IMG/VR virus record: IMGVR_UViG_2886837984_000001
Location: 1 to 64,000 of that record
Length of the DNA: 64,000 nucleotides
Strand: one strand, 5' to 3'
Source: a virus
Taxonomy: Duplodnaviria > Heunggongvirae > Uroviricota > Caudoviricetes
Within the stretch, counting starts at the first letter, position 1. Each line of letters begins with the position of its first letter. Positions 1 to 64,000 of the stretch are shown here, in pieces. The notes under the pieces were generated by a model. The model searched no databases and had not been told where the DNA came from. It was given only the letters and a program-made list of their open reading frames with translations. The position numbers were made by a program, and so were the translations under genes.

Positions 1-468
1 CTCTTTGATGTTGTCGATATCAAGGTCTCCAAGCGACTTCGGAAGGGGAGCGGTCTTCTCGATCCACGCATAGGCATACTGTTCGCCGTCGATGAGACCG
101 CCCATGAGGACGTCTCGCACGAACGACTTGTCACGGATCTGGTCTGCGAAGGTGTTCGCCTTCTCGATATTCTTCGGTACGTTCTTCTTCTCGTTCTTGG
201 TGGCGTAGGCCACGCGGTCGAGTGTCGGGAGTGATTTCATGTAATCGATGACGTTCGTGTAGACGCCGTTTCGCGAGTACATCCGACGGGACAGGCGTTT
301 GATTTGACGGTGGCTGGTCATCGGGTTGTTGATCCATTGTCGGATCGTCTCGGGACTCTCTTCGCCAAAATACACTCTGTCCGCGCCTTGCGACGTCAAG
401 AGGTCGAAGAACGAGTTGAATTCGTGTGTCTCTTCCGGTAGTTCCGGGTTTTGTGCGGTTTCTGTCAT
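1..468 (-). CDS. Putative portal protein, N-terminal part. It is 5' complete and runs off the window edge.
   Basis: ATG at 468 is preceded by AGGAAAGG. The frame stays open to position 1 on manual translation. It sits immediately downstream of the terminase large subunit, and the composition looks portal-like. The product call rests on gene order. Confidence 0.45.
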   Translation of the reverse strand, partial: MTETAQNPELPEETHEFNSFFDLLTSQGADRVYFGEESPETIRQWINNPMTSHRQIKRLSRRMYSRNGVYTNVIDYMKSLPTLDRVAYATKNEKKNVPKNIEKANTFADQIRDKSFVRDVLMGGLIDGEQYAYAWIEKTAPLPKSLGDLDIDNIKE

Positions 469-492
469 TGTTTCACCGCCTTTCCTGATTGA

Positions 493-1926
493 TTAGTCGA
501 AGAACAGTCCGTACTCGAAGTCGGAGTCTTCGGCTTTGAGCTCATCCTCTAAAATAGAGGCGAGCAGGTTTCCGTAGGCGAGGGAAGAATATCTGTCCTT
601 ACGCATACGGCCTTTTTCCTTGAGACGGATCTTTCCGTTCAAGATCTCGTACTCAAGGTTGATCATCTCGTTGATGAGTGCGGTCGTCTGAAAGAACGGC
701 GCTAACATGCGCGCTTGCGTCTCTGAGTCGATTTTGTCGAGCTCATATTTATCTTCCAGGTAGTCCCGTCCCTCGAGGTCGTTCGCAAGTAGTTCGATTT
801 TCCCGTTCTCGATTGCGGCACGAAGTTTCGTGGCGATCGTATGGTTGATGTCGACCGTTGCTTTGACCGTATAGATGACCGGGAGAGCCATCGAGGGAGC
901 TCGTTCGGCCAACGCTTCGTCATTGTCCGACTTCCACGCCTCGTATTCGCTATCCCTCTCGTCGTCCCGTGTAACCTTGATCAATTCGTCATAGACCGAC
1001 ATCCCTAGACCGAGGGCATCGAGAACCGCCCAATCTGCTTCGAAATCATAAAAAAGACGCTTAAACATAAGCGCCTGGTAGTCTGAGTTTGCCCCGTTCA
1101 ACGAGTAGATGTTGACGATCTGTCGTTTGTACTCGCCGCCGTTAGGAAGCAACCGGATCAATGTGAAAATCGAGTTATCGTTATCTTTACCGCCGCTAAG
1201 GGCGACGTCTAGCGAGATGATTCGTTTCTCTCCGTTGACCTTCGGTATCTTCATCTTGGCGACACGTTTCACCGACGACGCGATAGTAGCCTCGTCAAAG
1301 AAGATGGCCGGTTTCAAGACTTTCCGACACTTTTGCATGTCTTCGAGACGGAAATAAGCTTTTTCTGACGAACCGTAGAACAGCGCCTCGTACTCCATCG
1401 AGAATGCGATAGGGTCGAAGTCATCCTCTTGCATCACCTGTTCGATGAACTTCGGCGGAAGCAACCCCTCATGGATCGAGAGGTTGTACTCGAGGTTGAC
1501 GGCGCAATAGTCGTCGTTCCCCTTGAACATCTGATAGGCGATCGCCTTCCATTTGTCGTACACCCAATTCGATCGATAGTGAGCGGACGTCAGGATGATC
1601 TCTGCGTTCGGCTCGACGGGGTAGTCTTTGTATTCGGTCTTGTTCTTGAATCCTGGAATCCGCTGAACGTTCAAGAACGGACGGAATATTTTGGTATAAT
1701 TCTCTGCCTTCAAAAGAATCGCTTCATCGGCCACCAATACCTGAGCACGAACGCCTCGGGCGTTTTCGTTGTTCGGTACGACGGTGATGGACGATCCGTT
1801 ATGGAAGAATACGTCGATGTTGCCACCACTGGTTTGAATCTTTTTGATCTCACGGGCGATATTCGGGTACTGCATGAGTTCCTTCTCTATCTTCTCCGTG
1901 ACAATCATCTTGGCTTGCCCTTTGGT
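493..1926 (-). CDS. terL: Terminase large subunit, exon 3. Covers the ATPase from after the P-loop through Walker B (VLVADE) and the nuclease domain.
   Basis: The first part (TKGQAKMIV...GNIDVFFHNGSSI...ARGV...LVADEA) aligns with T4 gp17 AHKGSMSAEVL...GSIELDNGSSI...VRGN...YIEDCAF. The frame is open from 1926 and carries no Walker A of its own. The region immediately upstream is intron sequence ending in G. Confidence 0.85.
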   Translation of the reverse strand, partial: TKGQAKMIVTEKIEKELMQYPNIAREIKKIQTSGGNIDVFFHNGSSITVVPNNENARGVRAQVLVADEAILLKAENYTKIFRPFLNVQRIPGFKNKTEYKDYPVEPNAEIILTSAHYRSNWVYDKWKAIAYQMFKGNDDYCAVNLEYNLSIHEGLLPPKFIEQVMQEDDFDPIAFSMEYEALFYGSSEKAYFRLEDMQKCRKVLKPAIFFDEATIASSVKRVAKMKIPKVNGEKRIISLDVALSGGKDNDNSIFTLIRLLPNGGEYKRQIVNIYSLNGANSDYQALMFKRLFYDFEADWAVLDALGLGMSVYDELIKVTRDDERDSEYEAWKSDNDEALAERAPSMALPVIYTVKATVDINHTIATKLRAAIENGKIELLANDLEGRDYLEDKYELDKIDSETQARMLAPFFQTTALINEMINLEYEILNGKIRLKEKGRMRKDRYSSLAYGNLLASILEDELKAEDSDFEYGLFFD

Positions 1927-3050
1927 CAGTTTTGTTATCGCATGGGCTTTTTATCCCTTGCTTCTACGCCTACATGGTCTCGGCGTAGCTCAGCATACAT
2001 CTTCACCCTCTAGGGGTGTCGGAGACTCGTGCCGGAATTATATTCTTCTTTGCGAAGGTTCATCCGGTATGCGTTACGATGCCGCCTGACTTTTAATCCA
2101 GGCGATTATCTCGGTATTGGGACATCAAACCATATCCTTTTACCGATATTCCCCGATCATAATCTCGGAGATTGCTCACCGAGACGGCGCCGGAAGATTA
2201 GCGTCGAAAAGTTCTTTCATGAACATAGCTTTCTTGAATTTTCTATCTAAGTGAATTTTCGAGTTGAAGTAATGAGCGTTTAAAAAACGAACAATATCTT
2301 CTCTTCTTGTAATCATTAGTTTATCGTTGTTTTTTCGTTTGGCATAAATACTCGATTTAATACCTAGCGAATCAAAATAAACTTTTAATTCGTTGAGAAC
2401 GACATCTTTATATCCCACGATTTCAACAGCGTAACGATACCGCTCATATCCCCGTTTATCTCTTCCGAACGACATATAAAGAGAACCATCTCCGTCAACA
2501 AATCCTCTAACGAAATGTTTCATCATCGCTGGGTTGATGCCGGTGAGACTCATCGCATATGTTTTGTTATGACCTATCCCGTAAGAAATTATGTCATTAC
2601 ATAATTCGGTTGAATGTATGATAATTTCGCAAGAAGGATATTCTTTACCATTAGACTTAGCTATTTTTTCTCTAACTGGAACATTAGCTTTGATGGCGTT
2701 TTTAAATTTCTCAAGATGACCCTTATCTTCGCCCTTTAAGGTTATTTTTAACGCCTTTGCCCCGGTCTTATCAATGATACAACCGTCTGCTGCGATAAAC
2801 CCTAACCAATACGACTTTTCTTCCGAGTCAATGACTTTAAAGAAATCTTTGTCATAATGATACCGAACAGTCATTCGAGAATATTTGGTATCGGTGATCC
2901 CCAAGGATTTGATTTTATGTCTCACGGATATTTTCGATCTGTTAAGAACGTCTCCGATTTCCTGAGCCGACATGTTTTTTGCATTTTCACTTAGATACAA
3001 TTCTTCTTCTTCAGTCCATTTTTTAACTTTTCGCATATATCTCCTTATTC
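1927..3050 (-). other. Group I-like intron 2 of terL. The homing-endonuclease ORF sits at its 5' end, followed by a structured core of about 250 nt.
   Basis: It lies between exon 2 (ends ...IAIVSG at 3051) and exon 3 (starts TKGQAK at 1926). The core at 1930 to 2175 is about 70% identical to intron 1 and shows compensatory hairpin changes. It ends ...AACAAAACUG followed by the exon. Confidence 0.55.
2176..3036 (-). CDS. LAGLIDADG-family homing endonuclease with two motifs and an N-terminal sigma-70 region-4-like HTH. It is encoded inside the intron.
   Basis: Motifs YWLGFIAADG and FVRGFVDGDGSL. The N-terminus EEEELYLSENAKNMSAQEIGDVLNRSKISVRHKIKSLG is HTH-like. It has its own RBS, AAGGAGATATATG. 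Confidence 0.85.
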   Translation of the reverse strand: MRKVKKWTEEEELYLSENAKNMSAQEIGDVLNRSKISVRHKIKSLGITDTKYSRMTVRYHYDKDFFKVIDSEEKSYWLGFIAADGCIIDKTGAKALKITLKGEDKGHLEKFKNAIKANVPVREKIAKSNGKEYPSCEIIIHSTELCNDIISYGIGHNKTYAMSLTGINPAMMKHFVRGFVDGDGSLYMSFGRDKRGYERYRYAVEIVGYKDVVLNELKVYFDSLGIKSSIYAKRKNNDKLMITRREDIVRFLNAHYFNSKIHLDRKFKKAMFMKELFDANLPAPSR

Positions 3051-3128
3051 ACCACTAACGATTGCTATTTTACTTTTTGGGAAAAGCACACATCTCGTAA
3101 TACAGTAAATCGCAGTCAGGAAGGATTT
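3051..3128 (-). CDS. terL: Terminase large subunit, exon 2. A 78-nt micro-exon encoding KSFLTAIYCITRCVLFPKSKIAIVSG, which supplies the Walker A lysine.
   Basis: Joining exon 1 to exon 2 gives AARGLGKS, a Walker A motif. The peptide aligns with T4 gp17 [25 protein letters not shown]. It is flanked by intron ends: ...AAAAGUG upstream, and an in-frame stop right after GGU downstream. Confidence 0.7.
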
Positions 3129-3402
3129 CACTTTTGTTATCGCAAAGGCTTTTTATCCTCTGCTTCTATATCTACATGGTCTTGATATAGGTCAGCATAT
3201 ATTTTCTTCTCGTCTAGAGAAGCCAAGGACTCGTGGGCGTCACTATGTTCTGCCAAAGCAGTTTCAGACATGCCTATGCGTTACGATATCACTCATCTTT
3301 TAAAACGAATGATTATCTCGGTGTTGGGAACGTGCAATCCATATCCTTTCACCGATATTCCTCGGTTTTCCATACTAGATCGCTCTAATAGGGGGCGAAT
3401 CC
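3129..3402 (-). other. Group I-like intron 1 of terL, 274 nt and ORF-less. It is inserted inside the Walker A codons, between GLG and KS.
   Basis: The exon 1 frame hits a stop 6 codons into this segment. The segment is homologous to the core of intron 2 with covarying stems, for example CTACGCC...GGCGTAG versus CTATATC...GATATAG. The 5' splice site follows a U, with GCCC seven nt downstream to pair with GGGU. The 3' end is G. Confidence 0.6.
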
Positions 3403-3672
3403 ACCCAATCCCCTGGCCGCGATGAACGCGGTGATACTACTGTGGAACATCATATAAATCAAAATCATCTGGAACAGCTTTAAGTCGAGACCGAAATAAT
3501 CTTTGATGAAGCGGTGTGGGTTTGCTCGATAGAAAGAACCCCATACCAAAAGCCCTTCATTCAATCTGTCGGCCTTGTTTTTAGGAAGACCGTCTTTTCG
3601 CTGCTTCTTCTCGCGAGAGTATATGTTTCCTCCGCGCTTGTCTTTGTTTCTGTTGACTTGAAACGCACCCAT
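3403..3672 (-). CDS. terL: Terminase large subunit, exon 1. It is the N-terminal 90 aa, ending ...LFQMILIYMMFHSSITAFIAARGLG.
   Basis: The sequence aligns residue for residue with T4 gp17 [24 protein letters not shown], directly before GKT. Its ATG overlaps the stop of the upstream gene. Confidence 0.7.
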
Positions 3673-4532
3673 TACTTGTCACCATCCAAAACGGACTCGA
3701 TATCGTCGTTCTTCGAACGGAGGTCGAGCGCTCGTTGCATCTGGTTGGTGAACCATTTAGTCATGTATTTCTTGATCCCGTCCACATCCTCGAAGATGTC
3801 TAATGGCTCGGGGATAGGACGCTCGTTCTCGATCTTCTCCATAAACTGACCGAAAGTGGCCGTGGAATTCTCGTCAAAACCGGTCTCCTGGAGTGGTTTG
3901 ATACGGGCATCACCCATTTGGCTCGATGCCGTTCTTTGGAGTTTTTCGTACTCAGATACATTTCCGTTAAATAAAGCTTCGTCTGATTTATGCAATGTGA
4001 TCACATAGCTTCGATAAAGGTTTCTTTTGACCGGTGTATCCGCCTCGTAAGCACTCAACATCTCTTGATACATCGCTTCTAGTTTGATCTTCTCTGCCGA
4101 ACTGAAACCGACCCACCGAGTCTTACTTGCCTGGCTCAACTCGTCGTCATCTTCTGATTCGGGGAACTCCGAGTCGTCCCATGTAAGGTTCGACATGCTG
4201 CTGATGCTGATGGATTTGAAGTAGTTCCCTAAGACCGCTTTTCCTTCCGAGCTATTTTCTGCCGCAATCCACTTGTCTTCGATAAACGGTTTGTCCATCC
4301 GTCGAAGCGTGTCGTAGACCGATACCTGGCTCGTCTCGTCAAACTGGTCTAAAATACATGTTTTACAGGTCGGGAATAGGGCGTCAGAATGATACGGGTT
4401 GGAGGATTTATAGTATTCGCTATATTTCCTCTCCTCACCGCAACAGGTACACGTCTTCAGCGTCCCGTTCTTCACCTTGCTGCTCAGACCCTTGAATTTG
4501 TCTGTGTTGACCGGTCTTGCCATGTCTGTCAC
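3672..4532 (-). CDS. Hypothetical protein with an N-terminal Cys4 zinc ribbon. It is a positional candidate for the terminase small subunit.
   Basis: 286-aa ORF with a CTCCGE...CKTC motif. It lies immediately upstream of terL exon 1 and is translationally coupled to it. It has an acidic central region. Confidence 0.6.
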   Translation of the reverse strand: MTDMARPVNTDKFKGLSSKVKNGTLKTCTCCGEERKYSEYYKSSNPYHSDALFPTCKTCILDQFDETSQVSVYDTLRRMDKPFIEDKWIAAENSSEGKAVLGNYFKSISISSMSNLTWDDSEFPESEDDDELSQASKTRWVGFSSAEKIKLEAMYQEMLSAYEADTPVKRNLYRSYVITLHKSDEALFNGNVSEYEKLQRTASSQMGDARIKPLQETGFDENSTATFGQFMEKIENERPIPEPLDIFEDVDGIKKYMTKWFTNQMQRALDLRSKNDDIESVLDGDK

Positions 4533-4535
4533 TCC

Positions 4536-5726
4536 TTAATTGAAGCGCAGGTTATATGTACAGAGTCGTCCGAGTTCACGCTCCCACACCATGAATTTCT
4601 GATGGGGGATGCTTGTCGCCCGAATGTCTTTCGCAAATTCGTCCACACCCGAGAGTGTGCCGTTTTGAATGATGTCAACGCCGTGAACTTCTTTTTCGAA
4701 GTGGTGGTGTCGATGTCCAAGGAGAACGGCAGCCGGTTTTCGGCCGGTCATGAGCGTCAAGTTCTCGACCACGTTGTTCGGTCGATCCTTGTGACCATGA
4801 ACCCCGTACACTAAGTCTCCGCAAATGTTGATTTCACACAATTCTTCATCGATTTGATTCTCGTGGAACGTCACACGAGCGTTGTTCTCGAGACGTGCTT
4901 TCACGTACCAGTGGATGATATCCATGAAACTCTCAGAAGAGAGCGTCAAGTCTTTCTGTGGTGTGATGCGGTCGTGGTTGCCTCGCACACAGTAGTAGTC
5001 GATACTGAAGTGCTCGGATAGTTCGTTCACGACCTCGGCAAGCACCTCTCCGACACGCATTGTCTGAATCGATACGTTCTCCGTGTTTTCGATACGGATC
5101 GTCTGATGGATGAGTCCTGAAATCATGTCGCCCAATACGGCCACATGCAGACGCTCGATCCCGTTCTCGATCCCGTGTTGGATCACACGGTTCTTGAGGT
5201 AGGCGACCCGTTCGAAGAACACGTTGTTGTCGAACTTGTTCCATGCGTTGTTCGCATGTGTCCCGAAGTGCCAGTCCGAGAAGACCGTGAGACCTTCGCG
5301 TTCCGATACGACGGGAACAGAAAAGTCTTCTTGGATGAGCGGTTTGCTCTGTGCAAGAAGACGGATCTCATGAAGCATATTCGCTTTCATCTCTTCGACT
5401 CGAGCCTCGTCACGCACATAACCTTTGTAGATACGGCGTTGGTCTTGCACCCGAATCTTTTCTTTTTCGAGCTCACGACGTTTGATTTCGAGTTCTGCTG
5501 TCAGATCGTCAAACGATACCGACTTGTCTTCCGCATATCTCATACCTTCTTGGAAGGCCGCATATTTCTTGCGCCACTTCGACTCGCCGTGATCCTTGCC
5601 AAACTCTTCGTTCAAGATCTGTCCGACCTCTACCCAACTCAGACCGTATTGATCCTTGTTCGAGCAGATGCGGACGAAATAATCTTGTTCGGTCTCGTCG
5701 CTCAATCGTTTGATTTCAATCATCAT
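4536..5726 (-). CDS. Calcineurin-like metallophosphoesterase family protein.
   Basis: Motifs HVAVLGD, VRGNHD, GVHGHKD and LGHRHHH. The N-terminal 150 aa is an extra domain. Confidence 0.7.
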   Translation of the reverse strand: MMIEIKRLSDETEQDYFVRICSNKDQYGLSWVEVGQILNEEFGKDHGESKWRKKYAAFQEGMRYAEDKSVSFDDLTAELEIKRRELEKEKIRVQDQRRIYKGYVRDEARVEEMKANMLHEIRLLAQSKPLIQEDFSVPVVSEREGLTVFSDWHFGTHANNAWNKFDNNVFFERVAYLKNRVIQHGIENGIERLHVAVLGDMISGLIHQTIRIENTENVSIQTMRVGEVLAEVVNELSEHFSIDYYCVRGNHDRITPQKDLTLSSESFMDIIHWYVKARLENNARVTFHENQIDEELCEINICGDLVYGVHGHKDRPNNVVENLTLMTGRKPAAVLLGHRHHHFEKEVHGVDIIQNGTLSGVDEFAKDIRATSIPHQKFMVWERELGRLCTYNLRFN

Positions 5727-5920
5727 TAGTCCTCCGAATCTACTGGTTCAACGGTCGTTTTCTCGGTGATGCTGATGACGACTTCTGCGTCATGGAAACG
5801 TTTCAAGACTTCCATGAGGTCGTATTCGAACTCACCGGCTTTCGTGATTTCTGTGACGCGCATCGTGCCGACGTCCAATGATCCTTTAAGTGAAACCGAA
5901 TGTTTGATCTCTGCTGGCAT
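5726..5920 (-). CDS. Hypothetical small protein.
   Basis: ORF in an operon context. The start is more likely the internal ATG at 5920 (MPAEIKH...) than the TTG used by the ORF track. Confidence 0.4.
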   Translation of the reverse strand: MPAEIKHSVSLKGSLDVGTMRVTEITKAGEFEYDLMEVLKRFHDAEVVISITEKTTVEPVDSED

Positions 5921-5921
5921 C

Positions 5922-6083
5922 TCAGACCACCTCCGATTCAAAGGTGAAGTCTTCGACCTTTTCGAGCTCGTCTTTTACGATATCGAGTTGCTCTTTGATC
6001 TCCGTGTTGCATTTGTGACCGGCTTTCTGAAGCTCTGCAAGAACCTCAAGGAAGCGGAGTCGGTAGTTTAATTTTTCGTTCAT
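5922..6083 (-). CDS. Hypothetical small protein, 53 aa: MNEKLNYRLRFLEVLAELQK...
   Basis: ATG at 6083 with GGAGAG upstream. Its stop lies 1 nt before the ATG of the next gene. This is the first gene of the leftward operon. Confidence 0.35.
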   Translation of the reverse strand: MNEKLNYRLRFLEVLAELQKAGHKCNTEIKEQLDIVKDELEKVEDFTFESEVV

Positions 6084-6104
6084 CGTTCATCTCTCCGTTT
6101 CTAT

Positions 6105-6190
6105 GTATGTTCTAATGTTAGAATATATAAGTTCTATAATTAGAAGATTAATGTTCTAACGTTAGACTATTTATGTTCTAATGTTAGAAT
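6105..6190. promoter_or_regulatory. Array of four palindromic sites, TGTTCTAA-YG-TTAGAAT, spaced about 22 bp apart. A candidate operator array upstream of the leftward late operon.
   Basis: Three near-identical copies at about 6106, 6152 and 6174, plus a degenerate TTCTATAATTAGAA at about 6133. They are read directly from the sequence. Confidence 0.45.
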
Positions 6191-6200
6191 TTTGTTTGCA

Positions 6201-6247
6201 AAAAAAAGACTCGCCCTAGTCCGCATCGTTGATAGGCGTGGCGAGTT
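6201..6247 (-). terminator. Putative rho-independent terminator on the minus strand.
   Basis: GACTCGCC and GGCGAGT arms are followed on the minus strand by a U8 run (A8 on plus, 6200 to 6207). Confidence 0.35.
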
Positions 6248-6364
6248 CATGTCTAATTCAATTGCGGAGAGGTCTCCCTAACCGCTTTAGTCCGGGTGTG
6301 GTACAGGACTTTGCTCTGGTGTCGACGAATCGACATGATAGTAGAATCGAATGAAGGGGAGTTT

Positions 6365-6462
6365 GTTGGCCAGGTTTCCCACACCTCATTAGAGTTTTTT
6401 AGCCAGGTGTCTAATCACCTCTCGAATTTTATTTAGCCAGGTGTTTTGCCACCTCACGACAT
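6365..6462. promoter_or_regulatory. Three copies of TTAGCCAGGTGT-N5-6-CACCTC, an inverted repeat AGGTG/CACCT, at a spacing of about 31 bp.
   Basis: The copies sit at about 6369, 6401 and 6433. The palindromes GAGGGTTGACCCTC and GACGTC...GACGTC follow. Confidence 0.35.
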
Positions 6463-7114
6463 TCGATTCTAGAAAGGTGAGGGTTGACCCTCATGATAAA
6501 ATGGCGCCTTTATTGGACGTCAAAAATGAAAATATAACGCCTGAAACCAAAAGTGACGTCCCACGTAGTTGTGGCTTTTTCGTCAGGTTGCGAACCTGAT
6601 CCGGTGATAATTTGTCCGCAACGAGGCAGGACGATGTATGCACTCAATTGTGCGGTGCGCTAGGCACAAAATATAAAGACCCGACGAGGTTCGCTTCTAT
6701 GCTAGGCGTGTCGGGTTCCGGTAAATCAAATAAGACCCCAAAGGGTCGTGACAAATTTCTTTGCCACCAAATTGGTCTTTACAAATCAAATTTGCACCAC
6801 TTAAGGCGCGGGTTATCCAAATGAGGACACCCTCAATATAGAAGGCTCGAAGTGTTTCGCATATTCAGAGGCGTTTTCGAACTACTGTTCTAAAAAATAG
6901 ATGACGCCCCGTCTACGCCTTAGGGGGATAGCTTTCGTAGCATTGTTTTCCTTTTTTCAAAGCCGCTACGCCGGAGCAGGTTTCATCTCTAACCCGCTAG
7001 TTTTGAACACCCATTCGCCCACACAGCCTTTTGTCCGAAGTCTCGTTGACAGTCGATTGGATCGATACAAGATGACCTTCGGGGGTCTGAGTAGGAATTC
7101 TGGATGCCAAATTT

Positions 7115-7167
7115 GATAAAAACTCGGCTTACAGCCCGGGGAATGATAGACAGGCCGAGTTTTTATC
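7115..7167. terminator. Candidate bidirectional terminator hairpin.
   Basis: AAAAACTCGGC ... GCCGAGTTTTT stem, flanked by an A-run and a T-run. Confidence 0.4.
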
Positions 7168-7395
7168 AATAAATACGCTGTATTGTGTGTCTTCGCCTTG
7201 GCGGACAAGCAAATTAATCAGCGTTGACAGCCGTGGCTGTGAAGTAAAACGGGCCACTTAACTTGTTTTGAAGTTATCCTTCTAGCAAGCCACCTCTGGG
7301 ACTTTGTTGAGGTCTTTCCTCTAATGTTGAGTCTTCACGACTCACATATCCGAAGATACGCATCTTTAATGTGGTGCTGACTAATCAGCATGATA

Positions 7396-7668
7396 TTAGT
7401 TTTTGCAGCAACAAGGACTTTCGACTTTAAAACCTCTTGCTTTAACCCGCTCGGCTTGAATGTCGATAGGTTGATTTTTATTTTCTTCGAGATCTTTAAT
7501 GTGGTTTTCGAGTTCTGCAAGACGTTGCTTATATTCGCCTAAGTAATCTTTACGGTTTTGTAGCAACTCTTCCTGAAAATTAATCTCTGACTCTGTACTT
7601 CTAATTTCAGCATTAATACGTTTTGCTTCCCTTTGCAGAGTGCTAATCACGGCTTTCATCTTCATCAT
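7396..7668 (-). CDS. Hypothetical coiled-coil protein, 90 aa.
   Basis: It is the only sizeable ORF in the 2-kb non-coding hub and has a weak RBS. Its heptad-like content is charged. Confidence 0.35.
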   Translation of the reverse strand: MMKMKAVISTLQREAKRINAEIRSTESEINFQEELLQNRKDYLGEYKQRLAELENHIKDLEENKNQPIDIQAERVKARGFKVESPCCCKN

Positions 7669-8099
7669 CCTTTTCTCTTTTATTGGTTTTTAGCGCTCAA
7701 ATCAGCCTTTTCTAAGGCTAGAACTAAAAATAATCCGCGCACACCTATCTTTCAAGGCGGCGCAGATGTTGGTCGGTCAGTCCGACCTGCTTCGAAATCT
7801 ACCTAGCTAGGTTGCTGTCTTTCTGTTTTTAACGTGGAGCTCGGCTGCACCACTATTAAGTTGTGTGTGATCTTTGAGGGTGGCCGCGCGATAAGCACGA
7901 CCAATTCCCTTGTGATGCGGTATGAATAGTTGCCCGCTCTAACCGAACTCTGCGAGCCGTCTGCGCATGACAGTTTTCCTTGAGACGACGGATTTCCGAC
8001 CCAATGTCGTACTCTCCTCAGACACATAGCCCTACGCATCTGCGCCCATTCTCAAAAGTGGCTAATCCTTCGAGAATCGCGGTATGTATGATTTATGAT

Positions 8100-9350
8100 T
8101 TACAACTTGTTCGCAAACATCTTACATGTCTCAGAACGCTCATCTTGCGTGAGCACCACAATCGCACATTGCGGATCGCCTTTAAGTTTGTTCACGGCCT
8201 CGATGATGCCCGAAGATTTCACGAACGCATCGTTCGTTTGAGCGAAGTCGCCCGTAAAGACGATCTTCGAATCCTTGCCGACACGCGTACCACAGTTTCG
8301 AATTTCTTTTAAACTCAAATCCGAACACTCGTCCACCAAGATCAATGTCGAATCCATCGATAAGCCTTTGACAAAGCTGATTTCGTGTTTCGTGAGCTGT
8401 CCGTTCTCCGACATATGTACAGGGTCTTGGATAGGGTCGTCTAAATGTTGTACGAAAGTCTCGTAGAACACGCCCATCTTCTCGTCCATGTCGCCAGGTA
8501 GGAATCCGACGCTCGATACATCTGCTTTACGCATGAGTGCGATCCGACCAAAGTCGCCTTTTCGAATCGTTTTCTCTTGCGCCATCTTCACCGACATCAT
8601 CGTCTTGCCTGAGCCAGCCAATCCTAAGATGAATACCGATGTGATATCCGGGTTGTTCAAAGCATCCAACGCACAAGCTTGTTCGGCGTTACGCGGTTTG
8701 ACGACACGATATTCGGGGAGTTTGATTTCCACGAACGACTCGCCGTTCCAACGTCGCACCATCTCTTTGAATTTCTGTTGTGACGGGTCGTCGATGATAA
8801 CATATTGGTTGATCTCCAACTTCATCTCATCTGCCACCGTCTTGTCGTCCATCCATACTCGGTCGATCAACTCTGCTTCCACGTCATCGTTCGGGTCGAG
8901 TTTTGTATATCCCTTGTATGAATACACATCCGTCGACACTTGCTGAAGCTGTTTTACTTCGACTCCGAATCCATGCGCTTGAATCCCGAGCAACATATCT
9001 TCCGTAATCAATCCGTACTCAGGGTTTTGAAGCAGACACTCTAAGAATTGGTTGTCCACATACTGTTCATCATATTCGCCGTGTTCAAGTAGCTTGTTCA
9101 ATCGATAAGGTTTCGTGTTGTACTCGAGACGGTCTTGATGTAACGTCAACCAATGCTGTGCGACACGCGCACGATAGGCTAGGTCACTCGACCGTGACGA
9201 CTTGTGTTTCTCGATCTCTCGTAAAAGCATGGTCGTCACGACGACCTCATTCGGATTCAAGGCGCTGATGTTATTCAGCACCACATTCGTATCGACTACA
9301 AACTTCTTCATCTTCGTTTCGGTCGTCATCATGTTATCCCCGATCATCAT
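8100..9350 (-). CDS. phoH: PhoH-like ATPase with an N-terminal PIN domain, the PhoH2 or YlaK type.
   Basis: PIN motif KKFVVDTNVVL. PhoH Walker A GLAGSGKT and LILVDECS. Confidence 0.8.
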   Translation of the reverse strand: MMIGDNMMTTETKMKKFVVDTNVVLNNISALNPNEVVVTTMLLREIEKHKSSRSSDLAYRARVAQHWLTLHQDRLEYNTKPYRLNKLLEHGEYDEQYVDNQFLECLLQNPEYGLITEDMLLGIQAHGFGVEVKQLQQVSTDVYSYKGYTKLDPNDDVEAELIDRVWMDDKTVADEMKLEINQYVIIDDPSQQKFKEMVRRWNGESFVEIKLPEYRVVKPRNAEQACALDALNNPDITSVFILGLAGSGKTMMSVKMAQEKTIRKGDFGRIALMRKADVSSVGFLPGDMDEKMGVFYETFVQHLDDPIQDPVHMSENGQLTKHEISFVKGLSMDSTLILVDECSDLSLKEIRNCGTRVGKDSKIVFTGDFAQTNDAFVKSSGIIEAVNKLKGDPQCAIVVLTQDERSETCKMFANKL

Positions 9351-9363
9351 CGAATTTTCGTCG

Positions 9364-9654
9364 TCAGTTAAACTTGTCTTTCACCTTGTTTGAAGGTCTA
9401 AATGTAACCGTCTGTTTGTCTTGCGTCACCACGGGTTCTCTTGTCTTCGGGTTTCGTCGGATCGTGCCTTTTCGTGTCTTCACTTCGAACGTGCCGACCT
9501 CGGCAATCGTAATCTTCTCTGCTGTCTTCAGTTCTCTGAAGAGCGAGCGGAACACCGTGTTGATAATATCTGTCGTCGTCGGAATATCTGCGCCGATGTC
9601 TTTCGCCAAAATCTTGGCGAACTCGGAGCGGTTCATCGCTTTCTTTTTGCTCAT
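9364..9654 (-). CDS. HU/IHF-family histone-like DNA-binding protein, phage TF1-like.
   Basis: MNRSEFAKILAKDIG...GTFEVKTRKGTIRRNPKTREPV..FRPSNKVKD matches the HU fold signature. The likely start is the ATG at 9654, which has AGGATGG upstream. The ORF track begins 7 codons earlier. Confidence 0.75.
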   Translation of the reverse strand: MSKKKAMNRSEFAKILAKDIGADIPTTTDIINTVFRSLFRELKTAEKITIAEVGTFEVKTRKGTIRRNPKTREPVVTQDKQTVTFRPSNKVKDKFN

Positions 9655-9822
9655 CGTAATCATCCATCCTGTCATCGTTTAATAGAAGAAGAGAGACGTG
9701 CGTCCACATCTCTCTTCGGTTTTTATGTATGCGGTAAAATAATCATTTTACTTTTTTATTTAATACCCTTCATAACTAAGGGGGAGTTAGACAAGAAATA
9801 TTTCACATTTCCACCTAATCCC

Positions 9823-11274
9823 TTATGAATTCGAGCATTTCTTACAAATTGTTCGGAATCCGTCTTTTGAAGATGTGTTTTTCTGGAAATAACGGTCGTT
9901 AGAGATCAGCTTTGTCTCTCCGCACTTCGTACACGTCTTGTATTTTCCTTTGAGTTTGTGCGTGTACACATGCTCGTCGACCTCTTCAAGATACGTCTGA
10001 TGGACTTTCTTCGGAATCGAAGAGTTGACCATGCGGTTGATTACCACGGTCGACAACCCAAGCTTCTCGGCCACGGACGATTGTGTCTGCGCGTCGATCA
10101 GGAGCGAGCACACGTCACGCTCTTCCGTCGTGAGTGGTGCTTTGTCCAGGAGTCGCTTGAATTCCCATAAGAGCCAGTACCAATCAGACGTATAGTTCCC
10201 GTCGTACTTGTCCCATAGCTCGGCATACATCGTGAGGAGCGGTCGGTACGTCTTCAAGTCGCCAAGCGATATGGCGTTCGTAGACACCTCGACGATCTCA
10301 CCGTCTTCCTTCTCGTAATATGTATTCGAGTTGATGTCGTACACCGGTTTACCGGCGTCAGGGGAGAGTGTGACCGTCTTGACGAGTTGACGCTTCATGA
10401 TCTCGTACTCACCTTTGACGCTCGAGTACGTCTTCCGAAGAAGGTTGTACTGTCGCTCGGGCGTGAAGTGTTTCGGCAACTCCTTGCCCTCAGACTCCTT
10501 CTCGATCGCCTTGATCGTGTTCTGTCTGATGATGTCCTGCATATCCTTCGTCTCGTTCACGCCGAGATAGTAGCGCATGTAGTCGATGTCGCGCTTGAAG
10601 TCCTCGAACACCTCTTGCTGCGTCGTCACCTCGCCGTGGTAGAAAGGGATCTCGTTGCCTTTCTTGTATGTATCCCAATAGGCTTCATCAAGATACTCAT
10701 CCGCCAACTTGAAGGACGAACGCTTACGCTTCATATCCAACTTCTGTTCGCTCGTGAGCTGCGTCTTGCCTGTCGCCTCTAGGACGGAGAAGTCGTTCGT
10801 GAGGACTTCGTGAGCGGTATCCGTGACACGCTTCATATAGTCGTACTCACGGGGGCGCTTCTGGAACACATGGTCTGTGCTCTCTGACAGTGATTCTAAG
10901 AATGCACGTTCCTGCTCTTCGCTATCGAACTTCGTGAACAGGATGTAGTCCGCAAGCGTCGCGAGTGTCTTGTCTAGCGTCTGGTCTTCCGAAAGGAATG
11001 ATGACGCCTTCTTGTGCTCCTTGATGATCGTGCGTTCGGCCGACATGATGTCCTCGAGGAAGTCTACCTCTCCCAATAAAGAGGAGACGAGCTCGTTTCG
11101 CTCTTCCCCGTACTTCGAGAGGTAGTTTAGCTTCGAGTGGACGAGTTCGCGCAACGCCTGGATGTCGCCTCGTTCTTCGAACGGGCTGTCACCGAAACGC
11201 ATTCCCTCGAAACGCTTCGGCAGTTCCATCCCGTCGATGATGATCGTTTCTACTTCTTCACGCACGACCAGCAC
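9823..11274 (-). CDS. Putative transcription regulator. It has a sigma-70 region-4-like HTH near the C-terminus and a C-terminal Cys4 zinc ribbon.
   Basis: LTTEERDVCSLLIDAQTQSSVAEKLGLSTVVINRMV is sigma region-4-like. The zinc ribbon is CTKCGETK...CKKCSNS. Confidence 0.6.
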   Translation of the reverse strand: MLVVREEVETIIIDGMELPKRFEGMRFGDSPFEERGDIQALRELVHSKLNYLSKYGEERNELVSSLLGEVDFLEDIMSAERTIIKEHKKASSFLSEDQTLDKTLATLADYILFTKFDSEEQERAFLESLSESTDHVFQKRPREYDYMKRVTDTAHEVLTNDFSVLEATGKTQLTSEQKLDMKRKRSSFKLADEYLDEAYWDTYKKGNEIPFYHGEVTTQQEVFEDFKRDIDYMRYYLGVNETKDMQDIIRQNTIKAIEKESEGKELPKHFTPERQYNLLRKTYSSVKGEYEIMKRQLVKTVTLSPDAGKPVYDINSNTYYEKEDGEIVEVSTNAISLGDLKTYRPLLTMYAELWDKYDGNYTSDWYWLLWEFKRLLDKAPLTTEERDVCSLLIDAQTQSSVAEKLGLSTVVINRMVNSSIPKKVHQTYLEEVDEHVYTHKLKGKYKTCTKCGETKLISNDRYFQKNTSSKDGFRTICKKCSNS

Positions 11275-11461
11275 CTCCGTATTGCTTCGACCATTCCACG
11301 AGGGCAGAAGACAACTCTTCTGTCACCTCGAAGATCGAAGCAGGGCGTCCGTCGAATTTCGGGTCTTCATCGTATGTACGGATCTTGGCGAGAAGCGGGT
11401 AGACCTTTTGTGAACGTAGGAACTGATATTGTTTGAGTGATTTGCAGACATAAAGTTTCAT
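11258..11461 (-). CDS. Hypothetical small protein.
   Basis: It is a 67-aa ORF that overlaps both its neighbours. Confidence 0.3.
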   Translation of the reverse strand: MKLYVCKSLKQYQFLRSQKVYPLLAKIRTYDEDPKFDGRPASIFEVTEELSSALVEWSKQYGGAGRA

Positions 11462-13836
11462 TTTGAATTATCTCCCTTAATACTTTTTGATTTCGTTAAT
11501 TTTTCTGAAATAAGTTCACCGAGCATCGTCTTCCGTTTGATGCTGCCGTCCCGTTTGACGCTACCGTTGATAGTGTAACCCGTACCGATGATGACGAGTC
11601 GTTCTCGTGCTCGCGTGATCGCCGTGTAGACGAGTTGGCGGTTTAACATATATGTATTCGACTTGTCGGCCACGAAGATGACCGCCTTGTTCGACGACCC
11701 TTGCATCTTATGGACAGTCATCGCGTACCCGAGAGAAGAGTTCTTGAAGAGCTTTCTTTCCCACGCATACGTAACGCCGTTGACGTCGATATAGAGCGTC
11801 TTCGAGTCAAGGTGGATACCGACGACCTTGCCGATCTCGCCATTAAAAAGTTTTGCTTTGTCTGCCGACTTTTCAAGTTTAGCCAGAGGCGGCATCGTCT
11901 TCTTCTTAATGATCTCTTGTGCTGTCAGTTCGCTGTCCGGTTGCTTTACAAACAAGATCTGCTGGAACGAGTGATACAGAAGGACATTGGGCGTGTTGTC
12001 TGTGATGAGTATCGGGTCTCCGATGCGATATGTATATCCGGCGAACTCGATCTCAGGTGAAATCGGATTGTGAGGGTTGAACTCGTTCTGAATCTCTTTG
12101 TTTAGTTCTTGGACGCCGATATCTCCTTTGTTCGTAGGGGAGATGACCGTGATGTCCGATAGGTCGATCTTTTCTGTCAGCTTCTTCATATAGACGATGA
12201 CGGCCTTCTTGATCTTTTCTTTCGACGTCTGATGGAAGATGGTGTCCGAGCCTAGCCGCGAAGCACCGTTGTTTTCAGACACGAGCTTCTGCTTCTGACG
12301 TGCTCTCGTGGCGAGATCTAAGATACCGCCTTCCGCTTGACGGAAGACCTTGGTGAGCTCGATCGTCTTGACACCGTTTTGCGTGAGGTCAAGGAGAACC
12401 TTTCCTGCTCCGACCGATGGTAGCTGCTCGGGGTCTCCGATAAAGACGAACCGTTTTGCGATCCCTTTGTTCTTCGCGATGTGATACATGATCTCTGTGT
12501 CGGTCATCGAAAACTCGTCTGCGACGAACACTTCTTCGTTGATCGCATAAGGTTCTTTATCGTCTTCCTCTGCCGTAAAATCCTCTTCTATGAAGGCGTC
12601 CGAATATTCGGCGTCCTTCTCGTCTTTGTCGACACCGATACCGAGCTTGCTGTGAAGCGTTCCTGCCTTGACCCCGGTATACTCTTGCAGGAGTTTCGCT
12701 GCACGTCCGGTAGGGGCTGTGAGCGTTACCGCCCATCCAGCGCTGTCGACCATCTGCACGAGCGCCTTCTGAAGCATCGATTTACCTGTTCCTGCGTATC
12801 CGAGCAGGCAGACGATGGTATGATCTTTTACCGCATAGAAGAACTTCTTCTGCTGTTCGGTGAACGTCACCTCGTTCTTTTTCTCGAACTGGACGATAAA
12901 CGCATCCACCTGCTCGTCGTTCAAAGGAAACTCGTCGACATCTCGGTTGACGTAGTCTGCGATAAACTCTGAGGTGAACGTCTCGCGGAAGTAGGTGTTT
13001 TGGAACGCCACCGTCTTACGCTCCTCGTCGATATGGATGTCGTTTCCGAGGTTGACTTCGTTGATCCGTGAGACGGGGATCGAGAGGAGGTCGAACATCT
13101 CGTCGATAAACGCCTTCTTACTCATATATGTAGAACCTGATTGTTCATTTTCTTTCGTTATGTATCGTGCGGCCGAAGTGATCCGATAGACGCTTTCTTC
13201 CGGCACACCCATCTTGAGGGCGATCGGGTCGACCGTCTTGAAGCCGAGTCCACGGAAGTTCGTGAGCACATATGGGTTGTCTGCGATGATCTCTAGCGCT
13301 CTATCTACGCTACCGTAACGTTTGAGGAGTTGTTCTCCCATCTGCGCGTTGACACCGAAGTTGGTGAGTTTGGCCGAGATGATCGCTCCGCCTTTTCGGT
13401 TCTTGACCTTGTTGACCAACGTATTGTAGTTCTTTCTGCCAAACCCTTTGACTTCCTCCCATCGGAGAGAGTCTGTCTCGACCTCTTTAAAGATATCGAA
13501 CGGCTTCTTGTAGACCTCCATAAACTCTTTGACCTGATTCTCGGTCAAGAAGAGACTCATGAGCGCCAGTTTTTCCTGCGGTGTCTGCGGACTTCGCTCC
13601 ACGAAGCTGATGGGCTCATATTGCTTGCCATACGTAGGGTGCGACGTCTCTTTGACATAGCATTCGACGACCATGCCCACTGAGAATTCCGGCATGTAAC
13701 CCTTTAGTGTCGCCCGGGTTCTCGTATCGACTTCCTTGGTTTGGTAGATATAGAAGCGTTTGTCGTCCGATACATAGCTGATCTTGGTGATTTCAAGTTG
13801 TTTTGTTTCTTGTTTCAATGAAAAATCTCCTCTCAA
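11458..13836 (-). CDS. RecD-like SF1B DNA helicase, RecD2 or Dda-type.
   Basis: Walker A LLGYAGTGKS. VFIGDPEQLPSVGAG and YAMTVHKMQGSS resemble helicase motifs. It has a long N-terminal extension. Confidence 0.8.
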   Translation of the reverse strand: MRGDFSLKQETKQLEITKISYVSDDKRFYIYQTKEVDTRTRATLKGYMPEFSVGMVVECYVKETSHPTYGKQYEPISFVERSPQTPQEKLALMSLFLTENQVKEFMEVYKKPFDIFKEVETDSLRWEEVKGFGRKNYNTLVNKVKNRKGGAIISAKLTNFGVNAQMGEQLLKRYGSVDRALEIIADNPYVLTNFRGLGFKTVDPIALKMGVPEESVYRITSAARYITKENEQSGSTYMSKKAFIDEMFDLLSIPVSRINEVNLGNDIHIDEERKTVAFQNTYFRETFTSEFIADYVNRDVDEFPLNDEQVDAFIVQFEKKNEVTFTEQQKKFFYAVKDHTIVCLLGYAGTGKSMLQKALVQMVDSAGWAVTLTAPTGRAAKLLQEYTGVKAGTLHSKLGIGVDKDEKDAEYSDAFIEEDFTAEEDDKEPYAINEEVFVADEFSMTDTEIMYHIAKNKGIAKRFVFIGDPEQLPSVGAGKVLLDLTQNGVKTIELTKVFRQAEGGILDLATRARQKQKLVSENNGASRLGSDTIFHQTSKEKIKKAVIVYMKKLTEKIDLSDITVISPTNKGDIGVQELNKEIQNEFNPHNPISPEIEFAGYTYRIGDPILITDNTPNVLLYHSFQQILFVKQPDSELTAQEIIKKKTMPPLAKLEKSADKAKLFNGEIGKVVGIHLDSKTLYIDVNGVTYAWERKLFKNSSLGYAMTVHKMQGSSNKAVIFVADKSNTYMLNRQLVYTAITRARERLVIIGTGYTINGSVKRDGSIKRKTMLGELISEKLTKSKSIKGDNSK

Positions 13837-13896
13837 TTTCGTTCTTTATTTCTATATAAAATATACCATATCTAAATCAAAAAGTAAAGCGTCTTA

Positions 13897-13931
13897 GGGG
13901 TTGACACGAAATCAAAAAATATGGATAATAA
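13897..13931 (+). promoter_or_regulatory. Sigma-A-like promoter: TTGACA, a 17-nt spacer, then GATAAT. It lies upstream of the recombinase gene.
   Basis: GGTTGACACGAAATCAAAAAATATGGATAATAA. The spacer carries the recurring AAATCAAAAA box. Confidence 0.45.
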
Positions 13932-13968
13932 AGTTATCAACAACTAAGCATAAGGGAGCGGATCGACA

Positions 13969-14988
13969 ATGGAAGCCATCAAAACAGTAGCGTTGAACAC
14001 GACAAACATTCAGAGCAATATCCGATTGTTCTTAGATAAGAAGGGGCTCAACTCCGATCAGACACGACGGGCATATGAGCGAGATATCGAGGAGTTCTTC
14101 ATCTTCTCGAAGAACAAGGCTGTCTCCGGTCTATTGGAGTCAGACGTATCGTTCTCGCCGCAAGACGTCGACAAATATCTCGTCCATCTGTCGGAGAAAG
14201 GGACTGCCTCGTCCACGATCAATCGTAAAGTCGTCTCTGTACGCTCTCTGATGCGCTACCTTGACCGCTTGGACGGATATGACATCAACTTATCGGCGTT
14301 CGATACCGGCTCTGTGAAGGGCGCTCAGAACTCGTATGGGGTGCTCACGTATGAAGAGACGGAGATGATGGCGAGCCGTGTCCTGTCTCACCGTAACGGT
14401 CAGATGAAGGCCGCCCTCATTCGTTTGGCCGTGGTGACGAGTTTCCGCTTGGATTCGCTCTTGCGATTGACGAAGACGGACTTTATGAATCAGCGAGGCG
14501 TGTGGACGGTGACAACGGTGGGGAAGGGCGGAGAACGTGATACGAAGGCTATCCGTGACGAGTTGTACGAAGAGATCCGCATGATCATGATGTTTAAAGA
14601 GGACGATGAGCCGATCTTCAAATTGTCTCCTGGGACTGCGTTGAACATGGTTAAGGGTCTGTCTGAGGAGATGGGGGTTCCGAAAGAGCGCAATATCACG
14701 TTCCACTCGCTGAAGAAGGCCGGTGTGACAGAGGTGTGGGTGCAGACGGGGTACGACGCTATGAAGACGAAGAAACAGGGGGCGCACAAGAACTTCTCTA
14801 CGACAGAGCGGTACATCGAGAACAACGAAGACTTCTCGCAGTCACAGAGCCTCTTGATCGGAAAAGAGATTGACTTGTCTATGTTGGACGGGCTGTCTAA
14901 AGACGAACTGCTCGAGTTCATCAACGGCATGAACCGCAGCGTGAAGATGCAGATCAAAAATGAGATCAAGAAAAAAGGGATGGCGTAA
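13969..14988 (+). CDS. Tyrosine recombinase or integrase, XerD/phage-integrase family.
   Basis: N-terminal core-binding region TRRAYERDIEEF. Candidate catalytic R in VVTSFRLDSL. HSLKKAGVT. The C-terminal motif is GAHKNFSTTERY. Confidence 0.75.
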   Translation: MEAIKTVALNTTNIQSNIRLFLDKKGLNSDQTRRAYERDIEEFFIFSKNKAVSGLLESDVSFSPQDVDKYLVHLSEKGTASSTINRKVVSVRSLMRYLDRLDGYDINLSAFDTGSVKGAQNSYGVLTYEETEMMASRVLSHRNGQMKAALIRLAVVTSFRLDSLLRLTKTDFMNQRGVWTVTTVGKGGERDTKAIRDELYEEIRMIMMFKEDDEPIFKLSPGTALNMVKGLSEEMGVPKERNITFHSLKKAGVTEVWVQTGYDAMKTKKQGAHKNFSTTERYIENNEDFSQSQSLLIGKEIDLSMLDGLSKDELLEFINGMNRSVKMQIKNEIKKKGMA

Positions 14989-15004
14989 GCCGTCCCTTTT
15001 AGTA

Positions 15005-16369
15005 TTATACAGAGAAGTCGTACAGCTTGCCGAGCGCTGACTTCTTCTCGATTTTTCGTTTCATTCTCAAGTGAAGAGGCTTAGGATTCGAAAGGTAGAA
15101 TTTGTCTACGTTACCGATCACCTCGGAGTGTTTGCCGCTGATGACGTCTCGAAAGTACGCACCTTGCTTAAGGGAAGATGAATAAATTTCAGCAGCACTA
15201 GACCACTCCCCTCCCATCTCATTCACCTCTTCAAGCTTTGCGTCTTCTATTTTGAGAAAGTTGTTGAATTTGTCCGAAATCTTTTCAGATCGATTTTCGA
15301 TTGCAATCTTTTTGTTCTTCTGAAACGATTCAAGAATTTCTAGATACTCACCATCGCGCTTTTTGCCTGAGTAGTTTTCAATAAGCAGTTCGGCCGATTG
15401 TTTTGGGTCGCAAAACGGAAGAATTTTTTTCTTGATATATTTGATCACCGTCGGAGGCGTCGCCTTCATGTAGAAGCTTTGCTTTTTGTAGACGTATACG
15501 ACTTGACGAGGACATCCGTCTGGATCAGGGTCTAGTACCGTCTTCATAGCCTCTTCGATATCTTCTTTACATTTATCAATTTTTTCTGCCTTATGCTTGT
15601 TGTTGTATTTGATGTCGCTATATGTAAGGTCGTTATCTACAATCAATTTTCTTCTTGTTGACAGAACTTTCCCCATTTCTTCTGCGGTAATCGCCTGATG
15701 GATAGATCCGGTAGGTTCGTACTCGACGAACAATTCTCCGTTCTCATCAATGTACTGGACTTTTTCGTGCTTGATCACAAGCGCCCAATACTCATCTAAA
15801 CTGCCAATGATTTTTGATTTCAGTAGTCGGTTGAAAGACGACTCCATGTTTCTACGGACTGTGTCGTGGAAATCGATGTAATCACTAAACACCTTGTTTT
15901 GTCCTGCCTCGATCACGTTCTCGTCGATCAGATCGTCAATCTGCATCTTCTTATGAGATTCATCGAAACGGCTCAGATAGGCGTCGTGCATACTTCTCGT
16001 CGCAATACCCATCTCGACCATCCATGACGCTACGGTTCTAGGTCTAAACGCGCTTGGCGACTCAGTACCTTCAAGATACCCGATGATAGCCATATCTAAG
16101 TCGTAGCTATAAGGTACGCGCATATTACTCCCGTTAAGCATTCGGTCATCCTGTCTGTCGGAAACCTCGCTCTTTTTACCTGACAGTCGGTAACAAATAG
16201 ATCTTCCTTCTTTGACTCGTTCTACATTAGAGTAATGTTGTTCGAGCGTTTTGAATAAAGACTCCTCTACTCGTTTCGATGTAAATCGTCGATATTTATT
16301 GAAGTGATCTTTCTGAGGTTTAGTACCATACTCTTCTACGGCCTCTCTCTTAGATAGAACTTTAACCAT
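15005..16369 (-). CDS. Hypothetical protein, 454 aa.
   Basis: It is a long K-rich ORF with an RBS. It converges on the recombinase gene, and its start abuts the AT-rich palindromic region. Confidence 0.7.
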   Translation of the reverse strand: MVKVLSKREAVEEYGTKPQKDHFNKYRRFTSKRVEESLFKTLEQHYSNVERVKEGRSICYRLSGKKSEVSDRQDDRMLNGSNMRVPYSYDLDMAIIGYLEGTESPSAFRPRTVASWMVEMGIATRSMHDAYLSRFDESHKKMQIDDLIDENVIEAGQNKVFSDYIDFHDTVRRNMESSFNRLLKSKIIGSLDEYWALVIKHEKVQYIDENGELFVEYEPTGSIHQAITAEEMGKVLSTRRKLIVDNDLTYSDIKYNNKHKAEKIDKCKEDIEEAMKTVLDPDPDGCPRQVVYVYKKQSFYMKATPPTVIKYIKKKILPFCDPKQSAELLIENYSGKKRDGEYLEILESFQKNKKIAIENRSEKISDKFNNFLKIEDAKLEEVNEMGGEWSSAAEIYSSSLKQGAYFRDVISGKHSEVIGNVDKFYLSNPKPLHLRMKRKIEKKSALGKLYDFSV

Positions 16370-16436
16370 ACCCTCTCCACCTTTACTTAAATGTTAAATT
16401 AATGATAACATAAATACTTTTTTATTTCAATCTTCT

Positions 16437-16710
16437 ATGTAAAGCAATTCTTTGTATATGTATTTATAATAGGCATATCTTCTATATACAAGGATTTGCT
16501 TTACATTTAAAAACGCTCTATTCTTTTCCACTCAGCGTTCTGTTTCACAGAAGCGCTTCGTGTACTCAATTCGCTACGCTCATTTCGTTATATTTTTATT
16601 TTTATAGTCAATTATCTATATACCATATAGGTTTTTATGTAAAGCAAATCTTTGTATATATAAAACAATTATATATATATCTTTCTATACAAGGATTTGC
16701 TTTACATAGA
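16437..16710. repeat. Two direct copies of a 70-bp palindromic element. The arms are ATGTAAAGCAA(T/A)TCTTTGTATAT and TATACAAGGATTTGCTTTACAT, around an AT-rich 24-nt spacer.
   Basis: Copy 1 is about 16439 to 16508 and copy 2 is about 16633 to 16707. A further inverted repeat, TTATTATCTAT...ATAGATAATAA, lies at 16893 to 16930. The region is AT-rich and sits at a strand switch. Confidence 0.5.
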
Positions 16711-16961
16711 ACTTAATTAATCAATACTCAAATAATCATAACCAGCGAAACGAACGTAGTGAGTGTAGCACCCGAACTCTTTTTCGTCAGAAAAAGATGA
16801 GGGGTACTCTCTTTATAATAAGAATCCGATAATATGAAGATTAATGATCGACTTGATTGATTGAAATCAAAAAGTATTATATAATATAGAGGTAGAGGAT
16901 TATTATCTATTATAGTAATCGATAGATAATAATCAATCATAATCGATAGGAGTGAAGGGTA

Positions 16962-17495
16962 TTGAGAGTAGCGTTGATCGGTAAGATGAGAAGCGGGAAG
17001 TCTACCATCGCAGATCTGTTAGAGGAGTATTTGGGATATCAGAAGTTGTCATTCGGAACTCGTCTGAAGCAGTTCGCTCATGAGGTATTCGATGTGGATA
17101 GCGATGTGAAGCCACGAAAGCTGTATCAGGATTTCGGTCAGAAGGCTCGAGAGATCGATCCAGACGTTTGGGTGAAATGGGTCGAGCGAGATATGGGAGA
17201 CAATCAGTTGGTTGTCATCGATGATCTTAGGCAGCCGAATGAGTATGAGTGGGCGAAACGAAACGGGTTCATCTTGTTTCATGTGAGATGTTCCGACGAG
17301 GTTCGGTTGATGAGAATGAAGAGCAAGGGTGAGGATGTCGATCCGAAGCTTTTGAATCACGAAACAGAACGACATATTGATGAATATACATATGATTACA
17401 TATTAGACGGCGAGGTATCACCGCTAGAAAGCTACCAGGCGATCAAGTGGCTAGAAGCATACGGCGATAGTTTGAGCGGTTTGAATTCTAAATAA
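16962..17495 (+). CDS. P-loop nucleotide or nucleoside-monophosphate kinase-like protein.
   Basis: TTG start with AGGAGTGAAGGGT upstream. Walker A GKMRSGKST. LVVIDDLRQPNE resembles Walker B. Confidence 0.6.
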   Translation: MRVALIGKMRSGKSTIADLLEEYLGYQKLSFGTRLKQFAHEVFDVDSDVKPRKLYQDFGQKAREIDPDVWVKWVERDMGDNQLVVIDDLRQPNEYEWAKRNGFILFHVRCSDEVRLMRMKSKGEDVDPKLLNHETERHIDEYTYDYILDGEVSPLESYQAIKWLEAYGDSLSGLNSK

Positions 17496-17516
17496 AAAAG
17501 TAAAGGATGATTAAAG

Positions 17517-17792
17517 ATGGCTTATCCAAAAGACGAACAAGAAACGGTGATCGTATATGAGGCAGAGACGGGGTTGTGGAGTTTCTACTCGACTCACCCG
17601 CCTCATATTCGTAAGTATAAGGAACTTTTGGTCGACGCGACGATGACTGAGGATCAATACGGTATCAACTCGATCCGAGGGAGAATCGAAGATGCGAATG
17701 TACGAATCTCTAAGAAGCGTGTCATGTCAGAGGAGCAACGTGCAGCCTTAGCAGAACGTATGCGTAAGATGCGAGAAGCGCAGAACACGTAA
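17517..17792 (+). CDS. Hypothetical protein.
   Basis: 91-aa ORF with an AAAGGATG RBS. Confidence 0.55.
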   Translation: MAYPKDEQETVIVYEAETGLWSFYSTHPPHIRKYKELLVDATMTEDQYGINSIRGRIEDANVRISKKRVMSEEQRAALAERMRKMREAQNT

Positions 17793-18137
17793 GAATCGAT
17801 TCTGAGAGCCACAGCGTAGAGAGTTATCAGGAGAAAACGATGTCACTAGTTTTGGATATACCTAGGTATTCGGAAAACGTTGGCTCTCAGAAACGCTTTG
17901 GATTGACAGGAAAAAACGACTATGTTGAAAATCGTTCAGCTTAGTGGGTCTTAGAGGGTTTTGACGCCGAGACCCCATCAATACTCGTGGCGTATATCCA
18001 TAAATCGATTCTAAGCGTCAGAGCGCCTGTACGTGTGTACGTTAAACGACCTCATGGGGTTGAGTAAGGGTTAGGTATTAGTCTGGATCAGGTGTTCTTA
18101 AAACGCTGTACGAAAACACAAGAAAAGGGTGAGAAAG

Positions 18138-18287
18138 ATGATGATGATTTTTGCTGGAACTGTTGTGATCGGACTGTTTGTTGGATTGGGGTTCTACCTC
18201 GGCCACAGTACGGGTTTCTATGACGGCTACGAACTTGGGTATCGGGATGGCAATCTCGGGTATCCACGAAAGCTTGGTGAAAAGTGA
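18138..18287 (+). CDS. Small membrane peptide, 49 aa.
   Basis: Strong RBS AAAAGGGTGAGAAAG. Hydrophobic MMMIFAGTVVIGLFVGLGFYLG. Confidence 0.4.
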   Translation: MMMIFAGTVVIGLFVGLGFYLGHSTGFYDGYELGYRDGNLGYPRKLGEK

Positions 18288-18388
18288 TGCACTTATTCGT
18301 AACGGGTGTATTGGCAATATTGGTGATTGGAATCGTGGTATACGGGTTCGAAAAACTACTTACATACAAAGGACGGGATGAAGAATGA
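18287..18388 (+). CDS. Small membrane peptide, 33 aa.
   Basis: Its ATG overlaps the preceding stop and its own stop overlaps the next ATG. The sequence MHLFVTGVLAILVIGIVVYGF is hydrophobic. Confidence 0.3.
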   Translation: MHLFVTGVLAILVIGIVVYGFEKLLTYKGRDEE

Positions 18389-19221
18389 ATAAGGGATTAG
18401 CAATCGTAGGTGGAGCAGTATTGGTATTGGGCTTAGTGGCAACACCATTCGTCGTCGAAAAGATCGAACCAGGTCATGTGGGTGTACATTACAAACCGTC
18501 TAACGGCGTTCAGAAAGAGGTCTTCCAACCAGGATGGGAGGTTGTCGCTCCTTTTGACAAGGTAATCGAGTATCCGACACGTACACAGACGAAATCAATC
18601 AAGGATTTAGTGTTGAGTACAAAAGACGGTAAGAACGTCACAGTCGACTTCTCTTACTCGTTCTCGGTGAACCCTGAAAAGGTCGTCGACTTGTTTAACA
18701 AGTATGGAGCTGTATCGGTGGATGATATCGCAACGAAAGGATATCTTCGTCAACAGTTGTTCGACGCAGCGCGCGATCAGGTTAGCAAGGTGACAGTTCT
18801 TGAGTTGTTCGGAGAGCAGTCATCGCAAGTTTCTTCTGACATTCAGGCACAATTTGCCGACAAGGTGTTAGAACTTGGATTCATCGTCGAAGACTTGTCA
18901 TTGGGTGCTCCGAAGCCAGATGAGAAAACACAAGAGGCGATTGATGCGCGAGTGAAAGCGAGCCAGGAGTTAGACCGTAAGAAGACGGAGCTCGAAATCG
19001 CGAAGGCCGAATCGGAGCGAATCCTCGTAGAATCCGACGCTAAAGCGAAAAAGACCGTGATTGAAGCCGAAGCTGAAGCGAAGGCCAACAAGTTGCTCTC
19101 GAACTCGATCACACCTGAGCTCATCAAACTTAAAGAAGCTGAGGCGCGTCAGAAGCATGGTTGGGTCGAGATTCAAGGTGTCGCTCCGACGTTGACTCAA
19201 GAAGTAGAGAGTAAAAAGTGA
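18385..19221 (+). CDS. SPFH/Band-7 domain protein, prohibitin or HflK-like.
   Basis: N-terminal TM helix, an SPFH-like core, and a coiled-coil tail rich in A, E and K. Confidence 0.75.
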   Translation: MNKGLAIVGGAVLVLGLVATPFVVEKIEPGHVGVHYKPSNGVQKEVFQPGWEVVAPFDKVIEYPTRTQTKSIKDLVLSTKDGKNVTVDFSYSFSVNPEKVVDLFNKYGAVSVDDIATKGYLRQQLFDAARDQVSKVTVLELFGEQSSQVSSDIQAQFADKVLELGFIVEDLSLGAPKPDEKTQEAIDARVKASQELDRKKTELEIAKAESERILVESDAKAKKTVIEAEAEAKANKLLSNSITPELIKLKEAEARQKHGWVEIQGVAPTLTQEVESKK

Positions 19222-19625
19222 TGATCGACCTGTGGGAAGATTTCAAGCTTCACAATCAGTATGAATTTGACGAGAATACAAGGTTTCAACTCGAAGACCT
19301 CCGCGACGGCTATGACGGCTTGTTGCGGTTGGTCGATCGGGCTGAGTTTAACGAAGAAGAGATGTTGATGAAGCTTGACGCGAAGAACCATGCGATTGAG
19401 CAACGTAAACTCGAGCATGACTTCGTTTACCTGGCTGCATTGGTTCATTTTGATGAACCGGAGATGTTTTTTCTTCTGACGAGCGGCCTACATCCCAAGA
19501 TTGCTCTTGAATGTGCGATCGCTCGGTGTAAGTGGATGAAGAATCATCCTGAGACGTTCGATCTGTTTGGTGCGTTTGCGAATCGGTTTGACTATGAGAT
19601 GAATGCGAAGGGGTTGATGGAGTGA
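19218..19625 (+). CDS. Hypothetical protein.
   Basis: ORF with start-stop overlap in the operon. Confidence 0.55.
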   Translation: MMIDLWEDFKLHNQYEFDENTRFQLEDLRDGYDGLLRLVDRAEFNEEEMLMKLDAKNHAIEQRKLEHDFVYLAALVHFDEPEMFFLLTSGLHPKIALECAIARCKWMKNHPETFDLFGAFANRFDYEMNAKGLME

Positions 19626-19909
19626 TGAGAAAAGTGACGATGAATTCCATGTTGAAAGATTATGAATCGGTGCAAGAGGAAGTGGAATACAATTTCTTGA
19701 TTGTTTTCGTTTCGGTAGATGGTGCAAAGCCTGAAATGATCGTAAACCCGCGCGAAAACGTGGATGCGAAGATGGTGTATTACCGCTCGGCCTACGACAA
19801 CGACTTACGTCTGAAGGCGAACCCTAAGATTCAGATTGTGGATTATCAGTTTTCCGAAGGTGACATTTCGCTTAATGCACATTATCGAATTGGAGTTGGG
19901 GAGTTATGA
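19622..19909 (+). CDS. Hypothetical protein.
   Basis: Coupled ORF. Confidence 0.55.
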   Translation: MMRKVTMNSMLKDYESVQEEVEYNFLIVFVSVDGAKPEMIVNPRENVDAKMVYYRSAYDNDLRLKANPKIQIVDYQFSEGDISLNAHYRIGVGEL

Positions 19910-20226
19910 TGACAACCAAAGATAAGCTAAAATCATTGATTTTGATGCTAAATGAGGCGAAAACAGGTAAAATTGAGGTGTATCAGGCAGATTTAGCGCT
20001 TTTCGAGGGATTGATTGAAGATTTAGAAGAGAGAATTCGGCTCGAAAATGAGTCTTCTGACGAAGATTTGTGGTTCGTTTACCTGACTGGTGGCGAGGTG
20101 CAAGGTTTACATAGCTTACTGATGACACGACCGCTCGGACATATGGATAATTTGCGGAAGCAGGTTGAGAAGGCGTATGACACGATCAAGACGCATGATG
20201 ATGCAGAGACGGTAGGTGGGCGCTGA
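19906..20226 (+). CDS. Hypothetical protein.
   Basis: Coupled ORF. Confidence 0.55.
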   Translation: MMTTKDKLKSLILMLNEAKTGKIEVYQADLALFEGLIEDLEERIRLENESSDEDLWFVYLTGGEVQGLHSLLMTRPLGHMDNLRKQVEKAYDTIKTHDDAETVGGR

Positions 20227-20717
20227 TGATGTGGTTAGCATTGTTGGTGGCATATGCGACGGGATTGACGGTGTATGCCGTATTCCTTTACTTAGACCTG
20301 GATGTTGTGACTGCTAGACTCGAGTCGAAACAAGAGAGATATGAGGAAGTTTTGGATGAGTTGTCGGAGTCCCGCTCCACTCTCCGAGACCTACAGGAAG
20401 AGTTGTATATCGCTCAGGCAGACTTAGAAGAAGCGAAAGAGGGAATCGGGGTATGGAAAGATCGGTATCTAGAGGCCGTCAATGCACATAGTTTGTTGGC
20501 AGACGAGCGAGAACAGTCCATCGGAGACCGTCATGACCTGGTGATTCTAGGAGATGACGATGTGTTTGTGGCTTACTATCACGGAGAGTTGGTGGTCGGT
20601 CAGAAGCGAATGAGCTTCAATGGATACGAGGATGATACATATCGGTTTGAAGTGACATTCGGGAACACCAAGGATGAAGGGAATGTGATTTACTTTGACG
20701 GTGGCGAGTATGAATAA
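20226..20717 (+). CDS. Hypothetical membrane-anchored protein.
   Basis: N-terminal TM segment and a coiled-coil region. Confidence 0.55.
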   Translation: MMWLALLVAYATGLTVYAVFLYLDLDVVTARLESKQERYEEVLDELSESRSTLRDLQEELYIAQADLEEAKEGIGVWKDRYLEAVNAHSLLADEREQSIGDRHDLVILGDDDVFVAYYHGELVVGQKRMSFNGYEDDTYRFEVTFGNTKDEGNVIYFDGGEYE

Positions 20718-21020
20718 TAGTTGGTTTCATATGAAACAAAACAGAGATTTAGCGAAAGACGCTTGACAATCGAAATCAAAAAGTATATATTGTAATTAAG
20801 AGGTAGCGGAAACTACCTAAAAATTCATATGAGAATATGAATGATGTACTAGTATCGTACATACGTTTCGTTTTTCATGAGACGACCGCTCACTCGTTGC
20901 CATCGATAGCGGTCTGATCATATGCCTCCCTAGAGGGGTGAAGAGAGGTGTGATTCCTTTCGGGCATACCATACATACCGGATGTTTTTGTGACATTCAT
21001 GATTTACCTCCTCCTTTCGG

Positions 21021-21057
21021 AAAGACCGTCTCCCTTACAGGACGGTCTTTTTGTTTG
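21021..21057 (+). terminator. Rho-independent terminator.
   Basis: AGACCGTC tcccttacag GACGGTCT followed by TTTTTGTTT. Confidence 0.6.
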
Positions 21058-21148
21058 GATAAAAACACACCCCCCTCTCTAGATTAAATGAAAAAGTATT
21101 TTAATATTGGGAGATATAGGGTATGATAAGAGGGAGGAGGAGATGAAG

Positions 21149-21595
21149 ATGTTTTTGATGTATCTGATCGGGTTGGTGTTCTTCGGGGGATTCTTGCTGC
21201 TGATGGTAGGGTCTTTTGCTAATTATATGGATTATAAACAGGAGAGCGAGATGGGTGCGAGGTTGGGTGACACTTTGAACGGCCGTCCACCGGAGAGAGC
21301 GAAGCCTGTCGTGAAGGATTGGGTTCAGGGGTTGCGTAAGCTAGGGATTGAGATTGCGGATGTGGAGACGTATGAGAGTGAGTTGCGGAGGGATCTGAGA
21401 GAGTTGATGAATGTGACGCTGCCTGAGATCGCGAAGATGGATATCGGTTTGGAGATGAAGGTTGAATATGGGGGAGTGATCAGGAGGGAAGTTGATGCTG
21501 TGATCGAGAGAGCGAAGCGAGAGAAGACAGACCGAGTAAAATCAGAGATTGACTATTTGGTGGGATATGGGTTGGGTGAGAAGGCTAAAAAATGA
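21149..21595 (+). CDS. Hypothetical membrane protein.
   Basis: RBS GAGGGAGGAGGAG. The start is probably the ATG at 21149, which is spaced better than the earlier ATGs. It has an N-terminal TM helix. Confidence 0.55.
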   Translation: MFLMYLIGLVFFGGFLLLMVGSFANYMDYKQESEMGARLGDTLNGRPPERAKPVVKDWVQGLRKLGIEIADVETYESELRRDLRELMNVTLPEIAKMDIGLEMKVEYGGVIRREVDAVIERAKREKTDRVKSEIDYLVGYGLGEKAKK

Positions 21596-22030
21596 ATGAT
21601 TTCTCTGACAGGGTAAGGGAAAAGTGAGGTTTTGGGACTCCGAGAGGGGTTCTTTTTTGTGCGTGTATTTAGGAGTCTAAAAAAGTGAGTGAGGATAAGG
21701 GAAAATGAGGGTTTTAAGAGGGATGAAATGAGGAGAGATTTTTTGATGAGTTTTTTAAAGGGGCGAAAAAGTGAGTAAGGGTAAGGGAAATTAAACGATT
21801 TGACGATAACGGATTTTGAGGGAGAAAAGTAAGGCAGGGTAAGGGATTTTATATGATTTAAACGATCTGAAAATAGGGGCAAATGGTATAGTGTGGGGTT
21901 GGGGTTTGTGAGGGGGTTTGGGTATCGAATCGGAAAAAGGAGATATATGGATTTTGATATCGCTATAGGGGGAGGGGAGAAATGAAATTTGATATATGAG
22001 GGAAAAAGATGAGGTGTGGATTTGTAACTA
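21596..22030 (+). repeat. Strand-biased degenerate tandem repeat tract, purine-rich and almost C-free on the plus strand. It carries GGGTAAGGGA and AAAGTGAG units and a G4-like run.
   Basis: GGGTAAGGGA occurs three times and AAAAGTGAG(G/T) three times. GATTTTGAGGG is a further unit. GGGGTTGGGGTTTGTGAGGGGGTTTGGG has four G-tracts. The overlapping minus-strand ORF is a translation artefact. Confidence 0.5.
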
Positions 22031-22287
22031 CTATCGGCCTATCCGAAGGATAGGACGAATGGGTGGATCTTTACTGTCCCCACCGTATTGTTGATAATGG
22101 ATATTATCCACAATTTGAGATTGGACGGATTTTGACGTTTTTTGACTTGGGGCGACTTGGACGATGATGTCGCCACCACGCTCGGACGCTCACGTCTTCG
22201 GACAAAAGAAAAAACGCCACCGCTCGATGGCAATGGCGCTTGTCTATATATGGGCGCTCTAGCGTCCGTTGGGAATTGGTATAACAT

Positions 22288-22503
22288 TCAGACGTTAACC
22301 GAATAGTCAACCTCGTTAACGTAACCCTCGTCGTCGTACTCGACCCACGCCGTCAAGTGTGCTTCTCCCACATCCTCCATCTCATTGACGTACACGCCCA
22401 ACGTGTGCACCTCGTTGCCTTCGGCGTTCCAATCCTCGTTTAGCTTGATTGCCTCTTTAATAGTAAGTCCTTCATTGGCGAGCATTTGTTTGAGTTTGTT
22501 CAT
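22288..22503 (-). CDS. Hypothetical small acidic protein.
   Basis: RBS CAAGGAGGAAAAC. 71 aa. Confidence 0.6.
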   Translation of the reverse strand: MNKLKQMLANEGLTIKEAIKLNEDWNAEGNEVHTLGVYVNEMEDVGEAHLTAWVEYDDEGYVNEVDYSVNV

Positions 22504-22672
22504 TTTTGTTTTCCTCCTTGTTTGTTGTACCCTTATTATCTCATCTGTCGAGATCTTTCCGCACTTTATTTTTATTTTTTTTATTTAATTAAAAAAGAGA
22601 AGAAAATAAATTTCTCCTCTCTCTTATATATGACATAGTTATAAACATACGTTCAAAATCCGTTTAACAGAT

Positions 22673-22969
22673 TTAGTATAATTGAACCCTGCTAAATTCT
22701 GGCGCGCTCTCGCTGGCCGTGTGAGATCTTACGAGCTCGTTCCCCGTAACCTCATACACATACAAACCGCCTTCTTCTTCGTCTTCTCCGTACTCGACAA
22801 ACGCGACACGCTGGCCTTTAGTGTCCACATAATACAAGTTCGTCCATAGTGTCCGGCCGCTCTCCGCGTCCTCAACGCGTACAATTACATCATGAATATC
22901 TTGACCGCCAAACAATGCAGCAGCTTCGCCAGCTTCGAGCTTTACAGTTACGTTAGTAAGATCTTTCAT
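22673..22969 (-). CDS. Hypothetical protein.
   Basis: The start is probably the ATG at 22969, which has CTAGGAGGCG upstream. The ORF track extends 12 codons further. Confidence 0.55.
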   Translation of the reverse strand: MKDLTNVTVKLEAGEAAALFGGQDIHDVIVRVEDAESGRTLWTNLYYVDTKGQRVAFVEYGEDEEEGGLYVYEVTGNELVRSHTASESAPEFSRVQLY

Positions 22970-22998
22970 GTTAACGCCTCCTAGTGTATGTTTAGTGT

Positions 22999-23391
22999 TT
23001 ACCATGTATGGCCGGTTTTGAGGTTTTTAATTATCATATGGTCGCTATCTTCCTTATTAACCTCAACTTTATATTGGCCTTCCTTTTCCCAAACAGCGTC
23101 ATACGTTTTAACCGCGTACGTTGTGTACTCTTCATCTTCCGATACGTATTCAATGGCCGTAGCATACTCTTCATTAAATTCTGTCGTATATTCTTCTTCA
23201 ATCGCTGCCACAACTTCGGCCGCCTGGACTTCTACAAATTCGCGTTCTTCTTTACTAAAAGATCTTGCAACGTATCCGAATGTATACAAGCCTTCTTTGC
23301 TGCCCGACACGACTTCTAGCGTCATGCGCTCCTTAATTGTAACGTTTACTTGTTGGCCGATTGCGTTCATGATTGTGTTCATCTTGTTCAC
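22999..23391 (-). CDS. Hypothetical acidic protein.
   Basis: 130-aa ORF, E- and Y-rich. Confidence 0.55.
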   Translation of the reverse strand: MNKMNTIMNAIGQQVNVTIKERMTLEVVSGSKEGLYTFGYVARSFSKEEREFVEVQAAEVVAAIEEEYTTEFNEEYATAIEYVSEDEEYTTYAVKTYDAVWEKEGQYKVEVNKEDSDHMIIKNLKTGHTW

Positions 23392-23676
23392 CGTTCCTTT
23401 TCGTTTTGTTGTTTTGCTTACTCTTATTTTCTCATGTCGTGAAGATCTGACACGTTTTTAATTTATTTTTTTATGATCTACTCATTCTTAAAAAATCATA
23501 ATTATCTCTACTCTTATATTAAGTATATATATAAAGACTTGCTCAAAATCCGTTTAACAGGAATCCATATAACTAAAACGACATAATTCCCGGCTCGTGA
23601 TCGTAAACATATTTCTTAACTCGATCACTCGATCAACTGTCTTCAATCAAAAAAAGAGTCTTTCGACTCTTTGCAA

Positions 23677-24426
23677 TCATTCTCCTTCAAACCCTTCCAG
23701 CTCCGTATAAACGCCATAACTTATTACATCGTTAACCTGTATAATATTGTTTTTGTAATCGCCTTGTGTTGACTCTGTTAGACTCATGCAAGGTACATCA
23801 AACATTTCTGTATCATGAGGGTAAATATAAAGATCTTGAACGTGTACATAGGTTTCTTTACTCGTCTCTTTAATGCTGGCGTGTTCTCCGTATTCGTTAA
23901 ACTTTCCGATATGGTTATATTTATCTTTAATTTCGAGCTCGGCCACATTTCGCACTCTGTCGGTCGAACCTTTAGATCTTACGCCATCTTCTAGATATCC
24001 GTATCCTTCTAAAATCCCTTTGTACTTAATACGGTCATACATCATGACGACATGGCCACCCTGTCTTACAAAATAGTACACCTCATAACGATTATTGTAT
24101 TCGCCATGCTTCGAATACGCGTTTTCTGATACATCGATTAGTGCTGTGTTTTGGTCGTCTAAAATGATTTTGCCGCTCTCAACTTCCTTTTTAAATTCCT
24201 CAACCGTTTTTACAATCGCTTTACCTGGCGCTTTCCAGTATGTGCGCGAGCAGCCTAATGTATTTTTAAAAGGATTGTTTGGCCGTTCGTTCGGTTCGTC
24301 AACGCGTACAACTAAACTATATTCGTTCCTTGTTTCATCCAAAACAATAAACTTGTTTACATTTTTGGCCGTTTCCACCTGGTGCAATACAGTTACATTT
24401 AATTCGTTTTCGATTAGATTTTTCAT
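23677..24426 (-). CDS. Hypothetical protein.
   Basis: 249-aa ORF. Confidence 0.6.
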   Translation of the reverse strand: MKNLIENELNVTVLHQVETAKNVNKFIVLDETRNEYSLVVRVDEPNERPNNPFKNTLGCSRTYWKAPGKAIVKTVEEFKKEVESGKIILDDQNTALIDVSENAYSKHGEYNNRYEVYYFVRQGGHVVMMYDRIKYKGILEGYGYLEDGVRSKGSTDRVRNVAELEIKDKYNHIGKFNEYGEHASIKETSKETYVHVQDLYIYPHDTEMFDVPCMSLTESTQGDYKNNIIQVNDVISYGVYTELEGFEGE

Positions 24427-24680
24427 TTTGATTAGCTCCCTTTTTGATTTGGGTTATCTTGCTTAATTACATTATCGCACGTTTATATATTTAATTTTAT
24501 ATTATATTTTTTTATTTTAATAGCATTGATCGTAAACATTATTAAAAATTTAAATCATCTCGCTATAAAGTAATAGTATTAAACGTTTCTTCAATATCCG
24601 TTTAACAGATTTAGTATAACTAAAACTTGATAATTTTTGAACGTGATCACTCAACAAAAAAAGAATCCTTTCGGATTCTC

Positions 24681-24899
24681 TTATCTTTCGTAACACGTAT
24701 GAATTTCATTTCTTGCAATGCCGATCAAATAATATTTTCCGTCAACCGTTTCAACGTCATATATTTTTTCTTTGTCTGATCCGTTTATATAGTCTTCATA
24801 ACTAAATTTATAGTTTGCGACTTTTAACCCTTCTGATTCTAAAACCCGTTGAACGTTCATCATCTTACGTCCGCTTTTGGCGCTCTCGCGTCCTCGCAT
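24681..24899 (-). CDS. Hypothetical small protein.
   Basis: ORF that overlaps the upstream gene end. The start is uncertain. Confidence 0.35.
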   Translation of the reverse strand: MRGRESAKSGRKMMNVQRVLESEGLKVANYKFSYEDYINGSDKEKIYDVETVDGKYYLIGIARNEIHTCYER

Positions 24900-25252
24900 A
24901 GCTTCATAAACAACGCGGCCTCTCTATCCAGCTTTTCGCGTTCCTCGCGCTCTCTCACGCTTTCGAAAACATAACCTTCAAACGTGTATGCCTTGTGATC
25001 TTTCTTAATCTCATAAGTACCATGTGATCCGTACATATCACAATTTACTTTTTCAATTAGCGTGATATTTTCAAACACGCTTAGATTGATGATAGCAGCG
25101 TACTGTAGTGCTTGCTCTGGCGTGTCTGCCTCAACTTCGTTAAACCTTTGCCCGTGATCTTTGCGCTCGCTTTCCCATGTATACATACCCGTTTCAGGAT
25201 CAAACAATAAATCATATTCTACAACAAACCCTTTAACAATAAATTTACTCAT
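24860..25252 (-). CDS. Hypothetical protein.
   Basis: The start is probably the ATG at 25252, which has AAGAGGAGG upstream. A palindromic operator promoter lies immediately upstream. Confidence 0.55.
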   Translation of the reverse strand: MSKFIVKGFVVEYDLLFDPETGMYTWESERKDHGQRFNEVEADTPEQALQYAAIINLSVFENITLIEKVNCDMYGSHGTYEIKKDHKAYTFEGYVFESVREREEREKLDREAALFMKLCEDARAPKADVR

Positions 25253-25288
25253 ATCAATAACCTCCTCTTTTGATACTCTTAGTATACC

Positions 25289-25309
25289 ATGCGTACAATG
25301 TACGCGCAA
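25289..25309 (-). promoter_or_regulatory. Promoter with an embedded 15-bp inverted repeat GCGTACA-A-TGTACGC. On the minus strand it reads TTGCGC, 17 nt, then TATACT.
   Basis: It is one of four near-identical boxes. See also 31364, 31939 and 32623. Confidence 0.5.
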
Positions 25310-25397
25310 TACTTTTTTAATTAGCTATCATATTTATTTTACGATCACATAGGCCGATCACATAAAAAAAGCACTCAACCCGTCAACGGTCAAGCGC

Positions 25398-25967
25398 TCA
25401 ACTTATCTTAATAAATTTTTTAATATCCTCGTCAATCACATAAACCGCATAAACCTTTTTGCCATGCTCGATCAACTTTACTTTAAACAATGGAATTGCT
25501 TTACCTTGTATCAATCCCGTATACATATCATATTCATTCAAGATGTGATTGCGATAATACTTTACATTGTTTGTCTTGCATATCCATTTAATCACGGTCT
25601 CTTTGTCGCTATCATAGCAGCGTATATAATTATACGTATATTTTGGTAGATTAACATTAACAATGTAGCTCTTACTCTCATTATGCAGGTTTACAGGTGA
25701 TCCCGTACACGTCAACCGATCTCCATCACTTTCTAGCGCTCTCACATGGCCTTTTTGGATCTCCGCAACGGCCGGCACTATATCATACTTTGTTACCATG
25801 TTAGCGGGTAAACATCGCGCGAGCTCGGGATAGATGTTACACGCTATATAAAATAACTCGTCTAACGTCTCTTGATCTTGTTTGTCTAACCATCTGTTAT
25901 AAGTTTGCAAGTAATAGCAATCCTCATCTTTTAGTTTAAAATTGTTAACGTCTCTCATCGTATACAT
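25398..25967 (-). CDS. Hypothetical protein.
   Basis: 189-aa ORF. Confidence 0.6.
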   Translation of the reverse strand: MYTMRDVNNFKLKDEDCYYLQTYNRWLDKQDQETLDELFYIACNIYPELARCLPANMVTKYDIVPAVAEIQKGHVRALESDGDRLTCTGSPVNLHNESKSYIVNVNLPKYTYNYIRCYDSDKETVIKWICKTNNVKYYRNHILNEYDMYTGLIQGKAIPLFKVKLIEHGKKVYAVYVIDEDIKKFIKIS

Positions 25968-25985
25968 ACATTCAAACCCTTTCTT

Positions 25986-26552
25986 TCAAGCCGTTACGAG
26001 CTCTTTATTTTTATTCAACTTCTTTTCAAGTTCCTCAACCGTTGGCAATTCTTCAAACATCTCTATTGCCTTATCCATGCTTAAACGCTTTACAGGTACA
26101 CCGTTTTCGAGCTTATACATATGAATCGAATCGCTTTGTCGTGTGCGGTTTGTTGCTTTAGCAGCGCTTTCGAGACGGCCGAACATATCGCGCTTCTCTT
26201 TGTGATCGTAACGGATTTGTGCCATATAGTAATCAAACATGGTACGTTGATTGACACTTTTTTTATAAAAGTAATCTACACCACTATTGCGTATAAATAC
26301 AATACCGTCCTTGTGATTGCCTAACATTTCGGCCGCTGTATGGATATAAAAATCATTTTCATATCTTGCATTTTTACCCTTTACCTTTTCAGTGAGCTCG
26401 GGAAACAATTCTGTTACGGCCTTTTTGATTGTCTTTTTAAGTCGATCAACCTTGTTTTCAATAACTCTTCTTTCTTCATTGTATACATTGTGTTTTCTCA
26501 TATCTAATTCTTGATAGCGAGCGATTTGTTTCAAAAGTGTCATTGTTTTCAT
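25986..26552 (-). CDS. Hypothetical protein.
   Basis: 188-aa ORF. Confidence 0.6.
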   Translation of the reverse strand: MKTMTLLKQIARYQELDMRKHNVYNEERRVIENKVDRLKKTIKKAVTELFPELTEKVKGKNARYENDFYIHTAAEMLGNHKDGIVFIRNSGVDYFYKKSVNQRTMFDYYMAQIRYDHKEKRDMFGRLESAAKATNRTRQSDSIHMYKLENGVPVKRLSMDKAIEMFEELPTVEELEKKLNKNKELVTA

Positions 26553-26606
26553 TTTGATTTCTCCCTTTTTGATTATGATTTTTTAATTTATTAGCAGCTT
26601 ACAACG

Positions 26607-27017
26607 TCATCTAAACCATGATTTATTAATTTCTTCGTAACGCTCTTTTGTGATTGCCTGGCACGTCTCAACGTATTCTTTTTTAACTTCGTTGTGGCCG
26701 TCCAAAACATTGAAGATTAATAACGTGCCATTGTCGTAAACGTCTACTAGCTTAAACGTGTCGAGCGGTGCGTTTTCGCGTCCGTCTTGTGGATCGTAGT
26801 AATAAATACCTTTAGCAGTTGCGTTTGTTACCATGTATAAACGGTGGCTTGCTTCGTCTTCGTCTTTAAATCCATCTTCAAACAATTCGCAATCGTTACA
26901 TAAACACCATTCGTCACCGCTATCCAACCATACAATTTCAACCTCTTCATTTTGTTCTTCTAGATTATTTAAAATTGTGTTCCATTGTGTAAGACTGATT
27001 CTTTTTGCAGTTTCCAT
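26607..27017 (-). CDS. Hypothetical protein.
   Basis: 136-aa ORF. Confidence 0.6.
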   Translation of the reverse strand: METAKRISLTQWNTILNNLEEQNEEVEIVWLDSGDEWCLCNDCELFEDGFKDEDEASHRLYMVTNATAKGIYYYDPQDGRENAPLDTFKLVDVYDNGTLLIFNVLDGHNEVKKEYVETCQAITKERYEEINKSWFR

Positions 27018-27104
27018 GTGTAGCAGCTCCCTTGTTTTTGAGTGTTAAAATAATTGTTTTAACGGATAAATTGCTTTTAAAATCCCTTACAGGGTAATGA
27101 TTTT

Positions 27105-27377
27105 TTAAACAGTCATTTCGAGCCGTGATAATTCTTGATAGACTTCATCAAACTTCTGATCACTATCCGTCAAAATTAGTTCATGCTCGCTTTGCCATAC
27201 GTTGATATATTTATCGAGCATAATAATATAGTTTGGTGTTTGGCCGTCTACCTGCAATGCCTTGTTGTTATAAATGATATAGCTATCATTCAACGTCCCT
27301 TCAAAAACTTCCATATCCAATTGTTTTTCGCTTGCAAGTTCCAAAATTTTTCTTGATTCGTCCGCTGTTAGTCTCAT
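27105..27377 (-). CDS. Hypothetical protein.
   Basis: 90-aa ORF. Confidence 0.5.
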   Translation of the reverse strand: MRLTADESRKILELASEKQLDMEVFEGTLNDSYIIYNNKALQVDGQTPNYIIMLDKYINVWQSEHELILTDSDQKFDEVYQELSRLEMTV

Positions 27378-27436
27378 TTTTAATCATTCCTTTTCTGTTT
27401 TTTGATTTCAGTACATGGCCGATTTATCGGCCTGGA

Positions 27437-27919
27437 TTAATTGTTTTCACCGTCTTGTGTAAAATAAATCATATTTTCTAAATCCTCGCGAATCAAAATA
27501 ATTTCCTCATATGATCCACCGTCATCAATGTAATGGCCGTTATAAATTTTTTCTAATGCAGCTTGTAATTCTTTTTCCGTGTGATTTTCTACGTTTGTTG
27601 TGTATTCATAATAAAAATGATTAAAGTAACGGCCTAGCCCGTAAACTTCTTCATATTCATATTTAAAACCGTTGATTTCGTCCGAAAACTCAACTTTTAA
27701 TTCTTTATCAGCCTCGTTTAAATGGCCTTGTAAATTTTCAAGCGTGATCTTTTTGTGCGCTTGCTGGCGCTTGTTAAAAATATGATCATCTGCCTTGTTT
27801 TCGTCCCCGTTAAAAAAGATTCTCGCGAAATCATATTGACCGATTTGTTTGTACATCTTATCCAGCTCCCTTTGTTTGATGTGATTATTATACAGTTTGT
27901 AAGGCCGTTGACGCTTCAC
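27437..27919 (-). CDS. Hypothetical protein.
   Basis: 160-aa ORF. Confidence 0.55.
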   Translation of the reverse strand: MKRQRPYKLYNNHIKQRELDKMYKQIGQYDFARIFFNGDENKADDHIFNKRQQAHKKITLENLQGHLNEADKELKVEFSDEINGFKYEYEEVYGLGRYFNHFYYEYTTNVENHTEKELQAALEKIYNGHYIDDGGSYEEIILIREDLENMIYFTQDGENN

Positions 27920-28496
27920 TTTTTTGTACTAGCTTATAATCATATGGATTAAAACCGTGTTCTCGAATATACTCGCCTAACAACTTACGATTAACAAAAC
28001 TCAAACGACTTATTTCTTTTACTTCGTCCCACTGTTTAGCGATTGATAATTTTTCATCGTTCGATAAATTAGGATACATTTTATTGATTTTTTCAGTGGC
28101 GTATTTATTTAGCCGCTCGATTTCGCTCTTGTTTTCCGTCATTTCTTTAAAGTCCTCGATTGCAGCTGGCGACACTTCGCGATCACGTTTAAAGCCTTCG
28201 TATTTTCTTACTGACTTGTAACGGTCATCGGCTGGACGTAACGTGTAATAAGTTGTCGTTGCATATTTGTTTAAAATCGTTTCGTTTTGTTCGATGTGAT
28301 TAAGTGTCGGTACAACAAAACAAAATTCTTTTTTATTTCGTCCATAATATACGGCTGTTACTTCATCAACTTTGTTAGACACAAGGATAACGCTTGCTCT
28401 TTGTGTTTCGTGCATATCGTAAGGATATAAAGCATATTCTTTAGACGTTTCTTTAATTTTTGCTTTTTTAAACTCTGTAAATGTCATTCTTCTCAT
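27888..28496 (-). CDS. Hypothetical protein.
   Basis: The start is probably the ATG at 28496, which has AAAGGATGA upstream. Confidence 0.55.
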   Translation of the reverse strand: MRRMTFTEFKKAKIKETSKEYALYPYDMHETQRASVILVSNKVDEVTAVYYGRNKKEFCFVVPTLNHIEQNETILNKYATTTYYTLRPADDRYKSVRKYEGFKRDREVSPAAIEDFKEMTENKSEIERLNKYATEKINKMYPNLSNDEKLSIAKQWDEVKEISRLSFVNRKLLGEYIREHGFNPYDYKLVQKSEASTALQTV

Positions 28497-28527
28497 TTTA
28501 ATCATCCTTTTCGTTTTGATTTTTTGT

Positions 28528-29058
28528 TTAAAACTTTTCGAGCGATCCATGCGCGTTAAAACCCATCATAGTTAAGTGAGCATATTCTAAAACTTTTTCA
28601 TCGTTCCGGGATTCTTCAAAAATGTTATTTAGATGACTTTTAACCGCGAAACGAACCGCCTTTTGAATATCGCTTTCGAGCTCGTTGTAAGTCGTTCCGC
28701 TCTTTTTGGCAAAGTAAGCAGCTAGATAGTGATCTCCGAACGTGTCCCACGCTATTAAGCACTTAAAATCATCTTCTTTGTTGCGATTAATCGTATCGAC
28801 TAGATCGTTTTTATCTTCGTTGTCGAGACGGCTAAAATAATACGTATCTAAAACGATATGCGGTTGGTAACATGGTTTAACGTCATACTGTAAGATGTCC
28901 GTTTTAAAGGTTTTACAAAACGCTTTAATCGCTCGCTCAACGTCCCAACCCTGCCGATCGTTTAGGTGTTTTAAATACTTGTCTCTCGCTTGATTGATTG
29001 CACGTTTTCTAAAACGTCCGTGTAGCTCGTCAATTTCATACAGTGTAATCTGTCTCAT
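28528..29058 (-). CDS. Hypothetical protein.
   Basis: 176-aa ORF. Its ATG overlaps the stop of the upstream small ORF. Confidence 0.6.
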   Translation of the reverse strand: MRQITLYEIDELHGRFRKRAINQARDKYLKHLNDRQGWDVERAIKAFCKTFKTDILQYDVKPCYQPHIVLDTYYFSRLDNEDKNDLVDTINRNKEDDFKCLIAWDTFGDHYLAAYFAKKSGTTYNELESDIQKAVRFAVKSHLNNIFEESRNDEKVLEYAHLTMMGFNAHGSLEKF

Positions 29059-29225
29059 TTTTTTAGATCCTCTTCGTCCAAAACGTAAGTTTCGATAAAA
29101 TATAAATCTTCGTCACACTCAAAACACTGATATGAATAATCCTCTAAATCACTTTTATATACTTGACTGTCACATCTACTGCACAAACGGTTGATACAAT
29201 CTTTTTCAATTACCTTTTCATCCAT
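29055..29225 (-). CDS. Small zinc-ribbon protein, 56 aa, with two CxxC pairs.
   Basis: RBS AAGGGAGCG. MDEKVIEKDCINRLCSRCDSQ...CFECDEDL. It is not in the ORF track. Confidence 0.45.
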   Translation of the reverse strand: MDEKVIEKDCINRLCSRCDSQVYKSDLEDYSYQCFECDEDLYFIETYVLDEEDLKK

Positions 29226-29261
29226 CTTTATTCGCTCCCTTTAAAATATTTATTTTAGCGG

Positions 29262-29528
29262 TCATTTTCTGAAACAATTACTTCTAAAAACATATCCGAT
29301 CAAAAGGCTTTTATCATTCCAGCAAGTTTGATATAAGACTTCTTTGTAAAATTCTGAAGCGTGAAACAATATCCCGTTTCGGCCGTGATACTGCAAGCGA
29401 TCCATAATAAACTTTTTAACGACTTTATCTGAATTGTAAGAAAGATTAGTGTTCTTGTTTTTTAGATCCGTATAGCCGTTAAAAATTTCATCGGCTACAC
29501 GGTCAATTTTTCTAGTTCTCATGTTCAC
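29262..29528 (-). CDS. Hypothetical protein.
   Basis: 88-aa ORF. Confidence 0.5.
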   Translation of the reverse strand: MNMRTRKIDRVADEIFNGYTDLKNKNTNLSYNSDKVVKKFIMDRLQYHGRNGILFHASEFYKEVLYQTCWNDKSLLIGYVFRSNCFRK

Positions 29529-29890
29529 ATATCCTTTCTTTTTGCTAACGTTTCTTTTAATTCGCTCGCTAGTTCCGGTTTGAAAAACTCAACGGCCTCT
29601 ATAAAGTAATGCAGCCGCGATTCATAATATTTAGCGTTTCCAATGTCTCCGTATTTTTCAAACGTCTCTTTAAACTGCATATAGCCGTTAAACTCTTCTT
29701 TAATTTGATCGTCCGTTAAAACGATTTCGCGTTCATAATTTTCCGCTGGCGCGTCGCTTTCATAGTCCCTAACACCGAAAGCCTTCCTAATGATTGCAAT
29801 TTGAGTCATAACTCTAATACTTTCTTCGCGAGACGTTAACGTTTTAAAATCAAGCTCTTTAACCTTGTTTAGTAATGTAACGTTGTTCAT
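29525..29890 (-). CDS. Hypothetical protein.
   Basis: 121-aa ORF, coupled to its neighbour. Confidence 0.55.
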   Translation of the reverse strand: MNNVTLLNKVKELDFKTLTSREESIRVMTQIAIIRKAFGVRDYESDAPAENYEREIVLTDDQIKEEFNGYMQFKETFEKYGDIGNAKYYESRLHYFIEAVEFFKPELASELKETLAKRKDM

Positions 29891-29908
29891 TTGTTTACCT
29901 TCTCTCTT

Positions 29909-30340
29909 TTAATACTCTTCTTCTAACACTGATTTAATAGCGAGCTCCAAACCCTTTTTAAGATTCGGCCGCTCGTTAACGCTTGTCATTGATAAGTCTA
30001 GCGCTTGCAACGTGTCGCTTAAATCGTAAGTATAACTGTATTCATGATTTCCTAGTTCATAGCGAAACATCTCTAAAATGAAACCCTCTCCGGTTTGATC
30101 GGATTCAATAGCTGCCTTTAATTCTTGTTCCTGTCGCTCGAACATATTATCAAAATCCATTAAGCTATCTTTTTTAATAAATCCTCCATTGCCAATATCC
30201 AAAACCATGTTAGTTTGATCTTTTTCAAGTTCTAACTTTTTCATACCTTCGTCAAACTGTTTGTTTGAAAATGCGAACATGATAGGAAAGTCATTTAATT
30301 GTTTTTGGTGTCTATCCTTCATTTGCTTATAAGCGTTCAT
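29909..30340 (-). CDS. Hypothetical protein.
   Basis: 143-aa ORF. Confidence 0.55.
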   Translation of the reverse strand: MNAYKQMKDRHQKQLNDFPIMFAFSNKQFDEGMKKLELEKDQTNMVLDIGNGGFIKKDSLMDFDNMFERQEQELKAAIESDQTGEGFILEMFRYELGNHEYSYTYDLSDTLQALDLSMTSVNERPNLKKGLELAIKSVLEEEY

Positions 30341-30366
30341 TTTTGAAACCTCCTATATTTTTTTAT

Positions 30367-31104
30367 TTAAAAGAAAATTTTCATATTTTGCGATCCGGTT
30401 TTTTGCTTGTTCTGTTTCGCTTCATAACGATCAACCGTTTCCCATCGATACGTATTCATATTGTTGTATTCGATTGTGATAGCGTTGTCCATGTCGTCGC
30501 CATCTTCTTTTGTCATACGTGACCGCCATACTTTTTTGTATTTAGATTCATAAATGAGTTCGCACGTTTGACACTCTCCGATTGATTCTGTTAGTGTCTC
30601 AACCTCTTCTAAGCGTCGATCAATTTCAATGTATGGCCGGCCGTCTTCTGCTTTAGTTTCGGCCATGTAGTCGTGAATTTCGTTTAATAGCAGCGCTTTT
30701 AATTCTTCTTCGTTTTGGCCGAACAAGGTTTCTAACGTCCATGCTTTCCGGCCTTTTGGCGCTTCGCTCTTAAACTCTCGTTCTGTTACCTTTACATGGT
30801 AGCGCGTTTCTAACCCTGCATACACATAGCTTTCGGCACTCAATGAAAAGTATCGTGTTTTACCGTCAATCTGTTTAATAACGGTGCGCTCGTTGCTGTT
30901 ATGCGAATCAGTGAGCAGCGAGAACGTTTTAAACGCTTCGGCCTTTTCATGATCGGTATTGCTTGCCGTTGTCGTGCGAGCCGTTTCCCTAACCGTTTCA
31001 ATGGCCGTTAAAAGCTCGCTTTTATTCATTCTCGATCTACCTGCAATGTTCAATTCTTTCGCGAGTGAGTAAAGTTCTTTTTGTGTTTTGTCAGTGATGT
31101 TCAT
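30367..31104 (-). CDS. Hypothetical protein with an N-terminal SAP/Rho-N-like helix pair.
   Basis: ELYSLAKELNIAGRSRMNKSELLTAI motif. Confidence 0.55.
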   Translation of the reverse strand: MNITDKTQKELYSLAKELNIAGRSRMNKSELLTAIETVRETARTTTASNTDHEKAEAFKTFSLLTDSHNSNERTVIKQIDGKTRYFSLSAESYVYAGLETRYHVKVTEREFKSEAPKGRKAWTLETLFGQNEEELKALLLNEIHDYMAETKAEDGRPYIEIDRRLEEVETLTESIGECQTCELIYESKYKKVWRSRMTKEDGDDMDNAITIEYNNMNTYRWETVDRYEAKQNKQKTGSQNMKIFF

Positions 31105-31125
31105 TTTGGTTAGCTCCCTTATGAT

Positions 31126-31299
31126 TAGTATTTTTTGATTACAGTAACAGTGTTTTCGTTCCCGTTATATGACTCAATTTCAAGCGGCGAAACAATGATA
31201 CTTTTAAACGTATCGGCCGATGGTGCGATACTTACGTCAATCTTTCGGCCGTTGATCCATTCGCTATACTGTTCGCGGTTTGAAAAGTAAACTAGCATG
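31126..31299 (-). CDS. Hypothetical small protein, 57 aa.
   Basis: RBS AACGGAGGTAAAAC. It is not in the ORF track. Confidence 0.45.
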
Positions 31300-31363
31300 A
31301 TGTTTTACCTCCGTTAAAATGATGTTTTTACTTGCTGTTTCTTAACTACCTTTAGTTTAACAT

Positions 31364-31383
31364 AAGCGTACATTGTACGCAAG
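31364..31383 (-). promoter_or_regulatory. Promoter with an embedded palindrome, AAGCGTACATTGTACGCAAG on the plus strand. On the minus strand it reads TTGCGT, 17 nt, then TAAACT.
   Basis: It is one of four near-identical boxes. Confidence 0.5.
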
Positions 31384-31413
31384 ACTTTAAATAAAAGTTT
31401 TTATTTTTTTATT

Positions 31414-31521
31414 TAGATGATGATAAACCCTTGTACGATCCACTGGATGACGATGATTGCAAAACCTGCAACGGCCATACCGGACAAGATCAAATAGTTT
31501 ACGTTGTCTCTCTTTTCCATG
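31414..31521 (-). CDS. Small membrane peptide, 35 aa.
   Basis: RBS TTGGAGGTATGAGAC. The sequence YLILSGMAVAGFAIIVIQWIVQGFIII is hydrophobic. Confidence 0.4.
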
Positions 31522-31636
31522 TCTCATACCTCCAATTACAAGCCTAAACGCTTGTTTAGTTTTTGTACGGCCATTTGGTTGTAATCGTCAACCTGGTTTG
31601 TTACACGTTTACGCTTGAATAGTGCGAGTAGCTTTT

Positions 31637-31876
31637 TCATGATGCGGCCTCGCTTTCCGTTTTATGATCGACAGTGTAAAGATATTCAAAATGTGCAAAA
31701 ACTTTTGAATCGTCACTATTTAAGGCCGTTGCAATATAAATGTGTTCGTAACGATAATTAAGCATATTCATAGACACCGCTCGTTTGTCGAGCTCGTTCT
31801 GCAAGACTACACTATCGACGATATTTAAAGATTTGGCATTTGACACGTTACTATAAACACTATATTTGCGATTCAT
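31637..31876 (-). CDS. Hypothetical protein.
   Basis: 79-aa ORF with AGGGAGGATTTTAAATG upstream. Confidence 0.5.
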   Translation of the reverse strand: MNRKYSVYSNVSNAKSLNIVDSVVLQNELDKRAVSMNMLNYRYEHIYIATALNSDDSKVFAHFEYLYTVDHKTESEAAS

Positions 31877-31938
31877 TTAAAATCCTCCCTTACAAGCGTT
31901 GTGCTCGTGTGTTTGTCGATCTATTAATAATATACAAT

Positions 31939-31958
31939 AAGCGTACATTGTACGCAAG
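31939..31958 (-). promoter_or_regulatory. Promoter with an embedded palindrome, AAGCGTACATTGTACGCAAG. On the minus strand it reads TTGCGT, 17 nt, then TATATT.
   Basis: It is one of four near-identical boxes. It lies 60 nt upstream of the 31876 gene start. Confidence 0.55.
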
Positions 31959-32379
31959 TGTTTTTTAAAATTAATTCTTTTTTATTTCGTTATGACGGGT
32001 TTCTTCTATTAAATAGCGTTTAAAATATACGGTGCTAAATCGGCCATTCGGATTATATACGGACGTGATTGATCCGTTTGGATGGTTTGGCCGTGTTTAA
32101 ATACGATCTATCTTTTTAATACGGCCAAAACATAACGAGCGCTAGCGAGCGATCTAATAGATCGTGATAGGGTAGTCCGTCCTGCTGCATGATCGGCCGT
32201 TGATCGGCCTAGCGATCTATCTTTCTTCCTGGCGTTCGATCCGTCCGGCCTTCGCTGGCGACGCGATCCGCCGCGAGCTCGCAGAGCTCCGCTCCTCGTG
32301 TCGGCGTCGTCAACCTAATAAGGGCGATGCAGACGTTTGTCCAAAAACCGTATAACAGCAAAGTCTTATATAAACCCTG

Positions 32380-32580
32380 TTATTTGTGAGTTTTGCGCGG
32401 TGTAATTTGATCCTTCAGACAATCGATAGTTGTCGTCTTCCAGAGTGGGCGGCCTTTATACGTATATGCGTCGGGCTCCGGCATATTATTTTGTGTGACA
32501 CGGTTCGAGATGGTGCTCCGCGAGATCTCTAGATAATCTGCAACTTCAGTGGTCGTTAAAAGAACTGTTTTATGGGTCAT
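32380..32580 (-). CDS. HTH DNA-binding protein of the excisionase or MerR-like HTH_17 type.
   Basis: The start is probably the ATG at 32580, which has CAAGGAGGCG upstream. HTH motif TTTEVADYLEISRSTISNRV. Confidence 0.6.
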   Translation of the reverse strand: MTHKTVLLTTTEVADYLEISRSTISNRVTQNNMPEPDAYTYKGRPLWKTTTIDCLKDQITPRKTHK

Positions 32581-32622
32581 AATTGACGCCTCCTTGAGTG
32601 GTTTGTAACTAAATAGTAACAC

Positions 32623-32642
32623 AAGCGTACATCATACGCAAG
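32623..32642 (-). promoter_or_regulatory. Degenerate copy of the palindromic promoter box, AAGCGTACATCATACGCAAG. On the minus strand it reads TTGCGT, 17 nt, then TACTAT.
   Basis: It lies upstream of the HTH gene. Confidence 0.45.
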
Positions 32643-32762
32643 CTAATTACAAAAATATTTTTATAAGGGTTTTACAGTCTCTTGTACAAAAACCGTATAA
32701 CAGAAACTCATATAAAAAACCCCGCCGAATTGAGCGAGGTCTGATGTATAACGATGTATGAT

Positions 32763-33143
32763 TTACTGTCCGTATCCGTTAATGAAGCGATCCAGGCTCG
32801 TCATCTCGTTGTATTTCTTAATCCGATATTCGATCAACCGGTTCACGAAGTTAGAGAACAACTTGGCCTTCTTTTTGAATTCATTGTGGTCGTTCGGAGA
32901 GACTTTTTTCATATTCACTTGCGTCCGTACCCACTCGGTGATCGTGAGAAGGCGGTCAACTGCGTACAGGTCAAACTCTTGATTGCTGGCAACGGCTTCT
33001 ACGACGACATCGAGAGAACGAATGGATTCAACTAAACTCATAACTTCTTTCTCTGTCAGGCCGTTCACGTCTTGTTGTCCAAACTGCTCTTTGATGTACT
33101 TGGCTGCGTATAGGGTGTCGGTTGTCATCAACATTGTTCTCAC
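32763..33143 (-). CDS. Hypothetical protein.
   Basis: 126-aa ORF. Confidence 0.55.
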   Translation of the reverse strand: MRTMLMTTDTLYAAKYIKEQFGQQDVNGLTEKEVMSLVESIRSLDVVVEAVASNQEFDLYAVDRLLTITEWVRTQVNMKKVSPNDHNEFKKKAKLFSNFVNRLIEYRIKKYNEMTSLDRFINGYGQ

Positions 33144-33240
33144 TTCCTTTTCAAATATTTTTTAAATACTTTTGTAATTGATTACTTCTGACCTAAATAT
33201 AACATCTTATGAACCCCAAATCAACCCCAAAATACTCGAA

Positions 33241-33816
33241 TTATAGGATTTTTTCAAACCCTTTTTCCGATTTCAGGTAAATGTTTTGTGAATTAGTAGA
33301 AATATAGATTTTTTCCAAGCTTTCGACCTTGCTTAGTACGGCGTCATACTGCTCGCTCGTCATCATCTGCATGATATCGATGATGTTTGATTTTCTATAT
33401 CCATCTTGATAGTGCTCGACCGTTTCCTTTCGCCAATACCTGCGCTTCGTATCGTAAAACTCGTATGCCGGGAATTTTTCCGAATCAACCAAGCGATTGA
33501 ACTGAGACGGGGAATTGTCTGTAAATTTGGCGGCCTCACTAGCAGACATGATCTCGAAGTCTCGAGAAGGGGCGTTCAGATCGATCACAACGTCCTCTCT
33601 TACATAGGATTTAGGTATCTGAGGATAGAGCGTGTCGTAACCCATCTCCTTTATGAACTTAGCCCATGTGCGAGGGGTCATATACCCCTGCTCAATGCCA
33701 TGATCGTCTAACCATTCGCTCAATTTCTCCTTTTTGAACAAGCAAGTTCTAAAGCGGAGGTCTTCGTCTACAAAACAATAGATGCGATTTTGATAGTTAA
33801 CTAGGTTCATCTTCAT
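33241..33816 (-). CDS. Hypothetical protein.
   Basis: 191-aa ORF. It is the first gene of the leftward block. Confidence 0.6.
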   Translation of the reverse strand: MKMNLVNYQNRIYCFVDEDLRFRTCLFKKEKLSEWLDDHGIEQGYMTPRTWAKFIKEMGYDTLYPQIPKSYVREDVVIDLNAPSRDFEIMSASEAAKFTDNSPSQFNRLVDSEKFPAYEFYDTKRRYWRKETVEHYQDGYRKSNIIDIMQMMTSEQYDAVLSKVESLEKIYISTNSQNIYLKSEKGFEKIL

Positions 33817-34143
33817 GGTGTTACCTCGCTTTCTAAATCAAAAAGTAGCGGTTGTTTAATTTATATGTTCCACGGGAACATAATTTGAAACATTATTTTT
33901 TTAATATGCTCACATTTCTTATATATTCTGTGATAGAGTAGAGTTATAGAACGTAGTATAATAATACTATAATGTATTAATACATTAACTTTATACCCCT
34001 ATGGGTAAAAAAGTATGTCTGTCCCAACGATTTTTTCATTTCCCAAGTTTTTAAGTTTGCTAAAGTGTACAGGTTTTGTGTAAGTTTTTATCAGATAGTT
34101 TATACAAATTATTCCTAAATCAAAAAAATAATACAATTAAGAG

Positions 34144-35370
34144 GTGGAGACGATGGTGAACGAAGATCTAACCCCGCAACGTTTAGCAGAAGTATTGCAA
34201 GATTTTCTGTACGAAAACCGTTATGATCATGATTTATTTAATGATTTACAAAAGAATTTGAAAAAACATGAAATATTTTCTAAAGATATTACAGATATTA
34301 TGAATAAAAGAACAGATTTCAAAGATATTCCTGCCACCGAGCTCGTGTTGTTTGCGCGGATTGTGTACGGCCGCTTTCCCGACTTCGAGATCATCAATCC
34401 GCAACGCTATTTCAAGCCAGGAGAGATCAAGGCGGCGCAATATTATACCCGCAACAATCGTCCTGAGTATATCAAACTTCCTTTGACAGTGAACAACGCA
34501 TTAAGCGTCCAGTACGACGAGTATATCGCCATCATGTCGGCCAAACAGCTCGTCAAGATGTTGGATAGCAGCATTGTCACCTACAACTTCGACTCACAGC
34601 GCGACGCGAAGAGCATGGTGGACACGAACGGAAGAATCGTGAGAGCGATCAACGTCAACCAAAAGTCGGTCATCGAGATCGCGCAACTGATGTTGAACGG
34701 AGAATATCTCCCCGATATGCTGACATTTAATATGTTGTTAGGTTCTAATGACGAAAGAGAAGAGTTTTCCTCTAAAGGAAACAGTATTGTCGTCAACGAA
34801 GGGACTCAGCTCGACATCTTGGACGGATTCCATCGTCTGTCTGCCATGCAGCAAGCGGTCGAAGCGAATCCAGAATTCGACTTAAACTTCCCTGTCGCCT
34901 TTAAAAACTTTGATATCCAAAAAGCGAAGCGCTATGTCGGTCAAACGAACACGTTTAACGTCATGCCTAAGGCGTATGTCGAGCAACTGAGAGCCAAAGA
35001 CCACTACGCATACATCGTCAACGAGCTCATCAACAACAGCGACCTGAAGGGGCGTGTGGGGTATCAGCGACGCCCAATCTTCGACAACGGAGAGATCACT
35101 ACGTTCGACCGTCTAAAGAATGCCATTCAGAAACAGTATAACGTCAAGATGAAACGAGAAGCGATGGGTGTGGTGGAGACACTTGTCCCGTTGTTCGATG
35201 AATTGATTTTCCTATACCTATCAGAGAAACCTGATCCACATGAAACATTGTTTGCTACGGTCGACGGGATAGATCGATTGTTAAATAAATATAAAAAGAT
35301 TGATAAAGATATAAAACGTGTCGATTTAGATTTCTTATTAGCCACAACAGAAAAAGGACAATTATTATGA
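34144..35370 (+). CDS. ParB/Srx-fold (ParB N-terminal domain-like) nuclease-domain protein.
   Basis: The LDILDGFHRLSAM motif is of the DGxHR type. 408 aa. RBS AAGAGGTGGAG. Confidence 0.5.
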   Translation: METMVNEDLTPQRLAEVLQDFLYENRYDHDLFNDLQKNLKKHEIFSKDITDIMNKRTDFKDIPATELVLFARIVYGRFPDFEIINPQRYFKPGEIKAAQYYTRNNRPEYIKLPLTVNNALSVQYDEYIAIMSAKQLVKMLDSSIVTYNFDSQRDAKSMVDTNGRIVRAINVNQKSVIEIAQLMLNGEYLPDMLTFNMLLGSNDEREEFSSKGNSIVVNEGTQLDILDGFHRLSAMQQAVEANPEFDLNFPVAFKNFDIQKAKRYVGQTNTFNVMPKAYVEQLRAKDHYAYIVNELINNSDLKGRVGYQRRPIFDNGEITTFDRLKNAIQKQYNVKMKREAMGVVETLVPLFDELIFLYLSEKPDPHETLFATVDGIDRLLNKYKKIDKDIKRVDLDFLLATTEKGQLL

Positions 35371-36431
35371 CAAACTTAGAGAATTTTGAAACCAATAAGC
35401 AAAAATTATTAGATGATGACCTATTTTATAATGCAGAATATAAATTAGATTTCTTAGACAAACATAAAACCAAAACACAGGATTTTAATTTTTACTATCG
35501 ATTATTTATCAACGTAAAAGAAAAAGAAGAAAGCCTTGGTCGTGATATGTACGACTTCTCTCGTCGTGATATCGAGGATGTCGTGTCGGGGATGCACCCG
35601 TCGACCTCTTCTGCTGCCGCCAAAATCATCGCAATGATCAAGCGATACCTGACTCACGCGGCACAAGACGGCGAAAAGAGTTCAAATATCGTTCACCAGG
35701 TAGGCAAATTGACAGATATGGCGAATAGTTTTCTTCCTAGTAATCCGAAATTCTATGTGTCAGAAGCAGAATTACAATTATTAGAAGATAGCTGTATGAA
35801 TCCGCAGGACGCATTTATCTTCCGGGCGATCTTCGAAGGGGTTTTGGGGGCTGAGATGACCGAGCTACGCAACCTAAAGATGAGCGATATCGATATCCAT
35901 CAAAATTTAGTCTCAATCAATATAGCTGATTACAACAAGAACCGGACAATCCGAGTGACAGAGCGATTTATTGATATGGCCGTAAAAGCATATGAACAGA
36001 AAGTATATATATTAAATAATGGCGAAGACGTCAGCGAGAACTTCATGCGCGCAAACACAGAATACGAGTTAGAAGATTCGGGATACATTATGAAGAAGTC
36101 GCATATTGGACGTATGATCAAGGATGCTCCGATTACGACGCCGACGCTATACAAACGATTTAATAACATCAAGGCGTTTCAATCATTCGAGACGATCGAT
36201 AAATATTACTTGAAATTCAACAACATTTATAAGAGCGGTGCGATCTGGTATGGGGCTCGTTATATAGAAGAAAAGCAGATAGCAATCAAGAAACTGACGG
36301 ACGATCATATGAAAGAGGTGGCTCGCCACGTCAAGAACGTCTATCAAGATCTCCCGGTAGATATCAAGAAGATCGTGAACGTTGAGAATATCGAAGAGTT
36401 ATATGTGGAAAAAGGGAAGATTATTTCGTAA
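35367..36431 (+). CDS. Hypothetical protein.
   Basis: 354-aa ORF, coupled to its neighbour. A weak tyrosine-recombinase-like box (LGAEMTELRNLKMSDID) lacks the catalytic Arg, so no product call is made. Confidence 0.55.
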   Translation: MTNLENFETNKQKLLDDDLFYNAEYKLDFLDKHKTKTQDFNFYYRLFINVKEKEESLGRDMYDFSRRDIEDVVSGMHPSTSSAAAKIIAMIKRYLTHAAQDGEKSSNIVHQVGKLTDMANSFLPSNPKFYVSEAELQLLEDSCMNPQDAFIFRAIFEGVLGAEMTELRNLKMSDIDIHQNLVSINIADYNKNRTIRVTERFIDMAVKAYEQKVYILNNGEDVSENFMRANTEYELEDSGYIMKKSHIGRMIKDAPITTPTLYKRFNNIKAFQSFETIDKYYLKFNNIYKSGAIWYGARYIEEKQIAIKKLTDDHMKEVARHVKNVYQDLPVDIKKIVNVENIEELYVEKGKIIS

Positions 36432-36541
36432 GAGGGGAGCAATCCTCTCTTTTTAATTTATTTTAAGCCAGATGCTTGACGTACTAAATCAAAAAGTATA
36501 GTATAGAGAATGTAAGAACAATACATAACACGAAGGAGTGA

Positions 36542-37531
36542 GTGATGGTGGCATTTCAACCAACTCGAGGATTAGTAAAACTTAAAGGGCAGATCACGCG
36601 AATGAACGAACGTTCGGTAAAGGACGATTTCGACAACGAGCGCTGCAAAAAGATCAGCTTTGCACTGAAGACCAGTGAGGTGAACGAAGTTCCTGTTCAA
36701 ATCTTCGGTTATAAGAACGACAAAGTATATTACTCAGAGAAGTCACCAAAAGGTGAGAAGAGCAAGATCGTATCCGTGGATTGGGCAGACCGTTACGAAG
36801 CACCTTCAGAGGGCGCTCAGTTGATCGGTACGCACATCAAGGCAGAAGGTCAAGAAGAAATCACGATCCTGACTTCATACGAAGCAATCGACAAGGTGTA
36901 TGAGAGTTTCAAAAACGGCGATTGGGTGTTCATCCAGGGGTCGACATCTCCTAACTCTTACGAGAGCAACGGTGAGACACGCACGACGATGAACATCGAG
37001 ATCGACAAGATCTACGCCTCTAAAGAAGACAAGTCGTTCGGAGACGAAGGATACGAAGAGATGGCTACGTTCAAACAAAAGGGTGTCTTCCTTGGCGCTG
37101 AGAAAGTGAAGAACGAAGAAACGAAAGAGACTGAAGTTCATGTAGACCTTCGCATCATCCAAGATAAAGAAGGTAAATTTACAGACTTTACATATGTGGT
37201 TCCGGCCAAGACAGACTCGAGCAAAAAACTCGCCAACGGTCTATTGAAAAAAGTAAAAGCATACGACGAAGTCGTGCTCATGGGTTACGTTCGCAACGAG
37301 GCGATCGTTGAAGAGGTCGAGCTCGACGAAGAAGATGATTGGGGCGGAGAGACGGTAGCAGGATTCGGTACAGCCGTCACATCATACCGTCGTGTATATG
37401 AGGTCGTCGGTTTCGATACGGCTTACTGGAAAGAGAACAAAGAGAAATACAAAGAGTCGGACTTCGAGCCAGACGATTTTGACAGCAGCGATGCGATCGA
37501 TTTCGGTGACGATGATGACGACGATTTCTAA
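36542..37531 (+). CDS. Putative single-stranded DNA-binding protein with an acidic C-terminal tail ending DDDDDDF.
   Basis: Tail DFGDDDDDDF resembles the SSB tip DDDIPF. It sits in the replication module upstream of the recombination ATPase. Confidence 0.5.
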   Translation: MMVAFQPTRGLVKLKGQITRMNERSVKDDFDNERCKKISFALKTSEVNEVPVQIFGYKNDKVYYSEKSPKGEKSKIVSVDWADRYEAPSEGAQLIGTHIKAEGQEEITILTSYEAIDKVYESFKNGDWVFIQGSTSPNSYESNGETRTTMNIEIDKIYASKEDKSFGDEGYEEMATFKQKGVFLGAEKVKNEETKETEVHVDLRIIQDKEGKFTDFTYVVPAKTDSSKKLANGLLKKVKAYDEVVLMGYVRNEAIVEEVELDEEDDWGGETVAGFGTAVTSYRRVYEVVGFDTAYWKENKEKYKESDFEPDDFDSSDAIDFGDDDDDDF

Positions 37532-37631
37532 GAAGAAATCGAATTAAAAAAGTAATACATAAAAAACGCCGGAAAGCGTTTATCGACAGAGGACACATCA
37601 ACATTTTCATTTTAAAGAAAATGGTGATTAC

Positions 37632-38678
37632 ATGAGCTTAAAAGACTTGCAACCGATCGTACCGAAAGCGCACTTGGAAGACTATATTACGACGATCTAC
37701 GGGCCGCCAAAGGTCGGTAAGACGACATTGGCGTTCAATCTTGGAAAAGAGCACTTCGGTTCGACACAAGAGACGTTGATCCTTGGTTTCGAGGACGGGT
37801 TCAAAGCTCTCACGGGTGCGATGGCCGTCTCGATCAAAGATTGGTCGCACTTCCTCGAGTTATCAGAAGAACTGATTGACGAGAAGGAAGACATGCCGTA
37901 CAAGCTTCTTGTGTTAGACACAGCGGACGGGATGAGCAGCATGGCGTCGAAGTACGTCGTCCGACGCGAGAGCAAGGCCGACCAGAAGCGCTACCGCACA
38001 ATCAAAGACATCCCTTGGGGTCGAGGCGGAGAAGCGTTGCGTGTCGAAATCCAAGAGGCGATCGAACGTCTCGCCAAGTTTTACGGGATTTTGATCATCA
38101 CACACGGAAAAGAGAAGAAAATCGAGCCTAAAGTCGGCGCTTCTTACGATACGACGACGCTATCTTTAGATGGCAAGGTATTGGATGTCGTTAAGAACAT
38201 TTCAGACTTCATCGTTTATCTTTCTCCCGAGCGTGAAAAAGGCAAGAACAAAGAGGTCAAGCGGTTCATGTATTTCCGCGACGAGTCGATGTTTGAAGCC
38301 GGATCTCGTTTCGACAAAATCAAGGCGAAAGTGCCTTACGGGGCAAAAAACTTCCTCGACACAGTTAAAGATGCGGTCGAGAACGCCAACAAAGGCATCG
38401 GTTCTGACAACGAGACAGAAGAAGTTGAAGAGTCCGCTCTTCCGACGACAGCGTCCGACACACAAGACCAGCAGGACGACAGCGACGCAAGTGAGGTTGA
38501 AGTAAAAGACGTCAAGACGTTGCGCGCCGAACTCCAAGCGTCGGTCAAAGGACTGACTGCTGATCAGAAAAAATCTCTTCGAAGCTTCATGGTCGAGGAG
38601 ATCGGATCGAGCAAGTTTGCTGAGATTGACCAGATTTCTGAATTAGAGTCTATTCAATCGTTCATCGACGAGTTATAA
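37632..38678 (+). CDS. RecA-like AAA_24-family ATPase, a Sak4-like recombination or replication protein.
   Basis: Walker A GPPKVGKTTLA. Walker B LLVLDTAD. Acidic C-terminus. Confidence 0.6.
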   Translation: MSLKDLQPIVPKAHLEDYITTIYGPPKVGKTTLAFNLGKEHFGSTQETLILGFEDGFKALTGAMAVSIKDWSHFLELSEELIDEKEDMPYKLLVLDTADGMSSMASKYVVRRESKADQKRYRTIKDIPWGRGGEALRVEIQEAIERLAKFYGILIITHGKEKKIEPKVGASYDTTTLSLDGKVLDVVKNISDFIVYLSPEREKGKNKEVKRFMYFRDESMFEAGSRFDKIKAKVPYGAKNFLDTVKDAVENANKGIGSDNETEEVEESALPTTASDTQDQQDDSDASEVEVKDVKTLRAELQASVKGLTADQKKSLRSFMVEEIGSSKFAEIDQISELESIQSFIDEL

Positions 38679-38927
38679 TCAGGTTAAGAAAATAAGAACG
38701 AACGTTCGTGTTGAGGAAAAAATGGCTATAAAACACTATAAATTATAGTTTTTACCCGTCATTTTCCTCAACTAAACCTTTTTACCCAAAAATATCTAAA
38801 GAAAGTCATACAATATTCCTAAATTATCTAGATTATTTGCCAATTAAGAGGTATTATAAATAGGTGATATAAGAATACGTATGCAATCAAAATGTTTTTA
38901 TAATTAAGAAAACGGGGGATTCAACAC

Positions 38928-39278
38928 TTGAACGATACATTCTCAACATCCAACCTACGCAGCACAAGCCCGTTCCAAAGCCTACAACGAGACGCTGTCG
39001 AAGCGAAAGCTCAGATCAGGCACTACAAACAACATGAGAACTTCATTGGAATGGTATTGTCAGATAGCACACTCGAAGAAAAAGTGACACACTTGTTCGT
39101 CAAGAAGGCTTCAAAAGGCCACATTGACAAACTCCTGGATATCATTTCAAAGATGACACATGACGAGATGTACGAGACGTATGTCGAACACATGGAGTAC
39201 GTCGGAGACCTTCCAGGTTTGGCGCGACTGTTTACATACCGAAAGGTGACAACGGATTTCAATTTTGCAAATGGTTGA
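38928..39278 (+). CDS. Hypothetical protein.
   Basis: TTG start with ACGGGGGA upstream. Confidence 0.4.
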   Translation: MNDTFSTSNLRSTSPFQSLQRDAVEAKAQIRHYKQHENFIGMVLSDSTLEEKVTHLFVKKASKGHIDKLLDIISKMTHDEMYETYVEHMEYVGDLPGLARLFTYRKVTTDFNFANG

Positions 39279-39372
39279 AATCCAAAAATATTGTCTGACA
39301 AGCGTGTCGAACGGTGTCGAAAACTTAAGGGGATGACTTGGTCATTCCCTTTCATATTAGGAGCTGAAACGC

Positions 39373-39726
39373 ATGAAAAAACAAATCAAAGGAACGGTGA
39401 TCGGAGTTACACTCGTTATCGCATCGATAGGTTTCACCTATAACTTTAACGAAATCAAAAAGTATAATTCAGAAATAGACGCGGTGGTACATAAAAACGA
39501 CTCATTGACGGCTACACTCGACAAACGAGAGTCAGATCTGGCGCTCACCGAGCTCGAGGTGTCTGAACTAAAACTCGCTCTCGAAGCCGAGATTCAAGAG
39601 AAGGCAGACCTTTCGGAGCAATACAAGCAAACCAAAGACAAGCATAGGCGGTCTGAGGAAGAGGTTAAGTCCTTAAAAAAGACATTGGCATTGTTGAACA
39701 ACGAATTAAAGAGCAAGAGCGAGTAA
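39373..39726 (+). CDS. Hypothetical membrane-anchored coiled-coil protein.
   Basis: TM helix followed by a coiled coil. Confidence 0.55.
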   Translation: MKKQIKGTVIGVTLVIASIGFTYNFNEIKKYNSEIDAVVHKNDSLTATLDKRESDLALTELEVSELKLALEAEIQEKADLSEQYKQTKDKHRRSEEEVKSLKKTLALLNNELKSKSE

Positions 39727-39779
39727 ATCGACTCAAAGCTGAAACGCTTGAACGAGCAAAGAAAGAAGAAGAGAAGTCG

Positions 39780-40157
39780 GTGGCAGCCGTCGCACCAAAG
39801 CAAGAAGCGAAGACGTCACAAAAGACCGAAACTAATCAATCGGCAACTCGTTCAACAATGCAAACCTTTAACGTATCCGCTTACAGTATCAACGCACCGG
39901 ACATGAGCTGGTCGACAGGGACGACAGCGACAGGAACGCAAGTCCAAGAAGGGCGAACGATTGCGACCGACCCAAACGTCATCCCGATGGGGTCTCGTGT
40001 CGAACTGTCGTGTCCTAGCTATCCTAGTGTGAACGGCATCTACGTCGCGGAAGATACGGGTGGGGCAATCAAAGGTTACAAGCTAGACCTATACATACAC
40101 AGCGCTGATAGAGCCGTTGATTTTGGCCGCAGACAGTGTTCAGCACGAATCCTCTAA
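39780..40157 (+). CDS. 3D-domain protein, a cell-wall-binding or lytic-transglycosylase-like fold.
   Basis: RTIATDPNVIPMGSRV...GIYVAEDTGGAIKGYKLDLY matches the 3D-domain signature. GTG start. Confidence 0.55.
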   Translation: MAAVAPKQEAKTSQKTETNQSATRSTMQTFNVSAYSINAPDMSWSTGTTATGTQVQEGRTIATDPNVIPMGSRVELSCPSYPSVNGIYVAEDTGGAIKGYKLDLYIHSADRAVDFGRRQCSARIL

Positions 40158-40185
40158 TCAAAATATTTAAAGTGAGGTCATTGAG

Positions 40186-40782
40186 ATGCCGAAATGTAAG
40201 TGGTGCAAAGAGGAAGTCGCGAAAGAAGAAGCGATGGTGATCGAAAAAGAGACCGGTCAACTGCTTAAAAGTGGGAAACCCAAGGTCTTGCGGAGCTACT
40301 ATCACGAGGATTGCATGGATAAATATCTCGAAGATAAAGAGAAGAAGCTGATCGAACAAGAACAGTTGGATGCTCTTGTTAAGACGATCATTGCTATCCA
40401 TAGTATCCGACCCGAGGATTTCCCTCAGCGCTTCTATGTGGACATTCAGGATATTCGGAACGGATATCGTCGTGGAGATCGCAAGCAAGTGAAGAGTAAG
40501 AGCGGCACACCGTACTATGTCATCGAATCGGCTTATGAGTACGTCAGAAGCAACATCGAGTACGCGAAGCTTCAGAAGAGTTTCGATAGCATATACGGGG
40601 AGATGCGGTATGGTCTGGCAATCATGCGAGACAAGTTGCCGATGATCCGACAACGTGAGCTCGAGCGAATCCGGGCGAAACGTGCAGCCAAGAAGCAGTT
40701 GAAAGAAAAGGTCTTCAGGGACGACCGAGCGAATTATAAAAACAAAAAGTATGAAAACGATATTTCAGATTTTCTAGATTGA
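40186..40782 (+). CDS. Hypothetical protein with an N-terminal Cys/His zinc-binding motif.
   Basis: CKWC...HEDC. 198 aa. Confidence 0.55.
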   Translation: MPKCKWCKEEVAKEEAMVIEKETGQLLKSGKPKVLRSYYHEDCMDKYLEDKEKKLIEQEQLDALVKTIIAIHSIRPEDFPQRFYVDIQDIRNGYRRGDRKQVKSKSGTPYYVIESAYEYVRSNIEYAKLQKSFDSIYGEMRYGLAIMRDKLPMIRQRELERIRAKRAAKKQLKEKVFRDDRANYKNKKYENDISDFLD

Positions 40783-40800
40783 CAAAGGTGGGGTACTTGA

Positions 40801-42318
40801 ATGGATCACAAGAAACGGATCAAAGAAAAAGCGGAGATCGAAGAGGCATACCTGGTGGCGTCATTATACCGTCACCCGGATCACTTCTCGACCTTTACGG
40901 CAGCAGAACTGAACGAAGAGATGTTTCTACATCCTTCATGGCGCTTCTATTTCAGTCTAGCGAGACAGATCTTCAACGACGGCGTCCGCAAGTTTGATGA
41001 CGTCATGGTCTTAAAGAAAGTGAAAGAATACGGCGCGTCATCAGACTTCGACGAGTACGGCGGATTCGCACCGATCCAACAGATCTTCAACTCTGTCGAT
41101 GTCGAGCTCGAGAACTTCGATGATTATAAGACGGGTATCCGTTGGAACCACACGATGAAAGAGACGTCAAAGATTCTCGGAAGTAAGGTGTTCGAGAAGG
41201 ACGGCAAGTACGACCCGTACAAGATGAAAGCCAACCAAGTCACGCTCTACTGGCAAGACAAACTGAACAAGTTGACGATGATGGCCTCAGAGAACATCTA
41301 TGAATCAGAGAAGTTGATCGTCGACGCCGAGGTGTATATCGAAGAGATCGAGAAACAGGCAGAGGGAATGTTGCCGTTCTATAACTCAGACCTCACGAAC
41401 AAAGCGGTCGGTGGATGGGCGAGAGGAAACGTGTATATGTTCGGGGGATACGGAAACACCGGAAAGACATCGATTTCGGTCGAGAAACTGGTGCTCGGTT
41501 GTGTTGACAAAAAAGAACAGCTCGTCATCTTGGCAAACGAAGAGGCGGGTAAGTCGTGGCGAGACAAGATCTACAAACACATCATCTTCAAGAAGTTGAA
41601 AGAGACGAAATTCGACACGAAGAAGCTGACACGAGGCGGTCTGACAGAAGAAGAACGTCAGATCATTCGTGCTGCGACGGACGAATTGAGAGCGTTGGTG
41701 GACGGAGACGAGTCATTGATTCAGATCGTCTATCTTCAAAACTATATCGTCGAAGACGTGAAGACGCTCATCAAGCATTATGCGGCTCGTGGGTGTATCA
41801 ACTTCCTGATCGACACGCACAAGGTGAGCGACGAGAAGACAGGCGAGCAACGTTATGCACAGTTCGTCGAAGACACGAAACAATACTACAAGATCGCTCG
41901 CAAGGATGCCGGTGGTCTCAACCTACGTGTCATGCTGAACTTCCAGGTGGCCGAACATACGAAAGGTCGTCGCTACATGGATAACGACTGCATCGGTGAA
42001 GGTAAGGCAGCCAAAGATGAAGCGGCGGTCGTGATGATGTTCCGTAACACGTTCGATGACGAGCTAGAGGGTGGCAAGACAGAGCTCACTTGCTGGAAAT
42101 GGAAGAAGGACGAAATCAACGGCGGTTTCTATAAGAAAGAGTTTAAACTCGACAAGAGTCACCACTACAAACTTCTGTTCGTCACAAAGAACCGTTTCGG
42201 AGCAACGAATGACGGTGGGCAAGAAGTGATCGTGCTTCGCTCAAACTTTGATGCCAACTCGTTTTGGGAGTGCGGTTATACACACGTTCCTAAAAACGCA
42301 GACGGCTATCGTCGCTGA
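40801..42318 (+). CDS. dnaB: Replicative DNA helicase, DnaB-like SF4.
   Basis: DnaB-like N-terminal domain. Walker A GYGNTGKTS. ILANEEAG. FLIDTHKV. Confidence 0.8.
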   Translation: MDHKKRIKEKAEIEEAYLVASLYRHPDHFSTFTAAELNEEMFLHPSWRFYFSLARQIFNDGVRKFDDVMVLKKVKEYGASSDFDEYGGFAPIQQIFNSVDVELENFDDYKTGIRWNHTMKETSKILGSKVFEKDGKYDPYKMKANQVTLYWQDKLNKLTMMASENIYESEKLIVDAEVYIEEIEKQAEGMLPFYNSDLTNKAVGGWARGNVYMFGGYGNTGKTSISVEKLVLGCVDKKEQLVILANEEAGKSWRDKIYKHIIFKKLKETKFDTKKLTRGGLTEEERQIIRAATDELRALVDGDESLIQIVYLQNYIVEDVKTLIKHYAARGCINFLIDTHKVSDEKTGEQRYAQFVEDTKQYYKIARKDAGGLNLRVMLNFQVAEHTKGRRYMDNDCIGEGKAAKDEAAVVMMFRNTFDDELEGGKTELTCWKWKKDEINGGFYKKEFKLDKSHHYKLLFVTKNRFGATNDGGQEVIVLRSNFDANSFWECGYTHVPKNADGYRR

Positions 42319-42330
42319 CGAGGTGATGAC

Positions 42331-43389
42331 ATGGACTATCGTTCGGTAAAACAATACATATTCGACAACGAGTTGATCGAGAACGTGTTAGAAGGACTGG
42401 AATGCGAACACATCCGACCAGAACAGGGAGGACAGCTATTCGTAGCTAGGCTCCCTGAACGGTTCGGCTCAAAGAACCGGCGAGCGGTGCAAATACGAAA
42501 CGTCGTCGGGTTGTATGCGAACGTCCGAAACCGAAACCTTAAAGGCGACATCTTTCAACTGGTGGCCGCCTTACGGTTCGACGATTGGGATGGCAGTTCG
42601 GAAGGCTTGTCTAGCGCAATCAGATGGCTCTCAGAACGATTCGGTATCGTCGACGGTATCGAGATGTCGGATAAGCGCGTCAAGAACGACTGGCTCAAAC
42701 AACTTGGCTCGAGCCGCAAAATCCACGAAAACGACAAGCTACCGTTGCACATCATGAACCAATATGTGATGAAACCGAACAAATGGTGGATCGACGAGGG
42801 AATCTCGTACAAGACGCAAGTCGAGTTCGATGTCGGCTTCGATCTCGAGAGCAGACGCATCATCTTCCCGGTTCATAACGAGCAGGGAGATTTGATCGGT
42901 GTGAAAGGCCGTCTCGTCCACTACGAGCGAGAAGAGGATAAGCAGTTCAAATATCTCTACCTTCACGCCTGTAACAAGTCGATCGAATGGTTTAACCTTC
43001 ATCGGGCGTTGCCGTTCATCGAGGAGAAGAGACGGGTCATCATCTTCGAGGGTGCGAAATCTTGTATGTCGGCTTGGTCTTCGGGGATTAAGTATACGGT
43101 GTCGATCGAAGGGGATTCGGTAACAGACGCACAGGTCAAGAAGCTTCAGAAACTACCACTTGATACCGAGTTCATCGTTGCGATGGACAAGGACAAGGAC
43201 GAAGAGTATGTCAGGGGAATCGCAGCACAGCTAGGAATGCGGAAGATCAGTTATGTAATGGACGACAATGGGTTGCTTGGCAAGCCGGAAGACAAGACCT
43301 CTCCGATGGACAAAGGGTGGGACGTCTTACGGACACTATTAAAAGAACGGAAGACGTATCGAAAATCAATCACATCCAAAGGAGCTTAA
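42331..43389 (+). CDS. DNA primase, DnaG-like TOPRIM catalytic core.
   Basis: TOPRIM glutamate in IIFEGAKSCM. DxD in VAMDKDKDEE. It sits directly downstream of the helicase. Confidence 0.7.
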   Translation: MDYRSVKQYIFDNELIENVLEGLECEHIRPEQGGQLFVARLPERFGSKNRRAVQIRNVVGLYANVRNRNLKGDIFQLVAALRFDDWDGSSEGLSSAIRWLSERFGIVDGIEMSDKRVKNDWLKQLGSSRKIHENDKLPLHIMNQYVMKPNKWWIDEGISYKTQVEFDVGFDLESRRIIFPVHNEQGDLIGVKGRLVHYEREEDKQFKYLYLHACNKSIEWFNLHRALPFIEEKRRVIIFEGAKSCMSAWSSGIKYTVSIEGDSVTDAQVKKLQKLPLDTEFIVAMDKDKDEEYVRGIAAQLGMRKISYVMDDNGLLGKPEDKTSPMDKGWDVLRTLLKERKTYRKSITSKGA

Positions 43390-43393
43390 TACT

Positions 43394-43717
43394 ATGAAAC
43401 TCAGCAAACAAGAACAGGCATACGCACTAGCGTTGATCGAAGAATACGGGGCGACGTTCGACTTTTACTATCGGGTGGACTGCAATTTAGAAGAGCATCA
43501 TCGACGATTCGACGAGGCGACAAGAAAAGTGAAGCTGATGGACGCGATCAACGACGGTGTAAGGTTTGAGTTAGCTGAGAAGTTTAAGCAAAACTTAGAT
43601 GAGAATGAAGAAGTACATACATATACAGAAGACGAGATGGCGAAAGCATATGCTGAAATGGGCAGTCTCGAGCAAACAGAAGATCAATTATGGGGAGCGG
43701 TGTCGGTTGAAAACTGA
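43394..43717 (+). CDS. Hypothetical protein.
   Basis: 107-aa ORF. Confidence 0.5.
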   Translation: MKLSKQEQAYALALIEEYGATFDFYYRVDCNLEEHHRRFDEATRKVKLMDAINDGVRFELAEKFKQNLDENEEVHTYTEDEMAKAYAEMGSLEQTEDQLWGAVSVEN

Positions 43718-45284
43718 ACTGGCTAAAAAGATTTTGGAGAAACGGGGTGTCGATGAGTCGTTCTTCGTCTATGACGAGAGCGATATCCTCGACCCTTATT
43801 CTCTTTTAAACATCAAAAAGGTATGTAAACGCATCTTGGATGCAATCAAGAAGGGCGAAAACATCGGGATTTCTGCCGATATCGACCCGGACGGGGTGAC
43901 GAGCGCGGTTTCGATGCGAAAAATCCTCATCCGTCACGGTCATCCGCCTAATAAAATCAGGATTTTAACACACGATCGGTCGCTCGGACACGGTGTAAAA
44001 CACCAAATGGAGTCCGCTTTTGACTTCTCAGAGCTCTTAATCATCGTGGATTCGTCTTCTAACGACGAGTTTGAGTGTGAGGAGCTGGCCGATTGGATGG
44101 ATGTCATCATCCTTGACCACCATGAGATTGAGAACAATAACGAGTTCGCGACCATCGTCAACCCGATGCAACGGAAATGCGGCTACACCAACAAACGTGT
44201 GAGCGCAGCGACCATCGTGTACCATGTCGCTCAGGTGCTCGACGATATGCAGGAGACATACTTTGCGGACGAGATCATCGATATGGTCGCGCTTGGCATG
44301 GTGGCCGACGTCGTTTCAGTCAAAAAGAAGAGTAATCGTGCATTAATATACAAAGGATTGAATAATATTACAAACATTGGGCTTGAAGCGCTCGTGAAAC
44401 TGAAGAATCAGTTCACCGAACAGCTCAAGACGAGCGATTTTGCTTTCAACGTCATCCCGACGGTCAACTCGGCCTTGCGATTTAACGATCAGGACTTGGT
44501 GTATGAGCTCTTTACGACGGAAGACGAGTACGAGGCGAAAAAGATTGCGAAAGAACTGAATGACCGTAAAGAGGCGCGTCGAGCAGAGGTTCAGGCGTTC
44601 GTCGAATCGACATCGATCATCGTCAACAGCAATGTCGTGGTCGGTTATCTCGAGAACAACAACGGAAACAGTTCGATGAACGGTCTCGTGGCTCAGAAAT
44701 TAGCCTCAGAATACAGCAAGCCGGCCATGATCCTCAACCCTAGTCATATCGAAGGGAAGCTTGGTGGGTCACTCAGAGCGCCAGGAGACTTCGATTTACG
44801 GTCATACTTGGCTGACAGCGGACTATTCGACTATGTGTTAGGCCATGCGAGCGCTGCCGGGTTCCGAATGAATAGCGAACTGGTTGATGATTTACGTGAT
44901 TATATCGAGACGAACGAGATCGAATTCGAGGTCAGAGAGGCGTATGACGTCGAGGTGGAAACACTTGTCTCGGCAGAACTGACGGACATTGAGGAGATCA
45001 ACCGGATCACGGGTGCTGGATTCGACTCGGTGACGGTGAAGTATACAGGGTACGTCGACAAAGCTGAGACGATCGGCAAGACGGGAGATCATCTCGCGTT
45101 CATGGTCGATGACATCAAGGTGATGAAGTTTTATGTAAAAGATGACGACCCGATTCGCTCAATCAAGAAGGGTGACACGATTTCAGTGCTCGGTATCCCG
45201 TCCATTAATTCGTGGTACAACTTCCAGAAGCGTGAAAAAGTCTACACGAACCAGATTCTAGCCGAAAAGGTGGTTAAGGTATGA
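43707..45284 (+). CDS. recJ: RecJ-like ssDNA exonuclease with DHH and DHHA1 domains.
   Basis: DIDPDGVTS. ILDHHE. The DHHA1 region is GGSLRAPGDFD...GHASAAGF. The start is uncertain. TTG at 43707 is proposed, since it overlaps the upstream gene end. Confidence 0.7.
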   Translation: MKTELAKKILEKRGVDESFFVYDESDILDPYSLLNIKKVCKRILDAIKKGENIGISADIDPDGVTSAVSMRKILIRHGHPPNKIRILTHDRSLGHGVKHQMESAFDFSELLIIVDSSSNDEFECEELADWMDVIILDHHEIENNNEFATIVNPMQRKCGYTNKRVSAATIVYHVAQVLDDMQETYFADEIIDMVALGMVADVVSVKKKSNRALIYKGLNNITNIGLEALVKLKNQFTEQLKTSDFAFNVIPTVNSALRFNDQDLVYELFTTEDEYEAKKIAKELNDRKEARRAEVQAFVESTSIIVNSNVVVGYLENNNGNSSMNGLVAQKLASEYSKPAMILNPSHIEGKLGGSLRAPGDFDLRSYLADSGLFDYVLGHASAAGFRMNSELVDDLRDYIETNEIEFEVREAYDVEVETLVSAELTDIEEINRITGAGFDSVTVKYTGYVDKAETIGKTGDHLAFMVDDIKVMKFYVKDDDPIRSIKKGDTISVLGIPSINSWYNFQKREKVYTNQILAEKVVKV

Positions 45285-45784
45285 GTGACGACAAGGTATT
45301 GAAGTGGGACAAGACATGGATGAACTTTGCTATCGATATGGCTGATACACATTCGAAATGCGCTTCTCATCGAGTGGCATGTGTGCTAGTCAAAGACGAT
45401 AAGCCGATCTCGATCGGTGTGAACGGGACGATCCCAGGCGCTACGAACTGCAACGAAATCTTCTCAAAAGTGGACGGTGTTTGGCATACGAAGGTCACGA
45501 TGACGGATGACTTATATCGCTGCGATGATCAACTGGCGCACCACAAATGGTCAAAAGAGAACGAGATTCACGCAGAAATCAACGCTTTGGCAAAGGTAGC
45601 GAAGTCGCATGAAAGTTGTGACGGGGCGACGGCCTACGTGACGCTGAGTCCATGTCGGTCGTGCGCGCTTGCGATGATCGCGTCGGGGATCAAGCGGGTC
45701 GTGTATCTGAATACATATGATAAGAGCGATAGTTTCGAACTTTTCCGTCAAGCAGGGGTCGAACTGAAAAAGTTAAATATCTAA
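45281..45784 (+). CDS. dCMP deaminase, zinc-dependent.
   Basis: HAEINAL and SPCRSCA zinc-binding motifs. Confidence 0.85.
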   Translation: MSDDKVLKWDKTWMNFAIDMADTHSKCASHRVACVLVKDDKPISIGVNGTIPGATNCNEIFSKVDGVWHTKVTMTDDLYRCDDQLAHHKWSKENEIHAEINALAKVAKSHESCDGATAYVTLSPCRSCALAMIASGIKRVVYLNTYDKSDSFELFRQAGVELKKLNI

Positions 45785-45886
45785 TTAAAAAAGTATTGTG
45801 TTATGTATTGCGAAGTGCTATTCTTGGATTAGGGAGTTAATTCCCAACAAGGATGGCACTTTTTTAAATCGAAAGGATGGAAGAAG

Positions 45887-46423
45887 ATGAAGATTGAGAA
45901 CTTAGACGAAGAGCTTAACAAGCTGACAGTAGGAGCTTTTGATTATGCCGATGAAATCAAAAGACTGTATGACTACGTAAAAAATGAAGAAGAAGCCGTT
46001 AACAAAAAGATGAGCGCTGTAGATTTAATTAGAGAAGACTTGTTACATATCTTAGAGTTCGAACCGCTCAATGCGCCGGGCAGAAGTCAGGTGTCTACAG
46101 CACTACATAAAGCATCTGTGAAGCGACGAGAAATCAAGAACAGACGCGACTTACTAAGACGTATCTCTAACCATTTGAGACCTCTTGAAAACCCTTTGAA
46201 AACAGCACTCCCACATGTTGAGAAGATTTTTGGTCGGCAAGCTAAAGCAATCGAAGATTCGACTTACACGCTACGCTATCTTAAGGTGTCTAATGTGAAA
46301 AATAAATCAATCCACAATGTCGAAGATCTTCCGGAGAACAAGGCCGACAGCTTTTACAATCGCTACAAGGGTCGTCACCATATGGACAACGCAAACGCGT
46401 TCAAGGAGGTTGTTTCGAAATGA
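45887..46423 (+). CDS. Hypothetical protein.
   Basis: 178-aa ORF with GGATGGAAGAAG upstream. Confidence 0.55.
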   Translation: MKIENLDEELNKLTVGAFDYADEIKRLYDYVKNEEEAVNKKMSAVDLIREDLLHILEFEPLNAPGRSQVSTALHKASVKRREIKNRRDLLRRISNHLRPLENPLKTALPHVEKIFGRQAKAIEDSTYTLRYLKVSNVKNKSIHNVEDLPENKADSFYNRYKGRHHMDNANAFKEVVSK

Positions 46424-46791
46424 TTTCAACAAATCCAGACGTAAACGTACATATCGATACAGCTCTAGCTAAACCAGGAATGAGACGAGTCGAGAAGCTT
46501 CGCAAGATGTTGGACTCTTACTACGAAGGCAATATGATTGACTTGTCGGAGTATACGGAAGAGATTGAAGAGCTGATGGACGCATACATAGATTCGATTG
46601 GTCAGCTAGAAGACAAGAAGGAATTGACTGTCGTATTGACGTCTGTGGAAGCGGACGACGAAGCGAAAGGGTTTTACTTTGGAATGAAGTACAAGGCCAA
46701 AGACCTCAACAATGGCTATTACACGCTTTACGCCAAAGATGGCAGCAAGGCTCACTTCAGCAAGAACCAAATCCGTCGGGTGTTACGTTAA
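46420..46791 (+). CDS. Hypothetical protein.
   Basis: Coupled ORF. Confidence 0.55.
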   Translation: MISTNPDVNVHIDTALAKPGMRRVEKLRKMLDSYYEGNMIDLSEYTEEIEELMDAYIDSIGQLEDKKELTVVLTSVEADDEAKGFYFGMKYKAKDLNNGYYTLYAKDGSKAHFSKNQIRRVLR

Positions 46792-46792
46792 T

Positions 46793-47005
46793 ATGGGACG
46801 GATCAGAATCTCAGGATTCGAGTCGCAGTACAAGTTTACGCGACGTGTGATGGAGATGAAAGAGCGAGGATATAAACTCGTTGACATGGGCGCTGAGGTC
46901 GTGTCGATGCACATGGATACATATAACTACAACGGAACCAAGATCATGCGAGAAGGAAAAGGGTCTAAGAAACATTGGGCGGTAATGGAGCGTGTTGAAG
47001 CTTAA
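46793..47005 (+). CDS. Hypothetical small protein.
   Basis: The ATG lies 2 nt after the upstream stop. The start in the ORF track is an upstream alternative. Confidence 0.45.
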   Translation: MGRIRISGFESQYKFTRRVMEMKERGYKLVDMGAEVVSMHMDTYNYNGTKIMREGKGSKKHWAVMERVEA

Positions 47006-47047
47006 ATCTAAATAAAAAAGTATTTTAATTAAAAGGGGTAGATTGAG

Positions 47048-47689
47048 ATGATCACAGCGTTTAAGACAAACATTCTTTCAAGTACATATCCTACGCTAAA
47101 GAAATTCAACAAAAAGCAGCAATCTCGCAAAGACCTTCGTATGGGAGACGTCGTAGAAACGGATTATGGCGTCGGAATTGTGACGAATGTTGACAAGGAC
47201 TCATATAATGTGGCTGTCAAGCCGACGCAAGATAGATATGGGTGGGAGAGCCAGTATTGTGTGGCGAAAGATTCGGTGATGCTCAGTGACGTCTCGATCG
47301 ATCCTAAAAGCAAGCTGCATCGCGGGGCGTGGATGATCATCGAAGATAGTGCGAAATACATGAATCAGAAATATGAGATCGAAAAAGGTAAAGCGGTCTT
47401 CTTAGGCTTGGAATGGAAGATCGAAGCAAAACGTGAGGAGCGTCTGAGCAGACCGGGGGCTTGGGGTCAAAAGCCATATCGTCGCTATACAGGCGTCAAT
47501 CCAAAGGGACAGAGCTTCGATTTCGAGTTGTGCGTGGCTTCCGGTACATATTTCGGATATGCAGACAAAGTGATGTACGCCCTCGGGTTGAATGACGGTT
47601 ATATCTCCCATCTGGACGGTACAGGATGGGTGGTACGTCGACAAATCGTTGATCACGACGTAAATCATGGGTTGTGTATCAACATCTAA
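47048..47689 (+). CDS. Hypothetical protein.
   Basis: RBS AAAAGGGGTAGATTGAG. Confidence 0.6.
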   Translation: MITAFKTNILSSTYPTLKKFNKKQQSRKDLRMGDVVETDYGVGIVTNVDKDSYNVAVKPTQDRYGWESQYCVAKDSVMLSDVSIDPKSKLHRGAWMIIEDSAKYMNQKYEIEKGKAVFLGLEWKIEAKREERLSRPGAWGQKPYRRYTGVNPKGQSFDFELCVASGTYFGYADKVMYALGLNDGYISHLDGTGWVVRRQIVDHDVNHGLCINI

Positions 47690-47730
47690 TAAAAGGATAG
47701 TTTTAAAAGACAGGGAAACGAGGAGATTAA

Positions 47731-48036
47731 ATGGTTTCTAATGTAGAAATTAAGCATACAGACGGAGCGAAATATCATTTTGGAATCGGGCAGTCTGCCG
47801 TCGGTTTGATGATTATGTGGATCAAAATCACCCCAAAAGGGAAGCGGAAATCTCTAGATGTAGGAGATCAAATCACTAACGATTGGAGATATCGGCAACT
47901 AGATAGCGCCGAAAGAGCAACATATCTTAATGAAAAGGTCTTGGAGATTGTACCAAAAGATGTCATTGAAGAAGCGCTCTTAAAAACTTGGGAAGAGATG
48001 AAGCCGAATGAGATTAAATTTTCAGGCGGGTTTTAA
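47731..48036 (+). CDS. Hypothetical protein.
   Basis: RBS AACGAGGAG. Confidence 0.55.
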   Translation: MVSNVEIKHTDGAKYHFGIGQSAVGLMIMWIKITPKGKRKSLDVGDQITNDWRYRQLDSAERATYLNEKVLEIVPKDVIEEALLKTWEEMKPNEIKFSGGF

Positions 48037-48046
48037 GGAGGAGAAA

Positions 48047-48484
48047 ATGATGGATCTTAGTAAGTTTGAAAAGATTGACGGGCGCGAGGCGCTACGACGG
48101 CTGGTTGAAGGACTCGAAATTTTCACGAACAAAGGAACCGAACTTCGCTTAAACTTTAAACATAGTCAAGTTGTGAACGGAAACAGCGAGATAGTCTCAT
48201 TATATTACCCTGTGAATGTAATTCTTTCAGGTGACTGGTATATCCCGAAACCCTTCGATGTCCGCCAAGCGATGCGCGACAAACCGGATGAATGGGTTGG
48301 GGCTTTTGAGAACGGTCAAGATAACTGGATTCAAGTAGGGTTTGACGCGATCAGCATGGCACCGGCTACGGCTTATCACGGTTACACAGGAAAAGTAATT
48401 GTAAACGAAGATAACCCCAACATTCCAACGCGTTCTACATTAGACAGTTGTATTCCAATCGAAGACGTACCGGCCGCCAGATAA
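48047..48484 (+). CDS. Hypothetical protein. It is a paralogue of 53060 to 53833.
   Basis: RBS AAGGAGGAG. It shares GDWYIPKPFDVRQAMRDKPDEWV...VGFD...IEDVP with the other copy. Confidence 0.6.
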   Translation: MMDLSKFEKIDGREALRRLVEGLEIFTNKGTELRLNFKHSQVVNGNSEIVSLYYPVNVILSGDWYIPKPFDVRQAMRDKPDEWVGAFENGQDNWIQVGFDAISMAPATAYHGYTGKVIVNEDNPNIPTRSTLDSCIPIEDVPAAR

Positions 48485-48582
48485 AAACGACATTTGATAG
48501 GATTAAATTAGACTCTAAAATCTAAATATTTCAAATCAGACGATAGAGTCTAATTATAAAAACATTCAATTTGAGGTGAAAA

Positions 48583-48843
48583 ATGAATCTGTTTATAGAG
48601 CGATTGCAAATTCTAGGACAAGTAATCTTGGTTACTGTCGTCCTAGTAGCGGTAGGTGGGATTACGGTAGGAGCAATTACGTTGGTTGCTTGGGGATTAT
48701 CTCTAATCCACCAGAACCTTCCAGGTATTCTGATATTCGCAGCAATCGGGATTTACATGACGTATCAGGCATTTCTGTTGGTTAAGTGGTTGATCGGAGA
48801 GCCGGTTATGTTGGCCTTCAAAAATCGAAAGAATAACAAATAA
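48583..48843 (+). CDS. Hypothetical membrane protein.
   Basis: RBS TTGAGGTGAAAA. Two TM helices. Confidence 0.6.
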   Translation: MNLFIERLQILGQVILVTVVLVAVGGITVGAITLVAWGLSLIHQNLPGILIFAAIGIYMTYQAFLLVKWLIGEPVMLAFKNRKNNK

Positions 48844-48906
48844 AATGTTGCTTTTAATATTTGGTACCGACATCGATGTCGGTACCAAAAGAGGAGATAG
48901 ATAAAA

Positions 48907-49149
48907 ATGAAAAAATTGATTATTGAAGTTATTTACGACAACGGGGTCAAGCAAACCATCGAAACATCAGCCGAAAACAAGGCGGACGTTTTAGGAGCCA
49001 TCAATACCGTAAAAGAATCTTACAAAGACCCTGATAAAGCGGGGTATATTCAAATCCCAGATCAAGAGAACGACTCGATTGTGTTCGTTAACCTACTCAA
49101 AACATCGAGTATCGAATTTCAGTATAAAGATCTCTTTAAAGAAGAATAA
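48907..49149 (+). CDS. Hypothetical protein.
   Basis: RBS AAAGAGGAGATAG. Confidence 0.55.
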   Translation: MKKLIIEVIYDNGVKQTIETSAENKADVLGAINTVKESYKDPDKAGYIQIPDQENDSIVFVNLLKTSSIEFQYKDLFKEE

Positions 49150-49180
49150 AATGTTGGATTTATGAGAGGAGCGATGTTTC

Positions 49181-49369
49181 TTGAGCAGGTCACTAGACGC
49201 AGAAATCGCAGTAAACGATCATGGTTGGGTTTGGGAAGAGTCTTACGACAGAAAGTTCCTTGTACCACCAGAAGGAGATCAGCGTCGAGGATGGACGGCT
49301 ATGTGGGATCAAGACGGAATACCCCATTGGCTGCCTAAATTTTCCGAAGGCGAAACAGACGACAAATAA
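49181..49369 (+). CDS. Hypothetical small protein.
   Basis: TTG start with AGAGGAGCG upstream. Trp-rich acidic protein. Confidence 0.4.
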   Translation: MSRSLDAEIAVNDHGWVWEESYDRKFLVPPEGDQRRGWTAMWDQDGIPHWLPKFSEGETDDK

Positions 49370-49389
49370 AAAATAAAAGGATGATACAT

Positions 49390-49782
49390 ATGAAAAAAAC
49401 ATTACTAGCAATCATTGGAGCAACATCATTAGCAGCGGTTCTCGCTGGATGCGAAACAGAAGCGGACGTGGTTTCTCATAACCTGTCAAAATCAGCAGAC
49501 TCGTTTGAAGTACAGCGCCGAGTCGTATTCTTTAACGGGATTACAGACAAGTATCTTTTAACAATCGAAGGACTCTGCTCGATCAGCGAGGACGGCAAAC
49601 AGCTCGAGGTGACCTGCAAAACCGAGGAAGATCGATACAAGAAACATTTCTTAGGCTTAAGCGATAACGTAAGTTACTTTGTCGAACAGACAGACGCCAA
49701 GTACGAAGACGCTTATCATTACAAAGTGTTGTTCCGACCAGAAGAGATTATTCCAGATATTGAACTTCAGTTGAGCAAATAA
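49390..49782 (+). CDS. Lipoprotein with a signal peptide and lipobox LAGC.
   Basis: RBS AAAGGATGA. MKKTLLAIIGATSLAAVLAGC. Confidence 0.65.
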   Translation: MKKTLLAIIGATSLAAVLAGCETEADVVSHNLSKSADSFEVQRRVVFFNGITDKYLLTIEGLCSISEDGKQLEVTCKTEEDRYKKHFLGLSDNVSYFVEQTDAKYEDAYHYKVLFRPEEIIPDIELQLSK

Positions 49783-49810
49783 AAATTCTATTTTATGAGG
49801 AGAGAACCTT

Positions 49811-50053
49811 ATGAAAAAAGGCACAGTAATTGAGTGTATCAAAACTGTCGAAATGAGAAACGTAGATGAAATTACATTTACAAAAGGCCGCAAATACACC
49901 ACATACCCATACACATACAAAGATGGATGGGAGGAGCCACGGCGGGTTATTTGCGCTAAAAACGATCAAAACTCTCGTCATATTATCCGAGATGTCGTAA
50001 GAGAAGATAGCGAAGAGTTTTTCAACACACATTTCAAAGTGGTAGGCGAATAA
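49811..50053 (+). CDS. Hypothetical protein.
   Basis: RBS GAGGAGAGAAC. Confidence 0.55.
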   Translation: MKKGTVIECIKTVEMRNVDEITFTKGRKYTTYPYTYKDGWEEPRRVICAKNDQNSRHIIRDVVREDSEEFFNTHFKVVGE

Positions 50054-50082
50054 AAATCTCATTTTACTAGGAGGAATGAACG

Positions 50083-50769
50083 ATGGATTGGCCTACTGAA
50101 GAAGATTATTATGACGATTATAGCGAGTTCGATGCCCAGGTGAACGACCTCAAAGAAAGTTTGAAAAAGGCAGTCAAACAAGAACATGTTGATGAGATGA
50201 ATCGAATTAAAAAAGAAAATGAAGAGTTGCAAGAGGTTAAGAAGAACTTCGAGGCAATCAAAGAAGATTACGCTCGAAAAGAGCGAGAGTTAGAATACGA
50301 ACGTAAGGGTTTGCTCGCTAAAGTTCGTCAAGAACGCTTAACAGAATTGCTCAAGGGTAGCGAGGTCATTATGTTTAAAGCAGCAACAACATATGTCGAC
50401 GCGCCCAAATGCGATCAGTGTGACGACTATCGATATATTCACTTTGAGTCGCCGTCAGGTAGAAAAATGACAGAGAAATGTTCTTGTAAAGATAGTACGA
50501 AGATGTATGTTGCAGAAAAAATTGTAAGAACTGAGTTCAAAGCAGACAACCATCGTTCAGTCCTGTGGTATAAACCTTATCGAGACAATGGAAACGTAAT
50601 GGTGCTCGACGAGCAGTTGTCGTCAGATGCTTACGACAAAGTATTTAAGCATGGTGACTCTTTTGCTAAGTTGGATCGATATCGAACCATCTTTAACTTA
50701 GAAGAAGACTGTTTAGAGTATTGCAAATTTCTTCAAAAGAAAGACGAAGAAGAGAGTAGTAACCAATAA
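50083..50769 (+). CDS. Hypothetical protein with a coiled-coil N-terminus and a Cys-rich central region.
   Basis: RBS TAGGAGGAATG. CDQCDD...CSCKD. Confidence 0.55.
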   Translation: MDWPTEEDYYDDYSEFDAQVNDLKESLKKAVKQEHVDEMNRIKKENEELQEVKKNFEAIKEDYARKERELEYERKGLLAKVRQERLTELLKGSEVIMFKAATTYVDAPKCDQCDDYRYIHFESPSGRKMTEKCSCKDSTKMYVAEKIVRTEFKADNHRSVLWYKPYRDNGNVMVLDEQLSSDAYDKVFKHGDSFAKLDRYRTIFNLEEDCLEYCKFLQKKDEEESSNQ

Positions 50770-50795
50770 AAGATGAATTTTAGGAGGCGAAAACG

Positions 50796-51005
50796 ATGTC
50801 CGAACTAACTGAACAAGATGTTGCTCGAGGTGTGTGTAAGCACCACGTTCTTCGACGAAGTTGTGAAATCTGCGATCTAGAGCACGAGAACGAAGAATTG
50901 CGGAGATGGGTGTTATGGTCAGCGCGGCGACTACATAAGACGTATAAAGATTACGTGTACGACGGGTTTGAAGAACTGACGGGCGTAAAGCCTGAGCGGT
51001 TGTAA
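50796..51005 (+). CDS. Hypothetical small protein.
   Basis: RBS TAGGAGGCG. CKHH...CEICD. Confidence 0.5.
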   Translation: MSELTEQDVARGVCKHHVLRRSCEICDLEHENEELRRWVLWSARRLHKTYKDYVYDGFEELTGVKPERL

Positions 51006-51019
51006 GAATGAGAGGAAGA

Positions 51020-51172
51020 ATGGAACGTGTCATATTAAAATGTAGTGACGAGCAGAAATACGGATTTGAATCCGCTATTGCACAACTCGGGTATAAGATA
51101 CTCGAGAGCTGGTGGGAATCCGAAGCTAACATAGTGTTCTACGTTGTTCAAATGAAAGGAATAAAACTCTGA
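51020..51172 (+). CDS. Hypothetical small protein, 50 aa.
   Basis: RBS GAGAGGAAGA. It is not in the ORF track. Confidence 0.4.
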   Translation: MERVILKCSDEQKYGFESAIAQLGYKILESWWESEANIVFYVVQMKGIKL

Positions 51173-51173
51173 T

Positions 51174-51392
51174 TTGAATGGAAGGATGATGAAGATGAAG
51201 ATTGTTACGCGAAGCAACTTTGGATTAGATTATTACAAAGAGACGGTTGTTGCAGAGAATGTTAACGAGTATTACGGAACTGAAATGGTAGAAGCTTGGC
51301 ATAAGCAGTACGGCAGCGAAAACAATTCAGAATACCTGGATCTAGTTGAAGATGATTACGAACTATATGACGGTGAAAAGGAGTTGATCTGA
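51174..51392 (+). CDS. Hypothetical small protein.
   Basis: GGAAGGATG upstream. The start may be one of the internal ATGs. Confidence 0.45.
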   Translation: MNGRMMKMKIVTRSNFGLDYYKETVVAENVNEYYGTEMVEAWHKQYGSENNSEYLDLVEDDYELYDGEKELI

Positions 51393-51619
51393 TGACTATT
51401 TATGAGTGGCATATTGATTTCGAAGGTAGCGGTGGGTTGGTTTTAGCTAAATGTAAAGAAGATGCAAAAACGAAGATTATCGAACTTTACGAATTAGACG
51501 ACTTCGCCAAAGATCATTTGCAAATTAAATATCACGAGAAACTTGATTACAAAAGATTAGAGAAAGAAGGAGAAGTACGAACAAGGTTTGGACGTGTTCA
51601 AAAACGTTTCTCCGTATAG
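51392..51619 (+). CDS. Hypothetical small protein.
   Basis: ATGA start-stop overlap. Confidence 0.5.
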   Translation: MTIYEWHIDFEGSGGLVLAKCKEDAKTKIIELYELDDFAKDHLQIKYHEKLDYKRLEKEGEVRTRFGRVQKRFSV

Positions 51620-51645
51620 AATTTCAACAATAAGGAGCTAATCTG

Positions 51646-51873
51646 ATGAGCAAAAAGACTCACGAAGACCTAATGGAAAAGTTACGATCTATTCCTGGTT
51701 ACGACGAAGCCCAAGCGAAACTAAAAGAAGGTATCGACGATCTTACCGAACAATTTCTCGAACAAGGGTTAACGTACAAAGAGGCCGTTTGGTACGCGAC
51801 ATCGATTGTGTTAAATGATCAGTACGAAGCCGGAGAAAAGTATGTTTTGAGGGGTTGGGAGATTGATGAGTGA
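51646..51873 (+). CDS. Hypothetical small protein.
   Basis: RBS TAAGGAGCTAATC. Confidence 0.5.
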   Translation: MSKKTHEDLMEKLRSIPGYDEAQAKLKEGIDDLTEQFLEQGLTYKEAVWYATSIVLNDQYEAGEKYVLRGWEIDE

Positions 51874-52021
51874 GATCACGCAAGTTTACGTGGATACTGA
51901 GCCCGGAATCAATCGATGGCTTAAAGAGAATTCTCATATGGACGTAATTGATATAAAGATGGCTGCCAACGACGAAAGCGAAGTCATTATGATCGTATAT
52001 AAAGAGTATGTAAGTGAATAA
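51866..52021 (+). CDS. Hypothetical small protein, 51 aa.
   Basis: GGGAGATTG upstream. Its start overlaps the upstream stop. Confidence 0.35.
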   Translation: MSEITQVYVDTEPGINRWLKENSHMDVIDIKMAANDESEVIMIVYKEYVSE

Positions 52022-52250
52022 AATTACGATTTGATTGGAGATGAAAATTCTTGCAAAACGATACCAGAACAATCCTGTGGGAATATGAAGATCAGCTTGA
52101 AGTCGAACTGACAGACGATATGTTTCTAAACAGTAAAATCGTGAACGGAGTACGGATGTATCCCTACATAGAAGTCGGGTTTTTCAAATATTATCTCGAA
52201 GGCAATATGGACAATTAGACGAATAAAATCTCACTTTTAGCGGAAGGAAG

Positions 52251-52766
52251 ATGAACGTGAATTCAAAAAATCTACTTACACAGAGAATGAGCGAAGAGTA
52301 TGCCAGAAGGAAAGGAATATCTGGAGACGTGATTGGGGTGTTCGCAGAGGAGTTTTACTTCCTGAGCAACTTTTACAATAGCAAAATTAATTTCAAAACA
52401 GGCCAGCGATTTCTTAATGGAGAAGCTGCTTTTCAAGCTATGAAAGATCCGTCTAGGGCAGAAGAGTTTTACAACCTTCAGCCCAATGAGGCAAAAAGAT
52501 TAGGAAGGAGAGTCAAGCTCAGAAACGATTGGGAAAGCTACAAAGACGAAGCAATGCGAAAGGTAGTTCTTCGTAAATTTCGAGGAAACGATAAGTTAAA
52601 GCGACTTCTCCTTAATACTGGTGACAGCTATTTAGTCGAAGGAAACACATGGAACGATAAATGTTGGGGAGTTTGCGCTGGAGAAGGGGAAAATAGACTC
52701 GGAATAATATTGATGGATGTGCGAGAAAAGATTAAAAAAGATAATTCTAAACTGCTAAGCAAATAA
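52251..52766 (+). CDS. NADAR-domain protein of the YbiA/DUF1768 family.
   Basis: FYFLSNF...GEAAFQAMK...PNEAKRLGRRV...WESYKDEAMRKVVLRKF...LLNTGDSYLVEGNTWNDKCWGVCAGEGENRLGIILMDVR matches the NADAR signature. Confidence 0.7.
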   Translation: MNVNSKNLLTQRMSEEYARRKGISGDVIGVFAEEFYFLSNFYNSKINFKTGQRFLNGEAAFQAMKDPSRAEEFYNLQPNEAKRLGRRVKLRNDWESYKDEAMRKVVLRKFRGNDKLKRLLLNTGDSYLVEGNTWNDKCWGVCAGEGENRLGIILMDVREKIKKDNSKLLSK

Positions 52767-52794
52767 AAGAATAATTTGATTGGACGTGAGAGAT

Positions 52795-52974
52795 ATGCAG
52801 GTGTTTGAGGTGTGGTTCAAGGACAGCGGGCATAGTCTTTATGCGAAATGGGAGCAAGACGAAAACTATACGGTTCTCTACAAGCTAGATCCTGAAACCG
52901 ACAAAGAAGTGGTGAATATGTACATCCCAACGTGTCACATTGAAAAGATAAAACCGAAACATATAAGAATTTAA
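52795..52974 (+). CDS. Hypothetical small protein.
   Basis: The ATG lies 5 codons inside the track ORF. Confidence 0.4.
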   Translation: MQVFEVWFKDSGHSLYAKWEQDENYTVLYKLDPETDKEVVNMYIPTCHIEKIKPKHIRI

Positions 52975-53059
52975 TATCTAATTAAAAAAGTATTATTATT
53001 TGGTGGTGTTGTGTGTTACTATAAACATGTAGCATCACCAATTTTTAGGAGGAATACAT

Positions 53060-53833
53060 ATGATCGATTTGAGAAAACACGAAAAAGTTAGTGGTATCAA
53101 GGGTATTCACGCTCTCTTGGATGGAAATCCTATCTACGATCGTCACGGCAACAGATTTGAGTTTGACAAAGAACACGGAACCGTATGGTTTTATAATCAG
53201 TATACGGCGCACGAAGATACGACGTCTCTCTCTTTACTTCTTCTTGAAGACTGGTATCTTAAAAAGCCATTTAACGCGCAGCAAGCAATGATCGACAACC
53301 CTGACACATGGGTAGCGGCTTACGAGACCGATGAATGCAAACACTGGTACAAGGTCGGGTTTGAGCTAGAGACGATGTCCGTGGTTACTTTGCCTTACGA
53401 AAAGGATGAGAAAGTGACAAGTAATCACGTTGGATACCTGGATGACATTGAGCTTGAGGATATTCTGAAGAAGTGTATTAATATCGAGGACGTTCCTGAG
53501 TCTGCTAAAAATCATGCTGATTTGTTTAAGAAGAAGAAATATGTGTCACCCGCATTATTGTGTTGGTTTAAAGACACATACAAACACTTGAGCGACGAAG
53601 ATCTCGATAAGGTTCTTTCTGGAATTGTGGAGTACAAAGACGACAGTATTCCTGTTGAGTTTGTATGTGGAGCTGTGATGATTCCGTACACCGGACTTTC
53701 TATGCCTCAGGTGAGGTACAAGATACATGAAGAAACGGCAAAATTATACGGTATCCGAGAGGAATTTCCTCATTTTGCCGATGATAGAGGTGTGCTGGTG
53801 ATTAAGTATAAAACACCGCAAGACGTATTATAA
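53060..53833 (+). CDS. Hypothetical protein. It is a paralogue of 48047 to 48484, with a C-terminal extension.
   Basis: RBS TTAGGAGGAATAC. It shares EDWYLKKPFNAQQAMIDNPDTWVAAYE...VGFELETM...NIEDVPE with the other copy. Confidence 0.6.
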   Translation: MIDLRKHEKVSGIKGIHALLDGNPIYDRHGNRFEFDKEHGTVWFYNQYTAHEDTTSLSLLLLEDWYLKKPFNAQQAMIDNPDTWVAAYETDECKHWYKVGFELETMSVVTLPYEKDEKVTSNHVGYLDDIELEDILKKCINIEDVPESAKNHADLFKKKKYVSPALLCWFKDTYKHLSDEDLDKVLSGIVEYKDDSIPVEFVCGAVMIPYTGLSMPQVRYKIHEETAKLYGIREEFPHFADDRGVLVIKYKTPQDVL

Positions 53834-53854
53834 AACGATGATTTTAGGAGGAAG

Positions 53855-54457
53855 ATGAAGATGGGAACGAAAAAACGAGGACAAGTACATGTAATGCTAG
53901 ATATCGAAACTTTAGGTACGGAGTCAGACACTTTAATCTTTCAGATTGCAGCATCAAAGTTCGATATTAAAACAGGTGAGATCCGCGAGAACTTCAACGT
54001 AATTCAAAACATTGATGAAGTTAAATCGGCCACAATCAATCCAAGTACATTGTTATGGTGGCTAGAAACCAACCCGTTGCTTTTGCGAGATCTGCTGGCT
54101 AAAAAGGGTGGCAAGGTTTCAGACGATATCTTGCTCGAATTCAAAGACTGGATCGATTACATTCAAGGAACACTATATGACGACGTGTTACTGTGGGGGA
54201 ATGGCGTGATTTTCGACAACCGATTCCTGCGAGAGCAGATGATTGGACGTGGATATGAATATCCAATCAAATATAAGAATGACCGCGACGTTCGGACGAT
54301 TTTGCATTTGGCTGCGGAGAAGATGGGTGTTACTGAGGTAAGTATCAAAGAACGCTTGAAAGACGATCGTCTTACCGAACATCACGCACTCGACGATGTA
54401 GAAGCTCAGGTTAAACTGGTTTCGTATTGCTATAACGTATTAATGGGCAAGTTATGA
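53855..54457 (+). CDS. DEDDh 3'-5' exonuclease, a DnaQ or RNase T-like fold.
   Basis: Exo I VMLDIETLG. Exo III HHALDDV. Confidence 0.7.
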   Translation: MKMGTKKRGQVHVMLDIETLGTESDTLIFQIAASKFDIKTGEIRENFNVIQNIDEVKSATINPSTLLWWLETNPLLLRDLLAKKGGKVSDDILLEFKDWIDYIQGTLYDDVLLWGNGVIFDNRFLREQMIGRGYEYPIKYKNDRDVRTILHLAAEKMGVTEVSIKERLKDDRLTEHHALDDVEAQVKLVSYCYNVLMGKL

Positions 54458-54816
54458 ACTGTCCATTTTGCGAGATCAAAGAGAACAAATATCAAGACGA
54501 CCTGTTTCGTGTGATCAGAGATCAATATCCGGTGTCGCCTGGACACAGCTTAATCATTCCTGTGCGACACGCTGAAACCTACTTCGATTTAACCGAAGGA
54601 GAAAAGGTGAAGATTTGGAAGTTGGTTGATCTAGTCAAAAAAGAATTAGAAACAGAGTTTGGGACAAGTTCGTTTAACGTAGGATTCAATGTGGGTTCAG
54701 TCGCAGGACAAACTGTACCACACTGTCATGTCCATATCATCCCGAGATTTGAAGGAGACATGAAAGATCCTCGAGGCGGAGTACGGGGCGTAATACCGGA
54801 AAAACAAAAATATTAA
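54454..54816 (+). CDS. HIT-family (histidine triad) nucleotide hydrolase or transferase.
   Basis: HxHxHxx motif HCHVHIIPR. Confidence 0.8.
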   Translation: MNCPFCEIKENKYQDDLFRVIRDQYPVSPGHSLIIPVRHAETYFDLTEGEKVKIWKLVDLVKKELETEFGTSSFNVGFNVGSVAGQTVPHCHVHIIPRFEGDMKDPRGGVRGVIPEKQKY

Positions 54817-54828
54817 GGGGCGATTTAG

Positions 54829-55101
54829 ATGAAAAAGTATATTATCGAAGACAAAATGAGTGTTCAAGGGTTGATGGACGAGCTAGGCAGAATGGATGAA
54901 TTACACGCCGGAAAACTTGTTCGACACGTAAAGACTAAAGGAGTTTATCGGATTAGCCACTTCAGCGTACTTAATCAGAACGGGGGTTCTGAGTTGGCAG
55001 TAAACTATCATCCTTTTGTCGAAGTAGGCGGTTACGACATTACATCGGTACGTCATACTCGATCATGCGAAGAGTTTTTTGATGGGCGCTTTGAGTTTTA
55101 A
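54829..55101 (+). CDS. Hypothetical protein.
   Basis: 90-aa ORF with GGGGCGATTTAGATG upstream. Confidence 0.5.
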   Translation: MKKYIIEDKMSVQGLMDELGRMDELHAGKLVRHVKTKGVYRISHFSVLNQNGGSELAVNYHPFVEVGGYDITSVRHTRSCEEFFDGRFEF

Positions 55102-55136
55102 GTAAATAAAAAGATAAATTTATCGGAGGGACAACG

Positions 55137-55682
55137 ATGGAATTAACAGTAATTTATATCATTTTAGCAGTATTGATCATTGGTTTATCGGTCGGAATCT
55201 TAGTTGGTCGTTCTGTTTTTCCTAAAAAAGAACAATACTATGTCGTAGATGAGCCACCAGCACAAGAGCGTACAGAAGCAGATCGTTCGAAAGATGAATT
55301 TAGAGAAGAAATGAACCGACGGAAAAACCGAGTAAAAAACTTAGGAGTTTATATGGCACGATTTATGCAAGCTATTGATAGTTACGACCTATCGACAAAT
55401 GGTAGAGAGTTTGAGGCGCTAGGATATACAAATATGTTTATCAATCACGGGCATAGCGACAGTTTTGCTACATATATCTATAAGAACAAGCAAAAAGAAA
55501 TGGACGAGTTATTAAACGATCATTTCTGTAATTTTTCTTCATGGAGCTTCTCGAAGAAGGTTTTTGAGGAAAAGGCAGAAATTATTATCGATTTAGCCAA
55601 GTCGATTGTAGATGGCTATGCGGCTTACAGTGAAGAAAAAATGAAATCAAAAATCAAAGAGGTTAAAAATGAAGTTGTTTAA
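55137..55682 (+). CDS. Hypothetical membrane-anchored protein.
   Basis: RBS TCGGAGGGACAACG. N-terminal TM helix. Confidence 0.55.
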   Translation: MELTVIYIILAVLIIGLSVGILVGRSVFPKKEQYYVVDEPPAQERTEADRSKDEFREEMNRRKNRVKNLGVYMARFMQAIDSYDLSTNGREFEALGYTNMFINHGHSDSFATYIYKNKQKEMDELLNDHFCNFSSWSFSKKVFEEKAEIIIDLAKSIVDGYAAYSEEKMKSKIKEVKNEVV

Positions 55683-55911
55683 AGAGCGGCTAAAAATATC
55701 GCTGCTAGGTGTAGGACAATTTGTCTTAATGATATTATCCTGTCTCGCTGTCGTCAGCGTTGCGATGACCATTGTGGTGCTCGTTACGATCTACGCGTGG
55801 AAAGTGGTTGTCTTTTTGATGTGGGCGGCAGGAGCAATATTTGCGCTAATAGTTTTGTTTTTAGTGACTTTCTACATCTATTGGCAATTCATTGAGCCGT
55901 TTAAGAAATAA
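55669..55911 (+). CDS. Hypothetical membrane protein.
   Basis: Overlaps the upstream gene. Two TM helices. Confidence 0.5.
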   Translation: MKLFKERLKISLLGVGQFVLMILSCLAVVSVAMTIVVLVTIYAWKVVVFLMWAAGAIFALIVLFLVTFYIYWQFIEPFKK

Positions 55912-55949
55912 GAAGAGTCCGAGAAAATCTAGTTTTTAACGGAGGAATC

Positions 55950-56318
55950 ATGGAGAAATTTAAAGTTGTTGTGGCTGGCGGACGTGAGTTTGACGACTAC
56001 GAGCTGCTTAAAAAATCCATCTCTGGCATCCTAAGAGGTCGATTTAAGCGTTCTGAGGTTGAGATAGTGTCAGGAGCAGCCAGGGGAGCGGACGTACTAG
56101 GAGAACGATTTGCTAAAGATATGAGGTGTTCGGTTAAACGCTTTCCGGCGAATTGGGACATAGGCAAGCAAGCTGGATACATACGTAATAGCGAGATGGC
56201 TGACTACGGAGATATGTTGATCGCATTTTGGGATCAACAGAGCCGTGGAACAATGCACATGATCAATCTCGCAAAGAAGAAGGGTCTAGAAGTACACGTT
56301 GTCCATTACGAAACATGA
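55950..56318 (+). CDS. SLOG-superfamily protein with a DprA/Smf-like Rossmann fold of the DUF2493 type.
   Basis: VVVAGGREFDDY...IVSGAARGADVLGERFA...IRNSEMADYGDMLIAFWDQQSRGTMHMINLAKKKG. Confidence 0.45.
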   Translation: MEKFKVVVAGGREFDDYELLKKSISGILRGRFKRSEVEIVSGAARGADVLGERFAKDMRCSVKRFPANWDIGKQAGYIRNSEMADYGDMLIAFWDQQSRGTMHMINLAKKKGLEVHVVHYET

Positions 56319-56326
56319 GGTGGCAT

Positions 56327-56737
56327 ATGCCGAAGCTAGTAGTAACACTTAAGAACGGCAAACAGGTCGAGTCAAAAGAATGTCCGTTTATACAGGCTAT
56401 TATGTGGCGCACAAGGATATTAAAAGGGGAGACGATCAAACTCCCTACTTGTGACGGCGCGATACGTATAGACGGTCGTTCGGTGGCCTTCCCGTCGGTA
56501 GAGGATTACATATTGTTAGAAACCACTCAGGCCGCTTTCTGTATGATGCTCGAGCCCTACGTCCACTATAAGAACGAGAAGGGTCAGACGTTTCAGTACA
56601 GCGAGGTCACAGGAGACTTCGAGAAAGCAGAAAGAAGAGCAAACACAGCGGTCTATTGGAGAGTCGATGCGTTACCCGATAGCACCTGGACGAGATTAGG
56701 CAAAGATACAATTATCAATAATTTGACGGTTGTGTGA
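56327..56737 (+). CDS. Hypothetical protein.
   Basis: ATG at 56327 with TGAGGTGG upstream. Confidence 0.5.
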   Translation: MPKLVVTLKNGKQVESKECPFIQAIMWRTRILKGETIKLPTCDGAIRIDGRSVAFPSVEDYILLETTQAAFCMMLEPYVHYKNEKGQTFQYSEVTGDFEKAERRANTAVYWRVDALPDSTWTRLGKDTIINNLTVV

Positions 56738-57148
56738 GTAGATTGATTCGAGTATATTGAAAACATAAAAATACAGAGGAGCGATGACGATGAAGGTGGC
56801 GGATAAAGAGTCGTATATGAAAGACGAAATTCGGCGTATGATTCAGGAGAGCGATGATCTCGCTTGGCAGCGCCAGCAAAACTAAAGAAGAAGCTCTAGA
56901 TGACAGAGCTATCGATGCTGTGTACGGGTATTTCATCAAAGATCAGAGCGGAGATACGCTCGAACAGTTCACGAAAAGCTTCTTCGGACTATGATCAGAC
57001 AGGCTGCCAATAGGCGGCCTTTTGTATGATTAAAAATAAATAAAGAAAAGTGTTGTATATCTAATTAAAAAAGTATAGAATCAAATTAGGAAGTAAGAAG
57101 TACATATCTAATCAAATTGACGTTTTATCACACAGAGGAGGAATTGAA

Positions 57149-57349
57149 ATGGTTTATTTTGAAATCGTAATGACTATGTTTCTTGCAGCTATGTTTTTGT
57201 TTCTGGCATATATTATGATGGACGACTTCTTGAGTTGGACGGGGTTTTGGGATCGGGTTCTCTCTGGGTCACTTTTATTATTAACGGGTTTACCAGGAAT
57301 CGCTTTGTTTATAGCTGCTACGCTCGATTTTTTTACGGCAATCTCATAA
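57149..57349 (+). CDS. Hypothetical membrane protein.
   Basis: RBS CAGAGGAGGAATTG. Confidence 0.55.
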   Translation: MVYFEIVMTMFLAAMFLFLAYIMMDDFLSWTGFWDRVLSGSLLLLTGLPGIALFIAATLDFFTAIS

Positions 57350-57374
57350 ATTAGGAGTTTTAGGAGGCTAAAAA

Positions 57375-57563
57375 ATGTCATTAGAAGCGGAAGTTATTGA
57401 GGCAGTACGGAAGCGGTTGGAAGAAGAAATGGAGAAAGCGGAAGCTGCGTTTAATTCCGCAATTTTCGAGCATGACGAACACTACGAAAGCGGACGCGGA
57501 GCGGCGTATGATTTCGCGTTACAAATTATCAAAACAGAAATGGGTCGTCGTGGCTTAAAATAG
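57375..57563 (+). CDS. Hypothetical small protein.
   Basis: RBS TTAGGAGGCTAAAA. Confidence 0.5.
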   Translation: MSLEAEVIEAVRKRLEEEMEKAEAAFNSAIFEHDEHYESGRGAAYDFALQIIKTEMGRRGLK

Positions 57564-57628
57564 GTGTGACGGGCGCTGACGGAGGGTTGGCGCTTTATAA
57601 AAACTAACTTTTATAGGAGGTGAATTCA

Positions 57629-57799
57629 ATGGGGAGAAGAGTTTTGATTATTAAGACTGAGACGACTAAAAACGACCCCCTGGTCAAAAGGTTGATTGGA
57701 ACGATATGGCCTTCTTTTAAACTTAAAGGTGCAGATGTTGTTATTCCAACATGTGGTGGAATCGTCATTAAAGACGGCGAGTATGAGTTTGTAAAATAA
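57629..57799 (+). CDS. Hypothetical small protein, 56 aa.
   Basis: RBS TATAGGAGGTGAATTC. It is not in the ORF track. Confidence 0.45.
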   Translation: MGRRVLIIKTETTKNDPLVKRLIGTIWPSFKLKGADVVIPTCGGIVIKDGEYEFVK

Positions 57800-57825
57800 A
57801 AAGTGACATTTATAGGGGTGATAAA

Positions 57826-58074
57826 GTGAGAGTGGTTGATTATTTGATTGAGTTGTCACCGCAGTTAAAACGGAAGACACGGCTCGATATTTATCCGTTG
57901 TCTCTTGAAATTATTAATATCCGAGTAAAACGAAACATGTCGCAAGAAGAATTGGCAGATGATCTTGGTATTGAAGTGTCCGCTTTAGCAAAGTATGAAT
58001 TCGCTGATGAACAATATGGTATAGATGAGTATAAGATGTTTCTAGAAAGACTTAAATTATCCGAGAAAAAGTGA
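57826..58074 (+). CDS. XRE-family HTH DNA-binding protein.
   Basis: GTG start with ATAGGGGTGATAAA upstream. The HTH is MSQEELADDLGIEVSALAKYE. Confidence 0.5.
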   Translation: MRVVDYLIELSPQLKRKTRLDIYPLSLEIINIRVKRNMSQEELADDLGIEVSALAKYEFADEQYGIDEYKMFLERLKLSEKK

Positions 58075-58097
58075 CTTTATAGGAGGTGGCAAAGTAA

Positions 58098-58274
58098 GTG
58101 AAACAAACATCGCGAGTACAATGCCCGAAGTGCCAGAAGTTTCAAGAAGATATGATTTATGATCTAGTAGAAGCCGGAGAGATGGAGGGTAGTTTTGAAA
58201 TGGAATGTGAACATTGCGAAACTGTCTTTTTGGTAAAATATACGTTTAAGCCATATGTAGAAACAATTCAATAA
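58098..58274 (+). CDS. Small zinc-ribbon protein, 58 aa.
   Basis: RBS TAGGAGGTGGCAAAG with a GTG start. CPKC...CEHC. Confidence 0.4.
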   Translation: MKQTSRVQCPKCQKFQEDMIYDLVEAGEMEGSFEMECEHCETVFLVKYTFKPYVETIQ

Positions 58275-58288
58275 AAGGAGCGGTTCCT

Positions 58289-58471
58289 ATGACTGATAGA
58301 AAGACGGAATTATTAGTTGCCTGTATGCAGTTGCTAGAGAAACAAGATAATTCCTTCATTGTCCTCGACCTACTAACCGAAACAGTGCGCTACGACGGCG
58401 CTGACTGCGATGGATATTGTCTTTTAGAGGACATCAAGGCAGAATTAAACCTCGATCAAACAAATATTTGA
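58289..58471 (+). CDS. Hypothetical small protein.
   Basis: RBS AAAAGGAGCGG. Confidence 0.5.
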   Translation: MTDRKTELLVACMQLLEKQDNSFIVLDLLTETVRYDGADCDGYCLLEDIKAELNLDQTNI

Positions 58472-58506
58472 CCGAGAAAAAGTAAATTTTATTAGGGAGA
58501 TATTCT

Positions 58507-59013
58507 ATGGCTAGAGCGATAGATGTGGCAATGTTTCTGGTCTATTTAAGAGACGTAGATGCGATAAAGCGCGGGGATTATAACACTTTAAGCAACCTTA
58601 AACTGCAAAAACTCTTGTACTACTGTCACGGAGGACATTATCGTTGGGATAACGAGCGACTGATAAGCGACAATGTCTTCGAAGCGTGGGAATATGGGCC
58701 GGTAATTCGAACGATTTACTATAAGTTGCGACACACTTGTCAAAACGATTTGCCCAATTTAAAGCAACTCAAATGTCGCGACAAATATAGAAATTGGGAG
58801 CACTATGAGAAAAGTCTGAGTGTCGACGAACGTGAAACCATCAAAGTTGTTTGGGGTCAACTAAAGAATCAACCAACCTTTGACCTGGTTAGCCAAACTC
58901 AATCTGAACCGCCGTGGAAAAAAGCAAGAGATTCAGGAATCCTCTTTTTGTCTGATCAAGACATCAGAAATCATTTCAGGGAGGATATCACGGTCGAACC
59001 AATAAAAGTTTGA
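58507..59013 (+). CDS. Panacea-domain protein, DUF4065 or SocA/PanA-like.
   Basis: LKLQKLLYYCHGGHY...FEAWEYGPVIRTIYYKL. RBS TTAGGGAGATATTC. Confidence 0.6.
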   Translation: MARAIDVAMFLVYLRDVDAIKRGDYNTLSNLKLQKLLYYCHGGHYRWDNERLISDNVFEAWEYGPVIRTIYYKLRHTCQNDLPNLKQLKCRDKYRNWEHYEKSLSVDERETIKVVWGQLKNQPTFDLVSQTQSEPPWKKARDSGILFLSDQDIRNHFREDITVEPIKV

Positions 59014-59077
59014 TTTGATTAGGATTAATGGCCGATTTTCGACCTACATACCAAATAAGAAGAAGAGGGTGTCAACA

Positions 59078-59536
59078 ATGGGCAATTATACTGGCCTTCG
59101 GGTAAAAGTGACGGTAAAAGAAGAGTACCGAAATATGATTAAAGAGATTAACCAGGATGGCTCTTGGTTTGATTTTGTAGATAAATATCCGTTCTTGAAT
59201 GAATACGCACGACTTTATAGAGCAGAATTTATCCCGAGAGGAGCGATCGCAGCGTACCTCCCGGATGATTGGGAAGAGCCGATTACAGGATTTGGCGCAA
59301 GCAAATATCCTATGTATAAAGCGACCGACGGTTTTGAACGCCATATAGATTTAAATACTGGCCTATGGTCGTTCCAGTGTAGTTTAAAGAACGAAAACAA
59401 TGAAATCGAAAAGTTCTTCGAAGACGTTTTGTGCAAGATTATTGAGTCATCTGATCACATCGAATATCTGTACGAAGCGTGGAAAGAAAGTGTGATGTAT
59501 GAGTTTTTGGACGGAAAAATTATAAAACGAGGTTGA
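59078..59536 (+). CDS. Hypothetical protein. It is a possible partner of the upstream Panacea-domain gene.
   Basis: ATG at 59078 with AGAAGAGGGTG upstream. 152 aa with no recognised motif. Confidence 0.5.
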   Translation: MGNYTGLRVKVTVKEEYRNMIKEINQDGSWFDFVDKYPFLNEYARLYRAEFIPRGAIAAYLPDDWEEPITGFGASKYPMYKATDGFERHIDLNTGLWSFQCSLKNENNEIEKFFEDVLCKIIESSDHIEYLYEAWKESVMYEFLDGKIIKRG

Positions 59537-59576
59537 ATCCGAGGAAAGTAAATTTTTATAAGGGAGATGATTTTGA

Positions 59577-59909
59577 GTGAATTTTGAACTGATTGAAACG
59601 CTGCCAACGGCGAGAATTTACAAGTTTGACGAACTTTTGTGTTCGAGTGTTACAGGTAAAGAACTAGACAATCCAACAAACTACGTACTCGTATCGGACG
59701 CTAAAACACATATAGAACGACTTGTATTTCCTGTCTATTTGCAAGATGGGTTTTCTGAAGACGACATCCTGAACAAAACTCCTAACGCTTTACGCGTAGA
59801 CTATTTTCAGATCGCAGGAAAGATGACGTTGATGATCGAAGGCGGAGACCCTGGTAGCATCCTGCCAGACGAAGATTATCTTAATCAACTAGTATTCGCG
59901 AACAGATAA
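59577..59909 (+). CDS. Hypothetical protein.
   Basis: GTG start with AGGGAGATGATTTTGA upstream. Confidence 0.45.
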   Translation: MNFELIETLPTARIYKFDELLCSSVTGKELDNPTNYVLVSDAKTHIERLVFPVYLQDGFSEDDILNKTPNALRVDYFQIAGKMTLMIEGGDPGSILPDEDYLNQLVFANR

Positions 59910-59939
59910 TAAAAGTTTAGATTTATAGGAGGAATGAAG

Positions 59940-60245
59940 ATGAGTTATATTAGAGAAAAGTTTGGTGTCAATCTTAAGCAACAGATTAAAAATTACTTAA
60001 CCGAAGAAGGCTTTAAGCCATATAACGAAGTCAATCAAAATGACATGGAATTCTTTGCTCAGAGCGAGCAATACGACGTCAAAATCGAAGTGGATTTGGA
60101 TGATCAGGAAATTGAGTTTTATGTCGACTACCGTTATGGCGGAGGTACGGTGGTGGATGCGTCTATATTCTACAACAGAGATTTTGATGACTTTGAAGAA
60201 AAATATAAAAATATTGTAGATCAAGCATCATTTTGGATGGAATAA
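59940..60245 (+). CDS. Hypothetical acidic protein.
   Basis: RBS ATAGGAGGAATG. The second ATG is used as the start. Confidence 0.55.
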   Translation: MSYIREKFGVNLKQQIKNYLTEEGFKPYNEVNQNDMEFFAQSEQYDVKIEVDLDDQEIEFYVDYRYGGGTVVDASIFYNRDFDDFEEKYKNIVDQASFWME

Positions 60246-60279
60246 AATTTAGATTTGATTAGAGAGAGGAGAAATCTTT

Positions 60280-60654
60280 ATGGGGGTTGCAATATTTTTA
60301 GTCGCTTTATCTCTATTTTTGTTTTTGTCTTTCGACTTCATATTTTGCGATTTCGAGTTGACGGGAAGTTTAATCGGAAAGACTTTCTGGTCGTTTAAAG
60401 GAATTTTTATAGAATATTCTACATACGAGGTGTCGAAGGCCGAATATATGCCGAGCATTTACGGCGGGTATTATCGAGTGGTTGTGGAGGAGGACGGGGT
60501 AAAAATTCCAATCGATTGTCCTGACAGCGTAGCTAGAAAGCTATGCGACATCATGGCTCTTAACAGTAAGGGTTCGAGAATCTCAGTAAAAGCGAAAATC
60601 GACCATAAGAGATTGAAGATGGTTTCTTTGAAGGGGTATATGGTCAAACAATAG
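60280..60654 (+). CDS. Hypothetical membrane protein.
   Basis: RBS GAGAGGAGAAATC. N-terminal TM helix. Confidence 0.55.
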   Translation: MGVAIFLVALSLFLFLSFDFIFCDFELTGSLIGKTFWSFKGIFIEYSTYEVSKAEYMPSIYGGYYRVVVEEDGVKIPIDCPDSVARKLCDIMALNSKGSRISVKAKIDHKRLKMVSLKGYMVKQ

Positions 60655-60668
60655 GAGGATTGATACAT

Positions 60669-60875
60669 ATGAACACATTTAAGTTTACGCTAAAGCCTAC
60701 ATTGAAGTTTAAAGCAATCGAAAAGATTGAAGACATTTCTGCTGCTATCGAACACGGAGAATGCTTCTATGACGATGACGCTATGGAAGAAGTTGAAGAC
60801 CAAATTTCTGACCTCCTAAAACTAATGAAAAAAGTACGAGAAGAAAATCGCCTAATGGACGAAGAGGAGGATTGA
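60669..60875 (+). CDS. Hypothetical small protein.
   Basis: RBS ATAGGAGGATTGATACAT. The same 19-nt context precedes the next gene. Confidence 0.5.
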   Translation: MNTFKFTLKPTLKFKAIEKIEDISAAIEHGECFYDDDAMEEVEDQISDLLKLMKKVREENRLMDEEED

Positions 60876-60880
60876 TACAT

Positions 60881-61864
60881 ATGGAATACTTTACAGCAGA
60901 CCTACATTTCTGCCATAAGAACATCCCAAAGTTCGAATCAACACGTACTCAGTTTATCGATAACATCGAACTGATGAACGAGACGATTATCGAAAACTGG
61001 AACGCTGTCGTGACAAACGAAGATGTCGTCAACATTATCGGAGACGTTGGTATCGGAGCTCAAGCAAAAATCGTTGAGTGTGTTAAGCAGCTAAACGGAA
61101 ATCTTCGATTATGGCCGGGCAATCATGATCACGGTAATTTACTCAAGAAGCTCGAAAGCGAAGCTGGCGTCGAAGTAATGCCTTACATGACGAAGATCAA
61201 GACTCACGGCGTTGTGGTGTTCGTGACACATTATCCGATGGACATCGGGGAGCGTCCAAACTTGTTTAACATTCACGGCCACATTCATAGTGAGCCAAGC
61301 CGTCTACGCAATCAGATTAACGTGGGAGTCGATCAGGATTGGGGTTTGCCATTCGGACAACCGATTCCGAAAGAGATGGTTGAGGAGCGGATCTTGAAGG
61401 TGTCTGAGGTGTTGTGTCGTGAACGAGAATTATCGGTAAAAGAGTCTGAGCAACCTTCTAAAGTGTTTGTAGATTGGTTTGAAAAACGCAAAGATTTAAG
61501 CGAAAAATTCTTAGACACTCCGATTCTGTCTCGCAAAGAAAGGATCGTTCGAATCTTATGGCTTTGGTACGACTATCATACAGAAAAGTTCGATCAAACG
61601 CTTCTCCATGATACATTCGGCAGATTTGGGGAGTCGAGAGTAATTGGACACGTTGATCAAATGAAGTCTAACGGGTACGCGCTTGATAAGCATCGTCGAA
61701 TGATGAAAACTGCGTACTTGTATGGTGTAACCGAGGAGCAAATGTTCAAGGGGAAAATGTCGAGCTATCGAGCGGTTCACGTAGATGAAATGTTCGAGCA
61801 GTATGAAAATATGGTTAAACGCGAATCAGAGTTGTTTGAAGATATGAAGTCAAGAGGGTTATAA
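60881..61864 (+). CDS. Calcineurin-like metallophosphoesterase.
   Basis: ADLHFCH, IGDVGIG, WPGNHDH, VTHYP and NIHGHIH motifs. RBS GAGGAGGATTGATACAT. Confidence 0.7.
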   Translation: MEYFTADLHFCHKNIPKFESTRTQFIDNIELMNETIIENWNAVVTNEDVVNIIGDVGIGAQAKIVECVKQLNGNLRLWPGNHDHGNLLKKLESEAGVEVMPYMTKIKTHGVVVFVTHYPMDIGERPNLFNIHGHIHSEPSRLRNQINVGVDQDWGLPFGQPIPKEMVEERILKVSEVLCRERELSVKESEQPSKVFVDWFEKRKDLSEKFLDTPILSRKERIVRILWLWYDYHTEKFDQTLLHDTFGRFGESRVIGHVDQMKSNGYALDKHRRMMKTAYLYGVTEEQMFKGKMSSYRAVHVDEMFEQYENMVKRESELFEDMKSRGL

Positions 61865-61973
61865 AACTTTCATTTGATTACTTAATCAATTACAAAAGTA
61901 TTTTAATAGATATATACACACTCTCCCTTTGATGATATAATTAAGTCAAATATTAACAAGGGAGAGTTTTTAT

Positions 61974-62516
61974 ATGAAAAAAATGCTAGTTATTCTAGGT
62001 ATTTTGATTATTGTTGGGGCAGGGATTGGTTATACAATGATTTCTGGCTCTGCGAGCTCCGAAATACCAGCGGATCGATATGGTAAGTTTGAGACATTTG
62101 AGGCTGATGACCGCGAACTGATAGAGTATGTGATCGAGTATAATAAATTCAACGAAGAATTAAAGACTCTAGATTTAACATATGCTTTCATTTTAGGTTC
62201 TGACGACAAACTGAATCAATACGAACTAGCAATGTCTTACGTCGAGCTCTACACAGAACTCCAGGGAAAGATCTATATCTTCAACAAAAATAACAAGGTT
62301 CCATCTGAATATAAGACCCTACACGAATCATTGATCAAAGAAATCGGAATCGCAGATTTGATCACAGAAGAGTACGAAGATGCGATCGAGAACGAAGATT
62401 TCTCTAAACTAGAAGAATTAATGAAAATCTCTAGCGATGCTCGTAAAGATGGGTTGGCGTCGACAGATCGTATAGAATATTTTGAAGATGTGAATGAATT
62501 CATCCTTAAAAACTGA
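61974..62516 (+). CDS. Hypothetical membrane-anchored protein.
   Basis: RBS CAAGGGAGAG. N-terminal TM helix. Confidence 0.55.
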   Translation: MKKMLVILGILIIVGAGIGYTMISGSASSEIPADRYGKFETFEADDRELIEYVIEYNKFNEELKTLDLTYAFILGSDDKLNQYELAMSYVELYTELQGKIYIFNKNNKVPSEYKTLHESLIKEIGIADLITEEYEDAIENEDFSKLEELMKISSDARKDGLASTDRIEYFEDVNEFILKN

Positions 62517-62542
62517 GACCTAAATGGTCTCTTTTTTGTCAC
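62512..62542 (+). terminator. Rho-independent terminator.
   Basis: GAGACC taaat GGTCTC followed by TTTTTTGT. Confidence 0.6.
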
Positions 62543-62628
62543 AAGAATGAATTAAAAAAGTATTGTTGCTTATTATCATGTGTGCTACAATAAGGTTGTG
62601 CAATAAAATATCTATTTTGGGAGGGATT

Positions 62629-62784
62629 ATGATGACAAAAGTGGTCTGTTTGACGGAATTTAGAGGCAGAAAGTTGGCCAGAGACCATAAAGAGCGTGAG
62701 TATCTGACAAATCTGACGCGAGAAGTCTTACATATGATTCAAAAAGAGATGCCAAAGCGAGACAATCCGACCGCAAGTGTTTGA
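62629..62784 (+). CDS. Hypothetical small protein, 51 aa.
   Basis: RBS TTGGGAGGGATT. Confidence 0.45.
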   Translation: MMTKVVCLTEFRGRKLARDHKEREYLTNLTREVLHMIQKEMPKRDNPTASV

Positions 62785-62826
62785 TTGAAACGCCGTCTAA
62801 ATAAAAAAGTATAGGAGATGTTTTAT

Positions 62827-64000
62827 TTGTTTGAAGCGATCGATAGAATCATCAACCAAGCTGACAAAGACGTAACGAACGAGAATGCGAACGTGAGCGG
62901 ATCAGAACCACAGGGGATCATGGCGATCATGGCAGGGAGCGTCGGGCAAGAGTATGCGCTCGAGAAGCTTGTCGATAAAGACGTGGCTGAATTACATCGT
63001 ATGGGATATCTACATATTCATGACCTTGATTACTATCCGACAGGAACGACGACATGTCTTCAGATTCCTGTCGGTAAATTATTGAAGGACGGATTTTCGG
63101 TGAAGGACAGCTTCATGCGAGAGCCAGGGAACATCACATCGGCCTTTGCGTTGGTTGCGGTTATCTTCCAGATCCACCAAAACATGCAGCATGGCGGGCA
63201 AGCTATGAGCGCATTAGACGTAGATTTAGCACCGTATGTCACAAAGACGTTCGACAAACATTATAAGTGGTTCGTTGATGCAGGTTTATATAAACACGAA
63301 GCACTTAGCTTGGCTAAAGCAAAGACGATCGACGAAACTTATCAGGCTGCCGAAGCATTTGTTCATAATATGAACTCAATGACATCTCGAGGCGGAGGGC
63401 AAACGGTGTTTAGTTCTATTAACTTTGGCTTGGGAACTAAAGATGAAGAAAGAGCGATTTCCTTCGCCTTGTTACGTGCGATGAAGAATGGTTTAGGAAA
63501 AGGCGAACAACCAATCTTTCCAATCATGATTTTCCAGCTTAAAAAAGGTGTGAATATGTATAAGGGAGACCCAAACTATGATTTGTTCGAAGAGTCGTTG
63601 TCGGTGACGGCAGAACGTTTCTTCCCGAACTACGTGTTCCTGGATGCGAGTTTCAATGGCCGTCATTACGACGCAGATAGACCCGAGACATGGGCTGCAT
63701 CGATGGGCTGTGTGGATGGAAGTTCGGAGATTGTTACAGACAAAGGAAGAGTGAGCATCGAAACGCTATTTAATGTTTTAGAAGTAACCGAGGGCGCTAA
63801 ATGGCAAGCTCAATCTTGTTATATCGAACCAAAAGATCAACTCGTCTTCGATTCTATTGCAGGACGCTTCGTGAAGGTCTTGAAGGTTATTAAGAACCCC
63901 GATCAAGCAAACTGGTTCAAACTAACTTTCTCAAACGGAATTAGCATCTATGCTACCGAAGATCATCCTTTCGACATCGTTGGCAAAGGCAGAACTTTTG
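62827..64000 (+). CDS. nrdD: Anaerobic ribonucleoside-triphosphate reductase NrdD, class III. It is 3' partial and interrupted by an intein starting at about 63718.
   Basis: TTG start 9 nt after AGGAG. It aligns to T4 NrdD at NENAN, HIHD/HVHD, HGG/YGG and KGDPNYD. After ...AASMG comes CVDGSSEIVTDKGRVSIETLF, an intein block A. ...ATEDHPF is block B. The window ends inside the intein. Confidence 0.75.
   Translation, partial: MFEAIDRIINQADKDVTNENANVSGSEPQGIMAIMAGSVGQEYALEKLVDKDVAELHRMGYLHIHDLDYYPTGTTTCLQIPVGKLLKDGFSVKDSFMREPGNITSAFALVAVIFQIHQNMQHGGQAMSALDVDLAPYVTKTFDKHYKWFVDAGLYKHEALSLAKAKTIDETYQAAEAFVHNMNSMTSRGGGQTVFSSINFGLGTKDEERAISFALLRAMKNGLGKGEQPIFPIMIFQLKKGVNMYKGDPNYDLFEESLSVTAERFFPNYVFLDASFNGRHYDADRPETWAASMGCVDGSSEIVTDKGRVSIETLFNVLEVTEGAKWQAQSCYIEPKDQLVFDSIAGRFVKVLKVIKNPDQANWFKLTFSNGISIYATEDHPFDIVGKGRTF

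Follow-up and report, generated by a model that had tools for sequence, protein, structure and literature searches.

A large terminase gene in three pieces

Translation, homology searches and alignment together place a large terminase gene (terL) on the minus strand of the window (the whole 64,000-nt stretch of DNA that was analysed), where it is divided into three pieces. Joined in silico, the pieces at 3672-3403, 3128-3051 and 1926-493 (270 + 78 + 1434 nt) form a single frame that encodes a 593-aa large terminase of the YonF/SPbeta type. The source is an SPbeta-like element of Exiguobacterium sp. SH5S4, either a prophage or a phage. The features of the locus are as follows, R2 being the intron covariance model described below.

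3403..3672, minus strand: terL exon 1, 90 codons (M1-G90), ending GCC AGG GGA UUG GGU (A R G L G); translation, tblastn and gapless alignment
3129..3402, minus strand: intron 1, a 274-nt group I intron without an ORF; R2 match, minimum free energy (MFE) fold and located helices
3192..3368, minus strand: catalytic core of intron 1, from the P3 5′ strand to the P7 3′ strand; R2 match, family covariation and located helices
3051..3128, minus strand: terL exon 2, 78 nt, 26 codons (K91-G116), KSFLTAIYCITRCVLFPKSKIAIVSG; tblastn and alignment
1927..3050, minus strand: intron 2, a 1124-nt group I intron with an endonuclease ORF in its P1 loop; R2 match and located helices
2176..3036, minus strand: predicted LAGLIDADG homing endonuclease, 286 aa, in the P1 loop of intron 2; Pfam, phrog and database identity
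493..1926, minus strand: terL exon 3, T117-D593 and stop, with the Walker B-type VLVADE and the nuclease domain; translation, tblastn and phrogs

Exon 1 ends in AARGLG and, unspliced, its frame reads on as GFAPY to a stop at the sixth codon (ORF 3385..3672, 95 aa), while the exon 3 frame starts at 1926 with TKGQAKMIV and reaches its stop at 493. Intron 1 separates the Gly codon of Walker A from its Lys codon (G|K), the Lys-Ser being encoded by the 78-nt exon 2, and intron 2 follows 26 codons downstream, between SG and TKG, with an in-frame UAA stop two codons in. The two junctions are in phase 0, with GGU, and hence a U, at the end of the exon before each intron and a G as the last base of the intron itself. 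Much of this had been proposed in a sequence-only reading of the locus, namely the three exons, the stop behind AARGLG, the TKGQAK start, the Walker A lysine on a 78-nt exon, the intron within the P-loop codons and the phase-0 junctions with their U and terminal G, and it was borne out by translation, tblastn and gapless alignment and in the sequence of the junctions. The joined protein has the P-loop AARGLGKS, with RGLGKS as Walker A, and a Walker B-like VLVADE.

When the intact homologue P0001 was compared with the whole window by tblastn, exactly three significant pieces were obtained, covering its residues 1-89 at 3672-3403, 90-115 at 3128-3051 (E 1.4e-9, 85% identity) and 111-595 at 1941-496; by sequence comparison this three-piece match is far beyond chance. 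The same search of the whole window gave no second terminase. The joined protein was 76, 73 and 63% identical to the uninterrupted P0001, P0002 and P0004, with no gap at either junction; with SPbeta YonF it shared 42% identity across 98% of its length. Pfam Terminase_6N matched residues 83-195, crossing both junctions (36.4 bits; cut-off 22), Terminase_6C gave a weak match under its cut-off (17.3 bits), and the phrog_2 terminase large subunit was matched at E 2e-26. Exon 3 matched the terminase large subunit families phrog_26582, phrog_24618 and phrog_2. The profile of the terL family (positions 5-191) matched the ATPase domain of T4 gp17 at E 0.0015-0.009, over chain residues 75-260 and 100-283, which supports at profile level the colinearity with gp17 noted in the sequence-only reading; the profile also matched the G20C TerL structure. 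A phmmer search of the joined protein against PDB sequences returned no terminase match, and megablast of the region against phage genomes returned only a trivial 34-nt match. Terminase relatives from a scan of genome contigs were all at most 46% identical, one of them, from Terrisporobacter, with an intron at the same site. As predicted from these matches, the joined protein has the two parts of a large terminase, an N-terminal ASCE ATPase with Walker A and B and a C-terminal RNase H-like nuclease.

Gene callers report terL as separate ORFs of 95 aa and 471 aa, the latter starting at an internal Met (M123). This annotation would agree with three pieces that are translated separately and assembled as a split terminase without RNA splicing. 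We regard such an arrangement as barely credible, since exon 2 has neither a start codon nor a ribosome-binding site and stands in a frame that is closed at either end, a start at M123 leaves T117-K122 and exon 2 unexpressed so that the Walker A Lys is lost, and both inserts are genuine members of a ribozyme family. The practical effect of the annotation is that terL is broken into 95-aa and 471-aa 'hypothetical protein' entries and an endonuclease, while the exon with the Walker A lysine disappears; the same loss affects deposited phage genomes, for example Mammaliicoccus phi127. GC content was 41% over positions 2001-4000 versus ~50% in the flanks. As a separate observation, the prophage could be defective.

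Two introns of one group I family

Covariance model R2 was seeded with the terL intron of the Lactobacillus delbrueckii phage JCL1032 and five viral contigs, with the window and its close relative L001 excluded, and P3 was left unpaired in it. Over the 64 kb, R2 matched both inserts full length and nothing else: intron 1 through its core at 3368-3192 (87.8 bits, E 1.8e-19) and intron 2 with 113 bits (E 1.4e-25), E-values that are rough for a home-made model. The two introns are paralogues that share 69% identity; their 3′ tails (GCGAUAACAAAAGUG and GCGAUAACAAAACUG) are almost the same, and the P7 A(C)GCAUA/UAUGCU is common to both. Both belong to one widespread group I intron family of Firmicutes phages; the 3′ tail motif alone matched at least 120 IMG/VR contigs.

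All core helices are intact in both introns, including the P3/P7 pseudoknot within P3-P8 and the P4-P6 domain. In intron 1, all helices from P2 to P9.1 were located, with P3 = CCGAGG/CCUUGG and a bulged C in P7, and the MFE fold (z-score −3.85) reproduces P2, P3, P4, P5, P6, P8, P9 and P9.1; the z-score of intron 2 was −5.04. Each intron also has an internal guide that forms the U•G pair of P1 at the 5′ splice site, the helices being short, and a terminal (omega) G with a P10. The guide of intron 1 (GCCC, 3396-3393) pairs with the last four bases of exon 1 (P1 = GGGU/GCCC, 4 bp), its P10 guide GGAUU (3402-3398) pairs with AAUCC at 3127-3123 in exon 2 (5 bp), and its terminal G is at 3129. Intron 2 has its guide GCCGU at 2188-2184, its ribozyme core at 2159-1990 and its terminal G at 1927; its P1 (GUGGU/GCCGU) has 5 bp with three wobbles, and its P10 is weak, merely the 2 bp GG/CC, which becomes UG/CA in L001.

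The structure is conserved across the family. Among 100 members, 89.9% of stem cells were paired versus 30-38% when partners were slid, 941 cells were double changes versus at most 193 in the slid controls, and 33 of 35 pairs changed on both sides, helices other than P3 being counted on an alignment fitted to R2. P3, which is absent from the model, was paired in 71.7% of cells, with covariation at each of its six pairs. In the same 100 members, the P7 pair across the bulge is A-U in 55 and G-C in 42, and the next two positions keep G-C in 94 and C-G in 93; from the general architecture of group I introns, the region of the bulge is the presumed guanosine-binding site. Subgroup IA2 is marked by extra P7.1/P7.2 stems ahead of the 3′ strand of P3 and by a P9.1 that follows P9. 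In this family the stretch from P7 to P3′ contains a hairpin that covaries (helices 5 and 6, >99% paired), where separate P7.1 and P7.2 stems are indistinct, and the P9.1 hairpin is present. The sequence-only reading had suspected group I introns at both places, and the hallmarks, the R2 matches and the family covariation agree in supporting it.

L001 (123 kb) provides a comparison at closer range. At ~82-86% nucleotide identity, 25 stem pairs differ between it and the window, with 11 compensatory on both sides and 9 compatible one-sided changes; intron 2 has nine double-compensatory stem changes, and the stems of intron 1 are preserved in its L001 orthologue by compensatory changes. These data bear on whether the locus is a dead terminase of a decaying prophage, in which the inserts are remnants of mobile elements that do not splice and packaging is lost or comes from another gene. 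Such decay might be suspected from the short P1 and P10 of intron 2 and from the NCBI annotation, which names the endonuclease only. Against it, the three exons are intact and in frame and align without gaps to unbroken homologues at 63-76% identity, neither intron has lost a core helix, their stems show compensatory changes relative to L001, the window has no second terminase, and the arrangement is kept in L001 as well. A dead gene is therefore very improbable in our judgement.

A scan with the Rfam group I model RF00028, which the sequence-only reading had put forward as a check, gave no group I match in the window at the gathering score, nor in positions 1800-3500 with E up to 10. In a control with E up to 1, the same model also missed the introns of JCL1032 terL, Oenococcus and Staphylococcus 6ec, while it matched the third intron of L001 with 68.6 bits. 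Since the JCL1032 terL intron is annotated as spliced, the negative result is uninformative for this intron family: RF00028 is a group I model that does not cover it, and the scan is still a failed formal test. With the model missing the family and the tail motif present in no fewer than 120 IMG/VR contigs, many split phage genes would be put right by a model made for this family. An intein or a group II intron was ruled out by the stops in the exon frame within the inserts, the length of intron 1 (merely 274 nt) and the match of both inserts to a group I-type core.

The ORF at 2176..3036 encodes a predicted LAGLIDADG homing endonuclease situated in a peripheral intron loop. Its product matched Pfam LAGLIDADG_3 (48.3 bits, cut-off 22.5, E 1.2e-12) and LAGLIDADG_1 (31.4 bits, cut-off 23.1, E 3.7e-7) and the endonuclease phrog_4645 (E 2.8e-46), shows two motif-like stretches (LGFIAADGC and VRGFVDGDGS), and is identical in sequence to WP_131456962.1, 'LAGLIDADG family homing endonuclease [Exiguobacterium sp. 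SH5S4]'. An AAGGAG ribosome-binding site stands 6 nt upstream of the ATG. The ORF is placed downstream of the 5′ splice site and ahead of the guide, and its last codons overlap the guide and the 5′ strand of P2. The P1 of intron 2 must form across this 860-nt ORF overlapping the guide and P2, and translation and folding may compete. At the same site, L001 carries an ORF-less copy of 275 nt.

The same sites in other phages

Both insertion sites are used repeatedly. Site 1 is occupied in L001, L137, phi127, L203 and JCL1032, and site 2 in L001 and L208, so that L001 has introns at both; close relatives without an intron, with intron 1 only or with a third intron were all found. Mammaliicoccus phage phi127 (PV389080.1) has the same terminase and intron families and reads ASRGLG|KSFLSAIY at site 1 (104 bits). 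A Terrisporobacter mayombei prophage likewise combines the same TerL family with the same intron family at the G|K P-loop site. In this group of genes L137, which has a LAGLIDADG ORF, reads ...|KSFLTAVF, and the IMG/VR contig L208, also of the same families, reads ASG|TKGQAR, which is site 2. Phi127, the T. mayombei prophage and L208 have one of the two window sites occupied; the exception is the IMG/VR contig L203, of the same terminase and intron families, which has two introns 6 nt apart. In these four the introns are not annotated as introns. The intron-less alleles L138 and L139 read GGACTTGGT AAATCA and TCTGGG ACAAAAGG at the two sites.

The JCL1032 terL gene has a known group I intron (Riipinen & Alatossava 2004, cited in PMC6669764). 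In the JCL1032 record (NC_019456), terL is a two-piece join with a single 226-nt intron without an ORF. This intron is reportedly one of two shown to self-splice. It belongs to the same family as the window introns, with the same P7, P9.1 and 3′ tail, and as an R2 seed scores 137.8 bits; the 3′ part of intron 1 resembles phage introns, this one included. Its insertion point is that of intron 1 (GRKNG|KT versus ARGLG|KS), its exon ends in GGU and the intron in G, and P1 and P10 likewise come from a guide at the 5′ end, its P1 having 6 bp. The difference is in the terminase, which is of another TerL lineage.

The sequence-only reading had held that a twice-interrupted terminase was undescribed. 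This is contradicted by the Bastillevirinae, in which group I introns were reported in 2025 in the terL genes of phiAGATE (two) and SIOphi (three) (PMC11878797). Those introns are mostly of IA type, many with homing endonuclease genes, and were detected with models of group I subgroups and reportedly give good alignments to RF00028 (PMC11878797). SIOphi terL was spliced in vitro and in vivo, and phiAGATE terL, negative in vitro, in vivo only (PMC11878797). Unlike the window phage, these phages are myoviruses of the Herelleviridae, and their TerL family (phrog_675) is unrelated. Paralogous introns within one phage gene also have a precedent in TMP-IVS1 and TMP-IVS2, IA2 introns of the tape-measure gene of Bacillus cereus-group prophages (PMC2504315). 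As in the window, there are two related introns per gene (80% identical versus 69%), the core is conserved while P1 and the guide have diverged to suit the two sites, and insertion is in frame with a stop codon shortly after the 5′ splice site; the host gene, a tape measure, is different. A literature search that combined group I introns with terminase and Walker A gave no relevant paper. In sum, other phages already provide examples of multi-intron terminase genes and of both insertion sites. Group I introns are known to insert at the best-conserved codons of essential phage enzymes, a pattern to which the window adds an SPbeta-type example, and the terminase P-loop region has at least three recurrent homing sites; the split terL reveals no new mechanism.

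Predicted splicing and its possible consequences

We consider it very probable (about 0.9), judging from sequence and structure comparisons, that the terL of this SPbeta-like Exiguobacterium element is interrupted by two paralogous group I introns of the family and spliced to give the 593-aa terminase. In the pre-mRNA, each ribozyme would adopt its P3-P9 core, and P1, with the U•G pair at the splice site, would arise from pairing of the internal guide with the 3′ end of the upstream exon. Once guanosine had attacked the 5′ splice site, the freed exon would in turn attack behind the terminal G of the intron. Two rounds of this would yield one 593-aa frame with an intact AARGLGKS P-loop; translation of unspliced RNA would terminate after at most 95 codons and give no ATPase.

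Splicing could also be exploited or tolerated as a point of control, either through skipping of the 78-nt exon or through slow splicing that delays packaging. If the 5′ site of intron 1 were joined to the 3′ site of intron 2, the product would be a terminase without residues 91-116, the P-loop lysine among them. The introns are paralogous with near-identical 3′ tails, 78 is a multiple of 3, and the GG at the start of the intron 1 guide could bind the CC of exon 3 in the way of the intron 2 P10. There are precedents in SIOphi terL, where the dominant in vitro product skips one internal exon, and in Twort orf142, for which exon skipping has also been noted (PMC11878797). However, the P10 of intron 1 has 5 bp with exon 2 versus 2 bp with exon 3, which favours correct splicing, an ATPase without its P-loop is of no evident use, and the SIOphi terL transcripts seen in vivo were all spliced (PMC11878797). 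We therefore find such control unlikely.

A broader proposal, equally doubtful, is that the P-loop stretch of SPbeta-type terL is a hot spot for one intron family and that the fidelity or timing of splicing acts as a DNA-packaging switch. If so, internal exons would range from 78 nt in the window to 6 nt in L203, expression of the ATPase would depend on the ordered and compatible splicing of neighbouring paralogous ribozymes, and splicing would be such a switch, not the neutral repair of a parasitic insertion.

Under the preferred reading, with two introns that splice to restore the terminase, the endonuclease presumably cuts intron-less terL alleles and so leads to homing. The intron-less site of allele L138/L139 is TCTGGGACAAAAGG, a candidate endonuclease target.

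The three-piece terminase gene

The minus-strand frame at 3672-3385 translates to ...AARGLG, then GFAPY and a stop; the micro-exon (78 nt) translates to KSFLTAIYCITRCVLFPKSKIAIVSG, and a third frame opens at 1926 with TKGQAKMIV... and stops at 493. The sequence-only reading had proposed that these pieces form one terminase large subunit gene (terL), interrupted as follows.

3672-3403, minus strand: terL exon 1
3402-3129, minus strand: intron 1 (274 nt), at site 1
3128-3051, minus strand: exon 2, the micro-exon
3050-1927, minus strand: intron 2 (1124 nt), at site 2
1926-493, minus strand: terL exon 3

The join was borne out. It encodes a 593-aa protein in which Pfam Terminase_6N spans both junctions (residues 83-195; 36.4 bits, cut-off 22) and which also matches PHROG terminase families, its closest phage relatives being SPbeta-type terminases (YonF; 42-44% identity over 95-98% of length). 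Uninterrupted homologues in a large protein collection (76, 73, and 63% identity) aligned without gaps at both junctions, for example IIAARGLGKSYLTAIYCITRCVLFPKSKVALLSGTKGQAKMIVTEK. A tblastn search of the whole window with the intact homologue P0001 returned exactly three significant pieces, at the same coordinates (micro-exon E 1.4e-9), and no second terminase. Shifting either junction by one base leaves the protein identical; the proposed U before the 5′ splice site and G ending the intron hold with these boundaries only, one-base shifts failing. The intron-less alleles L138 and L139 read ...GGACTTGGT AAATCA... at site 1 and ...TCTGGG ACAAAAGG... at site 2. Separate translation of the terL fragments is a very unlikely explanation, since it could not supply the Walker A lysine.

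Genes neighbouring terL match SPbeta-phage (Yon-type) families by PHROG and metallophosphatase matches, and the related Logan contig L001 carries YonG, YonJ, YonK, YonD, and YonB at corresponding positions, which places the window, on gene content, in an SPbeta-like prophage or phage. The window further encodes PhoH, a RecD2-like helicase, and an MrpR-like protein. PhoH is fused to PIN_4 in one 416-aa protein (8100-9350, minus strand); in L001 the corresponding stretch (709-1938) holds two genes, one for PIN_4 (196 aa) and one for PhoH (201 aa). L001 also matches two RNA families, at 2425-2533 and 3952-3988: DUF3800-I RNA above the gathering score (58.7 bits) and abiF RNA below threshold.

Group I architecture of the two inserts

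Scanning both inserts by cmscan with Rfam group I models, as the sequence-only reading had suggested, returned nothing; the window as a whole gave no group I intron match and no Rfam match at gathering score. As a control we used the terL intron of JCL1032, annotated as a spliced join in the one Lactobacillus phage proven to carry self-splicing group I introns (cited in PMC6669764). The same scan missed this intron too, yet picked up, at 68.6 bits, another intron in a relative, so the negative result in the window is due to the model and not to the sequence. RF00028 likewise missed the family at all four loci scanned, namely the two family introns of L001, the JCL1032 intron (L002), the Oenococcus phage locus L003, and L004 from Staphylococcus phage 6ec.

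The 3′ part of intron 1 resembles introns of more than 100 phage records, JCL1032 terL among them, and at least 120 IMG/VR contigs contain the conserved 3′ motif GATAAAAAGC-N5-CGATAAC. A covariance model of the intron core (R2) was seeded with JCL1032 and five of the motif-bearing contigs, the window and its close relative being left out on purpose. R2 matched the window at 2159-1990 (113 bits, E 1.4e-25) and 3368-3192 (87.8 bits, E 1.8e-19), both full length and on the minus strand, with no further significant match elsewhere in the window, and recovered 100 cores of the family at E up to 0.001. Two other stretches, 16532-16650 (minus strand) and 58013-58115 (plus strand), were rejected as introns, their R2 scores of about 10 bits (E 0.8-1.0) being at chance level.

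Across the alignment of 100 family members, 89.9% of stem cells were paired compared with 30-38% with slid partners, 941 cells were changed on both sides (at most 193 in slid controls), and the covariation score was 0.60 (at most 0.10 in controls). The non-P3 helices were counted on the model-fitted alignment; P3, which forms a pseudoknot with P7, is absent from the model and its pairing is therefore an unbiased test, with 71.7% of cells paired and double changes in all 6 pairs. P7 bears the bulged nucleotide typical of group I introns, the pair across the bulge being A-U in 55 members and G-C in 42. In a structure-blind MAFFT alignment of the six seeds, P3, P4, P6, P7, P7.1, P9, and P9.1 were fully paired while differing in sequence, and ViennaRNA folding gave z = -3.85 for intron 1, with most proposed helices recovered unaided, and z = -5.04 for the intron 2 core.

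Structural elements of the two window introns
Intron 1, P1: 5′ exon ...GGGU pairs with intron GCCC; U•G at the splice site
Intron 1, 5′ end: GGAUU-C-GCCC
Intron 1, P10: GGAUU pairs with AAUCC at +2 to +6 of exon 2
Intron 1, further helices in order: P2 (GCGA loop), P3, P4, P5, P6, P7, extended hairpin between P7 and P3′, P8, P9, P9.1
Intron 1, tail: GAUAACAAAAGUG
Intron 2, 5′ side: exon end GUGGU; intron start GAA UAA, a stop two codons in
Intron 2, ORF: AAGGAG ribosome-binding site, ATG, 286-aa LAGLIDADG
Intron 2, guide: GCCGU, 860 nt downstream, overlapped by the last ORF codons
Intron 2, remaining helices: same set as intron 1

The intron 2 ORF has exactly the sequence of WP_131456962.1, a LAGLIDADG endonuclease from Exiguobacterium sp. 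SH5S4, and lies in the P1 loop, since the L001 copy at the same site is 275 nt long and lacks it. At 2174-2188 (minus strand) its last six codons and stop (CUU CCG GCG CCG UCU CGG UGA) share sequence with the guide (3′ strand of P1) and with the 5′ strand of P2, an arrangement in which endonuclease translation and ribozyme folding should interfere with each other.

Of the stem pairs, 25 differ between the window and L001: 11 are compensated on both sides, 9 are one-sided and compatible, and 5 are paired in only one of the two sequences. Such compensated changes are direct evidence for selection on the RNA structure in this lineage. Decay of terL into a pseudogene is unlikely given the intact exons, the intact helices, and this compensatory evolution. 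We put at roughly 90% the probability that both inserts are group I introns, self-splicing or at least of ribozyme type, and that they must be removed for the packaging ATPase to be made; excision of both would yield that enzyme.

Recurrence of the insertion sites

Introns of the same family occupy both sites elsewhere (a slash marks the insertion point).

Same-family introns at the window sites
Site 1 (G/K of Walker A): JCL1032 terL, GRKNG/KT
Site 1: L001
Site 1: Terrisporobacter mayombei prophage
Site 1: Mammaliicoccus phage phi127, annotated there as hypothetical proteins and endonuclease only
Site 1: IMG/VR contig L203
Site 2 (SG/TKG): L001; IMG/VR contig L208

L001 is 96% identical to the window where its 414-aa terL fragment covers (nucleotide identity about 82-86% across the region). 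Among close relatives, P0001, P0002, and P0004 are intron-free, P0125 and P0128 (starting M+KSYLTA) have intron 1 only, and P0003, P0005, and L001 have a further intron at LLK/AENY; this distribution points to gain or loss at each site independently, as mobile introns would show. The third intron of L001 (Logan SRR3311145, about 7660-8030) interrupts ADEAILLK/AENY just past a Walker B-like motif, at a site equivalent to position 1707 of the window, which is uninterrupted there. This intron belongs to another class (RF00028, 68.6 bits); candidate joins restoring the homologous protein (AAG/GCU or AAGG/CUG) have no U before the 5′ splice site, and candidate boundaries obeying the U/G rule add two residues (KVISEN).

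By the 3′ exon alone, family introns also lie by P-loop codons in L026, L066, L082, and L105 (/GKTTTA, /QGKSFLIAIF, /KSTGKSDS, and /KTGKTST), the second being an SPbeta-type terL with the insertion two codons upstream of window site 1. DNA coding for ATPase P-loops looks like a recurrent intron target. Five viral contigs (L099, L093, L028, L010, and L031) hold two or three family cores each, about 0.2 to 5 kb apart, and such clustering suggests that multiply interrupted genes or gene clusters are common for this family, itself common in phages of Firmicutes.

Precedents and small exons

The claim that a twice-interrupted terL was undescribed did not hold up. In the Bastillevirinae, terL is interrupted by three group I introns in phage SIOphi and by two in phiAGATE; the SIOphi gene splices in vitro and in vivo and that of phiAGATE was shown to do so in vivo only, and the same study describes another gene with a small internal exon and, in vitro, the skipping of an internal terL exon (PMC11878797). 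Paralogous IA2 introns within one prophage gene, with P1 regions adapted to different sites (PMC2504315), match the case of the two window introns, whose mutual identity is 69%. With these published cases the novelty claim is unsupported, and the window terL is a correctly observed but ordinary gene structure of a kind already known. Imperfect or regulated splicing is a less likely though more interesting possibility: the internal 78-nt exon is in frame, the 3′ tails of the two ribozymes are near-identical, and exon skipping is known in SIOphi terL, although the P10 of intron 1 favours exon 2 (5 bp versus 2 bp) and so argues against skipping. The main value of the gene structure lies in annotation: Rfam does not see this intron family, which breaks up terminase genes in genomes already deposited.

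The most striking related find lies outside the window. In IMG/VR contig L203 (IMGVR_UViG_2901982107_000001, 4151-4699; identical in L204), an SPbeta-type terL has two tandem family introns of 273 and 270 nt within its P-loop codons, with an exon of 6 nt between them (CAAGGT, Gln-Gly; 4424-4429). This exon is needed, since an intron-less allele 97% identical to L203 (L157) reads GGA CAA GGA AAG AGC (GQGKS), and it would have to serve both as P10 partner of the first intron (UUG with CAA) and as P1 partner of the second (AGGU with GCCU).

Follow-up and report, generated by a model that had tools for sequence, protein, structure and literature searches.

The terL gene in the window (the whole 64,000-nt stretch of DNA that was analysed) is interrupted on the minus strand by two group I introns. 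Our preferred reading, to which we give a probability of about 85%, is that this is the terL of an SPbeta-like phage or prophage holding two subgroup-IA introns of one family, which most likely colonised their sites separately and later became mosaic. The sequence and its ORF listing place terL in three exons. Exon 1 (3672-3403) encodes aa 1-90 and ends in ARGLG with the final bases GGGU, exon 2 (3128-3051) consists of 78 nt or 26 codons (KSFLTAIYCITRCVLFPKSKIAIVSG) that include the Walker A Lys-Ser, and exon 3 (1926-493), delimited by its translation and by alignment to homologues, encodes aa 117-593 and the stop codon. The exon 2 segment is conserved and contiguous in uninterrupted TerL homologues. 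The spliced product of 593 aa aligns as a single piece with SPbeta YonF (aa 4-582), and its alignment to ten intron-less relatives crosses both junctions without a gap, which fixes the splice junctions. Excision thus restores a frame that is colinear with uninterrupted homologues to the exact codon.

Intron 1 (3402-3129, minus strand; 274 nt) is an ORF-less subgroup-IA intron, recognised by our own model R1 (321 bits) and by covariation, and lies at site 1, which separates the Walker A codons for G and K. As read from the sequence, its guide sequence GCCC (3396..3393) pairs with the exon 1 end GGGU to form a P1 of 4 bp, and the adjoining GGAUU (3402..3398) can pair with AAUCC of exon 2 as P10. 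The last base of the 5' exon is U, and that of the intron is a terminal G (...AAAAGUG|AAAUCC). A P7.1/P7.1a insertion (3274..3236) separates P7 from the 3' strand of P3 and is followed by the P8 hairpin CUUCUC-UAGAC-GAGAAG (3222..3206) and the P9 hairpin CUAUAUC-AAGACCAUGUA-GAUAUAG (3190..3166). The P9 loop is unusual in having 11 nt, and it is complementary to AUAUGG in the P5 domain (3346..3327).

Intron 2 (3050-1927, minus strand; 1124 nt) lies at site 2, between ...VSG and TKGQ..., with junctions taken from the intron-less alleles; the resulting 5' splice site at 3051|3050 puts an 861-nt ORF inside the P1 loop. The ribozyme core (2188-1927; R1 325 bits, with covariation) runs from the guide sequence through P2-P9.1 to a terminal G at 1927 (...AAAACUG|ACCAAA). 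The initial annotation had placed the intron end at 1930 and the ribozyme start at about 2175 rather than 2188. The guide GCCG (2188..2185) pairs with the exon 2 end UGGU in a P1 of 4 bp, and P10 is weak at about 2 bp. The P7.1/P7.1a insertion (2067..2032) is of a sequence type unlike that of intron 1 and is nearest to those of the Bacillus phage PJN02 intron and of the site-2 intron of contig L041. The P8 hairpin CACCC-CUAGA-GGGUG (2018..2004) and the stem of the P9 hairpin CUACGCC-GAGACCAUGUA-GGCGUAG (1988..1964) each differ in three compensatory pairs from their counterparts in intron 1. The two P9 loops, GAGACCAUGUA and AAGACCAUGUA, are nearly identical. The L9 of intron 2 has a 9-nt complementarity to the P5 domain (AUAUGGUUU) that was equalled in 8 of 500 shuffles. 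Perhaps this lineage has exchanged the L9 GNRA tetraloop contact that is usual in the family for a loop-loop pairing of 6-9 bp between L9 (AGACCAUGU) and the P5 domain (AUAUGGUUU), a reading that we hold to be rather improbable.

The ORF in the P1 loop of intron 2 (3036-2176, minus strand) encodes 286 aa behind its own GGAG ribosome-binding site, with its final codons extending over the guide sequence and P2's 5' strand. Its translation contains the motifs LGFIAADGC and VRGFVDGDGS and matches Pfam LAGLIDADG_3 (1.2e-12) and LAGLIDADG_1 (3.7e-7) as well as the PHROG 4645 endonuclease (2.8e-46). With such domains in an intron-borne ORF, the product is a predicted LAGLIDADG homing endonuclease. 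Homologues with 26-33% identity are found at the equivalent position in family introns of other phages.

The paired changes from which a conserved RNA fold had been proposed are real and stand well above background. Both elements are homologous structured RNAs on the minus strand. Over 263 aligned positions of the cores, 180 (68%) are identical, close to the 70% or so first noted, and the hairpins quoted at that time correspond to P9 and P8. In the alignment of intron 1 with intron 2, 101 of 102 cells hold a standard pair; 14 of the 51 base pairs are doubly changed and one is broken. When the 3' partner was slid by 1-3 columns in the same alignment, pairing fell to 34-44% with 0-2 double-change pairs. 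From an independent MAFFT alignment of both introns and their orthologues in contig L229, RNAalifold arrived de novo at these helices as well, with 56 pairs of which 27 are compensatory. Each core also folds far better than shuffled versions do (z = -3.85 and -4.75). In a 30-member family alignment, 92.7% of 1453 cells are paired, compared with 31-41% for slid 3' partners, and 52 of 59 pairs show double changes. In a first two-sequence RNAalifold result, the guide had a GCG close to the 3' end as its partner and UGCU was matched to AGCA; these pairings were dropped and replaced by P7 and P9.1, since the latter covary across the family.

Together these data support a full group I fold, as modelled from the alignments, with P2-P9.1, a P3/P7 pseudoknot and the P7.1 insertion of subgroup IA. 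Both introns have a U.G wobble in P1, an omega G, a P3-P8 core with the pseudoknot and a P7 bulge, and their removal restores the frame. P7 (GCAUA/UAUGC) contains a G-C pair that is invariant in 24 of 24 sequences, and the adjoining pair, which flanks a bulged C or A, covaries (A-U in 18, G-C in 6); P7 is the predicted guanosine-binding site. Both introns possess the hallmark of subgroup IA, an extra helical element inserted between P7 and P3's 3' strand. Covariation supports its outer as well as its inner helix, 8 of 9 pairs being compensatory among 14 family members, and in our own reading the nested P7.1/P7.1a arrangement looks IA1-like. The guides also follow their own exons as initially observed (GCCC with GGGU, GCCG with UGGU); this tracking is informative at one position (G-C versus U.G) and is further backed by the site-2 introns of contigs L039/L041 and L229, which carry the same GCCG guide.

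Although the Rfam model Intron_gpI (RF00028) describes the same overall group I architecture, the subfamily is effectively invisible to Rfam. A gathering search of the whole window gave no group I match, and R1 was built in its place; RF00028 matched neither intron within 1700-3700 at E <= 10. At E = 1 it also misses the members in JCL1032, PJN02, phi116 and Oenococcus. The threshold is passed by the terL intron of S. thermophilus P4761, a distant family member, and by the unrelated third terL intron of L229, and the model matches family member L007 with 52.5 bits.

This lack of an Rfam match, together with the fact that gene callers list terL as two to four separate ORFs in the window and in many related contigs, would be expected if the elements were not introns at all and instead represented either protein-coding paralogues or a repeat of intergenic or regulatory nature, situated between three separate genes. 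Such an explanation has virtually no chance of being correct. In-frame stop codons follow just 3' of each 5' junction, neither element has a conserved ORF, and substitutions are concentrated as compensatory pairs in stems, which excludes protein-coding paralogues. Removal of the elements yields the colinear TerL described above, and the 26 aa of exon 2, which hold the essential Walker A Lys, could not work as a separate protein.

The intron family is widespread in phages of Firmicutes (Gram-positive bacteria). Members identified by blastn and R1 occur in terL, tape-measure, tail, DNA polymerase, primase, gyrase and RecD helicase genes of phages whose hosts include Bacillus, Staphylococcus, Lactobacillus, Oenococcus, Clostridium and Streptococcus, among others; the JCL1032 terL member already carries a joined-CDS annotation. 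Site 1 holds an intron in phi116, in contigs L085, L025, L093, L101, L105 and L099/L100, in Staphylococcus Sextaecvirus and in JCL1032. At site 2 an intron is present in L039-L041, which share the GCCG guide with the window; beyond the window the site-2 intron was seen only there and in L229, being ORF-less in L039/L041 and L229. Each site is occupied singly in other phages. A megablast of the locus against 50,697 phage records returned one chance match of 34 nt only, and neither the exact pattern GGAATATCGGTRAAAGGATATGG nor an L9-specific one had a match in viral contigs. In the metagenome the L9 pattern gave chance matches in 5 contigs, with no R1 match and no similarity to the window, and the pattern GGTRAAAGGATATGG gave at least 118 chance matches, the sole R1 match among 80 loci being unrelated to the pattern position. 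Single-protein scans of the genome and viral contig collections retrieved no TerL relative above 49% identity; a protein-cluster search and contig look-ups were the sole source of close relatives.

These close relatives include the intron-less, one-intron and two-intron terL alleles that the initial annotation had proposed to look for, the number of introns ranging from 0 to 3. L232, L233 and L234 have none and L231 has one. L230 has two, its site-1 intron representing another family lineage. Three are present in L229, and those at sites 1 and 2 are orthologous to the introns of the window with about 84-86% identity (about 84% for intron 1). Its site-2 intron measures about 275 nt and has a 9-nt P1 loop in place of the endonuclease ORF. 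Both introns are thus older than the split between the window phage and its nearest sampled relative, and the same holds for the L5 and L9 sequences that the two introns share, as these are present in both L229 orthologues.

The intron pair does not look like recent copies of one another. The initial annotation had suggested an intragenic duplication of the intron, with the copy placed at another site 78 nt off. This is not supported: over the full length, each intron has a closer relative elsewhere. The full-length sequence nearest to intron 1 is an Oenococcus phage tail-gene intron (70%, compared with 67% for intron 2), and the nearest to intron 2 is the RecD-helicase intron of PJN02 (71%). 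Neighbour-joining (NJ) trees group the introns accordingly, and the two are sisters in 10 of 300 bootstraps, or in 0 of 300 with the L229 orthologues added, although these trees, built from about 250 saturated columns, have poor resolution. Intragenic duplicates would be expected to be mutual closest relatives, and over the full length these are not. Their identity of 68% lies within the family background of 55-71%, both sites are in recurrent and independent use elsewhere, and in L230 site 1 is taken by another family lineage.

Grouping of the pair is confined to the catalytic-core columns, which makes it possible that the intron was duplicated long ago and that peripheral domains were exchanged afterwards. 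In these columns introns 1 and 2 group in 247 of 300 bootstraps (82%), or in 178 of 300 (59%) with the L229 orthologues, the partition having been picked after the data were seen. On the core the two are mutual nearest neighbours (JC 0.26, compared with at least 0.34 to all others), and they have in common both an 11-nt L9 loop and GGAUAUGG in P5; apart from the L229 orthologues, the L9 loop and P5 sequence recur among the sampled members only in part, in phiR1-37. The core grouping together with L9 and P5 fits a common core origin better than a fully independent arrival. Either reverse splicing into a site that ends in GGU or ectopic homing would then have carried one intron to the position 78 nt away, where its guide would have adapted to the new exon. 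Since both target sites end in GGU, a single-base change of the guide would suffice, and a precedent with adapted guides has been published for TMP-IVS1/IVS2 of B. cereus prophages, which are 80% identical (PMC2504315). We nevertheless consider such a duplication unlikely, if still a serious alternative. In P1-P2-J2/3, P7.1 and P3'-P8 the introns rank only 6th-16th among each other's relatives, and in J2/3 and P7.1 the pair represents two distinct types, both of which also occur in introns of other phages. In runs tests, intron 2 is clearly mosaic when set against intron 1 and the L041 site-2 intron (0 of 5000), and two other triplets are marginal (P = 0.054 and 0.061).

A similar core combined with a dissimilar periphery is also the pattern expected of partial gene conversion, which could have homogenised independently acquired introns because they lie 78 nt apart in one genome. 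Ongoing conversion was rejected on the distances within and between genomes. Paralogues within a genome are not consistently closer than sequences across genomes: the JC distance between introns 1 and 2 is 0.43 in the window and 0.59 in L229, compared with 0.53 and 0.46 across genomes, and the corresponding core values are 0.26 and 0.34, compared with 0.33 and 0.27. The shared L5 and L9 were already in place before the split from L229. Concerted evolution appears very improbable.

Perhaps both cores derive from a single ancestor that may have moved between the two GGU-ending sites 78 nt apart, with P2, P7.1 and P8 later swapped with introns of other phages. A combined scenario that joins this shared core ancestor and the peripheral swaps to the L9-P5 contact, and to cooperative exon skipping, strikes us as rather improbable. 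In such skipping the in-frame 78-nt Walker A exon would be dropped to give an ATPase-dead TerL isoform, which is one possibility for this gene.

Under the preferred reading of separate colonisation, the similarity of introns 1 and 2 would reflect their common family membership: two nearby, conserved and recurrently used sites of the P-loop region were most likely colonised separately by related introns, probably before the split from the nearest sampled relative. Their later mosaic history would account for alike cores combined with P2, P7.1 and P8 domains of different affinities. From established group I chemistry, each intron is expected to fold into the P1-P10 architecture, in which P1 would pair the final exon base U to a guide-sequence G. 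External guanosine docked in P7 would attack the 5' junction, and the freed exon would attack after the terminal G, so that exons 1-3 are joined into the intact 593-aa TerL. The endonuclease of intron 2 presumably cuts intron-less terL of co-infecting relatives and thereby drives homing.

Comparable arrangements are known. TMP-IVS1 and TMP-IVS2 are 80% identical overall and 90-92% identical in the P3-P7 core (Tourasse and Kolsto 2008, PMC2504315). Like the introns of the window, they are related subgroup-IA introns at two sites of one phage structural gene, with site-specific P1 and guides and a mosaic of core and periphery conservation. The pair described here differs in being 68% identical, in not being mutual closest relatives over the full length, in residing in an SPbeta-like terL and in having a LAGLIDADG gene in the P1 loop of one intron. 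The same study describes term-IVS1, a terminase intron of the B. cereus group that is homologous to the tape-measure introns, and lists matches to the JCL1032 intron. The terL introns of JCL1032 (Lactobacillus), Sextaecvirus (Staphylococcus) and phi116 (Mammaliicoccus) belong to the same RNA family as intron 1 (R1 64-111 bits) and are likewise inserted just before the Lys codon of GK(S/T). Several introns at the Walker A site of terL carry a homologous endonuclease upstream of the core, which intron 1 lacks; in JCL1032, Sextaecvirus and phi116 the gene has a single family intron, to which the window adds one at site 2.

Introns I2 and I3 in orf142 of Staphylococcus phage Twort (Landthaler and Shub 1999, as summarised in PMC10136302) are highly similar subgroup-IA2 introns separated by a 23-nt exon and show exon skipping, and this gene resembles the terL of the window in that several group I introns interrupt one phage late gene. 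Here the internal exon has 78 nt and is in frame, and the introns are much more diverged. A study of terL and DNA polymerase introns in Bastillevirinae (NAR 2025, PMC11878797) reports terL genes with two or three mostly IA-like group I introns, many of them with an endonuclease loop inserted in the ribozyme, and exon skipping in SIOphi. These Herelleviridae are myoviruses, whereas the window has an SPbeta-like siphovirus context.

With such precedents in the TMP introns, Twort orf142 and Bastillevirinae terL, the arrangement is genuine but ordinary and of a kind already known, and it leaves general knowledge of group I introns unchanged. A dedicated covariance model would repair the annotation of terminase, tape-measure and polymerase genes in many Firmicutes phages. 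If the shared-ancestor reading were true, the pair would offer a traceable case of modular shuffling among mobile ribozymes. What is new is a clear series of 0, 1, 2 and 3 terL introns, with and without an endonuclease, in closely related SPbeta-like phages, and this series is suited to studying the homing cycle and intron-mediated competition between co-infecting phages.

In the window, terL lies on the minus strand as three exons. Exon 1 (3672..3403), whose product ends in ...ARGLG and whose final bases are GGGU, is followed by intron 1 (3402..3129; 274 nt, without an ORF). Exon 2 (3128..3051) is 78 nt, in frame, and codes for KSFLTAIYCITRCVLFPKSKIAIVSG, including the Walker A Lys-Ser; intron 2 (3050..1927; 1124 nt) separates it from exon 3 (1926..493). 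Joined, the exons give a 593-aa protein that matches Terminase_6N and the PHROG terminase families and aligns as a single piece (aa 4-582, 42% identity) with the uninterrupted SPbeta terminase YonF and relatives. Both exon junctions are spanned gap-free in an alignment to ten intron-less homologues. Late genes of SPbeta type (YonG, YonJ and YonK families) neighbour terL, as they do in relatives. Between this late-gene block and a PhoH/PIN-like gene (8100-9350), about 1.3 kb (~6090-7390) holds no convincing ORF on either strand; a sub-threshold Rfam match to abiF RNA occurs at 6209-6245 (minus; 31 bits where gathering requires 37, E = 0.005). Across its 64 kb, the window contains no tRNA and no Rfam match at gathering threshold.

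By sequence and predicted fold, both elements are homologous group I introns. The initial annotation had put their identity at ~70% and read compensatory changes in several hairpins as evidence of a conserved RNA fold. The ribozyme parts are identical at 180 of 263 positions (68%), the quoted hairpins are P9 and P8 of both introns, and the covariation is real, being well above that in slid controls. A hand-derived secondary structure, tested on the two-sequence alignment, has 101 of 102 cells paired; among its 51 pairs, 14 carry a change in both partners, 5 in one partner (wobble), and a single pair is broken, against 0-2 double changes and 34-44% pairing when the 3' partners are slid. RNAalifold independently predicts the same helices (P2, P3, P4, P5, P6/P6a, P8, P9 and P9.1) from a MAFFT alignment, fitted to no model, of both introns and their orthologues in L229, the nearest sampled relative; 27 of its 56 pairs are compensatory. 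Folding energies are far below those of shuffled sequence (z = -3.85 and -4.75 for the two introns). Across 30 family members, 92.7% of cells are paired (31-41% in slid controls) and 52 of 59 pairs show double changes; these alignments were fitted to R1, a covariance model made from the two window introns, and are thus biased towards it; against this bias stand the large margin and the independent MAFFT/RNAalifold result. Family-wide covariation also supports P7, the helix that forms a pseudoknot with P3: an invariant G-C pair adjoins its bulged base, and the pair spanning the bulge switches between A-U and G-C. Covariation extends to P7.1 and its inner helix, inserted between P7 and P3's 3' strand, a feature that assigns the family to subgroup IA. 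The last base is a U, facing a G of the guide sequence, in both 5' exons and a G in both introns.

The guide sequences match their own exons, as had been proposed: GCCC of intron 1 pairs with GGGU at the end of exon 1, GCCG of intron 2 pairs with UGGU at the end of exon 2, and both guides sit in homologous alignment columns. As a single pair is informative (G-C vs U.G), this tracking is weak evidence on its own. It is backed by ORF-less introns at the intron 2 site in L229 and in L039/L041, whose guide is likewise GCCG. P10 comprises 5 bp in intron 1 (GGAUU with AAUCC) and is weak in intron 2.

A less expected feature is L9. In most family members this loop is a GNRA tetraloop (usually GAAA, sometimes GCGA or GUAA), but in the two window introns and their L229 orthologues it is 11 nt long and reads (A/G)AGACCAUGUA. 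It is complementary to AUAUGG(UUU) of the P5 domain, CCAUGU facing AUAUGG (3166-3190 with 3327-3346 in intron 1; 1964-1988 with 2120-2137 in intron 2). The complementarity extends over 9 nt in intron 2, a length that 8 of 500 shuffles attain, and over 6 nt in intron 1 (39 of 500). Loop and P5 match are invariant across all four sequences, a weaker complementarity is seen in the phiR1-37 gyrase intron, and the match may represent a loop-loop tertiary contact.

Intron 2 also encodes a LAGLIDADG endonuclease (3036..2176, minus; 286 aa, 861 nt) with an upstream GGAG ribosome-binding site. With the 5' splice site on one side of it and the guide sequence on the other, the ORF fills the P1 loop; its final codons overlap the guide and P2, and its stop codon falls inside P2 (3030-3050 and 2163-2200 compared). 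The L229 orthologue, 86% identical, lacks the ORF and has a 9-nt P1 loop (L229:4172-4205), directly showing the endonuclease placement in the predicted P1 loop and making its presence polymorphic at this site. Relatives of the endonuclease, 26-33% identical, hold the equivalent position upstream of the core in other terL introns, at the intron 1 site, and in helicase, polymerase and gyrase introns.

An Rfam search of the window returned no group I intron match, even at E <= 10. This reflects the reach of the model and is not counter-evidence, because the terL intron of S. thermophilus P4761 (L007), the family's most distant member, exceeds the Rfam Intron_gpI threshold at the same coordinates. 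Rfam 15 Intron_gpI misses the entire subfamily to which the window introns belong (window 1927-3402; loci L001, L002, L006 and L016), including the GenBank-annotated spliced terL intron of Lactobacillus phage JCL1032. R1 matches only the two terL introns within the window; outside it, relatives are clear (52-150 bits) and interrupt the RecD helicase gene of Bacillus phage PJN02, tail and tape-measure genes of Oenococcus, Arcanobacterium, Clostridium and Staphylococcus 6ec phages, polymerase or primase, DNA polymerase and gyrase genes, and terL in JCL1032 (annotated as a joined CDS), S. thermophilus phages, Staphylococcus Sextaecvirus and Mammaliicoccus phi116. In blastn against phage genomes, the two introns gave partial matches in 146 and 105 records. 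Many related records annotate terL pieces as separate genes.

Site 1, that of intron 1, separates the Gly codon of Walker A from its Lys codon and holds family introns in phi116, Staphylococcus Sextaecvirus, JCL1032 and in L085, L025, L093, L101, L105 and L099/L100; in L103 a family intron sits two codons upstream. Site 2 (VSG|TKG), that of intron 2, is filled in L039-L041. Insertions in L102, L082 and L076 mark a third site, near aa 425. At this third site, two IMG/VR relatives each have two R1 matches ~0.8-0.9 kb apart (L082, 3361-3548 and 4332-4516; L076, 6252-6439 and 7318-7432), probably a single intron with its core split by an inserted ORF rather than two introns. A ~1-kb insertion at aa 291/293 in the terL of a Metabacillus arenae prophage (L023:5858-6894) has no R1 match and could be either a different kind of intron or a free-standing endonuclease.

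The initial annotation had proposed comparing terL alleles with differing intron numbers. SPbeta-type terL genes are mostly intron-less, and close relatives from a protein-cluster search (L229-L234) have 0, 1, 2 or 3 introns. L232, L233 and L234, with TerL 73-76% identical to that of the window, have none; L231 has one at aa 189/190; L230 has this intron and a site-1 intron of another lineage of the R1 family. L229, whose exons are ~96% identical at the protein level, carries orthologues of both window introns (~84-86% DNA identity) and a third intron at aa 189/190, an unrelated group I intron (Rfam RF00028, 68.6 bits). The aa 189/190 introns (L229:4666-5030; L230:4140-4481; L231:999-1338) gave no R1 match, and window exon 3 is uninterrupted at the matching point. 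Judged from these alleles, both window introns were already present before the window phage and L229 diverged.

The interpretation first given is right in part: homology and covariation stand, but a recent duplication within terL is not supported. Over well-occupied alignment columns, introns 1 and 2 share 67% identity, less than intron 1 shares with an Oenococcus tail-gene intron (70%) or intron 2 with the PJN02 helicase intron (71%). In full-length neighbour-joining (NJ) trees they are sisters in 10 of 300 bootstraps, and with the L229 orthologues added no replicate unites all four sequences, while the orthologous pairs are recovered in 300/300 and 297/300. In a regional scan, introns 1 and 2 are each the other's closest match in P5, P9 and the P3-P7 core, but rank 6th to 16th for each other in P1-P2-J2/3, P7.1 and P3'-P8, where each has a distinct sequence type common to introns of other phages. 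An ancient duplication of the core is possible given this closeness and their grouping on core columns alone (247/300 replicates; 178/300 with the L229 orthologues), support that is inflated since the partition was picked after the scan. In a runs test, intron 2 is mosaic relative to intron 1 and the L041 site-2 intron (0/5000); two further triplets are marginal (P about 0.05-0.06). Ongoing gene conversion is disfavoured, as within-genome paralogue distances are not consistently below between-genome ones. Together with the endonuclease results, these identity, NJ, regional, mosaic and distance comparisons favour a scenario in which related mobile introns entered adjacent hot-spot sites in two colonisations and had a mosaic history thereafter.

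The same pattern was described in B. cereus prophages: the two IA2 introns of a single tape-measure gene share 80% identity and have guides fitted to their respective sites, core and periphery are conserved in a mosaic way, and a terminase intron is homologous to those of tape-measure genes (Tourasse and Kolsto, PMC2504315). Twort orf142 is interrupted by three introns, of which two are highly similar with a 23-nt exon between, and shows exon skipping (PMC10136302). A 2025 paper reported two or three introns in terL of Bastillevirinae, along with exon skipping in SIOphi (PMC11878797). A review regards reverse splicing as a plausible, unproven route to new sites (PMC3984707). With these B. cereus, Twort and Bastillevirinae precedents, the window is a new instance of an already known arrangement. 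As exon 2 is 78 nt and in frame, skipping of the Twort/SIOphi type would remove the Walker A lysine; that window terL undergoes such skipping is speculation. The finding is ordinary within phage biology and useful for annotation.

Follow-up and report, generated by a model that had tools for sequence, protein, structure and literature searches.

A probable LAGLIDADG homing endonuclease gene with an N-terminal helix-turn-helix domain in the P1 loop of a group I intron of an SPbeta-like phage terminase gene

In a 64,000-nucleotide stretch of viral DNA (IMG/VR record IMGVR_UViG_2886837984_000001, hereafter the window), the minus strand carries a gene for the large terminase subunit, terL, which can be read from the sequence as three exons interrupted by two introns. 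The second intron contains an open reading frame (ORF; 2176-3036, minus strand like all other features given below) encoding 286 amino acids and starting almost directly at the 5' splice site. This raises the questions of what the ORF encodes, in which part of the intron it lies, and whether the intron that carries it is a mobile element.

The answer first depends on the limits of the exons. Exon 1 (3403-3672), placed by gapless alignment of the spliced protein, comprises 90 codons, encodes a piece with the C-terminal residues ..AARGLG and has T as its final base, as does exon 2 (3051-3128), which holds 26 codons (KSFLTAIYCITRCVLFPKSKIAIVSG), while exon 3 (493-1926) provides 477 codons, the first of which encode TKGQAKMIV.. 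Once joined, the three exons encode a TerL of 593 residues with Terminase_6N and TerL_ATPase matches, which gives one uninterrupted tblastn match, at 42-45% identity, to SPbeta YonF and to more than 140 other phage terminases. Aligned with three intron-less homologues, the protein is gapless at both junctions, which are flanked by the conserved residues ARG.GK(S/T) and I.SGTKGQA; intron removal restores the terL reading frame, the spliced TerL being colinear with the intron-less homologues at both places. Besides, the last base of the 5' exon is T/U and the last base of the intron is G at both introns. The gapless junctions and these U/G splice-site signatures therefore place intron 1 at 3402-3129 and intron 2 at 3050-1927. 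The 5' splice site of intron 2 thus falls between 3051 and 3050, and the ATG at 3036 is indeed situated 14 nt into the intron, as the initial annotation had indicated. The host gene is a YonF-type large terminase gene whose ATPase domain is interrupted, and it belongs to an SPbeta-like (pro)phage of Exiguobacterium sp. SH5S4. Intron 2 had also been reported to sit in the P-loop codons, which proves to be incorrect: it is intron 1 that divides the Walker A P-loop (GLG^KS, nucleotide site TTGGGT^AAATCC, carets marking insertion points), the Walker A lysine codon being the first codon of exon 2, and intron 2 is inserted 26 codons (78 nt) past that site, between ..IAIVSG and TKGQA.., in a conserved motif (SG^TKGQA) beyond the strand that follows Walker A.

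The two introns share a ribozyme core. Intron 1 (3129-3402) is 274 nt long and ORF-less, whereas intron 2 (1927-3050) extends over 1124 nt and ends with its omega-G at 1927. Intron 1 is paralogous to the portion of intron 2 lying past the ORF, with 68% identity from the guide sequence onward, in agreement with the earlier view of intron 1 as a paralogue devoid of an ORF. This identity does not support the idea that intron 1 was copied directly and recently from intron 2, given that intron 2 is 70% identical to the intron of the Bacillus phage vB_BsuS_PJN02. Past LAGLIDADG ORFs, the same core recurs in vB_BsuS_PJN02, within its RecD-like helicase gene, and in two further terL genes, those of L004 and L005. 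Alignment of these five cores with RNAalifold yielded P2, a long-range P3, P4-P6, P7.1/7.2, P8, P9 and P9.1, with compensatory changes in 44 of the 70 pairs. When P7, which has a bulged nucleotide, was added to this fold as a pseudoknot with P3, the number of pairs rose to 76, with 92% of the cells paired and double changes in 45 of the 76 pairs, including an exchange of A-U for G-C in P7 of the vB_BsuS_PJN02 core. None of 500 shuffles equalled this fold, and sliding it by 1-3 columns reduced pairing to 35-44%. For intron 2, the core predicted by covariation (1927-2185) consists of P2 (2185-2176/2171-2162), whose 5' strand contains the stop codon of the ORF, P3 (2156-2150/2025-2019), P4 (2146-2141/2116-2111), P5 (2138-2134/2123-2119), P6 (2110-2098/2089-2078), P7 with its bulge (2074-2068/1997-1992), P7.1 (2067-2063/2036-2032), P8 (2018-2013/2009-2004), P9 (1988-1980/1970-1964) and P9.1 (1961-1955/1946-1940).

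P7.1 and P7.2, when located between P7 and the 3' strand of P3, are the hallmark of subgroup IA in the Michel-Westhof classification. In the five cores, a covarying stem (alignment columns 159-166/193-198) with an inner hairpin occupies precisely this place, between the 5' strand of P7 and the 3' strand of P3. These predicted folds support a group I architecture with an IA-type P7.1/7.2 insertion. The Rfam model of group I introns (Intron_gpI, RF00028) gave no match whether searched over the region, over the whole window or, with lax filters, over intron 1 alone, and a 311-nt search returned nothing above the gathering score nor at E<=10; the group I case therefore rests on the structure and covariation of the related cores. 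Given this structural support, the silence of Rfam is read as a limit in the sensitivity of the model, and covariance models are known to miss parts of the terL introns of Bastillevirinae (PMC11878797).

The absence of an Rfam hit would also be expected if there were no splicing intron at all and the ORF were a free-standing endonuclease gene lying between separately translated terminase fragments. The ORF does have its own Shine-Dalgarno sequence, the upstream frame stops just ahead of it, and fractured phage genes with endonucleases are known (PMC2677866). Such a reading is nevertheless highly improbable, because the 250 nt past the ORF fold as a group I core backed by covariation, P3/P7 pseudoknot included, the boundaries display the U/G signatures, exon 2 would be a 26-codon piece devoid of a start codon, exon 3 has no start at the junction, and the joined exons give an exact colinear TerL. 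Finally, the domain matches of the spliced TerL comprise no intein.

If the interruption is a group I intron, the location of the ORF within it is determined by the position of the internal guide sequence, the 3' strand of P1. The 14-nt leader (3037-3050) contains, in the frame of exon 2, a TAA (3047-3045) located 8 nt ahead of the endonuclease AUG. It also holds AAGGAG (3046-3041), a Shine-Dalgarno sequence situated at 4-9 nt from the splice site and separated from the ATG by a short spacing of 4 nt. Neither GCC nor a G plus a complement of the exon end is present in this leader, which is therefore unable to supply the guide. A candidate is found at the other end of the ORF, where the last codons, GCG CCG TCT CGG TGA, coincide with the sequence GCCGU (2184-2188) and the 5' strand of P2. 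GCCGU would pair with the end of exon 2, GUGGU (3055-3051), through the pairs U.G, G-C, G-C, U.G and G.U. It is aligned with the guide of intron 1, GCCCC, which forms there a P1 with a loop of 6 nt (GGGU-ggauuc-GCCC, the strands GGGU and GCCC pairing), and the five family members have in common both a GCC directly 5' of P2 and GGU as the last bases of the 5' exon. Only one other GCC[AG][CT] exists in intron 2; it is inside the ORF (intron position 354, window position 2697) and is not aligned with the guide of intron 1. The location of the guide 3' of the ORF, the guide-free leader and the conserved succession of GCC and P2 argue that the ORF occupies the P1 loop, and thus support the placement of the endonuclease gene in the far-5' region of the intron, as initially suggested. 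In the same way, homology and covariation confirm that the conserved core comes 3' of the ORF and that the end of the ORF overlaps its beginning, homology to intron 1 resuming at about 2190, in the last five codons.

The P1 of intron 2 is weak, with two Watson-Crick and three wobble pairs and a duplex energy of -3.7 kcal/mol, and in its relatives L004, L015 and L016 a 3-bp GGU/GCC core alone is clear. Besides, inspection of intron 2 by eye revealed no convincing P10, with never more than two neighbouring pairs. The weakness of P1, together with a GCCAA lying 35 nt into the L005 intron that could also pair with the exon end, might point to a guide located 5' of the ORF, which would then lie in P2 or between P1 and P2. 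Very little probability is given to this arrangement in view of the composition of the leader, the place at which the intron 1 guide aligns and the constant GCC ahead of P2. With the ORF in the P1 loop, the position is uncommon, as had been pointed out, but it is not new: the nearest intron relatives share the layout of intron 2, in which the ORF precedes the core, and endonuclease genes in P1 have already been published. One is inside P1 of the group I intron in recA of B. cereus AH1134 (Tourasse and Kolsto 2008, PMC2504315), and those of nuclear rDNA group I introns occupy P1, P2, P6, P8 or P9 (PMC3679873). These introns resemble intron 2 in having a P1-located endonuclease gene and an in-frame stop within the first intron nucleotides, early in-frame stop codons being described as general for phage introns (PMC2504315). 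The likeness is one of layout, as their host genes are others and their endonuclease families different or unknown (His-Cys box for the nuclear ones).

As to what the ORF encodes, two LAGLIDADG motifs are recognized, in accordance with the initial annotation: YWLGFIAADGCI (2776-2811), with GFIAADG and the catalytic Asp84, and HFVRGFVDGDGSL (2479-2517), with GFVDGDG and the catalytic Asp183. Pfam assigns LAGLIDADG_3 in two stretches (1.2e-12, 48.3 bits for a cut-off of 22.5) and LAGLIDADG_1 (31.4 bits for a cut-off of 23.1), and PHROGs matches residues 5-270 to the family phrog_4645 'endonuclease' (2.8e-46). A profile built from 32 homologues matched I-Tsp061I (2dch, 1.9e-10), I-AniI and I-HjeMI in the PDB. 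The AlphaFold model (mean pLDDT 92.7) displays two alpha-beta-beta-alpha-beta-beta-alpha domains, for which the best Foldseek matches, all with a probability of 1.00, are I-AniI, the I-OnuI family, I-SmaMI, I-Tsp061I and the bI3 maturase. In the alignment of the 32 homologues, D84, G85 and D181-G184 are invariant, and the frame is colinear and full length relative to all homologues; there is therefore no sign of the degenerate pseudogene that the initial annotation had considered as a refuting outcome. The GC content of the ORF is 36.6% (36-38% across its length) compared to 49% in the terL exons, as expected for an imported element. An identical protein is recorded in Exiguobacterium sp. SH5S4 (locus tag EVJ32_04515, 121-kb contig), labelled 'hypothetical protein' by NCBI and LAGLIDADG family homing endonuclease by UniRef. 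From sequence and structure prediction, the ORF thus appears to encode an intact, functional-looking monomeric double-LAGLIDADG endonuclease fused to an N-terminal helix-turn-helix (HTH). In its fold and in the arrangement of its catalytic motifs it resembles the solved I-AniI, I-Tsp061I, I-DmoI and I-OnuI family enzymes; these, however, show 13-20% identity to it, are devoid of the N-terminal HTH and come from archaeal or organellar hosts, while the window endonuclease is borne by a phage.

The HTH (2899-3018, residues ~7-46; WTEEEE..MSAQEIGDVLNRSKISVRHKIKSLG) is made in the AlphaFold model of three helices predicted with high confidence (residues 9-18, 24-31 and 35-44), and the consensus W-T-x-E-E..L..N...S..E.a..L.R(S/T)...v..K...LG is kept in many of the 32 aligned homologues. 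The domain had been likened to sigma-70 region 4. Its three-helix HTH nature stands, but the sigma label finds no specific support in Pfam, in the PDB profile search or in the domain-only structure search. The only Pfam match of the window HTH is HTH_11 (E=0.07), and the weak matches of the 32 homologues are scattered over GcrA (6), HTH_23 (5), HTH_7 (4), HTH_24 (4) and Sigma70_r4_2 (4), with a single homologue weakly matching Sigma70_r4. When searched against the PDB, an HTH-only profile retrieved best the Myb repeats (1h8a, 0.0016; B-Myb; c-Myb R3), next Cbp2 (2lvs, 0.0023), a homeodomain-like CRISPR-repeat binder (PMC3597662), and more weakly GcrA and RcsB, no sigma factor being listed among these matches. 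With the isolated HTH, Foldseek gave no match below E=0.25, and its top 50 matches, all with E>=0.25, comprise LuxR/GerE, Lrp, Myb and homeodomain HTHs and no sigma factor. The N-terminal domain is hence best described as a generic tri-helical HTH, predicted to bind DNA, which at the sequence level is matched best by Myb repeats, Cbp2 and GcrA.

The distribution of this element among related phages bears on its mobility. The four closest homologues of the endonuclease are 47-51% identical to it, and for the three whose genomic context was retrieved (P0002, P0003 and P0005), the gene occupies the same ASG^TK site of terL, after a YonG_N gene, in L004, L015 and L016, which are SPbeta-like metagenomic contigs. 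The same site is empty in L001-L003 and L006-L010; phages with an empty site include SPbeta, LC76P1 of Lysinibacillus and those of C. difficile, and several prophages lack the intron there as well. At the nucleotide level, L004 shares AGTGGT^AC(A/C)AAAGGGCAAGC with the terL junction of the window, and the equivalent site of SPbeta yonF reads TCGGGC^ACAAAGGGACAAGC. Other terL sites carry introns too, at SSAW^YK in L005 and, together with a GIY-YIG gene, in L011; terL is therefore a frequent landing place in this phage group. Such a presence/absence polymorphism with orthologous endonucleases at one terL site constitutes a homing signature, and on this pattern intron 2 would be a mobile (homing) intron. 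No close relative, with or without the intron, was found that could attest to recent mobility: a contig scan revealed no near-identical intron-plus or intron-minus allele, the best relatives of TerL exon 3 being 46% identical, and a megablast of 6 kb against phages returned a chance match of 34 nt only.

The expression signals of the window differ from those of its relatives. In L016, L015 and L004, promoter-like hexamers on the sense strand (agreeing at 11/12, 10/12 and 9/12 positions, respectively) are located at one conserved place, 6-11 nt past the 5' splice site. In L004 and L015, the ORF is in addition directly followed by a hairpin that resembles a terminator and occupies the P5 position. 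Neither signal is found in the window, where the minus strand near 3036-3130 has no promoter for the endonuclease and no terminator-like hairpin comes after the ORF. The leader has been reduced to 14 nt, which is the reason why the ORF starts so near the splice site, and as there is no promoter of its own, expression of the endonuclease must come from unspliced terL RNA. This lack of internal promoter and terminator, in contrast to L004, L015 and L016, could also suit a decaying or domesticated remnant that no longer cleaves, kept since its removal would damage P1 and P2 or because it now acts as a maturase or a DNA-binding regulator. Indeed, the overlap of the ORF with the guide and P2 constrains deletions, bI3 maturase and the bifunctional I-AniI are among the Foldseek matches, and a weak P1 with a loop of 860 nt might require a protein helper. 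Conversely, the full-length frame colinear with all homologues, the retention of both catalytic aspartates and of the other invariant residues, and the high-confidence structure model all oppose decay, and we know of no described LAGLIDADG maturase from a bacterium or a phage. Loss of cleavage activity is consequently regarded as improbable.

The ORF is most likely, and with a good degree of confidence, an HTH-fused double-LAGLIDADG homing endonuclease gene located in the P1 loop of a terL intron that is mobile and of the IA type. In the corresponding model, drawn from the anatomy of the locus and the accepted homing route, the enzyme would cleave intron-less terL at or near the exon 2/exon 3 junction, AGTGGT^ACCAAAGGGCAAGC (SG^TKGQA), for which the predicted intron-less target made of exons 2 and 3 is AGTAAAATAGCAATCGTTAGTGGTACCAAAGGGCAAGCCAAGATGATT; this differs from the P-loop codons formerly proposed as the target. 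Repair from the intron-bearing allele would then copy intron 2 into the cut terL. Because intron 1 is ORF-less and only 78 bp away, it is proposed that it could be carried along by co-conversion. At the RNA level, splicing would involve pairing of the exon 2 end GUGGU with the GCCGU situated ~860 nt downstream, the whole ORF being looped out, whereas the endonuclease may be translated from unspliced terL transcripts, with ribosomes either loading at the Shine-Dalgarno sequence of the ORF itself or re-initiating past the in-frame UAA. As the ribosome-binding site lies by the 5' strand of P1 and the stop codon is within P2, translation would exclude the formation of P1 and P2 on the same RNA, so that both events may be mutually exclusive on a single molecule; a conflict between folding and the translation of an ORF running into the core is known in other phage introns (PMC3984707; PMC2504315). 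A more speculative extension, to which a rather low likelihood is attached, sees in this conflict a translational switch: ribosomes passing through exons 1 and 2 of a half-spliced RNA would stop, re-initiate on the endonuclease, whose gene fills the whole P1 loop, and block P1/P2, while untranslated RNAs would splice and yield TerL, and the protein might even aid the folding of a P1 closed over 860 nt. If true, the doses of endonuclease and terminase would be reciprocally coupled.

Comparison with known systems helps to situate the element. The endonucleases of Staphylococcus Kayvirus/Twortvirinae phages (I-812II in a recA-like gene of phage 812; phrog_4645) are of the same protein family and have the same architecture of an N-terminal HTH and two LAGLIDADG domains, align with the window protein over residues 5-270 at ~28% identity, and likewise reside in group I introns of essential phage genes. 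The phage 812 intron differs in its host gene and in its backbone: its ORF starts ~345 nt past the 5' splice site and runs at its 3' end into the S element (P7'), hence a loop different from the P1 of the window. The members of phrog_4645 possess this extra HTH domain and have no solved structure. The intron in the RecD-like helicase gene of vB_BsuS_PJN02 belongs to the same ribozyme family, its core showing 67-70% identity along 96% of the length, and has the same succession of ORF and core, with a GCCGTCT guide region at the end of the ORF. It is inserted in a helicase between the G and the K of Walker A, like intron 1 of the window, but its ORF is annotated as two CDS and its leader is of ~60 nt instead of 14 nt. 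Finally, in Bastillevirinae and other phages, terL has been reported to contain between one and three group I introns of the IA type, many of them with endonuclease genes (PMC11878797; PMC2504315); the nucleases there are of the HNH/VSR type, in contrast to the LAGLIDADG enzyme of this SPbeta-like phage. Both P1-located endonuclease genes and multi-intron terL genes have thus been published before, and current concepts are unchanged.

The terL of this locus appears as fragments beside a LAGLIDADG gene labelled 'hypothetical protein', and the exon map recovers from them a complete terminase of 593 residues. Both introns belong to a ribozyme lineage that is invisible to Rfam, and the element is a well-defined member of phrog_4645 with a testable target of 20-30 bp. 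With a promoter-less gene that touches both strands of P1, it offers a compact natural case of translation against ribozyme folding, and the twin paralogous introns, 78 bp apart and only one with an endonuclease, provide a natural case for hitch-hiking by co-conversion.

Using a profile built from five ribozyme cores (those of intron 1, intron 2, the terL contigs L004 and L005, and Bacillus phage vB_BsuS_PJN02), nhmmer detects exactly two copies in the 64-kb window, at 1927-2190 and 3129-3402, with E-values of 1.7e-75 and 9.1e-63. Rfam 15 model RF00028 matches neither of these two introns, also when 311 nt were searched with the threshold relaxed to E<=10. Despite this missing match, the group I fold of both introns is clearly supported by covariation.

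The genomic setting of the window (3672-16369; 34144-45284) is that of an SPbeta-like (pro)phage, originating from Exiguobacterium sp. SH5S4. Upstream of terL there is a gene in the YonG position, and further genes code for a metallophosphatase, a PhoH+PIN protein, a RecD2-like helicase, a tyrosine integrase, a DndB-like protein and a DHH/DHHA1 protein. No close phage relative was found in the collections searched.

In the three nearest relatives, the SPbeta-like contigs L004, L015 and L016, which carry homologous endonucleases at the same terL site, near-consensus sigma-70-like hexamers were observed 5' of the endonuclease gene (L016 2939-2967; L015 2948-2976; L004 3938-3966), 6-11 nt past the 5' splice site. 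In addition, a terminator-like hairpin is present at the P5 position, 3' of the endonuclease gene, in L004 (4887-4904) and L015 (3895-3916). Hexamers and hairpin look like the elements of an autonomous transcription unit within the intron; the endonuclease copy of the window has neither promoter-like hexamers nor a terminator-like hairpin. As for the homologous endonuclease of PJN02 (L014 1396-2234), its annotation consists of two CDS that overlap, 'mobile intron protein' and 'endonuclease', and this split suggests that the copy is frameshifted or decaying.

YonF-type terL genes also carry introns at further sites. The L005 intron (540-1575), inserted at SSAW|YKSHW, contains a LAGLIDADG ORF devoid of HTH, which shares its frame with the exon and is therefore called as a 426-aa fusion protein. 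At terL residue ~292 of a Metabacillus arenae prophage, an unrelated group I intron with a GIY-YIG ORF was found (L011 2966-4000).

Beyond these contigs, the ribozyme's 3' third (P8-P9.1 plus the tail, AUAAAAAGCC...GAUAACAAAA) shows 75-92% identity to segments in more than 100 phage genomes, among them S. thermophilus, Staphylococcus, Clostridium/Clostridioides and Oenococcus phages. These segments are situated within or close to terL, tape-measure and unannotated regions and indicate a widespread intron lineage, mostly left without annotation. Within the window, the ORF-less intron 1 (3129-3402, minus strand) interrupts the TerL Walker A motif between G and K, at TTGGGT|AAATCC, and a related intron occupies the equivalent Walker A position of the PJN02 RecD-like helicase, at ATGGGT|AAATCT (L014 1330-1345 and 2470-2480). 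The RecD2-like helicase of the window (11458-13836, minus strand) has the Walker A sequence CAGGT|AAATCG, without an intron. The lineage shared by intron 1 and the PJN02 helicase intron may move between the P-loop codons of unrelated NTPases.
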